Shown here one piece after another: positions 1 through 38,061 of a stretch of 38,061 nucleotides of DNA (position 1 is its first letter; the number at the start of each line of letters is the position of its first letter). The translations under genes were made by a program, and so were the position numbers. The notes under the pieces are model-generated. The model saw only the letters and a program-made list of their open reading frames with translations. It ran no database searches and was not told where the DNA came from. The stretch comes from an uncultured Candidatus Saccharibacteria bacterium (GTDB lineage Bacteria; Patescibacteriota; Minisyncoccia; UBA6257; UBA9933). The stretch spans positions 1 to 38,061 of the forward strand of contig CAYIKS010000003.1 of NCBI GenBank assembly GCA_964364125.1, written 5' to 3'.

Positions 1-89
1 AACGTTTACTCATAAGTTTTCCAATAAAAAACCCCGTTTTATCAGGGTTGTTTTAAGTATAGCGGATAAGGGGTCTTGGGTCAATGGGC

Positions 90-117
90 TGTGGATAACC
101 TCGGTATGCGTTATAAT
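90..117 (+). promoter_or_regulatory. Perfect DnaA box (tgtggataa at 90-98, TTATCCACA on the minus strand) overlapping the -35 area of a putative recO promoter. TATAAT lies at 112-117, 7 nt before the recO ATG.
   Basis: Exact 9-mer match to the consensus DnaA box and an exact TATAAT hexamer, both read directly. No Shine-Dalgarno sequence lies between the hexamer and the ATG at 124. Confidence 0.35.
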
Positions 118-123
118 TAAACA

Positions 124-666
124 ATGATTGAATATCTTACCGACGCTTTTGTGCTTGATAAGGAAAATGCCGGAGAAATGGATTCTCTGGTTTATTTGTA
201 CACTAAAAATCTCGGCAAAGTGATTGCCAAAGCCAAAAGCGGCCGTAAAATCACTTCCAAACTCGGCGGGCATCTAGAACCCTTAAATCTCGTAAAAATC
301 CGTCTCGTTGAAAAAAACGGCTTTCAAGTAGTTGACGCCTTGGCTATTAAAAAATTTTTAGCCGGCAAGCCGGCTTTTTTAATCGCCAAATTTTTGCGAA
401 TAATGAAATTTATCAAAGAAATGACTTTTGAATGCCAGGCCGACTTTCAGCTCTGGCTTTTGCTTAAAAAAATCTTGACCGGCCCGAGTGCCGATGAAAA
501 AATCATTTATCGCTCATTGCTTAAAATAATGGGTTTTAATCCGAAATTCGCCGAGTGCAGTCAGTGCCGCAAAAAAGAAGCCACTGCTTTTTCTCCGGAA
601 GAACAGAAATTTTTATGCCGAAAATGCGCTTTTAAAGTCCCGAAAAATGGGATAATATTAATTTAA
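124..666 (+). CDS. recO: DNA repair protein RecO (compact form)
   Basis: 180-aa ORF with a RecO-like N-terminus (LTDAFVLDKENAGEMDSLVYLYTKNLGKVIAKAKSGRK) and a C-terminal CxxC...CxxC zinc finger (CSQCRKK...CRKC). Confidence 0.85.
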   Translation: MIEYLTDAFVLDKENAGEMDSLVYLYTKNLGKVIAKAKSGRKITSKLGGHLEPLNLVKIRLVEKNGFQVVDALAIKKFLAGKPAFLIAKFLRIMKFIKEMTFECQADFQLWLLLKKILTGPSADEKIIYRSLLKIMGFNPKFAECSQCRKKEATAFSPEEQKFLCRKCAFKVPKNGIILI

Positions 667-2633
667 TGCCTTTAGAAGATATAGAGAAAGAGCTTTATAA
701 ACAAAAACCCCCTCTAATAAAAGAGGCACGGCAGAGCGCTCCAACGCAAAAAGAAGAAGCCGGAGAATCGTTTAAGCGAGATTGGGAGTTGAGCCGGATG
801 AAAGCCTACGGAGCGAAAAAACCGTTCCGGCAGACCTTCTTCGGCAAATTCTTTCTGAAGTTCGCCGGAGGAATTTTTCAGTCCTTCAAAAAACTTGGAC
901 AATATCAACGTTACGGTCGTTGGGTTTTCGGCGGATTAATAGGAGCCGCGTTGATTCTTCTTGCGGTCAGCGGTTTTTATTTGTATGGGTATTTCACCGC
1001 CAAAGACATAAATTTTTCCGTTGAAGCGCCGAAAGAAGCGATGCTCGGCGCGCCTTTTGATTTAAAAATTCAAATTGACAATCAGTCGGAAAACGCCATC
1101 CGGAAAGTAAGATTATCCATCTCGTTGCCGGAAGATATTTTGGCACCGGCCCAAGACCAGACAAAACAGGGCTTAGTAACCCAGGAGCTCGGCGACTTGG
1201 ACAAAGCCGGCAGTTTACAAAGAAAAATTCCTTTGGTGATTTTCGGGAAAGAACGGAATATCAAACGGTTCCGGGTGACTCTCTCCTACGTGCCGTCGGG
1301 ATTAGAAGGAAGAGTGGAAAAGGCGAAAGTAATGGAAATTTTGGCTAAGGAACCAGCCATTAAAGTGGATATAATAACGCCGCAAAAGGTCTTAAATAAC
1401 GAAGAATTTGAAATTCTGGCGCGCTACACCAATGTTTCGGACGTTGATTTCTACAAAAACGCGGCGCTGAAATTCACTTTCCCCCAGAATTTCGTTTTTA
1501 AGAGTTCCGAGCCGACGTTAATCAATAAAACCTATTTTGCCATTGAGGACTTAATCAAGAATGCCGGCGGAGAAATCTCCATTCGGGGAAAATTAATCGG
1601 AGAGGATGACACTTTTTCGGAGATTAAAGTTGAAACGGAGCTGTCTTTGCTTGAGCAGACGTATAAGATTGACGAAAAAACAGCCAGCGTTTTAATTTCC
1701 TCCTCGCCCTTGTCGCTTAAGATTTTCGTCAATGACCAAGGGAGCAATTACGTGAGTTCTGCGGGACAAACGCTGAAATATTCGCTGGCTTACCGCAACA
1801 ATACGGAAATGGGACTGCAGGATGTTGTAATTAAGGCGCGGCTGGTCGGCGAAATGTTTGATTTTTCTTCGCTGGAAACCGACGGCTTCTTCAATTCAGC
1901 TCAGAATCTTATTACCTGGAATGCCGCCAACACGCCGGAGTTGCGGCGGGTTGCTCCGGGAGCCACCGGTAAAGTTGAGTTTGAAATAGATGTAAGAGAG
2001 GACTATCCTATTAAGAAAAAATCTGACAAAAATTTCACTTTAAAGGCGTTGGGAGAAATCACCTCGCCAACCGTGCCCTACTATGTGACAAGCGAACAAA
2101 GCATCGGCCTCTCCAGTTTGGAAAACAAAGTCGCCGGCAGAACGACGATTGAACCGCAGGTCTATTTCAAAGAACCCAACGCTGAGATTGTTAACAAGGG
2201 CTCGTTGCCGCCGCGGGTGAACATCCCGGTAAATTTTACTGTTCATTTGATAGTTAAAAATTACGCTACTGATGTCCGAGATGTTAAAATTACCGGCTTT
2301 CTTCAATCAAGCGTCAAATGGACAGGCGTTGTCAAAAGCAATGTCGCGAGCCAGCCGACCTATAATGAAAGAACTTCGGAGATAATCTGGGTGATTGACA
2401 AAATTCCGGCAACCAAAGGCGTGATTGACCAGCCGATTGAAGCCATATTTCAAGTTGAAGCCACGCCCGACATCACTCAACTTCAGAAAGAGATGCTCCT
2501 TCTTGATGAAATTCGTCTTCAAGCCATTGATGATTTTGCCGGCATTAAACTGGAAAGTTCGGCTGAAAAATTAACCACCCGGTCGTTGAAGGACTCTGAC
2601 ATAGAAACAAAAGACACGAGAGTGTCGCAATAA
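666..2633 (+). CDS. Membrane-anchored surface protein with 3-4 repeated beta-sandwich-like modules, function unknown
   Basis: 655-aa ORF with one TM helix (WVFGGLIGAALILLAVSGFYLYGYF). It is followed by recurring roughly 100-aa modules with alternating hydrophobic patterns, e.g. FDLKIQIDNQSENAIRKVRLSISLP, FEILARYTNVSDVDFYKNAALKFTFP, LKYSLAYRNNTEMGLQDVVIKARL and VNFTVHLIVKNYATDVRDVKITGF. Its ATG overlaps the recO stop. Confidence 0.7.
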   Translation: MPLEDIEKELYKQKPPLIKEARQSAPTQKEEAGESFKRDWELSRMKAYGAKKPFRQTFFGKFFLKFAGGIFQSFKKLGQYQRYGRWVFGGLIGAALILLAVSGFYLYGYFTAKDINFSVEAPKEAMLGAPFDLKIQIDNQSENAIRKVRLSISLPEDILAPAQDQTKQGLVTQELGDLDKAGSLQRKIPLVIFGKERNIKRFRVTLSYVPSGLEGRVEKAKVMEILAKEPAIKVDIITPQKVLNNEEFEILARYTNVSDVDFYKNAALKFTFPQNFVFKSSEPTLINKTYFAIEDLIKNAGGEISIRGKLIGEDDTFSEIKVETELSLLEQTYKIDEKTASVLISSSPLSLKIFVNDQGSNYVSSAGQTLKYSLAYRNNTEMGLQDVVIKARLVGEMFDFSSLETDGFFNSAQNLITWNAANTPELRRVAPGATGKVEFEIDVREDYPIKKKSDKNFTLKALGEITSPTVPYYVTSEQSIGLSSLENKVAGRTTIEPQVYFKEPNAEIVNKGSLPPRVNIPVNFTVHLIVKNYATDVRDVKITGFLQSSVKWTGVVKSNVASQPTYNERTSEIIWVIDKIPATKGVIDQPIEAIFQVEATPDITQLQKEMLLLDEIRLQAIDDFAGIKLESSAEKLTTRSLKDSDIETKDTRVSQ

Positions 2634-2647
2634 AGGAATCATGAATT

Positions 2648-3994
2648 ATGAATAATAACTTAATGGAAAAAGTTGTAAGCTTGTGCAAAAGGCGGGGCTT
2701 CGTTTATCCCGGCTCGGAGATTTACGGCGGCTTGGCGAATTCCTGGGATTACGGCCCGCTCGGCGTTGAATTAAAAAATAATCTCAAGCAATCCTGGTGG
2801 GAATTTTTCGTCAAAAGCCGCGAAGATGTGTACGGATTGGACGCGGCTTTAATTATGAATCGCAAAGTTTGGCAGGCATCCGGCCACGAGAAGAAATTCA
2901 TTGACCTTTTGGTTGAATGCAAAAAATGCCATAGCCGGTTTCAGGCGGATAAACTTAAAGACAATAAAAAATGTCCGCTTTGCAGCGGCGGTCTGACCGC
3001 GCCGCGGAACTTTAACACGATGCTCAAGACATATCTCGGTCCGGTTGAAAATGAGGCCGGTCTTACTTATCTCCGGCCCGAAACCGCGCAGGCGATTTTT
3101 GTTAATTTCAAAAACATCATTGATTCTTTTCATCCGAAAATTCCTTTCGGCATCGCCCAAATCGGCAAGGCGTTCCGCAACGAAATCACGCCGGGAAATT
3201 TTATTTTCAAGACCCGCGAATTTGAGCAAATGGAGATTGAATATTTTATCAAGGAAAAAGAATGGCAAAAATGGTTTGATTACTGGTCGGAAGAAATTAA
3301 AAAGTGGTTTCAATTTGTCGGAATTGACGAAGAGAAATTATATTTTAAAGAAGTTCAGGATAATGAACGCGCCCATTATTCCAAGCGAACAATTGACATA
3401 GAGTACGATTTTCCTTTTGGCCGCGACGAGCTCTGCGGCTTGGCTTATCGGACCGATTTTGACCTGAAGAACCACGAACAGAATTCCGGCCAAAACTTGA
3501 AATACAAAGATTCGGAAACCGGCGAAGAATTCTGGCCGCATGTGATTGAGCCAAGCTTGGGCGTTGACCGGACTCTCTTGGCGGTTTTATTAAGCGCTTA
3601 TTATGAAGACAAAGACCCCGTCTCCGCGAACGCTTCGGCGGGCAAGCGCGTTGTTTTAAAACTCAAACCAAATTTAGCGCCGTATAAAGTTGCGGTGTTT
3701 CCGCTTTTGGCAAATAAACCGGAACTGGTGAAAAAAGCCCGCGAAATTTATAAAATGTTAAAAATCAGCAATCAGCAATCAGCAATCAGCAATCTTACTG
3801 CCGCCTGGGACGACCGCGGCAACATCGGAAAACGCTATTATTCGCAGGACGAAATCGGCACGCCGTTTTGTATCACAGTTGATTTCCAGACCTTAGAAGA
3901 TAACACCGTTACCGTCCGCGACCGCGACACCACAAAACAGGTAAGAGTAAAAATCAACGACCTTAAAGATTATCTTAATGGAAAAATTCAATAA
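2648..3994 (+). CDS. glyQS: Glycine--tRNA ligase (dimeric class II type)
   Basis: 448 aa. The N-terminus RGFVYPGSEIYGGLANSWDYGPLGVELKNN and the C-terminal GNIGKRYYSQDEIGTPFCITVD are GlyRS signatures. Confidence 0.95.
   Translation: MNNNLMEKVVSLCKRRGFVYPGSEIYGGLANSWDYGPLGVELKNNLKQSWWEFFVKSREDVYGLDAALIMNRKVWQASGHEKKFIDLLVECKKCHSRFQADKLKDNKKCPLCSGGLTAPRNFNTMLKTYLGPVENEAGLTYLRPETAQAIFVNFKNIIDSFHPKIPFGIAQIGKAFRNEITPGNFIFKTREFEQMEIEYFIKEKEWQKWFDYWSEEIKKWFQFVGIDEEKLYFKEVQDNERAHYSKRTIDIEYDFPFGRDELCGLAYRTDFDLKNHEQNSGQNLKYKDSETGEEFWPHVIEPSLGVDRTLLAVLLSAYYEDKDPVSANASAGKRVVLKLKPNLAPYKVAVFPLLANKPELVKKAREIYKMLKISNQQSAISNLTAAWDDRGNIGKRYYSQDEIGTPFCITVDFQTLEDNTVTVRDRDTTKQVRVKINDLKDYLNGKIQ
3764..3794. repeat. 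Perfect heptanucleotide tandem array ATCAGCA x4 plus ATC, inside glyQS
   Basis: Counted base by base, with copies at 3764-3770, 3771-3777, 3778-3784 and 3785-3791. Translated in frame as ISNQQSAISN. Confidence 0.9.
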
Positions 3995-5249
3995 AATAAC
4001 ATTGGACAACGGCTTGCGGATTATCACCGTGCCCAAACCGGACAGTTTGGCGACCACGATTCTGGTATTGGTTGAAGCCGGCTCAAAATACGAAACCAAA
4101 GAAATCAACGGTATTTCCCATTTTCTGGAACATCTGTGTTTTAAGGGCACTTCAAAGCGGCCGAAAAGCATTGATATTGCTTCAGAATTAGACAGCATCG
4201 GCGCGTCCTATAACGCTTTTACTTCAATGGAATACACCGGTTATTTTGCTAAAGCCCAACCAAAACACCTGGATAAAATTTTAGACGTGGTTTCCGACAT
4301 TTATCAAAATTCCATTTTTGACGCCGATGAGATTAATAAGGAACGCGGCGTTATCGTGGAAGAAATAAATATGTACGAGGACTTGCCGATGAGACGAGTT
4401 CAGGAATTGTTCACGACTTTGCTTTACGGCGACCAACCGGCTGGCTGGGATATTGCCGGCAGAAAAGAGGTGATTAAAAAATTAACTCGCGATGACTTTA
4501 TTAGATATCGCAATGAACATTATCCCGCCAAGTCCTCTTTGGCGGTGCTTGCCGGAAAGTTCAATGAAAATGAAGCGGTCGGAAAAATTAAACAGGCGTT
4601 TTCCGACATTAAATCCGGCGTCAAAACGCCGAAAATAAAAACCGTTGAACAACAACGGAAGCCCGAAGTTTTATCTAAGCATAAAGAAACCGACCAAACC
4701 CATTTGGTTTTGGGCGTTCGGGCTTTTGATATTTTTGACGAACGAAAATACGCCTTGGAGATTTTAGCGGATATTCTCGGCGGCGGGATGAGTTCCCGGC
4801 TATTTCAAAAAATCCGTGAAGAAATGGGCGCGGCTTATTATGTGCGGGCCGATGCTGACCCTTACACTGACCACGGTTATCTTGCCGCTTCAGCCGGCAT
4901 TGACCATAACAAAATTAACGAGGTTATCGCGGCAATCATTGAAGAATTTATGAAAACAATTCAAGAGCCGATAGATAAAAACGAGCTTCAGCGCGCCAAA
5001 GACCATTTAACCGGCCATTTGATGCTTGGGCTGGAAACATCCGACGCCTTGGCCGGTTTTTACGGCGGTCAAGAGGTGATTACCGGAAAGATGCTCCCCC
5101 CTCAGGAACTGACTAAAAAATATCAGGCCGTCAAGGCCGAAGAAATTATGGAGGTCGCCAAAGAGATTTTTCAAAACAATAAACTTAATCTGGCGCTTAT
5201 TGGACCATTTAAGGAAAAGGAACGATTTGAGAAAATTCTCAAATTGTGA
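3978..5249 (+). CDS. M16 (pitrilysin/insulinase) family zinc peptidase
   Basis: 423 aa with the inverted zinc motif HxxEH (HFLEHLCFKGT) near the N-terminus. The start overlaps the glyQS 3' end by 17 nt. Confidence 0.88.
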   Translation: MEKFNKITLDNGLRIITVPKPDSLATTILVLVEAGSKYETKEINGISHFLEHLCFKGTSKRPKSIDIASELDSIGASYNAFTSMEYTGYFAKAQPKHLDKILDVVSDIYQNSIFDADEINKERGVIVEEINMYEDLPMRRVQELFTTLLYGDQPAGWDIAGRKEVIKKLTRDDFIRYRNEHYPAKSSLAVLAGKFNENEAVGKIKQAFSDIKSGVKTPKIKTVEQQRKPEVLSKHKETDQTHLVLGVRAFDIFDERKYALEILADILGGGMSSRLFQKIREEMGAAYYVRADADPYTDHGYLAASAGIDHNKINEVIAAIIEEFMKTIQEPIDKNELQRAKDHLTGHLMLGLETSDALAGFYGGQEVITGKMLPPQELTKKYQAVKAEEIMEVAKEIFQNNKLNLALIGPFKEKERFEKILKL

Positions 5250-5264
5250 TAATCTGTTGGCAAC

Positions 5265-6290
5265 ATGCAGAAAGACGCTTTTGAGATAACTTGGTTTTCC
5301 CTTTGGCGAATTTTCTTTATGCTGCTTTTGGCGGCGGCTTTGTTTATGGTCCGCGAGGTTTTAGTGATTATTTTCTTGGCAATCGTTATTTCCTCGGCTT
5401 TGGACAGACCGGTCAGTTTCTTGGAAAGAAGGAAAATGCCGAGAATTTTGGGAACGCTTCTGGTGTTTATAGTAATTTTAATCGTTCTCTCTTTGGTTTT
5501 ATACGCCATTATCCCGATAAGCATTCTGGAACTTAAAAATCTTTTGCAGGGAATAAGCAAGTTGGAAATTCCGATTTTCGGCTCGCTTGACGCTTCGGAT
5601 ATTATCCAAAAACTTGATAAGGTAATGGGTAATCTGGGTAATCTTATATTCTCCGGCGGAGCTTCGTTTTTTAACGTCGTCGCCGCGGTTTTCGGCAACG
5701 TTCTTTTGATTATCGTCACTTTTGTTCTTTCTTTTTATCTGACGCTCAATCGCGAAGGCGTGGAAACCTTTCTCAGAGCGATTCTGCCCATAACTCAGGA
5801 GGATTACATTATCGGAATTTATCGCCGCAGCCGGAGAAAATTAGGACTCTGGCTTCAGGGACAGATTCTTTTGATGGCGATTGTGGGCGCGCTCGTTTCT
5901 TTGGGATTGTGGATTTTGGGCGTTGATTACGCCTTGATTTTGGGCCTTCTTGCCGGACTTTTGGAAATTGTTCCTTTGGCCGGGCCGATTTTCGCCGGCG
6001 TCGCGGCTTTTCTGGCGGCAATTTCGGAATCCTGGACTTTGGGCCTTTACACAATTTTGCTATTCGTGGTGATTCAGCAGATAGAAAACCATTTACTGCT
6101 TCCTTTGGTGATGAGAAAAACGATCGGCATAAGTCCGGTGATTGTGGTAATCTCAATTCTGGCCGGCTCTTATTTGGCCGGTTTTGTCGGAATAATCTTG
6201 GCGGTGCCGACGGCTGTGGTCTTCCAGGAAATTCTCAAGGACTGGGAAGAAAGGAAATTAAAGATAAAAGGCGGGAGGATAATAGAGTAG
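5265..6290 (+). CDS. AI-2E family transporter (PerM/UPF0118-like permease)
   Basis: 341 aa with multiple TM helices. The C-terminal block EIVPLAGPIFAGV...IENHLLLPLVM...ISPVIVVISIL is typical of this family. Confidence 0.8.
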   Translation: MQKDAFEITWFSLWRIFFMLLLAAALFMVREVLVIIFLAIVISSALDRPVSFLERRKMPRILGTLLVFIVILIVLSLVLYAIIPISILELKNLLQGISKLEIPIFGSLDASDIIQKLDKVMGNLGNLIFSGGASFFNVVAAVFGNVLLIIVTFVLSFYLTLNREGVETFLRAILPITQEDYIIGIYRRSRRKLGLWLQGQILLMAIVGALVSLGLWILGVDYALILGLLAGLLEIVPLAGPIFAGVAAFLAAISESWTLGLYTILLFVVIQQIENHLLLPLVMRKTIGISPVIVVISILAGSYLAGFVGIILAVPTAVVFQEILKDWEERKLKIKGGRIIE

Positions 6291-6299
6291 GCTTCATCG

Positions 6300-7751
6300 A
6301 TGGAAAAATTTTTTGTCACCACGGCCATTGATTATGTCAACGCCCCTCCTCACATCGGCCACGCTTTGGAAAAAATCCAGGCCGATGTTTTGGCGCGACT
6401 TCATCGCCAAAAAAGCGAGGAAGTGTTTTTTTTGACCGGCGCTGACGAACACGGAACGAAAATATTCAAGGCGGCGCGGGAAGCGGGAAAGGAACCGCAG
6501 AGGTTTGTTGACGAAATGTCGGAAAAATTTAAAGAGTTGAAACAGGCGCTCAATCTTTCCTGGGACGATTTTCTGCGAACCACCGATAAAAACCGACACT
6601 GGCCGGCTGTTTTTGAAATCTGGAAAAGAATAAGAAACAACGGCGACATTGAAAAAAGAAAATATCAAGGCCTTTACTGCGTCGGCTGCGAGGCGTTTAA
6701 AAATCCGAAAGAGCTCGTTGACGCTAAATGCCCGGAGCATCTGACCGAGCCGGAACAAATTGAAGAAGAAAATTATTTTTTCAAACTTTCAAAATACGCC
6801 GGAGAAATTGAATCAAGAATTAAAAGCGATGAATTAAAAATTATCCCCGAATCGCGGAAAAACGAAATTCTTTCTTTTATAAATCGGGGAGTTAACGACA
6901 TTAGCGTTTCGCGGCCAAAAGAAAAATTGGCGTGGGGCATTCCGGCGCCCGACGACGAAAGCCAAATTATTTATGTCTGGATAGACGCGCTGACCAATTA
7001 CATATCCGCTCTCGGTTTTGGAAGTAAAGACGCGAAAAACTTTGAAAAATTCTGGCCAGCTGACGTTCATTTTGTCGGCAAAGATATTTTGCGCTTTCAC
7101 GCCGTTATCTGGCCGGGGATGTTGCTTTCCGCCGGCTTGCCGCTCCCGAAAACAATCTTTGCCCACGGATTTATCACGGTCGGAGGGCAGAAAATGTCAA
7201 AATCTTTGGGCAATATCGTTTCTCCGTTTGAACTGGCGGAAAAATACGGCGCCGACGCGGTGAGATATTATCTTTTGCGCGAAGTCTCGGCTTACGAGGA
7301 CGGCGATTTCACCGAAGAAAAATTCAAAGAGAGGTATAATGGCGATTTAGCCAACGGCTTGGGTAATTTTTGCGCTCGCGTGTTAACGCTCGCCCAAGGC
7401 GACACCAATATACAAACATACGCGAATGACACGAATGTTAATAAAAAAATCAAAGAGACGACGGAAGTGGTTGATAAAAAATTAGAAGAGTTTAAATTCA
7501 ACGAGGCACTGGCGGCGATTTGGGATTTGATAAGTTTCGGCGATAATTATGTAAACATAACAGAACCATGGCATGCTGTAGAACCAGGAAGAACAAGGGC
7601 TCTGGTTAATTTGATTTATTTATTAGAAAATGTCGCGCAACTTTTGATGCCTTTTCTTCCCCAAACCTCGGAAAAAATTTTCGGGAGCATCGTCAAAACA
7701 GACAAAACTCTCCAGATAAAAAAGGGCGGGATTCTTTTCCCGCGGGTTTGA
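6300..7751 (+). CDS. metG: Methionine--tRNA ligase (short form, no C-terminal tRNA-binding domain)
   Basis: 483 aa with the class I HIGH motif (PPHIGHALE) and KMSKS (KMSKSLGN). Confidence 0.95.
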   Translation: MEKFFVTTAIDYVNAPPHIGHALEKIQADVLARLHRQKSEEVFFLTGADEHGTKIFKAAREAGKEPQRFVDEMSEKFKELKQALNLSWDDFLRTTDKNRHWPAVFEIWKRIRNNGDIEKRKYQGLYCVGCEAFKNPKELVDAKCPEHLTEPEQIEEENYFFKLSKYAGEIESRIKSDELKIIPESRKNEILSFINRGVNDISVSRPKEKLAWGIPAPDDESQIIYVWIDALTNYISALGFGSKDAKNFEKFWPADVHFVGKDILRFHAVIWPGMLLSAGLPLPKTIFAHGFITVGGQKMSKSLGNIVSPFELAEKYGADAVRYYLLREVSAYEDGDFTEEKFKERYNGDLANGLGNFCARVLTLAQGDTNIQTYANDTNVNKKIKETTEVVDKKLEEFKFNEALAAIWDLISFGDNYVNITEPWHAVEPGRTRALVNLIYLLENVAQLLMPFLPQTSEKIFGSIVKTDKTLQIKKGGILFPRV

Positions 7752-7758
7752 AGTTGTG

Positions 7759-7840
7759 TGGGCAGGGAGGGACTTGAACCCTCAAGCCTTGCGGCATTAG
7801 CTCCTAAAGCTAACGTGTTTCCCAGTTTCACCACCTGCCC
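7759..7840 (-). tRNA. tRNA-Leu (anticodon UAG), long variable arm, no encoded CCA
   Basis: The reverse complement folds as a cloverleaf: acceptor GGGCAGG/CCTGCCC, anticodon stem TTAGC/GCTAA with loop TTTAGGA, a 13-nt variable arm, T arm GAGGG-TTCAAGT-CCCTC and discriminator A. Confidence 0.9.
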
Positions 7841-7965
7841 TTGACGAATGAACTTTTTTATGCTATGTTTATGACTAATTTTAGGGGATGTTTTCTATCT
7901 CCTAAAATCGGCGTAGGTCTTTAATTTTAGAATATGGTTTAAGAAAAAACAATGTATTTGGCCGA

Positions 7966-9093
7966 ATGGCCGAGGAGGAAGAAATGGAAAAAATGAAAGA
8001 CAAAGAAGAGGAGAAGTTGGAGGTATTTATAGTCGCACCGTGGTGGAGTCTACTAATTGGTGCTGGTATTACGATCGTGGCGTCTATTCTCGCTGGGTTG
8101 TTTGGTTGGTTGATGGTGATTATTATTAGAGCCGTCATCAAACCGCCTTATTCTCCTGTCTTGTATGGAGCCCCCTTAGCGTTAACCATTCTCACGATAA
8201 TTCTTGTAGGTTTAGCTGGACTAAAAGAAAGAATTAAAGTGGCCCATAAGGGAGTCCTATTATTTCTCGGGAAACGAGTGAAAAGATGGTTATTTGACGA
8301 AGGCCGACATTGGACGCCTGCTTTAATCGCGTCTCTTGAGGAAGTGGATACAAGGAAAATAGCGAAGGATATCTCTAAAGCCGAGGCTTTCACAAAAGAG
8401 AACGTAAGGGTTTCTGTAGATACTACCATACAGTATATAGTAAAAGACCCGTATACCTATCTTGAATTGGGTCCGCAGGTAGTTGAGAAAGGTCTTGAAG
8501 ATTTAACAAAACAGGTCCTCAGGCTTGTAACTAAACAGAAAACCCTCGATCAGGCCTTAGAAATGCACCAAGAGCTGAACGATATCCTCAGAAGCGTTTT
8601 AACTCCAGGCAAAGAAACAGGGGAAGATGTAAAAAAGAAATACGGGATTACTCAGGAAATTGATAAGTCAACCGCTAAGTGGGGTATTGATGTTGTCGAT
8701 GTTTTCGTCGCTGAGGTTCAGCCGCCAGAAGAAGTATCTAAAGAACTCGAGAAGGTTAGAAAAGAAATAGCACACCGAGAAGCCGAGGAGATAGAAACAG
8801 CCCATATTATTAACATGTTAAACAAGCTTCAGGGCGAAGAAATAGAAATCTCTGAGGAAAAATCGGGAGTAGGAGGGGGAGTAAAAGTTAAGATTAAAAA
8901 ACCTTTAACTCCGGAAGCAAGCGCCTTATTATTCCAGACAGAAAGAGGGAAGGTTACTAAGAATGTTGACGAAAAGAGAATAGTTGTCCCCGAAGAGAGC
9001 GGACAACTTCTTAAAGAAATTGCTGCAAACTTTAAACCTATCACAATAATAGTAGGAAAAGAAACGGCGTCAAAAAACGAAGGGAGGGATTAG
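7966..9093 (+). CDS. SPFH/band-7 (stomatin/prohibitin/HflK-like) membrane protein with a coiled-coil tail
   Basis: 375 aa: N-terminal TM hairpin, then an SPFH-like core (VSVDTTIQYIVKDPYTYLE...WGIDVVDVFVAEVQPPEEV) and a charged helical tail. The ATG at 7984 has a better RBS (gaggagga) and may be the true start. Confidence 0.8.
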   Translation: MAEEEEMEKMKDKEEEKLEVFIVAPWWSLLIGAGITIVASILAGLFGWLMVIIIRAVIKPPYSPVLYGAPLALTILTIILVGLAGLKERIKVAHKGVLLFLGKRVKRWLFDEGRHWTPALIASLEEVDTRKIAKDISKAEAFTKENVRVSVDTTIQYIVKDPYTYLELGPQVVEKGLEDLTKQVLRLVTKQKTLDQALEMHQELNDILRSVLTPGKETGEDVKKKYGITQEIDKSTAKWGIDVVDVFVAEVQPPEEVSKELEKVRKEIAHREAEEIETAHIINMLNKLQGEEIEISEEKSGVGGGVKVKIKKPLTPEASALLFQTERGKVTKNVDEKRIVVPEESGQLLKEIAANFKPITIIVGKETASKNEGRD

Positions 9094-9094
9094 A

Positions 9095-9541
9095 ATGGCC
9101 GCTATAGGCATTGACCAAAAAATAAAGAAGTGGGTAAAAAACGGATTAATCCTATCCTTGGCTTGTTTAGTCCTGCTGATTATCTTAGGCATCGCTCTTT
9201 CGGGCAAGGAAGAAGACGAGGATAAAAAATTATCAGCTCCTCAACCGCGGGCGGCGGTAGCGGAAGCAAAAAAACCAACCATCATCTGGTCGAGATGGAA
9301 AGAGGTCATACTGGCTGATGATTGGTCGGAGTTTCAGGATACGCCGACGAGATGGGACAGAGTTGTGCCACCCAAAAGAGGAAAAGTGGAGGTGCTTTTT
9401 GAAAACGGCGCCTACCACCAGCTAAAAGGCGACGACACAGACGAGCAGTATACGGCAATTAATATCCAGACCGATGGCAGATTCCGGCTTAAAGGCACAC
9501 CGGGAGCCAAAGCCACCATCTGGATTGGTAAAGAAGTTTGA
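9095..9541 (+). CDS. Single-pass membrane protein with a small beta-rich ectodomain, function unknown
   Basis: 148-aa ORF starting 1 nt after the SPFH stop. It has a TM helix (LILSLACLVLLIILGIAL). No family recognised. Confidence 0.6.
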   Translation: MAAIGIDQKIKKWVKNGLILSLACLVLLIILGIALSGKEEDEDKKLSAPQPRAAVAEAKKPTIIWSRWKEVILADDWSEFQDTPTRWDRVVPPKRGKVEVLFENGAYHQLKGDDTDEQYTAINIQTDGRFRLKGTPGAKATIWIGKEV

Positions 9542-9547
9542 ATTTAA

Positions 9548-9586
9548 ATCCCTGCAAGAATATTCTTGCAGGGATTTCTCTTTTTT
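9548..9586. terminator. Bidirectional rho-independent terminator between convergent units
   Basis: A perfect 28-nt palindrome (ATCCCTGCAAGAAT/ATTCTTGCAGGGAT, 9548-9575) is followed by a T-rich run to 9586 and preceded by A/T. Confidence 0.7.
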
Positions 9587-9611
9587 AAATAATTCTTTTA
9601 TAAAATTACTC

Positions 9612-9917
9612 TTACCCCATTATTGTAAGAATAATCAATGCCGCGCCTTTTGCGGCTAAAATAATTACGAAGCCAATCGCCGCCCACATTATAGTTTTTC
9701 TGCCGTTGGCCACTTTTGCGGGATCTTCGCGGGCGGTCAAAATCTGAAACCCGCCGATTAAAATCATTATCGCCAAAATCGGAACGCTGATATAAATAAT
9801 ATAATTTATAATATTATTAATAACTTGGACGATGTCGTTTACGCCTAAAGGATTAGGAATAGTTACGCTAACCGACTTTTCCCTCTCTAATACTTCTGCC
9901 AAAGCTTCTTTTAACAT
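9612..9917 (-). CDS. VirB2/TrbC-like (T4SS-type) pilin paralogue P1, atypical with no obvious signal peptide
   Basis: 101 aa. It shares the two-helix core with the neighbours (ILAIMILIGGFQILTAREDPAKVANGRKTIMWAAIGFVIILAA). Confidence 0.55.
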   Translation of the reverse strand: MLKEALAEVLEREKSVSVTIPNPLGVNDIVQVINNIINYIIYISVPILAIMILIGGFQILTAREDPAKVANGRKTIMWAAIGFVIILAAKGAALIILTIMG

Positions 9918-9953
9918 ACCCAGAAGAAAAATTTAAAAATTTCTCCGCTGGGT
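9918..9953 (-). other. 36-nt imperfect hairpin directly abutting the P1 start codon
   Basis: ACCCAG...CTGGGT arms with an AT-rich inner stem. Two further small palindromes follow: CCCAT-TAG-ATGGG at 9956-9968 and GGGAATTCCC at 9966-9975. No T-run and no SD. Confidence 0.3.
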
Positions 9954-10007
9954 ATGCCCATTAGATGGGAATTCCCGCTAATGAGCAGATTTTTGTTTCT
10001 CAAAATT

Positions 10008-10370
10008 TTACGCTCCGGGCGCGACTAAGAAAGTTCTGATGATTGACTCAAAACCGACTGCGAGTAAGGCGACAATAATCGCCACGACCGCGTAGATTAT
10101 CCGGTTTTTGGCTGTTTTGACTCTTTCTTCATCGCCGCCGGCGGTCAAGTAAGAAAAAGCTGCTAAAATAATCATCAAGACAGCAATAATGAAGAAAATT
10201 ATGTAAACCCATCTGACTATCTGACCGATGAGTCCGACTATGCCGCCGACTGTTCCCGGACCGGTTGGCGTAATACCGGTGTATTGCTGACCGTACTGTT
10301 GCGCCAGCGCGACATTGCTTAAAGCCAGAACGCTTAAAGTAATGATTGGCGAAATTTTTGTTTTTAACAT
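10008..10370 (-). CDS. VirB2/TrbC-like (T4SS-type) pilin paralogue P2
   Basis: 120 aa with a signal peptide (…LSNVALA|QQ), then WVYIIFFIIAVLMIILAAFSYLTAGGDEERVKTAKNRIIYAVVAIIVALLAVG. Confidence 0.8.
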   Translation of the reverse strand: MLKTKISPIITLSVLALSNVALAQQYGQQYTGITPTGPGTVGGIVGLIGQIVRWVYIIFFIIAVLMIILAAFSYLTAGGDEERVKTAKNRIIYAVVAIIVALLAVGFESIIRTFLVAPGA

Positions 10371-10410
10371 TTTTGTTATTTATTGTCTTTCGACCTTTTT
10401 CAAATTTAAT

Positions 10411-10902
10411 TTATTGATTCAGGGGTTTTATACCTTCTCCGGGATTTAATGACTCCCAATCTTGCTGTTCTACAGGTAAATCTCTTTGGTCAATAAAGTA
10501 CTGTGGATTTGAGACGTTGCCGCCTGTGACACCGCCTCCTCCTCTGCCCAAAAATTCCTTGATAATTGCTTCAGCGCCAACCGCCAGAAGCGCTACGACG
10601 ATGGCAATAACGGCGTAAACCAATTGCGTATGCGCTTTTTTTATTTCTTCCGGCTGGCCGGCTTTAGTTAAATAAGTAAAAGCCGCCACAATAATGAACA
10701 AAACTGCGATAATAAAGAAAATTATATAAACGTATTTAACTACATCGCCGGCTATTTTAAAAAAACCTCTTGGTTCGCTTACGGGCGAAGGATTAATTCC
10801 TAATTCTCCGGCTGAAGGAACTTTACCTTCCTGAATTGCGAAAACCAAAATCGGCAACATAAATAAGCAAACTGTCGAAATTATAAAAAAAACATTTCTC
10901 AT
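10411..10902 (-). CDS. VirB2/TrbC-like pilin paralogue P3 with a Gly-rich/acidic C-terminal extension
   Basis: 163 aa with a signal peptide, the core YVYIIFFIIAVLFIIVAAFTYLTKAGQPEEIKKAHTQLVYAVIAIVVALLAVG and the tail GRGGGGVTGG...EQQDWESLNPGEG. Confidence 0.8.
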   Translation of the reverse strand: MRNVFFIISTVCLFMLPILVFAIQEGKVPSAGELGINPSPVSEPRGFFKIAGDVVKYVYIIFFIIAVLFIIVAAFTYLTKAGQPEEIKKAHTQLVYAVIAIVVALLAVGAEAIIKEFLGRGGGGVTGGNVSNPQYFIDQRDLPVEQQDWESLNPGEGIKPLNQ

Positions 10903-10908
10903 AATTTA

Positions 10909-11235
10909 TCAGGCGCCCTCAATAAAGGACAGAATAATTTGGGCGGCGCCGACCGAAATCAAAGCGATGGCGATTGCCACGACCGCCCAAAGAATCTGGC
11001 TCCGGGCGCTTTTTATTTTTTCCGGGTCGCCTTTGGCAGTCAAAAAATTAAAAGCGGCAATAATAATGAAAATAATTGCCACAATAAAGAAAATTGTATA
11101 GGTGTAACGGGCTACTCGCGCCAAGATGTCGAAAATTTTACTGGGCGAGTCTATGGGCGAGCCCTTAGCCAAATCGCTAGCCGCCTGTTGAAAATCTTGA
11201 GCCAAAACAACGGAGACGATGGTAAGTTTTTTCAT
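10909..11235 (-). CDS. VirB2/TrbC-like pilin paralogue P4
   Basis: 108 aa with the core YTYTIFFIVAIIFIIIAAFNFLTAKGDPEKIKSARSQILWAVVAIAIALISVG. Confidence 0.8.
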   Translation of the reverse strand: MKKLTIVSVVLAQDFQQAASDLAKGSPIDSPSKIFDILARVARYTYTIFFIVAIIFIIIAAFNFLTAKGDPEKIKSARSQILWAVVAIAIALISVGAAQIILSFIEGA

Positions 11236-11239
11236 AAAT

Positions 11240-11602
11240 TTAACACTTTAGTTGATTCCAAGGCCCAAATTCGCCCTTGGCTATTAATTTAATTAGTGTA
11301 TCAAGAATTAACCAAGCAAGCAAGACGATGACAAGGCCGATAATCGCTGCCGTTACGATGTCCTTACCTTGCTTTGCCCGCTCCGGTGAAGCGCCGGCGG
11401 TTAAAATCATTATCCCTCCATAAACAATAGCGATAACGGCTATGGGGATTGCTATTTTTACGCCGAAATCAAGCACATTTTTAACTAATTTAAAAAGGTC
11501 GCAAAACTGACAACTTAAACCTTCGCAGGGAATTAAAGCCGCGGAAACAGAGGCTGCAGAAAGCACAAAGCAGAAAGTGGAAAGTAGAATTATTTTTTTC
11601 AT
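11240..11602 (-). CDS. VirB2/TrbC-like pilin paralogue P5, Cys-containing
   Basis: 120 aa with a signal peptide (…SVSA|AL), a mature N-terminus holding three Cys (CEGLSCQFC), the core IAIPIAVIAIVYGGIMILTAGASPERAKQGKDIVTAAIIGLVIVLLAW and a terminal Cys. Its ATG overlaps the upstream stop (ATGA). Confidence 0.75.
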   Translation of the reverse strand: MKKIILLSTFCFVLSAASVSAALIPCEGLSCQFCDLFKLVKNVLDFGVKIAIPIAVIAIVYGGIMILTAGASPERAKQGKDIVTAAIIGLVIVLLAWLILDTLIKLIAKGEFGPWNQLKC

Positions 11603-12918
11603 TTCGTCAAATCATTAATTTCATTCTCGGCTTTTTTGAGGGCGTCGCCGGAAGTCAGTTGGCCGTTCAATATTGATTGAATCATATTGGAGAAAATTCG
11701 TTTAATCGCCGTGCTGTCGGCTTGATACCAGGAGCGGGTAGTCAGGGCTTGTCTGGCGAAAACTCCCAAATCCGGGTCATAAAGATATTTGTCAATTAAA
11801 ACTCTTAACGCCGGCGGCAGGCGATTGGCCTTAAGAAACTGTTCGGAAACATTCGGGTTGGCGGTTAAATAAAGAATAAAATTCCAGGAAAGAGCCGGGT
11901 TCTGACTGTATTTGGAAGCGGTCAATCCCCAATAATTGGCGTAATTTACGGGCCGGTCTTTATTAAGCTGAAGCATTGGAGAAACGCCGACGCTCAGAAA
12001 GGGATTTCTTGTTTTAAGAAGCGGAATCGCTGAAGCGTAATTGAAAATAATCGCGGTATTGCCCTCGCTGAAACTGTCCAAAGAATTGCGGAAGTTGTCG
12101 CTCCAGGTGTAATTGGCGCTCAAGGGATTGGCGAACTGGACGTAGAAATTCAGAGCGTTCGTTCCTCTTTCACCGAAATCAACGCTTTTGGACTGCGGGT
12201 CAAACATCGCGGCGCCGGATTGAAGCATTAACAACGCCAATAAATCCGTTGCTTTATTGACGCTGTATTCCGAACCGCCGATGGCAGCCGCGGCTTTTAC
12301 AATTTCATTCGTCTGAGGATTGAGCTCGCGGAGCCGGGGAATTAAATCGTTCAAGTCCTGCCAGGTTTTCGGCGCCAAAGCAACGGCTTTGGCGTCAAAA
12401 AAATCGCGATTGTAAAGAAGCGCCAAAGTGTCAAGATACAGCGGCAGGGCGAAAATTACGGACTTGTCCTCAGCCCGTTGAAGAACAAAATCCTGTTCAA
12501 TAACCTGAGGGTACATTTGGCGGAACTGGAAAAAAGGGAGTTGGGCTTCGACAAGAGGCATTATTTTGTCAAAATGTTTCGGCAACCAAGTGTTGTGGAG
12601 CATAAAAATGTCCGGTCCTTTGCCGGCTGCCAAGGCGTTAAGCAAAGCCCTTTCATATTCGGATTCGCTAAATTGAGTATATTCAATGTTAATGCCTTTA
12701 TTGGCTTTCTGATATTCATCAATCACTCCCTTAATAACTTCGCTGTCAACAACTCCCCAAAAAGAAATTCTTATTCCTTCGCCGCCGCCGAAACTAAAAC
12801 CGCCCGGCGTAGTTTTCTTGACCGGAATCACGCCGAAAAACATCAAGGCGACGATTAAAACGATAAATCCTGCGACAGCGACGATAATTATTTGATTACG
12901 AGTAAGTTTCACAGACAT
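11599..12918 (-). CDS. Extracellular solute-binding protein (ABC-type family 1 fold), N-terminally membrane-anchored, with no cognate permease or ATPase nearby
   Basis: 439 aa with an N-terminal TM helix. Similarity to sugar-type SBPs is visible ([33 protein letters not shown]...[16 protein letters not shown]). Confidence 0.82.
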
Positions 12919-15374
12919 ATCACTCCCGCTATTTTGTCTCCTTGTTTCAGTTTCATAATTCTCACGCCTGAGGTTGCCCGGCTGGCCAGGCGAACGCCCG
13001 AAATCTTGATTTTGATAACTTGTCCCTTTGCGGAAATCGCCAATAATTCTTCTTCTTCGGCGATGACCTGTGCCGCGACAATCAATCCGGTTTTGGAAGT
13101 GATTTTCGCAGTCTTAATTCCCGAACCGCCTCTGCTCTGGGTTTTGTAATCCTTAAGCGGCGTCTGCTTGCTAAACCCGTTTTCCGTCACAATCAGTAAG
13201 TTTTGACTTTTGCCTGCCTGCCGGCAAGGCAGGACTTTTGACTTTTGACTTTCTTTTATTATATCAATTCCGGCTACAAAATCATCTTTCTTTAGTCTTA
13301 TTGCTTTTACGCCGGCAGCGGCTCTGCTCATCGGCCTTAATTGCGATTCTTTAAATCTAATCGCTTGGCCATGAGCAGTCGTTAAAATAACTTCGTCCTT
13401 ACCCGAAGAAAGTTTCACCCATTTAAGAGCATCGCCCTTATCAAGGTTAATGGCGATGATGCCGCTCCTTCTGACATTGCTGAAATCTTGAAGCGGGGTT
13501 TTTTTAATCACTCCGTTTTTCGTCGCCATCACCAAGTAATTCTGGATTCTGAGTTCTGAGTTCTGAATTTCATTAGCGTAGCTAATGATGGCGCTGACGT
13601 TTTCATCTGTAGGAATTTCCAAAAAATTCTGGATGATCTTGCCCTTTGAAATTCTTGAGCCGGCTGGAATCTCGTAGACCTTTGTCTGGAACGCCCGTCC
13701 TTTGTCGGTAAAAAACAGGATATTGTCGTGGGTTTTGGCCGAAAGAAAATGGGTCAGTAAATCCTCTTCGCCGACTTCGGAGCCGATGAGGCCCTTGCCG
13801 CCGCGGCGCTGGCTGCGAAAACTTGTTGGCGGAACTCTTTTTATGTAACCGCTCTGGGATAAAGTAATCACCGCTTCTTCTTGAGGAATCAAATCCTCCT
13901 CCTTAAATTCCTTGAGTCCGCCGGCAACCACTTTAGTGCGGCGCTCATCCGCGTATTTATTTTTAAGTTCCGAGAGTTCGTCTTTAATCACCTGAAGAAT
14001 TTTCTCCGGACTTTTCAGCAGAATTTCCAGTTCTTTGATTAACTTTTTCTTTTCTTTCAGTTCGTCTTCTATCTTTTGGCGTTCCAGCGCCGCCAAGGTC
14101 TGGAGCCGCATTTCCAAAATGGCGTTCGCCTGAATCTCGGTCAGCTTGAAATTTTTAATGAGGTTCTGCTGGGCTTCATCGCGGTCTTTTGATTTTTTAA
14201 TTGTTGAAATTATCTCGTCAATCGCCGACAGCGCCTTCGTCAGTCCTTCCAAGATATGTTCCCGCTCTCTGGCTTTTCGCAAATCAAATTCCGCCCGGCG
14301 CCTGACCACTAATTTCCGATGTCCCACAAAAGCCCTTAAAATATCCCGCAAAGACATTAGTTGCGGCTGAATGCCGTCTGCCAAGGCGATTAAATTTAAA
14401 TGAAAATCCTTTTGAAGGTCGGTGTGTTTGAAAAGTTGATTGAGAATTTTTTGGGGGCTGACGTCGCTTTTGAGTTCAATGACGATCCGCATTCCCTCCC
14501 GATCGCTTTCGTCCCGGACGTCGCGAACGCCTTCAATTTTTTTCTCCTGAACCAATTCGGCGATTTTGGTAATCAACTCGGCTTTGTTCACCTGATAAGG
14601 AATCTCGGTGATGACAATCTCAAACTGCCGGTTTTTCTTTTCGGTAATTTCAGCTTTGGCTCTGATGGTGACCGGCCCGCGGCCCGAACCGTACGATTCA
14701 ATAATGGCTTTGCGATTGTAAATAATTCCGCCGGTCGGAAAATCAGGACCCTGAACAAATTCCATCAATTCTTCGGTAGCGGCCTTGGGGTGGTCTATTA
14801 AATGAACGGCTGCGTCAATTACTTCGCCTAAATTATGAGGCGGCACATTGGTCGCCATTCCCACCGCGATTCCGGAAGAGCCGTTAAGCAACAAGTTTGG
14901 CAATTTTGCCGGCAAAACTTTCGGTTCTTGGCGGGTGGCGTCGTAATTCGGCTGCCAATCAACGGTTTCTTTTTCAATGTCAAAAAGCAGTTCCTCGGAG
15001 ATTTTTGAAAGCTTCGCTTCGGTATAGCGCATGGCAGCCGGCGAGTCTTCGGTTGAGCCAAAATTACCTTGACCCTGAATAAGGGGGTAGCGAAGAGAAA
15101 AATCTTGAGCCATTCGGGCTAAAGCGTCATAAACTGCCACATCGCCGTGCGGATGGTAGCGGCCAAGACAGGACCCAACGACGGTTGCTGATTTTCTGAA
15201 TTTCGCGCCGTGAGTTAATCCTTCTTCCCACATTGTCCATAAAATCCGGCGGTGAACCGGTTTAAGTCCGTCGCGAACGTCCGGCAGAGCGCGCGAAACA
15301 ATCACACTCATCGCGTAATCAAGATAAGATTCCTGCAACTCTTCGGTTATTTCGCGTTTTTCTATATTAGTCAT
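12909..15374 (-). CDS. gyrA: DNA gyrase subunit A
   Basis: 821 aa with canonical N-terminal motifs ([33 protein letters not shown]) and a beta-pinwheel C-terminal domain. Confidence 0.97.
13199..13254. repeat. Heptamer array (AGTTTTG, ACTTTTG | ACTTTTG, ACTTTTG, ACTTTCT) interrupted by a 21-nt GC-rich palindrome (13213-13233), inside gyrA
   Basis: Counted base by base. The palindrome CCTGCCT-GCCGGCA-AGGCAGG forms a 7-bp stem. The whole 56 nt is translated as [18 protein letters not shown]. Confidence 0.9.
13538..13565. repeat. Imperfect heptamer array AATTCTG GATTCTG AGTTCTG AGTTCTG inside gyrA
   Basis: Counted base by base. The coding strand reads CAGAACT-type units, translated as [11 protein letters not shown]. 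Confidence 0.8.
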
Positions 15375-15379
15375 CGCTC

Positions 15380-15655
15380 TTACTCAATTATTATTGTTCT
15401 CTCCGTCCCAATAATTCCGGTGATATAATTTATCGCTTTGCCGGCGCCTGTTCTCATAACTTGCCAAAAACCCGCCCCGCTTGGCGCACTCGGCGCTTCT
15501 TGTTTTGGTTCCCCGATTTTATCAAGGACGAAATTTAAATAAATAACCCAGAGTCCGACAATCAAAATCATCGCCGCGGCGCTCAACCCAATTAACCAAC
15601 GCTTCTTTCTTGCTTCGTCGGCATTCTGAAGTTTTTCAATAAATTTTCGTATCAT
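15380..15655 (-). CDS. Small single-pass membrane protein, function unknown
   Basis: 91-aa ORF with a TM helix ([21 protein letters not shown]). Its ATG overlaps the upstream stop, and it ends 5 nt before the gyrA start. Confidence 0.55.
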
Positions 15656-16284
15656 ACGAACAAAGGAATCACCTCGGTTTTTTTTATAGCCGCCAAATCT
15701 TTTTTCTTAACGGTTAATTTATCCCGTTTTTCTTTGTTTTCTTTATGATTCAATTCTTCAAGAAAATTTTTTAAATCCGCCGATTGCCGTTTTAATCCCG
15801 GCAGTTTGAAAAAAGCCGGGACAACGATTTTGGGCTCAATTTGTTTTATTAATTTTATTGCCGCTTCTTGGGAAATAAAAGGTCTGCCGCCGGCCGGAAT
15901 GAATAAAATGTCAATTTCCTCTAAATGTTCGGCTGTTTCCGGTTCCGGCGTTTCCGAAAGATGGCCCAAAAAACAGAGCCGGATGTCTTCAATTTCCGTC
16001 AGATAAACGGTTTTTATATACTGGTCGGATGATTCTTTTTTTAAGCCAAGACCAACGATAGTCGTTCCTTTTAAATCGTATTCGCCCGGGCCGTAAATTA
16101 GTTGATGAGTTGATGGGTTGATGGGTTCTTTGGGCGCCGGAAACGAAGTTAAGGTTTTAAGAATAATGTCGGATTTAAAACGCGGCGGGGTGAGGCCGCT
16201 TGAGGGTTCAACGGGGTCGGTTAAAATTACTAGATTGCCGCTCTGGATTTTAAAACACCCCTCGCCGTAAAAAGAAATAACCAT
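15652..16284 (-). CDS. MBL-fold (metallo-beta-lactamase-like, UPF0173-type) protein; canonical HxHxDH not evident
   Basis: 210 aa. The N-terminus MVISFYGEGCFKIQSGNLVILTDP resembles small CPR MBL-fold hydrolases. Confidence 0.7.
   Translation of the reverse strand: MVISFYGEGCFKIQSGNLVILTDPVEPSSGLTPPRFKSDIILKTLTSFPAPKEPINPSTHQLIYGPGEYDLKGTTIVGLGLKKESSDQYIKTVYLTEIEDIRLCFLGHLSETPEPETAEHLEEIDILFIPAGGRPFISQEAAIKLIKQIEPKIVVPAFFKLPGLKRQSADLKNFLEELNHKENKEKRDKLTVKKKDLAAIKKTEVIPLFV
16101..16128. repeat. Octamer array GTTGATGA GTTGATGG GTTGATGG GTTC inside the MBL-fold gene
   Basis: Counted base by base. Translated on the minus strand as EPINPSTHQLI. Confidence 0.85.
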
Positions 16285-16361
16285 ACCAAAAAATCTCTAA
16301 TACTATTATATGACATTTCCTCTTGCTTTTCAACTTTTATTTTTGTAGTATATTTCACATT

Positions 16362-17453
16362 ATGCCAATAGCAACGAATAAAAAATTAATCTCTCCGATT
16401 GCTCAGCTGCTTAAGGATAAGCCCGACCTGATTTCTTTCCTTAAAGAAGGGAATCTGGTTGAAGTAAGTTTAATGAAGAAAACGCCGAAAGCGGTCTATT
16501 TTGACGTGAAGGGAATCGGCACGGCCATTTTATACGGCGTCGAACTTTTAAGCGCGAAAAATATCGTTAAAAATTTAAAAGAAGGGGAAACGGTCAGCGC
16601 CAAAATAATCAATCCGGAAAATGAAAATGGTCTTATTGAAATTTCGCTGTCCGGCGCTCAACAACAAAAGGTTTGGCAGAAGTTGAAAAATCTTGAAGAC
16701 AGCGGCGAGGTTCTGACGGTAAAAATCAGCGGGGCTAATCCAAGCGGCCTACTCGCTGAAATAAGCGAAATTAAAGCGTTTTTGCCGGTTTCCCAACTTT
16801 CCAATGAAAACTATCCACGCGTGGAAAACAGAGAAAAACTCCTTGAAGCCCTCAAAAAATTCGTCGGCCAAGAACTGGCGGTTAAAATTATTGATTTAAA
16901 CCAGCGCGCCAATAAATTGATTATCTCCGAAAGAGAAGTGGCGGAACAAAATATAAAAGAACTGTTGACGCAATATAAAATCGGTGATGTCATTGACGGC
17001 GTTGTTTCCGGATTGGCGGATTTCGGAGCTTTCTTCCGTTTCAACGACAATCCGGCAATTGAAGGGCTGATTCACATTTCCGAACTCGACCATAAAATAA
17101 TTGACAATCCGAAAGATGTTGTGAAGATTGACGACGCGGTTAAGGCAAAAATCATAGAAATCAAAGACGGTCGGGTTTTTTTATCGCTTAAGGCCTTAAA
17201 AACGGACCCCTGGGAAAAAGCCGGAGAAGAATTCAAGGAAGGACAGGAACTTAGCGGCGAAGTTTGTAAATTAAATCCGTTCGGCGCCGTGATAAACCTT
17301 GAACATGACCTTCAAGCCATAATTCATGTTTCCGAATTTGGCAATGTTGAAGAAATGCAAAAGCAATTGGAAATCGGCAAAAAATACCGGTTTATAATTG
17401 ACTCAATAAGACCGCAGGAAAAAAGGATTTTTCTGAAGATGAAGAGGGATTGA
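16362..17453 (+). CDS. rpsA: 30S ribosomal protein S1 (four S1 domains)
   Basis: Repeated S1 OB-fold motifs (e.g. GDVIDGVVSGLADFGAFFRF...GLIHISEL and GQELSGEVCKLNPFGAVINL...AIIHVSEF). The ATG at 16362 is preferred over the TTG at 16323 listed in the track. Confidence 0.9.
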   Translation: MPIATNKKLISPIAQLLKDKPDLISFLKEGNLVEVSLMKKTPKAVYFDVKGIGTAILYGVELLSAKNIVKNLKEGETVSAKIINPENENGLIEISLSGAQQQKVWQKLKNLEDSGEVLTVKISGANPSGLLAEISEIKAFLPVSQLSNENYPRVENREKLLEALKKFVGQELAVKIIDLNQRANKLIISEREVAEQNIKELLTQYKIGDVIDGVVSGLADFGAFFRFNDNPAIEGLIHISELDHKIIDNPKDVVKIDDAVKAKIIEIKDGRVFLSLKALKTDPWEKAGEEFKEGQELSGEVCKLNPFGAVINLEHDLQAIIHVSEFGNVEEMQKQLEIGKKYRFIIDSIRPQEKRIFLKMKRD

Positions 17454-17478
17454 CAAGAACCTTGATTGGGAATATAAT
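17450..17478 (+). promoter_or_regulatory. Consensus sigma-70-type promoter TTGACA-N17-TATAAT
   Basis: TTGACA lies at 17450-17455, overlapping the rpsA stop, then a 17-nt spacer and TATAAT at 17473-17478. Both hexamers are perfect. Confidence 0.65.
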
Positions 17479-17612
17479 AGAAATAGTTTCTTACAATTTT
17501 GAAAGGGGGTGAGGCGTATAGAGCTTATTTTATGGTTAATTGGCAGTTAGGAAGAAGTAGGCAGTAGGTAGAATTATAAATTATATCGGTTTTTTAGAAA
17601 AAGGAGGAAGAG

Positions 17613-18053
17613 ATGCCACAGTTGGAAGGTTTTTATCAGCACTTCGGAAATACCAAGCCAGCAATGAAATCTCCCGGGCCATGCGCCAGTTGTTTTATAA
17701 TGGTGCCGTCTTTTAGACATCAGGCGATTGAGATTGACGACCAGGAGGTGTACTTCTGTGATAATTCTTGCCATCAGAGGTGGGCAATAAAAGAGGTAAA
17801 AAAAGAAACAGAGCGAATAATTAGCATTGCCCGCGCACTCCGAATGGATTGTTGTCATACCAAAGAGGAGGTTAGACATTCAAGATTTTTCGACGACCTG
17901 AAAGAGATTGCCCTGAGAATTATCAGGCAATTAAAAACTCAGGCGGTAAAAATAAGAAGAAAAGCCGTCCATTTAGTGGACGAACTTTACAGAAGGATCC
18001 AGCGACTACTCGATCTCTTGGGGGTTCAAGAGGAATTCGCTTTTCAGATTTAA
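17613..18053 (+). CDS. TRASH/YHS-like zinc-ribbon protein with a helical C-terminal half, function unknown
   Basis: 146 aa with a strong RBS (aaaggagga). It carries a C-x2-C-x21-C-x3-C motif (CASC...FCDNSC). Codon choice looks atypical by eye (GAG, CAG and AGA rich). Confidence 0.65.
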   Translation: MPQLEGFYQHFGNTKPAMKSPGPCASCFIMVPSFRHQAIEIDDQEVYFCDNSCHQRWAIKEVKKETERIISIARALRMDCCHTKEEVRHSRFFDDLKEIALRIIRQLKTQAVKIRRKAVHLVDELYRRIQRLLDLLGVQEEFAFQI

Positions 18054-18206
18054 ATCTTTGGCGGGTGGCTAATCCCCGCTGTCCTGCTCGTAGCATCTCT
18101 CAAGGAGCAGTCAGCCGGGCTTGAGAGCCCCCCAAAGTCGAGAAGTAAACCTCCTTTCTTCTCGCGGCAGAAAGGGCCAGGTCTTTACGACTGGCCCTAT
18201 TTTTTT
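18054..18206 (+). ncRNA. Candidate structured 3' UTR or small RNA: five consecutive hairpins ending in a terminator
   Basis: H1 GCGGG/CCCGC (18061-18079); H2 CTGCTC/GAGCAG (18084-18110); H3 GGGCT-TGAG-AGCCC (18117-18130); H4 CGAGAAG/CTTCTCG (18139-18164), with CCTCCTTTCT spanning the loop and 3' arm; H5 is the terminator. Confidence 0.3.
18173..18206 (+). terminator. Rho-independent terminator
   Basis: 8-bp stem AGGGCCAG/CTGGCCCT with a 10-nt loop, followed by ATTTTTTT. Confidence 0.75.
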
Positions 18207-18213
18207 AAAAAAA

Positions 18214-18241
18214 TTGACACCGGTCTATATTATAATATAAT
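18214..18241 (+). promoter_or_regulatory. Putative ftsH promoter TTGACA-N16-TATAAT
   Basis: TTGACA at 18214-18219 and TATAAT at 18236-18241. The ATG at 18255 has no obvious SD. Confidence 0.5.
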
Positions 18242-18254
18242 GTAGTCGTACCTT

Positions 18255-20093
18255 ATGATGAAAACTTTATCCAAAAACATTTTTTGGGCGATGGCGACGC
18301 TTTTGCTAATCGCGTTTATTTTTTCATTGTTTTATACGGAACAGAAACCGGCAACGGTTTTAAGTATTGACCAGTTGGTTGCCAAAATAAACAGCGGCGA
18401 GGTTTCCAAAGTTATTGTCAGCGGTAATGATTTGAACATTGAATTAAAAAACGGCGAGAAAGCGATTTCTAAAAAAGAAACAGAGGCCGGCTTGTCTGAG
18501 ACCTTGAAAAATTACGGCGTTGATTCAACAGCTCTCCAGAAGGTCGGCTTGGAAATCAAAGACGAATCCGGCTGGCAATACTGGCTCAGTATTTTAATTC
18601 CTTCGCTTCTGCCTCTTTTAATCATCGGCGTTTTCTTCTGGCTGATGTTCCGGCAGGCGCGCACCGGAATGAGTCAGGCCTTTACTTTCGGTAAAGCCAA
18701 TATCCGGCTTTTCAGCCAGTTTAAGGACCGGATTACTTTCAAGGATGTCGCGGGCCTTCAGGAAGCCAAACAAGAATTGATGGAGGTGGTGGATTTTCTT
18801 AAAAATCCGAAAAAATATCTGGATATTGGCGCGCGCATTCCCAGAGGCGTTCTGCTTTACGGCCCAACCGGAACAGGAAAAACCTTGTTGGCAAGGGCTG
18901 TGGCAGGCGAGAGCAACGTGCCGTTTTTTCATATTTCCGGTTCGGAGTTTGTGGAAATGTTTGTCGGAGTGGGCGCAAGCCGCGTCCGTGATTTATTCCA
19001 AACCGCTAAAAAAGCCGGCCGGGCAATACTTTTTATTGACGAAATCGACGCGGTTGGCCGCGAAAGAGGAGCGGGTCTTGGCGGCGGCCACGATGAAAGA
19101 GAACAGACCCTGAATCAGATTTTAGTTGAAATGGACGGCTTTGAAAGAGATGACACGAGAATCGTCGTTGCGGCAACCAACCGGCCGGATGTCCTCGACT
19201 CGGCGCTTCTTCGGCCCGGCAGATTTGACCGAAGAGTTGTGCTTGACCTGCCGGACATTAACGACCGCGAAGAAATTCTAAAAATCCACGGTCGCGGAAA
19301 GTCATTGGCCCGAGATATTGATTTCCGAAAAATCGCGATTCGCACGCCCGGATTTTCCGGCGCCGATTTGGCTAATTTAATGAACGAAGCGGCGATTTGG
19401 GCAGCCAGAAAAAATCAATCGCATATCACTCAGCAAGACGCCTTTAATTCCATTGAAAAAGTCCTGCTCGGACCGGAACGCCGCTCGCGGGTGCTGTCAA
19501 CCAAAGAAAAAGAAATAACCGCTTATCATGAAGCCGGACATTCCTTGGTGGCGACCAGCTTGGCGAATGCCGACCCGGTTCAGAAAGTTTCCATTGTTGC
19601 GCGCGGCCGGGCCGGAGGATATACTTTAAAACTGCCAATCGAGGAAACCTATCTGCGGACAAAATCTCAGTTTATGACTGACTTGGCGGTGATGTTAGGC
19701 GGATATGTTTCCGAGCAAATCACTTTCGGCGATATTTCTACCGGCGCTTCCAATGATTTGCAAATGGTTTCGGAATTGGCGAGAAAGTTGGTAACAAAAT
19801 TCGGAATGAGTGAAAAACTCGGTCCCATTACTTACGGAAAAACTCAGGACCTGATTTTTCTCGGCAGGGAAATCGCGACTGAAAAAGATTACTCGGAAAA
19901 AGTGGCCGCGGAAATTGACAAAGAAGTTAAAGGGTTTATTGAAAAAGCGCGGAAAACAGCGGAAAAAATCATCAAATCCCGACGCAACGCCTTAAAAGCC
20001 ATTGCCAAACAACTGATTGAAAAAGAAACTTTAGAAAAAGAAGAATTTGAAGCGTTGATAAAAAGTTTCCGGCTAAAACCGATGCGCGTGTAG
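18255..20093 (+). CDS. ftsH: ATP-dependent zinc metalloprotease FtsH
   Basis: 612 aa with Walker A (GPTGTGKT), Walker B (LFIDEIDA), the SRH region and the zinc motif HEAGH. Confidence 0.97.
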
Positions 20094-20157
20094 CTCAACT
20101 GGTTAGAGCACCGAGCTTATACCTCGGCGGTTCTTGGTTCGAGTCCAAGCACGCGCA
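20084..20157 (+). tRNA. tRNA-Ile with anticodon UAU (AUA decoder), no encoded CCA
   Basis: 74-nt cloverleaf: acceptor GCGCGTG/CACGCGC, D arm GCTC-AACTGGTTA-GAGC, anticodon stem CCGAG/CTCGG with loop CTTATAC, T arm CTTGG-TTCGAGT-CCAAG and discriminator A. The first 10 nt overlap the ftsH 3' end. Confidence 0.85.
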
Positions 20158-20166
20158 CACTCGCCT

Positions 20167-20757
20167 ATGATTGAATCCCTGCTTATTAATTTTTCCGAAA
20201 TTCATCGCGTTTTCGTCTATCTGGCGATATTTTTGGGGATGTTTATTGAAGGCGAACTGATTCTAATTTTGGCGGGGATTTTAATTCGCGGCGGGCATCT
20301 TGACTTCTTTGACACCCTTTTTATCGCTTTTGGGGCGGTTATTATTCACGATATTGTCTATTGGCTGATTGGGAAAAAACTGGCGGAAAGAGAAAGGCAA
20401 AAGCTCTTGTTCTTTAATTTGGAAAAAATAAAGCCGTTTCTGGAAAAAATTCAAAAGAACAACGAGCTTTATATTTTTGTTTCAAAATTCGCCTGGAATT
20501 TGAATAGGTTCGTGTTAATTGCCAGCGGTTACGTCAAAACGCCTCTCAAAAAATTCATCCGCTATAGTTTGCCAGCCGGTTTTATCTGGACAACCACTTT
20601 TATTTCTCTCGGTTTCGTTTTCGCCCAAAAAACCGAAATTCTCAAAAAAGACCTCAAAGCGGTCGCTGTTTTATTAACAATCTTTTTGTTGGCAATTATC
20701 GTTCTTGAAAATCTTTTCCAAAAAATCTTTAATAGCAATAAAAAAGAGGGCGCATAG
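20167..20757 (+). CDS. DedA/VTT-domain family membrane protein
   Basis: The N-terminus VFVYLAIFLGMFIEGELILILAG is typical of DedA. The ATG at 20167 was chosen because the track's upstream extension (from 20134) runs through the tRNA-Ile. Confidence 0.85.
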   Translation: MIESLLINFSEIHRVFVYLAIFLGMFIEGELILILAGILIRGGHLDFFDTLFIAFGAVIIHDIVYWLIGKKLAERERQKLLFFNLEKIKPFLEKIQKNNELYIFVSKFAWNLNRFVLIASGYVKTPLKKFIRYSLPAGFIWTTTFISLGFVFAQKTEILKKDLKAVAVLLTIFLLAIIVLENLFQKIFNSNKKEGA

Positions 20758-20824
20758 CTCAGTTGGTTAGAGCGTCGCATTTACACTGCGAAGGCCCTCC
20801 GTTCGAATCGGAGTGCGCCCACCA
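20748..20824 (+). tRNA. tRNA-Val (anticodon UAC), CCA encoded
   Basis: Cloverleaf: acceptor GGGCGCA/TGCGCCC, anticodon stem TCGCA/TGCGA with loop TTTACAC, T arm CTCCG-TTCGAAT-CGGAG and ACCA at the end. The first 10 nt overlap the dedA 3' end. Confidence 0.92.
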
Positions 20825-20825
20825 A

Positions 20826-21206
20826 ATGGACAAATTCCAACTCGGCAAATTCGGCGAGAATATCGCCTGCGATTTTTTGCTTGAAAACGATTATAAAATA
20901 ATTGAACGTAATTTCAGAAAGCCGTGGGGAGAACTGGATATTATCGCCAAAGCGCCGGACAGAACTTTGGTTTTTGTGGAAGTGAAAACCCTCCAATTCC
21001 GTTCAGAGCAAGCCGCCGAAGAAGGGCTTCAACCAGAAGAACAATTAACAAAAGCCAAACTCCAAAAATTAAAAAGGGCCGCTTCTTTATACGCCGGCCA
21101 TTATCCGGAATTGATTAAAGACGAGAGGGGTTGGCGAATTGATTTATTGGCGCTGATAGTAAAGGAGAAAAGTTATAATATTAAATATTACGAAAATATT
21201 GCTTAA
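20826..21206 (+). CDS. YraN family (UPF0102) endonuclease-like protein
   Basis: GENIACDFLLENDYKIIERNFRKPWGELDIIAKAPDRTLVFVEVKT matches the YraN core. The ATG at 20826 is 2 nt after the tRNA-Val CCA. Confidence 0.85.
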   Translation: MDKFQLGKFGENIACDFLLENDYKIIERNFRKPWGELDIIAKAPDRTLVFVEVKTLQFRSEQAAEEGLQPEEQLTKAKLQKLKRAASLYAGHYPELIKDERGWRIDLLALIVKEKSYNIKYYENIA

Positions 21207-21627
21207 ATATTATCGTCCTTTCGTTTATTTTTCCCCCGTGCTTGAATTTTATCCAAATCGCGTCCTTCGACAGAATTCTTTTTATTTTTTCCGCCCATTC
21301 AATTAAAACGATATTTTGCGGATTTTTAAATATTTCTTTCAGCCCTAATTTTATTAGTTCTCCGGCTTGCTGAACGCGATAGCAATCAATATGGTATATA
21401 TTCTTAAATCTTTTAACTAAAACAAACGTCGGGCTGGTGATTTTTTTCTTTATTCCGGCGGCTCTCAAAAATCCCTGGACAAAGGTCGTTTTCCCGCTTC
21501 CCAAATCGCCGCTTAAAGCAATTATCAAAGCACCTTTTGTTTTAAGCCGCTTTTTTGAAATTTCTTTATATAAAAGGCGGGCGAGGTTTTTTGTTTGAGC
21601 GACGGAAAAAGTTTTCAAATTATTCAT
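21181..21627 (-). CDS. tsaE: tRNA t6A37 biosynthesis ATPase TsaE (YjeE)
   Basis: 148 aa with the P-loop LSGDLGSGKTTFVQG and the downstream motif PTFVLV...YHIDCYR. Confidence 0.9.
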   Translation of the reverse strand: MNNLKTFSVAQTKNLARLLYKEISKKRLKTKGALIIALSGDLGSGKTTFVQGFLRAAGIKKKITSPTFVLVKRFKNIYHIDCYRVQQAGELIKLGLKEIFKNPQNIVLIEWAEKIKRILSKDAIWIKFKHGGKINERTIIFKQYFRNI

Positions 21628-22168
21628 TGTTTAAATCCAATTTTTTAATTATTAAAATTGAAGCCAAAGCCAAAAATAAAGCGATTCCCAAGCCGAGCAA
21701 AATAAAATTTGCGCCTGGCAGTCGGCCGCTATTATATACGATAGCGGAATTTTGGTTGATTAAGTTTTCGGAGACGGGTTTTTCTTCGGCGTTAAGGACA
21801 GAGATATTTTCTTTGCCCGGAGTCGGCTGACTGGCAAAGACAAAATTATTTCCTTGCCGTATCAAACTTTTGCCTTCTGGCGCGGTGCCGACGTATTCAG
21901 CTTTATCAATTAAGTTTCCACTCCGGTCGTAAAGGAAAAGCGTTTCGCCGTCGTTGTTTAAGGAAATTTTTGTTGTTTTGTAATTAAAAATTGCGTAATC
22001 TCCCGGTCTTATTCTTATTTCTTTGGGAAAAATAAAAGTTTTCCCCGAGGCGTCCTTGAGCTGCCAGTCGGAAAGGTTGATTTCTGATTCGCCGTTGTTA
22101 AACAATTCTATCCATTCAGCGTCGGTATCTTTGCCGACTGGATTGGGAAGAAATTCATTGATTATCAT
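21620..22168 (-). CDS. Lamin-tail-domain (LTD) protein with a C-terminal TM anchor
   Basis: The N-terminus IINEFLPNPVGKDTDAEWIELFNNGESEINLSDWQLKD is an LTD signature. The C-terminal helix is GANFILLGLGIALFLALASILII. Confidence 0.75.
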   Translation of the reverse strand: MIINEFLPNPVGKDTDAEWIELFNNGESEINLSDWQLKDASGKTFIFPKEIRIRPGDYAIFNYKTTKISLNNDGETLFLYDRSGNLIDKAEYVGTAPEGKSLIRQGNNFVFASQPTPGKENISVLNAEEKPVSENLINQNSAIVYNSGRLPGANFILLGLGIALFLALASILIIKKLDLNNE

Positions 22169-23153
22169 TCGCTTTGCTTATTTTTAAGTGTTTTCGCGCT
22201 TCCTTTGTCGCCACTCGTCCTTTGGAAGTCCGCTGAAGAAAGCCGGTTTTTATCAGATACGGCTCGTAGACCTCTTCAATAGCGTCTTTTTCTTCTCCCA
22301 AGGCGGCTGATAAGGCGCTTAGTCCGACCGGACCGCCGCTGAATTTATCCAAAATCATTCCAATAAATTTCCGGTCAAACGGCTCAAGCCCGAATTCATC
22401 AATACCTAAAAGCTCCAAAGTTTTTAGGGCAACCCGGCTGTCAATTTTTCTTAAATTATTCACCTCGGCGAAATCGCGACAGCGCTTCAGCAAATGATTG
22501 GCGATTCTCGGAGTAAAACGCGAGGTTTTGGCAATTACCGAGGCCGCCTCGGGTTCTATTTTTACGCCTAAAATTTCCGCTGAACGACGAATTATTTCTT
22601 CAATCTCATCAAGTTCGTAATATTCCAGCCGAAAGGTCGCGCCGAATCGCGAACGCAAAGCCGAGGAAAGCAAACTGGTTCTGGTGGTGGCGGCAATTAA
22701 AGTAAAAGGGGGTAAATCAAGAGAGAGAATCCGGCTGCCCGGTCCTTTGCCGATAATAATATGCGCTTTTCTTTCTTCCATTGCCGGATAAAGAACTTCT
22801 TCAACTTGAGACGGCAAACGGTGAGCTTCATCAATAAAGATAATGTCTCCGGATTCAAGATTAGAAAGAATGGCGACCAAGTCGCCGGTTTTCTCTACGG
22901 TTGGGCCGTTAATAATTTTCAAACCCGCGTTCATTTCCCTGGCTGCCAAAGTCGCCAGAGTCGTCTTGCCCAAACCCGCCTGGCCGCAGAATAACAAATG
23001 GTCGCTTGGTTCGTTTCTTTTCTTAGCGGCTGTCAGCATCATTCTGAGGCTCTTTTTTATTCTTTCCTGACCGACATAACTTTCCCAGGTTTTCGGCCGC
23101 AGAATAACGTCTATTTTTTCGTCATTTATTTTAGAAATACCCCTTCTTGACAT
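22155..23153 (-). CDS. ruvB: Holliday junction branch migration helicase RuvB
   Basis: 332 aa with LRPKTWESYVGQERIK, Walker A GQAGLGKTT, Walker B IFIDEAHRL and the winged-helix C-terminus. Confidence 0.97.
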   Translation of the reverse strand: MSRRGISKINDEKIDVILRPKTWESYVGQERIKKSLRMMLTAAKKRNEPSDHLLFCGQAGLGKTTLATLAAREMNAGLKIINGPTVEKTGDLVAILSNLESGDIIFIDEAHRLPSQVEEVLYPAMEERKAHIIIGKGPGSRILSLDLPPFTLIAATTRTSLLSSALRSRFGATFRLEYYELDEIEEIIRRSAEILGVKIEPEAASVIAKTSRFTPRIANHLLKRCRDFAEVNNLRKIDSRVALKTLELLGIDEFGLEPFDRKFIGMILDKFSGGPVGLSALSAALGEEKDAIEEVYEPYLIKTGFLQRTSKGRVATKEARKHLKISKANDNQ

Positions 23154-23191
23154 AAAATAATAAATATGCTATGCTTTGGCTATCCTGAAGC

Positions 23192-23324
23192 GGGCCTTCT
23201 GGCCCTGTGGGCAAATTATGGAATTTTTCTTAGTTTCGGACGGCCCGGTTGCGACTGGGTCTATCCTCGGAAAAATTCTTAAATTCTCTTTGCTAAGAGC
23301 TTTTCAAAAATTGCCCACAGAGCC
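23192..23324. ncRNA. Candidate structured RNA, or regulatory leader, in the pilB-ruvB spacer
   Basis: A long-range 14-bp helix pairs 23201-23214 (GGCCCTGTGGGCAA) with 23311-23324 (TTGCCCACAGAGCC). It encloses a 9-bp helix (GAATTTTTC 23221-23229 / GAAAAATTC 23270-23278) with an apical hairpin (CCCGGT-TGCG-ACTGGG), plus a hairpin CTCTT-TGCT-AAGAG (23286-23299). Confidence 0.3.
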
Positions 23325-23334
23325 AGACGGCCAT

Positions 23335-25023
23335 TTACCATTCCAATGGTCCGGTAATTCCTTCCACTTCTTCAAGCGTCGTTATTCCGGAAATAACTTT
23401 CAAAATTCCGTCCTGCTGCATCGTCGCCATTCCTTGCTCTAAGGCAAATTTCTGGATTTTCGGTTCGCCGGCTTGGGAAGTAATCAACTCTTCCGTTTCC
23501 GGACCGACCGACAAAAGTTCGTAGATGGCGATTCTTCCTTTGTAGCCGGTGTTGTTGCATTTCGGGCAACCGACCGGCTCAAAAATTTTAATTTCTTTAA
23601 AATTATTTTTATTCACTCTTTTGGGCAATTTTGTTAAAAAGTTTTTAATTTTTATTTTTAAGTCATTGGAGGGGTTTGTCTTTTCTTTTTTACATTCAAG
23701 ACAGAGCCGACGCACCAATCTTTGGGCAATAATCAAATTTAACGCCGGGCCGATGCTTGACGCTTTTACTCCCAAATCAAGCAAGCGGGGAATGGCGCCG
23801 GCCGCGGTGTTGGTGTGAAGCGTTGAAAAAACCAGATGTCCGGTCAAAGCGGCCTGAACCCCGATTTCTCCTGTTTCTTTGTCGCGGATTTCACCCACCA
23901 GTATCACGTCCGGGTCCTGACGCATCAACGAGCGCAAACCATTGGCAAAAGTGTAGCCGGCCTCTTCATCAACCTGCGTCTGTTCAATTCCTTCCAGATG
24001 ATATTCAATCGGGTCTTCAATGGTGATGATTTTTATCTCCGGGCTTTTTTTGTGTTTTAAGAAGGCGTAAAGCGTGGTGGTTTTACCCGAGCCGGTCGGG
24101 CCGGTGTTGAGAATCATCCCGTTGGGCCTTTTTAATTCTTTTTCAATAATTTCCAAATCGTCTTTTCTTAATCCCAGTTCAGGCAAATCCAAGCTGATGG
24201 TTTCCGGGTCAAGCAAACGCATCACCACCACCTCGCCGAATTCCGAAGGCGCGATGGCCACCCTTACTTCCACTTCCTTGTTGGGAAATTTTATGGTAAA
24301 ACGGCCGTCCTGGGGCTCGTCATGAATGTTAATTTTTAATCCGGAAAGGAGTTTGACGCGGGAAAGCAAATATAAATAAACGCCGGGTTTAAAATTTCCG
24401 AAAACTTCGTGGAGAATACCGTCTATTCGCAAACGCAGATTAACCGTTTGTTTTGTCGGCTCCAGATGAATGTCCGAGGCCCGATTAGCCATCGCGCCGG
24501 CCAAAAGAATTTCCAAAATCTGAGCAGTTTGGCCGCCGGCCTGCCCCAAAACGTCTAAAGCGCTTTTAACGCCGTCTAAAGTTGTAAGACCGCTCTTTAA
24601 TTCAGCCAATCTTTTTTCGTCAATTTTGACCCGGCCGGTAATTTCTTCGGTTTTCTTGGTGGAAAATTTATAAAAACTCCAGGCGTATTCAAGATTACTC
24701 AACGAAACGACGAAAATTTTCAGCTGGTAATCCTTAGCTTTTAAGTCATTAATCAATTCTTTGGTTTCGGAAAGTTCCGGGTCATAAACAACGATGGCCA
24801 GCCGCTGTTCTTTGATTTCAATGGGCGCGGCTTTGGCTTTTTTTGCCGAATCTTCGGGAATTAAATCGTACGCCTCAACATTAATCGGCGCGGTTGACAA
24901 ATCAATGTACTCCAAATCGTTCTTAACCGCCCGCCTTTGGGCGTCACGCTCTTCGGCCTCCCGGCGCGCCTGAACGAGCTTTCCCTGTAAAATTTTGGCG
25001 AAGTCCTTGTCTTTTGTGGGCAT
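23335..25023 (-). CDS. pilB: Type IV pilus / type II secretion family assembly ATPase (PilB/GspE type)
   Basis: 562 aa with Walker A GPTGSGKTT, Asp and His boxes (MRQDPDVILVGEIRD, GHLVFSTLHTN) and a C-terminal tetracysteine (CLECKK...CPKCNNTGYKGR). Confidence 0.92.
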   Translation of the reverse strand: MPTKDKDFAKILQGKLVQARREAEERDAQRRAVKNDLEYIDLSTAPINVEAYDLIPEDSAKKAKAAPIEIKEQRLAIVVYDPELSETKELINDLKAKDYQLKIFVVSLSNLEYAWSFYKFSTKKTEEITGRVKIDEKRLAELKSGLTTLDGVKSALDVLGQAGGQTAQILEILLAGAMANRASDIHLEPTKQTVNLRLRIDGILHEVFGNFKPGVYLYLLSRVKLLSGLKINIHDEPQDGRFTIKFPNKEVEVRVAIAPSEFGEVVVMRLLDPETISLDLPELGLRKDDLEIIEKELKRPNGMILNTGPTGSGKTTTLYAFLKHKKSPEIKIITIEDPIEYHLEGIEQTQVDEEAGYTFANGLRSLMRQDPDVILVGEIRDKETGEIGVQAALTGHLVFSTLHTNTAAGAIPRLLDLGVKASSIGPALNLIIAQRLVRRLCLECKKEKTNPSNDLKIKIKNFLTKLPKRVNKNNFKEIKIFEPVGCPKCNNTGYKGRIAIYELLSVGPETEELITSQAGEPKIQKFALEQGMATMQQDGILKVISGITTLEEVEGITGPLEW

Positions 25024-25069
25024 CTTGCTATTAGAATAAGGGATTTAGCGATGAGTAGCAACGTTTGAT

Positions 25070-25098
25070 TTGACAAAATTTTTAAAAAGGTGTATTAT
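25070..25098 (+). promoter_or_regulatory. Near-consensus promoter TTGACA-N17-TATTAT
   Basis: TTGACA at 25070-25075 and TATTAT at 25093-25098. An RBS ggaggt lies about 6 nt before the ATG at 25149. Confidence 0.6.
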
Positions 25099-25148
25099 AT
25101 AGGACAGAAATCTTTAATAAAAAAACATTAACCATTTGGAGGTGTAAG

Positions 25149-25526
25149 ATGAAAAGATTGTTACTGGTGATAGTTATGATTTTTATTTTTCTTCCGGGCT
25201 GTTTTGGCGGCTACTACTATGGCCCTGGAGTAAAAGTTTACAGCAACGTCCCGTACCACAGCTCTACGATAACTGTAATGAACGGGACAATGTTCGTGTT
25301 GGATGTCATCCATGACGGCCGGCTAGTTTGGACCGGAGTATCTCCCGGCGAACATCGGGCGGTTGGGGTTTGGAATTTATCGTCTTCCGGGCTCCAGACC
25401 ACAATTGTTATCAGAGCCTACGATAATGACAGACTCGTAGGCACTGCCTATCGCGCCTTCTATGTTTCGGGGTATTATAGGCAGTCCGAGGTTTGGAATG
25501 TTCTTCGCTGGGATATCCAGCACTGA
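25149..25526 (+). CDS. Small lipoprotein, function unknown
   Basis: 125 aa with a signal peptide and lipobox (IFIFLPG|C). It is beta-rich and Tyr/Gly/Val-rich. No family recognised. Confidence 0.7.
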   Translation: MKRLLLVIVMIFIFLPGCFGGYYYGPGVKVYSNVPYHSSTITVMNGTMFVLDVIHDGRLVWTGVSPGEHRAVGVWNLSSSGLQTTIVIRAYDNDRLVGTAYRAFYVSGYYRQSEVWNVLRWDIQH

Positions 25527-25532
25527 CAGTTC

Positions 25533-25572
25533 GCCCCGCCTTCGCACTTTACGAAGTCGGGGCTTTATTTTT
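25533..25572 (+). terminator. Rho-independent terminator
   Basis: GC-rich stem GCCCCGCCTTCG / CGAAGTCGGGGC with one mismatch, followed by TTTATTTTTT. Confidence 0.8.
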
Positions 25573-25605
25573 TATTCTATATTATATATTCTTGATTCTA
25601 ATATT

Positions 25606-26142
25606 ATGTCCGGACATTCGCATTGGGCGGGTATAAAACATAAAAAAACTTTAACTGACCAAAAACGCGGGCAGTTGTTTTCAAAATTATTGAACGCCGT
25701 TGCCCTTGCGGCGCGCCAAGAACCAAATCCCCAATTTAATCCGCGACTGCGCACCGCCATTGAAAAAGCCCGCGAAAACAACGTGCCTTCGGATAAGATA
25801 GAAGGAGCAATTCGCCGCGCCTCTGATGCCAAGGAAAATTTGGAGGAATTACTGCTGGAGGCCTACGGTCCTGAAGGCGTGGCGATTTTGATTGAAGCCA
25901 TTACCGACAACAAAAACCGCACCGTGGCAGAAGTGAAAAAAATATTATCCGACAACGATGCCAAATGGGCCGACCCGGGCAGCGTGCGCTGGGCTTTTGA
26001 ACAAGCAAAAGGGGAATCGGGCCCTGTCTGGCAAGAAAAATTCAAACAACAAATTTCTCCTGAAGTTCAAATAAAGCTCCAAAAACTAATTGAAGAACTA
26101 TTGGAACAAAACGAAGTACAGGAAGTGTATACTAATACTTAA
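25606..26142 (+). CDS. yebC: YebC/PmpR (TACO1) family protein, shortened form
   Basis: The N-terminus MSGHSHWAGIKHKK, the block EAYGPEGVAILIEAITDNKNRTVAEVK and the C-terminus EVQEVYTN match the family. It is 178 aa. The track's upstream extension reads through the terminator. Confidence 0.85.
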   Translation: MSGHSHWAGIKHKKTLTDQKRGQLFSKLLNAVALAARQEPNPQFNPRLRTAIEKARENNVPSDKIEGAIRRASDAKENLEELLLEAYGPEGVAILIEAITDNKNRTVAEVKKILSDNDAKWADPGSVRWAFEQAKGESGPVWQEKFKQQISPEVQIKLQKLIEELLEQNEVQEVYTNT

Positions 26143-26613
26143 ATGTTGATACTGGGTCTTGACCCGGGCTCCACGCGGGTGGGCTACGGTCTGATTGAAA
26201 AAAATAAAAATAAATTAACGCTTGTCAAAAGCGGTCTATTGAAAATCATCGCCAAAGATAAAGCCGAGCGGCTTTTAAATTTAGAAAAGTCGTTCTCTCA
26301 ACTGCTTAAAAAGCAAAAACTTGATTTGGCGGCGATGGAAAAGCTGTTTTTCGTCAAAAATCTTAAAACCGGCTTGGAAGTTGCCCAGTCCCGCGGGGTC
26401 TTGACATTATTAATCAGCCGACGCAAAATACCCCTAATAGAATACACGCCTTCGGAAATTAAGCTCGCGGTAACTGGCTACGGCAAAGCGGACAAAAAAG
26501 CAGTAGGAAGAATGGTTGCGAAAATTTTAAATGTTGATAAAATTGAGGGGCCGGATGACGTCAGCGACGCTTTGGCGACGGCAATCTGCGCCGCCCACAA
26601 TTTAATTATTTAA
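26143..26613 (+). CDS. ruvC: Crossover junction endodeoxyribonuclease RuvC
   Basis: 156 aa with ILGLDPGSTRVGYGLIE at the N-terminus and the C-terminal DVSDALATAICAA. Confidence 0.93.
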   Translation: MLILGLDPGSTRVGYGLIEKNKNKLTLVKSGLLKIIAKDKAERLLNLEKSFSQLLKKQKLDLAAMEKLFFVKNLKTGLEVAQSRGVLTLLISRRKIPLIEYTPSEIKLAVTGYGKADKKAVGRMVAKILNVDKIEGPDDVSDALATAICAAHNLII

Positions 26614-26649
26614 TTAACCATAAAGGTCGCTTTTTATTTTTAAAAACAA

Positions 26650-26826
26650 ATGATTGCTACAGAGTTAAAGTCCTTAAAAATGCAAGGCGAAGAAGCAAGC
26701 GATGTCTGTCCTGTTTGCCGCGAAGAATTAATCGACGGCGTTTGCCCGAAGTGCAACCCAAAAGAGGAATCTGAATCGCTGGACGAAGCAGAGATTGATG
26801 AAGTTGATGAATCTGAAAAGATGTAA
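26650..26826 (+). CDS. 58-aa zinc-ribbon protein with an acidic tail (below the ORF-track size cut-off)
   Basis: My own translation is MIATELKSLKMQGEEASDVCPVCREELIDGVCPKCNPKEESESLDEAEIDEVDESEKM. It has two CPxC knuckles and is followed immediately by a very strong terminator. Confidence 0.55.
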   Translation: MIATELKSLKMQGEEASDVCPVCREELIDGVCPKCNPKEESESLDEAEIDEVDESEKM

Positions 26827-26835
26827 AATTTATTC

Positions 26836-26886
26836 CCGCCCCGCCCTTACGGCGCAAGCCGTAAGGGCGGGGCGGATTTTTGTTTT
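26836..26886 (+). terminator. Very strong rho-independent terminator
   Basis: Perfect 18-bp GC-rich stem (CCGCCCCGCCCTTACGGC / GCCGTAAGGGCGGGGCGG) with a GCAA tetraloop, followed by ATTTTTGTTTT. Confidence 0.9.
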
Positions 26887-26907
26887 ATTAAAAAATTTTC
26901 TTATAAT
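26880..26907 (+). promoter_or_regulatory. Putative PBP1A promoter TTGTTT-N16-TATAAT, with the hexamer ending 7 nt before the GTG start
   Basis: TATAAT at 26902-26907 and the start codon at 26914, with no SD between them. Confidence 0.35.
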
Positions 26908-26913
26908 AAGACA

Positions 26914-29016
26914 GTGGGTAAAAAAAGGAGATTATTTTTAAAAATTATTTTTTTGCTTTTCCTAATGATTCTTGGGTTGGCTCTTTTTGGCTTGGCGGCC
27001 GTAAGTAAGATAGCCAAAGAACTGCCGAATCCCGAGCAATTTGCCAGCCGGCCGATTATAGAATCAACTAAAATTTACGACCGCGCCGGCGAGATTTTGC
27101 TTTACGAAATTCACGGCGAAGAAAAAAGAACGGTGATTCCCTTTGGTGAAATTCCGGATTACGTGAAAAAGGCGACATTGACAATTGAAGATAGAAATTT
27201 TTACACGCATCAGGCTTTTGATTGGCGGGCGGTGCTTAGGGCTCTTATTGTAAATATTATAGAGGGGAGGGTGGCTCAGGGCGGTTCAACTATTACCCAA
27301 CAATTGGCAAAAAATACCTTCTTGAAGCCGGAAAAAACCATAGAAAGAAAAATTAAAGAGGTCGTTTTGGCTTATTGGTTGGAACGCAATTATTCCAAAG
27401 ATGAGATTTTCAATTTATATCTAAATCAAATTTCTTACGGCGCCAGCGCTTATGGCATTGAAGCCGCCGCCAAAACTTATTTTGACAAATCAGCCAAAGG
27501 GCTGACCCTGTCCGAGGCCGCGACTTTGGCGGCGCTGCCGCGCGCTCCGACATATTACTCTCCTTGGGGGCCGCACGCCGACGAGCTGGAACGCCGCCGA
27601 AATTACATTTTGGAACAGATGCTTGAATTGGGATTTATTGATGAAGAAGAAAAAGAGCGCTCCAAAAACACTCAACCGAAATTCGCCGTTCGGGGCCTCG
27701 GCTCAATTAAAGCCCCACACTTTGTAATGATGGTTCGCGATTATCTTGTTAATAAACACGGCGAAGAAGCGGTGGAGAAATCCGGGTTTAAGGTAATAAC
27801 CACTCTGGATTGGAAAATGCAGGAAATCGCCGAAAGAGTTGTCGGAGAAGGGGCGGAACGCAATGAATTATTATACCAAGGGAAAAACGCGGCTTTGGTT
27901 GCTCAGGACCCGAAAACCGGCCAAATTCTTGCCCTGGTTGGTTCACGCGATTATTTTAACGAAGACGTTGAGGGTAAATTCAACGTTGCTGTCCAAGGAT
28001 TAAGACAGCCGGGCTCGGCTCTTAAGCCATTCGCTTATCTTACGGCTTTTAAAAAAGGTTATACGCCTGACACTTTTCTTTTTGATTTACCGACGGAGTT
28101 TTCTTCTTATATAAATGTCTGTCCGTTGATTAATATAAATTATTCCGATAAAAATCCGCTTTGTTTCCATCCCCAGAATTTCAGCCAGACATTTCAGGGG
28201 CCGGTGACTTTTCGTCAAGCCCTGGCTCAATCAATTAATGTGCCGTCGGTGAAGGTATTGTATCTCGCCGGTCTAGCCGAAACCATTAAAACCTCACAGG
28301 ATTTTGGAATCACCACTTTGAACGATTTAAGCCGTTTCGGCCTTTCCCTGGTTTTGGGGGGCGGCGAAGTGAAATTAATTGAAATGGTCGGGGCTTACTC
28401 GGTTTTTAGCCAAGAAGGCGTAAAACATCAGCAATCGTTTATTCTTCGGATAACAGACAATCAGGGTATGATTTTAGAACAATATCGCGACCAAGCAACG
28501 CAAGTCGCAGAACCGCAATATATAAGATTAATTAATAATATTCTTTCTGACGAAGAAGCGCGCCGGCCTCTTTTCCAAAATAGTTTTAATTTAACCGTCT
28601 TCCCCAATAGAGAAGTGGCTTTGAAAACCGGGACCACTAATGACTTCCGCGACGCCTGGGCAATTGGCTATACTCCGTCTTTGGTGGTTGGCGTGTGGGC
28701 GGGCAATAATGACAACAAACCGATGCAAAAGCAAGCCGGCAGCATTTTGGCGGCCGTGCCGATCTGGCACGCCTTTCTTAATGAAATCCTAAATAATTAT
28801 CCCGAAGAGTTTTTTAATCGGCCCGAGTCATTGCCGCTTATTGAAAAATTGATGTTTAACGGGAATTATATCGGTGAAGACAATCAATTTCACGATATTC
28901 TTTATTACATTGACAAAAACGACCCGTTAGGACCGATTCCAGAGAATCCCGAAATTGATTCCCAGTTTTACAATTGGGAAGAGCCGGTAAAAAACTGGAA
29001 ACCCCTTACGCCTTAA
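26914..29016 (+). CDS. Class A penicillin-binding protein (PBP1A type: glycosyltransferase plus transpeptidase)
   Basis: 700 aa with an N-terminal TM helix and GT51 motifs (TIEDRNFYTH, GGSTITQQLAKN). The transpeptidase motifs are SALKP (SxxK) and KTGTT. Confidence 0.92.
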   Translation: MGKKRRLFLKIIFLLFLMILGLALFGLAAVSKIAKELPNPEQFASRPIIESTKIYDRAGEILLYEIHGEEKRTVIPFGEIPDYVKKATLTIEDRNFYTHQAFDWRAVLRALIVNIIEGRVAQGGSTITQQLAKNTFLKPEKTIERKIKEVVLAYWLERNYSKDEIFNLYLNQISYGASAYGIEAAAKTYFDKSAKGLTLSEAATLAALPRAPTYYSPWGPHADELERRRNYILEQMLELGFIDEEEKERSKNTQPKFAVRGLGSIKAPHFVMMVRDYLVNKHGEEAVEKSGFKVITTLDWKMQEIAERVVGEGAERNELLYQGKNAALVAQDPKTGQILALVGSRDYFNEDVEGKFNVAVQGLRQPGSALKPFAYLTAFKKGYTPDTFLFDLPTEFSSYINVCPLININYSDKNPLCFHPQNFSQTFQGPVTFRQALAQSINVPSVKVLYLAGLAETIKTSQDFGITTLNDLSRFGLSLVLGGGEVKLIEMVGAYSVFSQEGVKHQQSFILRITDNQGMILEQYRDQATQVAEPQYIRLINNILSDEEARRPLFQNSFNLTVFPNREVALKTGTTNDFRDAWAIGYTPSLVVGVWAGNNDNKPMQKQAGSILAAVPIWHAFLNEILNNYPEEFFNRPESLPLIEKLMFNGNYIGEDNQFHDILYYIDKNDPLGPIPENPEIDSQFYNWEEPVKNWKPLTP

Positions 29017-30124
29017 TAGGCATAAGAATGTATAAATAAGAACCGTCATCGGGGGATTTTATCAAGGCCGGTTTATTGCCGCCGTTTAACCCAAAAAACA
29101 CACTCTCTGTTTTTAGCGGCTTAACGCCGTCCAGAAGGAATCGCCAATTAAATACCGCCTCGGTTGTCGGTCCTTTTATTTTGGTTGGGATGAGATATTG
29201 ATTCTCTCCCAGTCCTTGACTTGAGGAATAAACCTCTATATTTTTTGTGTTTTCCTTAATGATAATCTTTATCTCGTTGAGCCGCTGGGTAAAAGCGCTT
29301 GTGAGTTTTAGGGCGCTAATTAATTTCTCTTTGTTTAAAATCAATTCGGTTTCTGTTGTTTTTGGAATAATTGGTTGATAATCGGGAAATTCTCCATTGA
29401 CCAGTCGGGAAATTATTTCAATGTTTTCATTCTTAAACATAATCTGATTGGGTTCGAAATAGATATAAGCTTGAGTGTTTTCGGGTAGGGAAGAAAATGC
29501 TTTTATCGCTTCTTGAATTGTTTTTGATGGGATAATTAATTTAAAATTATTATTAATGGGAGATTTAAATTTGTCATCGTAAATAATCTTTTCAGACAAC
29601 CGAAAACTGTCGGTGGCGGCCAATTTAATGAGATTTATTTGGTAATCAAATAACGCCCCATTAAGTTCTGGTCGAGTTTCAGAAAATTGAGCGGAATTGA
29701 TTATTGAGTTTAATGATTCAATAACCGCTTGATTGGATATTTCTATAAAAGATTTATTATTTATAATTTGGGGGATAATGGGAAATTCATCCTTATTAAT
29801 CCCCTGAATTTTAGCCTCATAATTATCTGTTTGAATTATTATATTATTGCTTTTTATTTCTATATTTATTCTTTCGTCGGAAAGATTATTGATTATATTA
29901 AAAAATATATCCAAAGGAACTGTTAAAGCGCCTTTTTCAATAATTTTTCCCGACACATAACAAGTAATCGCTAATTCTAAATTAGTGGCCGATAATTTTA
30001 TTTTATTATCAATGGTTTCAATTAAAAAATTTTTAAGGATGGGTAAATTGACATTCGTCGATTTAACTCCGCTAATTATCCCCAAACCATCCTTTAAGTT
30101 TTTCCTTAAAACTATAATTTTCAT
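29006..30124 (-). CDS. dnaN: DNA polymerase III beta sliding clamp
   Basis: 372 aa, three-domain clamp pattern (N-terminus MKIIVLRKNLKDGL..., ...LKLAATDSFRLSE...), located directly downstream of dnaA. The 3' end overlaps the convergent PBP1A gene by 11 nt. Confidence 0.93.
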   Translation of the reverse strand: MKIIVLRKNLKDGLGIISGVKSTNVNLPILKNFLIETIDNKIKLSATNLELAITCYVSGKIIEKGALTVPLDIFFNIINNLSDERINIEIKSNNIIIQTDNYEAKIQGINKDEFPIIPQIINNKSFIEISNQAVIESLNSIINSAQFSETRPELNGALFDYQINLIKLAATDSFRLSEKIIYDDKFKSPINNNFKLIIPSKTIQEAIKAFSSLPENTQAYIYFEPNQIMFKNENIEIISRLVNGEFPDYQPIIPKTTETELILNKEKLISALKLTSAFTQRLNEIKIIIKENTKNIEVYSSSQGLGENQYLIPTKIKGPTTEAVFNWRFLLDGVKPLKTESVFFGLNGGNKPALIKSPDDGSYLYILMPIKA

Positions 30125-30244
30125 TTAATTTATAAATATCTTATTGTTATAGTAGAGATTGTTAATTTGTTAATAAGGCAAAATTAAACATTTAAACATT
30201 CAAATATTAAAACATTTATGTTGGTAAAACTTGTGGATTTTAAT
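30125..30244. promoter_or_regulatory. AT-rich dnaA-dnaN spacer: possible oriC half or DNA-unwinding element
   Basis: An 8-nt-period array of AAACATT occurs at 30186, 30194, 30210, with a degenerate copy at 30202. A DnaA-box-like tgtggattt lies at 30232-30240. Confidence 0.4.
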
Positions 30245-31594
30245 TTAAGAATTTTTATAAATTAATTCTTTAATTAAAATGATTTTATTATTTAAACCCC
30301 GATTTATGTTTATTTCCTTGGAAATTTTTTCACAAGAATGAATAGCGGTTGTGTGGTCTCTTTTGCCCAATCTTTCCCCAATATCAGGATAAGACATCCC
30401 CACTAAATCTCTTAAAAGAAAAGCGGCGATTTGGCGAGGCCCGATAATTTCCTTTCTTCGGGAGCGGTCAATTAAAGCGTCTTGAGAGAGTTCAAAAAAA
30501 TCAGCCACCGACTTAACAATAATATTGGCGCTTATTTTTTTAACTAATTGCTGAGCAACCTCATTAATAATTTCCTCCGCTGTTTTAATAGTAAAATCAA
30601 CATTTTTTACTTCTTTATAAAAGAGCATTCTATTTAAAACCCCTTCAATTTCTCTGATATTTCTCTGTATTTTAGTGGCGATTAAATGACATATTTCATC
30701 GGATAAATCAACGCCTTTTTCATTGAGTTTGTTTTTAATAATCGCCACCCTCATTTCAAAATCAGGGCAGGTAATGTCGGCAATCATTCCGCCCTCAAAA
30801 CGAGAACGGAGCCGTTCCTCTAGGGTGGGGATGGCGGCTGGCGGCCGGTCGGAAGAAATAATTATTTGTTTGTTGTTTTCGTGTAAAACATTAAAAGTGT
30901 GAAAAAATTCCATCTCGCTCGCTTCTTTCCCTCCGATAAATTGGATATCGTCGATAATTAAAACATCAACATTGCGATATTTATTCTTAACATCCTCCAT
31001 TCTTTTATTACGAATCGCCCCAACAACATCGATAACAAATTTTTCCGAAGTAATGTATTTTATTTTTATTTTATTTTTGTAAAAATTTTTCATTTCATTG
31101 CCAGCCGCTTGAATAAGGTGGGTCTTTCCCAAACCAACGCCGCCGTAAATAAAAAGGGGGTTGTATTTTTTGCCGATATGCTTAACAACCGCGGTCGTTG
31201 CCGCGTACGCCAGCTCATTAGAAGAACCGACCACAAACGATTTTAATTTATAACGGGGATGAAGACCGGTTTCGGAATCAATCTTTAATTCCGGAAAACT
31301 TAATTGAGCTTCATCATCTTGTTGAGCGCTGAATATTAATTGCTTTTCGGTTATCACAAGATACTCAACTTTTTTAATTGAACTGTCCAACGAGCGCAAA
31401 ATTCCCAAAATTAATTTATTGTATTTATTTTCAACCCACTCTTTGGTGAAATTGTTGGAAAGGCCGATTAAAACCACGCCGTCGTCTCGTTTTTCAATTA
31501 GACGACTGTTTTTAAACCAGGTTAAAAAGTTCGGCCGTGAAATTTGAAGTTCAATTTCCGCCAGGGTTGTTTGCCAAATTTGTTTTAAGTCCAT
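30245..31594 (-). CDS. dnaA: Chromosomal replication initiator DnaA
   Basis: 449 aa with Walker A GGVGLGKTHL, Walker B VLIIDDIQF and the C-terminal DNA-binding domain (…DHTTAIHSCEKI). Confidence 0.97.
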   Translation of the reverse strand: MDLKQIWQTTLAEIELQISRPNFLTWFKNSRLIEKRDDGVVLIGLSNNFTKEWVENKYNKLILGILRSLDSSIKKVEYLVITEKQLIFSAQQDDEAQLSFPELKIDSETGLHPRYKLKSFVVGSSNELAYAATTAVVKHIGKKYNPLFIYGGVGLGKTHLIQAAGNEMKNFYKNKIKIKYITSEKFVIDVVGAIRNKRMEDVKNKYRNVDVLIIDDIQFIGGKEASEMEFFHTFNVLHENNKQIIISSDRPPAAIPTLEERLRSRFEGGMIADITCPDFEMRVAIIKNKLNEKGVDLSDEICHLIATKIQRNIREIEGVLNRMLFYKEVKNVDFTIKTAEEIINEVAQQLVKKISANIIVKSVADFFELSQDALIDRSRRKEIIGPRQIAAFLLRDLVGMSYPDIGERLGKRDHTTAIHSCEKISKEININRGLNNKIILIKELIYKNS

Positions 31595-31732
31595 ACTATT
31601 GGGGTTGTTCTTATTTTATTCTCAAAGATTATTAAGTCAATTAAGAAAAAGTTGTGAATGTGTTAATTTCCTGTGGATAATTATTTTTAATTTTACTATT
31701 ATGATATACTATATATAGATATAGTAAGCAAT
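31595..31732. promoter_or_regulatory. dnaA upstream spacer with DnaA boxes: candidate oriC and dnaA autoregulatory region
   Basis: A perfect box tgtggataa lies at 31672-31680 (TTATCCACA on the minus strand) and a weaker one, tgtgaatgt, at 31653-31661. An AT-rich tract (tatgatatactatatatagatatag) follows. Genes diverge from this point. Confidence 0.5.
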
Positions 31733-32743
31733 ATGGAAAATCAAGATTTAAACAAGTCGGTTTCAAAAGAAGGGACTCCGTCGCCTCCGCCGCCGGAAAT
31801 TTTAATAAGGACGATGGAATCCGACATTAAAGCCATCCAAGAAGGCGGCGGCGAACTTTTGGCGGGGAAGCCGGAAGCCCAAATTGAGGGCTTGCCGTCA
31901 GCGGCCGCAAAAAAAGAAGATTTGATTTTTACGCCAACCTCAATTATTTCCGAGCGTCCGCAGTTTCAGAAACAACCGGAAATCATCCAGCCGGCAAAAA
32001 CGCCGTTCATAAAAAAACCAACCGTTCTTATTATAGGAACTTTATTTGTTGCGGGATTGGGATTTGCTGCCGGGTATTATTTTATTTTTCCGTCAATCAT
32101 CCCGCAAGAAACCCCGCCGGATTCAATAACGGAATCGCCTCCGGAAGTTCCCGCCGCGGCTCATCAATCGTTTTTTTTCATTCCCGCGGATAAAGTTGAA
32201 AAAATCAGACTGGCGACCGTTAACTTGACCGCGATAAAAAGCGCTCTTACCGAATTAAGCCAGGATAATTCACCGGCCAACACTTTTAAAGAAGTAATAT
32301 TTCAAACCGCCCAAAAGCCGGTTAGTTTCCAACTTTTTCTTCAAGAAGTGTTGCCGGATTTTCCCTTAAAAACCGCCGATTTTTTTGAAGAGGATTTTAC
32401 CGGATTTCTTTATTATGACGATAAAGGCGCCTGGCCAGGTTATATCGCCAAACTAAAATCGGAAATAATAATTATCACCGCCCAAACCCAGACCAAACAA
32501 ATAGAATCATCAACAGAATTAAAAAATTTTTTCATTCAATCGCCCGGTCCGGCGGACACAAAAGGGTTTCAGAACGGAGAAGTCGGCGGCAAGCCGATAC
32601 GTTATCTCGTCTTTCCGAGGTCGGGCTTAGCCCTCAGTTACGGATTGTTTACTAACTTTGTGGACTCAAAAGCGGTTCATTATTTGGCAATAAGCGCGTC
32701 CCCGCGCGGTCTTGAAGAAGCCCTCAAAAGATTATTAAAATAA
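31733..32743 (+). CDS. Membrane protein with a Pro-rich N-terminus and an IRTMESDI motif, function unknown
   Basis: 336-aa ORF with one TM helix (VLIIGTLFVAGLGFAAGYYFIF). No family recognised with confidence. Confidence 0.65.
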   Translation: MENQDLNKSVSKEGTPSPPPPEILIRTMESDIKAIQEGGGELLAGKPEAQIEGLPSAAAKKEDLIFTPTSIISERPQFQKQPEIIQPAKTPFIKKPTVLIIGTLFVAGLGFAAGYYFIFPSIIPQETPPDSITESPPEVPAAAHQSFFFIPADKVEKIRLATVNLTAIKSALTELSQDNSPANTFKEVIFQTAQKPVSFQLFLQEVLPDFPLKTADFFEEDFTGFLYYDDKGAWPGYIAKLKSEIIIITAQTQTKQIESSTELKNFFIQSPGPADTKGFQNGEVGGKPIRYLVFPRSGLALSYGLFTNFVDSKAVHYLAISASPRGLEEALKRLLK

Positions 32744-33081
32744 TGACTATGCCCGATAAAAATATTATTCAAAAATTTAAAATTATGCTGGAAAACACGA
32801 AGAAAGAGATTGAATTAAGGCTGAAAAAACGAAAAAAACTGCCGGATTTTGGCGACGACGTCGGCCCGGACGAAGAAACCGATGAGTCAGCGGAAATTAA
32901 CCGCCACTTTTCTCTTATTCAGGCCTTTAAAAACCGCTTAGCCGATATTGAGTCAGCTCTAAGGAAAATTCGGAAAGGCGCTTACGGAACCTGCGAAAAA
33001 TGTGGGAAAAAAATTTCTTTGGATTTGCTTAAAGTTGATCCTGAATCGCGACTATGTAAAGAATGTAAAAAACCTTCCTAA
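32743..33081 (+). CDS. DksA/TraR family C4-type zinc-finger protein
   Basis: 112 aa with a coiled-coil N-terminus and the C-terminal CEKCGKKI...CKECK finger. Its ATG overlaps the upstream stop. Confidence 0.85.
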   Translation: MTMPDKNIIQKFKIMLENTKKEIELRLKKRKKLPDFGDDVGPDEETDESAEINRHFSLIQAFKNRLADIESALRKIRKGAYGTCEKCGKKISLDLLKVDPESRLCKECKKPS

Positions 33082-33097
33082 GATTTTCAATTTTGAT

Positions 33098-34639
33098 ATG
33101 GTAAAGAACTTATCCAAAGTTTACTCTGCCGAACTTGAAGGAATTGAGGCAAAACTGATTGAGGTGGAAACCGACATCAACGTCGGTCTTCATTCTTTTA
33201 ACATCGTCGGCTTGGCTGACCGGGCTTTAAACGAAGCGAAAGAAAGAGTCAGTTCGGCTTTAAAAAATTCCGGCGTAAAACCGCCGACTAAAGAAAATAG
33301 AAAAATTACGATTAACTTGGCGCCGGCGGACGTCAAAAAAACCGGCTCGCAGTATGATTTGGCGATTGCCGTCGGTTATCTTCTGGCGACCAAGCAAATA
33401 AAAAGTTTTGACGCTTCGGATAAAATTTTCATCGGCGAACTTTCTTTAGAGGGAATTCTTCGGCCGGTTAACGGCGCGTTGAACGTCTCCCAGCTGGCGA
33501 AGAAAGCCGGTTTTAATTTTTTATTTTTACCCAAGCGCAATGCCGTTGAAGCGGCAATTATTAAAGGCGTGAAAATTGTGCCGCTGGAGAACCTCAACGA
33601 GCTAATAGACCGATTAGAAGAAAGAAGCCCGGTTCTTTTTCAAAAGCCGACCGAATTTTTGCCAACCGAAGAAAATTCTCTTGTCGACATTTCCGAAATC
33701 AAAGGCCAAGAAAACGCCAAGCGGGCGCTATTGGTGGCGGCTGCCGGCGGACACAATGTTTTAATGAGCGGGCCTCCGGGCGCCGGCAAAACAATGCTGG
33801 CCCAGGCCTTAACCTCAATTTTTCCTCCGCCGTCGCTGGAAGAGGTTATTGAAATCAACCAAATTTACAGCGCGGCCGGCGCTTTGGGCAAGAACGTTTT
33901 TATGAATTCCCGGCCGTTTCGTTTCCCCCACCACACCGCTTCGCCGGTTTCGGTTATCGGCGGCGGAGCCACCCCCCGGCCCGGCGAAATTAGTTTGGCG
34001 CATCGGGGCGTTTTGTTTCTTGACGAGATTCCGGAATTCCGCCGCGATTTGCTTGAGGCGTTGCGGCAGCCGATGGAAAGCGGTTATGTCTGCGTGGCGC
34101 GGGCGAAAAATGTTTTGATGTTCCCGGCGAGATTTTCCTTGGTAGCGGCGATGAATCCCTGTCCTTGCGGTTTTTTCGGCGATTCCGAAAAAGAATGCCG
34201 TTGTACTGCCAACGAAGTTTTTCGTTATCAGAAAAAAATATCCGGCCCGCTACTTGACCGAATTGACATTCAAATTGAAGTGCCGCGAATAAAAATTGAA
34301 GAATTGAGGGCTTCAAGTCGAGATTTAAAAAAGAGCGGAGAGATGAAAGAAAAAGTTTTAAGAGCGCGGAAAATCCAAGAAGCGCGTTTTAAGAAAATCA
34401 AACCGAGAATCCTGACGAATTCCGAAATGAGTTCCCGGCAGGCGGATGAAATTATAAACTTCGACGCCTCGGCGGAAAATTTCCTGAAAAATATTTTGGA
34501 GAAATCTTTCGTTTCCGCCCGCGGTTATTACCGGGTTTTGAAAATCAGCCAAACCATTGCCGACTTGGAGGAGTCGGAAAAAATTTCAGCGAACCATTTA
34601 GCCGAAGCGTTCCAGTATCGGATAAGAGAGAGGGAATAG
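33098..34639 (+). CDS. comM: YifB/ComM family Mg-chelatase-like ATPase
   Basis: Lon-like N-terminal domain (IEVETDINVGLHSFNIVGLAD), Walker A GPPGAGKT and Walker B VLFLDE. The ATG at 33098 is preferred over the track start at 33002, which overlaps the DksA-like gene. Confidence 0.92.
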   Translation: MVKNLSKVYSAELEGIEAKLIEVETDINVGLHSFNIVGLADRALNEAKERVSSALKNSGVKPPTKENRKITINLAPADVKKTGSQYDLAIAVGYLLATKQIKSFDASDKIFIGELSLEGILRPVNGALNVSQLAKKAGFNFLFLPKRNAVEAAIIKGVKIVPLENLNELIDRLEERSPVLFQKPTEFLPTEENSLVDISEIKGQENAKRALLVAAAGGHNVLMSGPPGAGKTMLAQALTSIFPPPSLEEVIEINQIYSAAGALGKNVFMNSRPFRFPHHTASPVSVIGGGATPRPGEISLAHRGVLFLDEIPEFRRDLLEALRQPMESGYVCVARAKNVLMFPARFSLVAAMNPCPCGFFGDSEKECRCTANEVFRYQKKISGPLLDRIDIQIEVPRIKIEELRASSRDLKKSGEMKEKVLRARKIQEARFKKIKPRILTNSEMSSRQADEIINFDASAENFLKNILEKSFVSARGYYRVLKISQTIADLEESEKISANHLAEAFQYRIRERE

Positions 34640-34648
34640 AAATAGAAA

Positions 34649-35449
34649 ATGAGAAAATTTGGGCAGCATTTTTTAATCAATAAAAAAAAGATTCGGCAAA
34701 TCGTTGACGCCTTAGATTTAAAATCCGGCGATACGATAATTGAAATCGGGGCCGGACACGGGGAACTCACCGGTACGATAATTGAAAGATTGAAAGATTT
34801 AAAGATTAAAAGATTTAAATTAATCGCGATTGAGAAAGACAAGAAATTAAGAGAAGATTTAAGATTTAAGATTAAAGATTTAAGATTAGATAAAAAAGTA
34901 GAAATTATTGAAGGCGACGTTTTAAAAATATTACCGAAAATAATCTTTCAATTTAGCAATCTTCCAATTAGTAATTACAAAATTGTAGGCAACATTCCTT
35001 ATTATATTACCGGATATTTGTTTCGGACTTTAGGCGAATTAGAAATTAAACCTTCTTTGATTGTTTTAACAATCCAAAAGGAAGTGGCCGAGCGGATATG
35101 CGCCAAACCGCCGAAGATGAATTTACTAGCAGCCAGCGTTCAGTTCTGGGCAGAACCGGAAATTGCCGGTTATATTTCCAGAAAAGATTTCTGGCCTCAA
35201 CCAAAAGTGGACAGCGCGATTATAAACCTAACGCCTAAAACCCAAAACCTAACACCTAAAACCTATTATCCGTTTATAAAAATTTTATTTAAGCAACCGA
35301 GGAAGACAATTTTGAACAATTTACGGCGCATTGTTGACGATAAGAATCTTTTAATAAAAAAATTTGGACCAATCGGCGTCAGTCTAAACAATCGGCCGCA
35401 AAATTTATCAATAGAACAGATAATTGAACTCTCACAAATATTAAAATGA
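34649..35449 (+). CDS. rsmA: 16S rRNA (adenine1518/1519-N6)-dimethyltransferase RsmA/KsgA
   Basis: FGQHFL at the N-terminus, SAM motif IIEIGAGHGELT and the NIPYYIT motif. Confidence 0.93.
   Translation: MRKFGQHFLINKKKIRQIVDALDLKSGDTIIEIGAGHGELTGTIIERLKDLKIKRFKLIAIEKDKKLREDLRFKIKDLRLDKKVEIIEGDVLKILPKIIFQFSNLPISNYKIVGNIPYYITGYLFRTLGELEIKPSLIVLTIQKEVAERICAKPPKMNLLAASVQFWAEPEIAGYISRKDFWPQPKVDSAIINLTPKTQNLTPKTYYPFIKILFKQPRKTILNNLRRIVDDKNLLIKKFGPIGVSLNNRPQNLSIEQIIELSQILK
34782..34813. repeat. Octamer array TTGAAAGA TTGAAAGA TTTAAAGA TTAAAAGA inside rsmA
   Basis: Counted base by base. Translated as ERLKDLKIKRF, just after the SAM-binding motif. Confidence 0.8.
34854..34888. repeat. Heptamer array AAGATTT AAGATTT AAGATTA AAGATTT AAGATTA inside rsmA
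   Basis: Counted base by base. Translated as DLRFKIKDLRLD, showing the 7-aa period. Confidence 0.85.
35227..35264. repeat. Heptamer array CCTAACG CCTAAAA CCCAAAA CCTAACA CCTAAAA CCT inside rsmA, equivalent to a 21-nt direct repeat
   Basis: Counted base by base. Translated as NLTPKTQNLTPKT. Confidence 0.85.
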
Positions 35450-36306
35450 GAAATCTTTTACTAATTGACGCCAATGCTTTGGTTCATCGTTGTTTTCACG
35501 CTTTGCCGCCGCTGACCGGGTCCGGCGGGAAGCCGGTCGGCTCGATTTACGGACTGGCCAGTATCTTGCTGAAAATTTTTCGTGAACAGTCGTTTGATTA
35601 TATCACGGCTTTTTTTGACCGACCCGAGCCGACTTTCCGGAAGAAAATTTTTGATGAATATAAAATTCACCGGCCCAAGGCGCCGGACGAATTGGTTTCC
35701 CAAATCATCGAGGCCCACAAACTCTTTGAGGCGTTTGATGTTAAATTTTTTGAAACGCCGGGGTTTGAGGCGGACGACTTAATCGGCGCGGCAGTGGAAA
35801 AATTTAAAAATGTTCCGGATTTGAAAATTATCATTCTTACCGGCGACTTGGACACTCTACAGCTTATAGACAACGAAAGAGTGGCGGTGGAGATATTAAA
35901 AAAAGGCGTGAGCGAGACCGTCATTTACGATGAAGCGGCCGTGATTGGGCGGTACGGAGTTTTACCGAACCAACTTCCCGACTACAAAGGACTGGTCGGC
36001 GACCCCTCGGACAACATCCCGGGCGTTTCGGGAATCGGACCCAAGACCGCCGCTCCTTTAATACAAAAATACGGCAATCTGGAAAATTTTTTTGAAAACG
36101 GCAAAAAAGAAAAGGCCTACGAGAAAATCGCAAAATCAAAAGAACAAGCCCTTCTTTCAAGAAAATTAGCAAGAATCCGGCGAGACGCGGAGTTGTCATC
36201 GGCTAATTTGGAGGATTTAAAGTATAAAGGGCTGCCGAAGGCGAACATCGCCGGTTATTTTGAAAAATTGGGATTTAAAAGTTTAGTCAATAGAATGCTG
36301 AGTTGA
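35446..36306 (+). CDS. 5'-3' exonuclease (stand-alone Pol I N-terminal/FEN-like domain)
   Basis: 286 aa with LLIDANALVHRCFHA, FEADDLIG and GDPSDNIPGVSGIGPKTA motifs. Confidence 0.9.
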   Translation: MRNLLLIDANALVHRCFHALPPLTGSGGKPVGSIYGLASILLKIFREQSFDYITAFFDRPEPTFRKKIFDEYKIHRPKAPDELVSQIIEAHKLFEAFDVKFFETPGFEADDLIGAAVEKFKNVPDLKIIILTGDLDTLQLIDNERVAVEILKKGVSETVIYDEAAVIGRYGVLPNQLPDYKGLVGDPSDNIPGVSGIGPKTAAPLIQKYGNLENFFENGKKEKAYEKIAKSKEQALLSRKLARIRRDAELSSANLEDLKYKGLPKANIAGYFEKLGFKSLVNRMLS

Positions 36307-36738
36307 TTACAGCGGCTTTATTATTACATAGCGCTCTTTTCCTTCGCCGACGCTTTCGGTTTTAAGGTCGGGCCGTTGGGATAATTCCAAATGAATAAGC
36401 CGGCGCTCGTAAGCGTTCATCGGCGGAAGCGAAATTTCTTTTTTTTCGGCTGCTGATTTTCGGGCAGCCGCTCTTGTTAATTCCAAAATCAACCCCTCTC
36501 TTTCTCGGCGGTAATTGTTGATGTCAATGAAGACGCTGGCGGCGGCGTTATCTTTTTGGCTTATAATCCTCACCAAACAATCCAAACTGTTCACGAATTG
36601 CGGCAAGAATTTCTTCAAGTCGTCATTATCATTGATGAAAATCGAAAGCCGACGCGTCTCCGACTCTATATTAATGGAAAAATCCTCAAACCCCATCAGT
36701 TCAATCAGATTTTTAATTGTGTTATGAACCTGTTCCAT
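36307..36738 (-). CDS. Jag/KhpB-like RNA-binding protein (KH plus R3H)
   Basis: 143 aa with the R3H motif region (MNAYERRLIHLELS). It sits in the conserved position downstream of yidC. Confidence 0.85.
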   Translation of the reverse strand: MEQVHNTIKNLIELMGFEDFSINIESETRRLSIFINDNDDLKKFLPQFVNSLDCLVRIISQKDNAAASVFIDINNYRREREGLILELTRAAARKSAAEKKEISLPPMNAYERRLIHLELSQRPDLKTESVGEGKERYVIIKPL

Positions 36739-36741
36739 AAT

Positions 36742-37455
36742 TTATGCTTCATGCTTCGTGATTCTTTTATTGATAATTATCTGTTGTATAACCGAAAACA
36801 GCGAAGTAGTCAACCAGTAAAGCCCCACCGCCGAGGGAAGATTGTATAAAATCACCAGAGTCAAAACCGGTCCGATGAAAACCATCTGCCGGCCGATTCT
36901 TTCAGCCGGAGACAAATCCTTAGTTGGTTTATTGTTTTTCGGCAGAGAAAGTTTGCCTTGAAAATACTGAACAAGAGCGGCCGCAACCACAACTATGATA
37001 TTTTTGGCGCTTAAATCAATTAATCCAAGAAAATAATGGTCTAAAGTATCTGGCCTAGAGACAAAAGAATAAAGAATATTAAACGATTGTTCAGAAAGAC
37101 CTTTTAAAAAGACCCAGTATAAGGCAATCAAAATCGGCAGTTGGATTAAAAGCAATAAAAATCCCGAAAGCGGATTGACTTTATGTTGTTTGTAAAGCTC
37201 CATCATCGCCGTTGCCTGTTTTTGTTTGTCTTCCTTGTGGTTTTTCTGAATTTCTTTTATTTTCGGAGCCAGACGCTGGATAATTGCCTGGTCCTTGGCG
37301 CCTTTGTAAAACAGCGGGAAAAGAATCAGCCGGATTAGGATTGTTAGAAGAATAATGGCGACTCCCAAATCGCCGAAAGAAATGGTGTTATAAAGAAAAA
37401 CCAGAGCGTTTAACAGCGGCCGATATAAAATTTCGTTAAATAGTGTTGATATCAT
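36742..37455 (-). CDS. yidC: Membrane protein insertase YidC (short form)
   Basis: 237 aa with GVAIILLTILIRLILFPL, the MMELYKQHKVNPLSG motif and the conserved position after rnpA. Confidence 0.93.
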   Translation of the reverse strand: MISTLFNEILYRPLLNALVFLYNTISFGDLGVAIILLTILIRLILFPLFYKGAKDQAIIQRLAPKIKEIQKNHKEDKQKQATAMMELYKQHKVNPLSGFLLLLIQLPILIALYWVFLKGLSEQSFNILYSFVSRPDTLDHYFLGLIDLSAKNIIVVVAAALVQYFQGKLSLPKNNKPTKDLSPAERIGRQMVFIGPVLTLVILYNLPSAVGLYWLTTSLFSVIQQIIINKRITKHEA

Positions 37456-37778
37456 GAAATTAAGAAATTGATTTTTTCTTCAATCTCGTTTTTAGCGAGT
37501 TGGCTGGTTTTTGGCGAAACAATTATCAGAAAGTCGCTTCCGGGTTTCAGGTGTAATTTATTCAGTCGGACAAAATTGAAAATCATTCTTTTGATTTTGT
37601 TCCGTCGGACAGCGGATTTGGAAACCTTTCGGCTGACAACCGCTCCAAAACGGCTGAAGCCCAAATCATTGGGCTTGGACTTTACGGTGAAATATTCGCT
37701 GCGGACTATTTTAATCTTTTGGTTCGACCCGGGCCTGCCGAAAGATTGAATCGGCAGTCGAAACTTTTTAGCCAACAT
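37452..37778 (-). CDS. rnpA: Ribonuclease P protein component
   Basis: 108 aa, basic, with the RNR-like motif (KSAVRRNKIKRMI). It lies between rpmH and yidC. Confidence 0.9.
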   Translation of the reverse strand: MLAKKFRLPIQSFGRPGSNQKIKIVRSEYFTVKSKPNDLGFSRFGAVVSRKVSKSAVRRNKIKRMIFNFVRLNKLHLKPGSDFLIIVSPKTSQLAKNEIEEKINFLIS

Positions 37779-37782
37779 ATCA

Positions 37783-37917
37783 TTACACAGAAATCCTTTT
37801 TCTCTCCTTTCTTCTCCGTCTTTGTAAAACAGCCCGGCCGCCCGCTTTTCGCGACCGTCTCAGAAATCCGTGCGTTCGCGCTCTTTTTTTCTTTTTTGGC
37901 TGATAAGTGATGGACAT
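37783..37917 (-). CDS. rpmH: 50S ribosomal protein L34 (below the ORF-track size cut-off)
   Basis: My own translation is [44 protein letters not shown], which carries the L34 signature TYQP..K.R.R.HGF..R. It ends 4 nt before the rnpA start. Confidence 0.9.
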
Positions 37918-37932
37918 ATTTTTATTATTATC

Positions 37933-38061
37933 TTAACGAAACGAAGTGCCAATGGTGAGAATTAAGCCGTAAGCGTAGTTGTTCGGGCAGCATGCGCCTT
38001 TACACACCGGATTTAAACAAGGGTATTCACCTGGAAGATAGAGCCCTTTTGCCCAGACGCC
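37933..38061 (-). CDS. Possible 3' end of a CDS running off the window (Cys-rich C-terminus)
   Basis: The frame is open from the window edge to TAA at 37933-37935 and reads ...GEYPCLNPVCKGACCPNNYAYGLILTIGTSFR. A plus-strand frame (ATG at 37992) is also open to the edge, so the strand is unresolved. Confidence 0.25.
   Translation of the reverse strand, partial: GVWAKGLYLPGEYPCLNPVCKGACCPNNYAYGLILTIGTSFR

Follow-up and report, generated by a model that had tools for sequence, protein, structure and literature searches.

Five divergent T4SS_pilin genes joined to a carbohydrate-type solute-binding protein gene in a gene block conserved across Parcubacteria

Gene content and limits of the block

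The window described in this work is the whole stretch of 38,061 nt, from an ultra-small bacterium of the CPR (Parcubacteria). According to its ORF list, five pilin genes lie in it in one direction on the minus strand (9612-11602), and they are named A, B, C, D and E by the order of transcription. The encoded proteins are pilin A (11240..11602; 120 aa, with a signal peptide; PF18895 score 42.7 bits), the three B/C/D-type proteins, viz. pilin B (10909..11235; 108 aa, 31.2 bits), pilin C (10411..10902; 163 aa, 33.2 bits, with an acidic and Gly-rich C-terminal tail of 45 aa) and pilin D (10008..10370; 120 aa, 45.2 bits), and the NPLG-type pilin E (9612..9917; 101 aa, 52 bits). The gaps between them are 4 (A-B), 6 (B-C), 40 (C-D) and 90 nt (D-E), and both the sizes and the gaps that the first-pass annotation had given for these co-directional ORFs agree with the ORF list. 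The ATG of pilin A overlaps the stop codon of the gene for a membrane-anchored solute-binding protein (SBP) of the family-1 carbohydrate type (11599..12918, minus strand; 439 aa; SBP_bac_1 6.6e-28), which ends in ...AAATGA, and the start of the SBP gene overlaps by 10 nt the stop of gyrA (15374..12909), located directly 5' of it. Upstream of gyrA on the same strand are a gene for a conserved 91-aa protein without a Pfam match (15380..15655) and, as the first gene of the block, that of an MBL-fold hydrolase (Lactamase_B_3; 15652..16284; Pfam 7.6e-25). The distance from the start of the MBL gene (16284) to the stop of pilin E (9612) is 6673 nt, and the two overlaps and the string of about 6.7 kb noted earlier are thus as described.

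A promoter-like site on the minus strand, TTGAAA-17-TATAAT, which matches the consensus at 11 of 12 positions, is present upstream of the MBL gene (16305..16333) and is likely the start of the co-directional block, this call being a consensus match alone in a region where promoter-like sites are not more numerous than in shuffled sequence. At the other end, between the convergent pilin E gene and a gene for a 148-aa protein, there is a perfect 16+16-nt palindrome (9546..9577; counted as a 14-bp stem by the promoter/terminator scan), which is likely the terminator closing the block. The block thus appears to extend from the promoter-like site 5' of the MBL gene to the palindromic hairpin 3' of the pilin E gene. 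The tight packing indicated in the first-pass annotation is seen here, but to say that no room is left for internal signals would be too strong, as the D-E gap holds a strong RNA hairpin (9915..9956, minus strand; MFE -26.6 kcal/mol, z = -6.15, with none of 200 shuffles as stable). The start codon of pilin E lies inside the 3' arm of this hairpin, which may damp the expression of pilin E, and the same gap in six relatives also contains strong hairpins (z -5.0 to -7.3). Pfam scans of the larger ORFs detected no gene for VirB4, VirB6, VirD4, an ABC permease or an ABC ATPase in the 38-kb window, in accordance with the earlier statements that the T4SS genes are absent from it and that the SBP lacks a transporter partner there; a PilB (T2SSE) gene is located at 25023..23335.

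Family membership and topology of the five proteins

All five proteins exceed the gathering cut-off of PF18895 (T4SS_pilin; 26.6 bits), and by this profile they are members of that family. The paralogy proposed for them at first reading is low, the identity to pilin D being 43% for C, 38% for B, 28% for E and 21% for A, but it is real as judged from profile scores and is not a chance likeness of hydrophobic peptides, because the five proteins score 31-52 bits against this cut-off. The further proposal that they are VirB2/TrbC-like pilins holds for PF18895, whereas homology to the canonical VirB2/TrbC proteins was not demonstrated by profile, hhalign or Foldseek comparisons. The matches to PF04956 (TrbC/VirB2) are all below its gathering cut-off of 27.9 bits (E 23.7, D 19.2, A 17.6 and C 11.5 bits; no match for B), and hhalign against five alpha-proteobacterial VirB2/TrbC sequences was not significant (E = 0.096, probability 0.6). 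Further, HMM searches of PDB sequences gave no conjugative pilin, and in a Foldseek search of the PDB no match reached E <= 0.001 and none of those listed was a pilin, a null result that is compatible with distant homology, as fold searches have little power with a query as simple as a helical hairpin. The word pilus thus rests here on the family name and on the sub-threshold TrbC matches. In NCBIfam, each of the five proteins has its best match in NF045849, the 'Mbov_0395 family pilin-like conjugal transfer protein' of Mycoplasma ICEs (18-38 bits, E 1e-9 to 2e-3, all below the cut-off of 40 bits). The NF045849 genes have a monoderm T4SS context, as the present ones presumably do, but they are single copies on mobile elements whereas the genes described here form a chromosomal array.

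In hydropathy profiles, pilins A, C and D each have a hydrophobic segment at the N-terminus and, after it, two further long ones, and pilin B has a short signal-like N-terminus. AlphaFold2 models of pilins D and A (pLDDT 70.8 and 73.1, respectively) consist of a signal helix and a helical hairpin, with helices at residues 41-76 and 81-116 in D and at 29-68 and 73-109 in A. The layout of a signal peptide plus a hairpin that had been predicted is therefore recovered, with the exception of pilin E, for which no signal peptide was found by hydropathy in this genome, while its orthologues of 60-64% identity have one; the lack of a signal peptide in this copy speaks against the pilus reading. In their small size, signal peptide and two-helix hairpin with a short charged loop, these proteins resemble the canonical VirB2/TrbC/TraA pilins (PF04956; Agrobacterium T-pilin, RP4 TrbC), and they differ from them in the sub-threshold PF04956 scores and the negative hhalign and Foldseek results. 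Two other identities were considered and rejected. Type IV (T4P) prepilins have a class III signal peptide with a G|FTLIE-type cleavage motif and one N-terminal hydrophobic helix, whereas this motif is absent from all five sequences, which have two long hydrophobic helices, as the first reading had also concluded. A holin or bacteriocin-immunity identity, which that reading had named as a possible refutation, was discarded in view of the absence of any such family among the Pfam matches and of PHROGs matches that are weak and to families without an assigned function.

The solute-binding protein and its linkage to the pilin genes

The SBP has an N-terminal TM helix followed by a Gly-rich linker, and it is matched over its full length by the profiles SBP_bac_1 (6.6e-28) and SBP_bac_8 (1.8e-23). 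The nearest solved structures are sugar SBPs (5ci5 and the trehalose/maltose-binding protein 1eu8), with which it shares the full-length match, conserved aromatic residues and an N-terminal anchor, and in the alignment of its family 58 columns are invariant, with aromatic residues in many of these. By these sequence criteria the protein is of the carbohydrate type. It differs from the SBPs of ABC importers in having no permease or ATPase gene nearby and in the pilin gene that is next to it in 75 of 76 loci.

Across Parcubacteria the arrangement MBL-91aa-gyrA-SBP-pilins recurs as a conserved unit, in about a hundred genomes of relatives. The MBL gene precedes gyrA in almost every related locus, and at least 43 of these loci have a homologue of the 91-aa protein at the corresponding place. 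When species-representative genomes were scanned starting from the SBP, a pilin start was found within 300 nt of it in 75/76 loci, and gyrA was directly upstream in 65 of the 69 loci with room for it. When metagenomes were scanned starting from the pilins, the SBP was directly upstream in 29 of the 31 arrays with room, and one more array (L096), in which the SBP is adjacent across an inversion, brings this to 30/31. The SBP-pilin synteny expected from the single genome is thus borne out very strongly in both directions (75/76 and 30/31), and by itself this synteny does not prove a shared function. The MBL gene and gyrA keep their places in the block equally well.

It can be argued that the SBP is an ordinary ABC-importer receptor, with its partners encoded elsewhere, and that it is a neighbour of the pilins since the gyrA operon is rarely rearranged. 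We regard this explanation as unlikely, while giving it substantial weight. The three other genes of the block (MBL, 91-aa and gyrA) are kept in it just as well without a plausible link to a pilus, and the SBP matches the family-1 profile in the normal way from end to end. However, in three loci where gyrA has moved (L023, L030 and L068) the SBP still adjoins the pilins, the gene order 3' of the array is not conserved, and in relatives the SBP stop often overlaps the pilin start or is at most 10 nt away from it. In addition, no ORF with an ABC-ATPase signature, viz. a Walker A motif together with an LSGGQ-type signature, is present in the window or within 10 kb of the SBP in 80 related genome loci, and sampling from the pilin side recovers the SBP almost without exception. 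In the reading that we prefer, the SBP would be made together with pilin A through translational coupling, and at the cell surface it would serve as a carbohydrate receptor that works with the pilin structure and not with an ABC permease, its role being either host-glycan recognition or substrate capture.

Pilin types, the assembling machine and the significance of the block

Arrays of this general kind are already known. In Patescibacteria, 441 tandem arrays of divergent VirB2-like pilins, of 2-11 genes each, have been reported, with a mean identity between copies of 25% and a maximum of 54% (Quinonero-Coronel et al. 2025, PMC12102498). An array was defined there as at least two PF18895/PF04956 genes in tandem or with one non-pilin gene between them, and the five consecutive genes described here, with gaps of 4-90 nt and 21-43% identity, are by this definition and by their divergence a member of the published type. 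They share with the other patescibacterial arrays the tandem PF18895 genes, the low identity of copies (~25% on average), the position near the replication origin and, probably, the association with a T4SS of the monoderm type without a relaxase. In Ca. Southlakia epibionticum, six pilin genes (SEML1_0014-0019) are essential (Wang et al. 2023, PMC10633639); they lie inside the T4SS gene cluster with no adjoining SBP, whereas the present array is joined to gyrA and the SBP gene and is ~26 kb from the expected T4SS cluster. The results described here go beyond the searched literature in the conserved SBP-pilin block, the three position-fixed pilin types and the position of the T4SS cluster in the closest relative; no mention of the SBP link, the three fixed types or the D-E hairpin was found in that literature.

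The paralogues fall into three types, viz. A, E and B/C/D, separated by median score margins of 20-45 bits. Type A opens 74/76 arrays, type E most often comes second and no array begins with B/C/D. The copy number of B/C/D depends on the lineage and ranges from one to several, with array sizes of 1-7, and D is the commonest type in relatives (91 of 120 database matches are D-like), which makes pilin D a candidate for the bulk subunit. Type E is marked by its NPLG motif and type A by the motif C..C..CD ahead of helix 1 and a C-terminal PW...C. Unlike the canonical VirB2/TrbC proteins, type A has four conserved cysteines, distributed over its two tails, and these could tie the N- and C-terminal tails together. 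T-pilin and TrbC undergo head-to-tail cyclisation, which the type A cysteines, as a putative disulfide, might replace. Type A of some lineages has long Cys-rich extensions or large extracellular domains. Judged by sequence comparison, the three types are ancient and predate the divergence of the Parcubacteria lineages. Natural fusions of types also occur, viz. E+D (P0257) and D+D, and polyproteins with 7, 8 and 16 hairpin domains exist; chains of up to 16 domains are hard to square with the subunit-by-subunit extrusion of a long pilus. Of the heteropolymeric or switchable filament suggested by the first-pass annotation, the heteropolymeric part is favoured over the switchable one: the ancient types with fixed positions, the mixed-type natural fusions and the lack of any recombination repeats or invertible segments in the search for them argue for co-assembly over antigenic switching.

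With regard to the machine that assembles these proteins, the closest relative, whose YidC is 91% identical and which is collinear with the window over 35050-37921, has a cluster of PrgI, TraC-like and VirB4-like genes directly after rpmH. In three more distant relatives the T4SS cluster is not beside rnpA-yidC. Because the window encodes neither an ATPase nor a channel protein of a T4SS and the contig stops 140 nt past rpmH, the location has to be taken from the relative. Very probably, the machine that assembles the pilins is encoded by a VirB4/PrgI/TraC-like cluster a short way past the end of the contig. We consider it reasonably probable that the whole forms one system, consisting of a heteromeric pilin structure, a T4SS-like machine and a sugar-type SBP on the surface. 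The types A, E and B/C/D would come together in a single heteromeric structure of the envelope, in the form of a short pilus or tube, with B/C/D as the bulk subunit and A and E as specialised low-copy subunits, and it would be built by the VirB4/PrgI(VirB3)/TraC-like machine encoded across the replication origin, just off the contig.

A doubtful alternative is that the PF18895 proteins do not form an extracellular pilus, pilin being only a family label, but a hetero-oligomeric ring or channel of the T4SS that is embedded in the membrane or spans the wall. The single polypeptides with many hairpin domains, the failure of canonical VirB2 and of the solved conjugative pilins to give a significant match, and the derivation of the patescibacterial system from Gram-positive-type T4SSs, which normally have no pili, are in its favour. 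However, the cross-matches to PF04956 TrbC/VirB2, seen also for P0257, P0276 and in the Southlakia annotation, the layout with a signal peptide and a hairpin whose two tails face outward, which fits VirB2-type pilins, and the large extracellular domains of type A in some lineages, which fit surface exposure, speak against it. It is improbable that the paralogues are interchangeable major subunits of one pilus that vary its exposed surface for antigenic or host-range variation, as PMC12102498 suggests for patescibacterial arrays by analogy with the tandemly amplified and diverged VirB2 genes of Bartonella and Anaplasma that it cites, to which a role in antigenic or host variation is ascribed: the variable B/C/D copy number and array size and the differing exposed tails (the tail of C; the Cys-rich extensions of type A) agree with it, but here the types are older than the lineage split and fixed in order, different types are fused in a single polypeptide (P0257), repeats for switching are lacking, and the six Southlakia genes are each essential, which argues against redundancy. 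A heteromeric structure of co-assembled types remains the preferred reading. It would be a long shot to go further and propose that the SBP docks on a disulfide-stapled type-A pilin as a genuine component of the Parcubacteria T4SS, forming an SBP-dependent device without an ABC permease that recognises a host glycan or passes host-derived carbohydrate to the pilin/T4SS conduit.

In the one system where this has been examined, epibiotic growth requires the patescibacterial T4SS, whose substrate and mode of action are unexplained (PMC10633639, PMC12857230). Parcubacteria are the biggest and least tractable part of the patescibacterial radiation. If the linkage described here is inert synteny, the finding shrinks to another example of a published array type. 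If the SBP does act in the T4SS, it would offer a concrete ligand for this essential and functionally unexplained system. As the SBP should be soluble once its anchor is removed, it would be an accessible biochemical entry point for unculturable organisms. The pilin genes that are detached from the T4SS locus, paired with one carbohydrate-type receptor and divided into three classes lead to testable hypotheses, and the SBP-pilin block provides a new lead on how the T4SS of these bacteria meets the host.

The gene string and the family of the five pilins

The window, an entire contig of 38,061 bp, comes from the replication-origin region of the chromosome of a Parcubacteria-group (CPR) organism, and it carries recO, a proS-like gene, metG, gyrA, an rpsA-like gene, ftsH, tsaE, ruvB, pilB, ruvC, a class A PBP gene, dnaN, dnaA, ksgA, yidC and rnpA, as well as three tRNAs. 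Among the latter is a tRNA-Ile with the anticodon TAT (20084-20158), an uncommon bacterial way of reading AUA. The G+C content is 0.32-0.33 over dnaN and dnaA (29001-31000) versus about 0.43 elsewhere in the window. The PilB-type (T2SSE) ATPase (23335-25023) has no other pilus-assembly gene adjoining it; since its position beside ruvB near the origin is also kept in two relatives (loci L092, 905-2587, and L093, 435-2144), it is taken to be a solitary gene under conservation and not the leftover of a lost cluster. Two further genes may encode surface proteins, viz. a 655-aa protein with weak DUF11 and transglutaminase-Ig matches (666-2633) and a lamin-tail-domain protein (21620-22168).

On the minus strand, the genes for an MBL-fold hydrolase (MBL; 16284..15652), a 91-aa protein (15655..15380), gyrA (15374..12909), a 439-aa solute-binding protein (SBP; 12918..11599) and the pilins A, B, C, D and E (120, 108, 163, 120 and 101 aa, in transcription order; 11602..9612) form an unbroken co-directional string. 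The gyrA stop and the SBP start overlap by 10 nt, the SBP stop is overlapped by the pilin A start (ATGA), and the gaps between successive pilins from A to E are 4, 6, 40 and 90 nt. All coordinates and spacings in the first-pass annotation proved correct when the ORFs were rechecked, and its observation is confirmed overall, with its interpretation supported subject to corrections. The 91-aa protein has no Pfam match; in at least 43 related loci a homologue (median identity 35%) occupies the corresponding place, flanked by the MBL gene and gyrA. Just downstream of the pilins, and convergent to them, an SPFH/Band-7 protein is encoded within 7966-9541; one is similarly placed in seven loci of relatives (L095, L101, L106, L108, L114, L170 and L171), often with a 148-aa protein, and several distinct SPFH-like families recur downstream of the array in other loci. 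Conservation does not extend to the genes that follow the array.

The five ORFs all pass the curated cut-off of PF18895 (T4SS_pilin), with scores of 31-52 bits versus 26.6, and the family is very large: a threshold of E <= 1e-3 gives 56,576 cluster representatives, and one of E <= 1e-10 gives 8,515. The best NCBIfam model for all five, just under its cut-off, is NF045849, described there as a "pilin-like conjugal transfer protein" of mycoplasma ICEs. Hydropathy analysis and AlphaFold2 models of pilins D and A (pLDDT 70.8 and 73.1, respectively) point to a signal-peptide helix and, after it, two long helices that form a hairpin. The earlier description of these proteins as VirB2/TrbC-type thus stands as regards the pilin family and the hairpin layout, but PF04956 (TrbC/VirB2) gave sub-threshold matches for E, D and A, and no conjugative pilin was found in the PDB by sequence using HMMs of 5 and 117 pilins. 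An hhalign comparison of the pilin family with five annotated plasmid VirB2/TrbC proteins aligned the equivalent helix but did not reach significance, and Foldseek searches of the D and A models against the PDB returned generic helical hairpins alone (CnrX, EmrA, ATP synthase c and others), none of them at E <= 0.001, a result that is uninformative rather than negative. Because homology to characterised VirB2 could not be demonstrated, the genes are assigned to PF18895, and the term "VirB2-like" should be read as denoting a resemblance. The prepilin motif is absent from the five ORFs, in accordance with the view that they are not type IV prepilins, and a holin or bacteriocin-immunity identity found no family match in Pfam or PHROGs.

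Linkage of the solute-binding protein and the pilins

The SBP matches the carbohydrate-type family-1 proteins over its full length. When its profile was scanned against one genome per species, 80 loci were obtained, with SBP identity down to 37%, from genomes labelled as Wolfe-, Lipton-, Colwell-, Jorgensen-, Brenner-, Portnoy- and Azambacteria or as unnamed Paceibacterota. The N-terminal membrane anchor of the SBP is conserved, a Gly-rich linker is present, and 58 alignment columns are invariant, with aromatic residues in many of these. Of the 76 loci that extend far enough, 75 have the start of a PF18895 gene no more than 300 nt from the SBP stop, the sole miss being an artefact of the gene-chaining procedure, and about half of the SBP-pilin gaps are of 10 nt or less or are overlaps. 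The converse approach, in which metagenome contigs were scanned with pilin motifs, yielded 31 arrays with enough upstream sequence, and the SBP lies directly upstream in 29 of them; of the other two, in L096 the SBP adjoins the array across an inversion, and in L115 the array follows rpoC. Two further pilin-centred look-ups fell in the same conserved block. The synteny in relatives, which had been proposed as a check, is therefore upheld from both directions, and based on these sequences the SBP-pilin linkage can be regarded as real and deep. The absence of a neighbouring ATPase partner for the SBP holds more widely: ORFs with an ABC-ATPase signature are lacking from the window and, in all 80 genome loci, from the 10 kb around the SBP.

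In 65/69 loci, gyrA is directly upstream of the SBP. As the conserved block includes gyrA and the MBL gene too, a common function cannot be deduced from gene order by itself. In three loci that have lost the gyrA link (L023, L030 and L068), the SBP still adjoins the pilins. A functional link between the SBP and the pilins remains inferential.

Pilin types, their order and proposed co-assembly

Each array gene was typed in two separate ways, from the window paralogue that it matches best and from simple motifs, and the outcomes agree. Type A, with the consensus C..g.....C..CD ahead of helix 1 and pW....C at the C-terminus, opens the array in 74 of 76 cases. Type E, with NPLG ahead of helix 1, is usually at position 2, and the B/C/D type (w...if...av.fi..AAf.yLTagGd) is found at later positions and at the head of no array. 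Most often the order is A-E-D; that of the window, A-B-C-D-E, is confined to a handful of its close relatives. Lineages differ in how many B/C/D copies they have, and array sizes range from 1 to 7. Sequence comparisons of this kind indicate that the three types are ancient and position-fixed. Where an inversion splits the array (L006, 11291-13748, and L096, 6350-8807), type A stays with the SBP and the other pilins lie on the opposite strand, facing it.

The four conserved cysteines of type A are in two tails emerging on the same side of the hairpin, which may be joined by a disulfide staple. Several lineages have type A proteins of up to 451 aa, lengthened at the C-terminus by extracellular parts that are rich in Cys and Gly and have no Pfam match. 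In some Parcubacteria, extensions of 150-330 aa, mostly Cys/Gly-rich, occur on the first (type A) or a second A-like pilin (L040, 8395-9579; L046, 11322-12677; L048, 7207-8484; L043, 11284-12432; and others); they are usually C-terminal and in L048 N-terminal. Some extensions of pilin-like proteins in relatives contain H..D...HxH-like strings, but the idea that they are LAS-type peptidoglycan peptidases was dropped because Pfam found nothing beyond the pilin domain.

Pilin E (9612-9917) is the one ORF that had been described as lacking a signal peptide, and the peptide is absent in this genome, where the reading frame is closed by a TAA five codons before the ATG. A signal peptide is present in orthologues of E that are 60-64% identical to it (proteins P0346, P0353 and P0341), as in most E-type genes of relatives. 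The best promoter-like site of the region (11/12 matches) is just upstream of the MBL gene, and a perfect palindrome follows pilin E, which is convergent with a 148-aa gene. In the 90-nt D-E gap, the minus-strand RNA at 9915-9956 is predicted to fold into a strong hairpin of -26.6 kcal/mol (z = -6.15), with the E start codon inside the 3' arm. A strong hairpin is predicted in the same gap in each of six relatives with E last (z -5.0 to -7.3), and in some it looks, by eye, terminator-like, with a U-rich run after the stem. Due to this hairpin over its start codon, pilin E is probably expressed at a lower level than A-D.

The first-pass annotation had suggested a heteropolymeric or switchable filament, and of these the heteropolymeric part is favoured. 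An E-type and a D-type are naturally fused in P0257, two B/C/D domains are present per protein in P0241-P0243, and P0361, P0363 and P0469 are polyproteins with 7, 8 and 16 PF18895 hairpin domains (606, 820 and 1775 aa), P0276 being another of this multi-domain kind; such proteins imply that the assembled structure has these domains as neighbours. Given the very long polyproteins, this structure may be a membrane- or wall-embedded tube and not a long extruded pilus. As to interchangeable antigenic variants, a search for repeats or invertible segments able to drive switching by recombination found just short codon-level DNA repeats, with no long direct or inverted repeats; further, the ancient types keep a fixed order, E and D types are fused, and the six PF18895 genes within the Ca. 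Southlakia T4SS cluster (SEML1_0014-0019) are individually essential (Wang et al., PMC10633639). Together these observations favour a heteromeric structure over switching.

The probable assembling machine and published arrays

No VirB4, VirB6 or VirD4 gene is present in the window, as had been stated, and with proteins of L082 as queries no T4SS core genes were found near the SBP in the 80 genome loci. The contig ends 140 nt after rpmH. The closest relative found is L082, whose YidC is 91% identical and whose DNA is collinear with window 35050-37921 (nucleotide identity about 79%). There, rpmH and a small Trp-repressor-like gene are directly followed by an eight-gene cluster ending with PrgI (VirB3-like), TraC-like and VirB4-like (AAA_10/P-loop_TraG/DUF87) genes. 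This cluster contains no pilin gene. Its other five proteins (371, 271, 558, 761 and 319 aa; L082 1-8590) have no Pfam match, and the 761-aa protein has, as judged by eye from its sequence, a hydrophobic N-terminal half. Because L082 carries this cluster after rpmH, the assembling machine is most likely encoded just off the contig, ~26 kb from the array and across the origin. In the more distant L083, L092 and L093, the cluster is absent beside rnpA-yidC and lies elsewhere; among these four loci, L082 alone shares the origin arrangement of the window.

The core of the array belongs to a kind already reported, viz. 441 arrays of 2-11 tandem VirB2-like genes, with a mean identity of 25% between copies, in 383 Patescibacteria assemblies, whose T4SS is of a monoderm type without relaxase and is often near dnaA, dnaN, rnpA, ksgA and rpmH (Quinonero-Coronel et al., PMC12102498). 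Patescibacterial arrays were also highlighted in a 2025 review. However, in Ca. Southlakia the pilins are inside the T4SS cluster, whereas here the array is away from the T4SS locus as placed via L082. In the literature searched, in which few subscription journals were covered, there was no prior report of an SBP-pilin or gyrA-pilin link in CPR, here seen throughout Parcubacteria as an array joined to gyrA and an orphan sugar-type SBP at a distance from the T4SS locus, nor were the three position-fixed pilin types or the D-E hairpin found. Though its functional link to the pilins is inferential, the SBP provides a concrete, soluble handle on the unexplained function of the patescibacterial T4SS.
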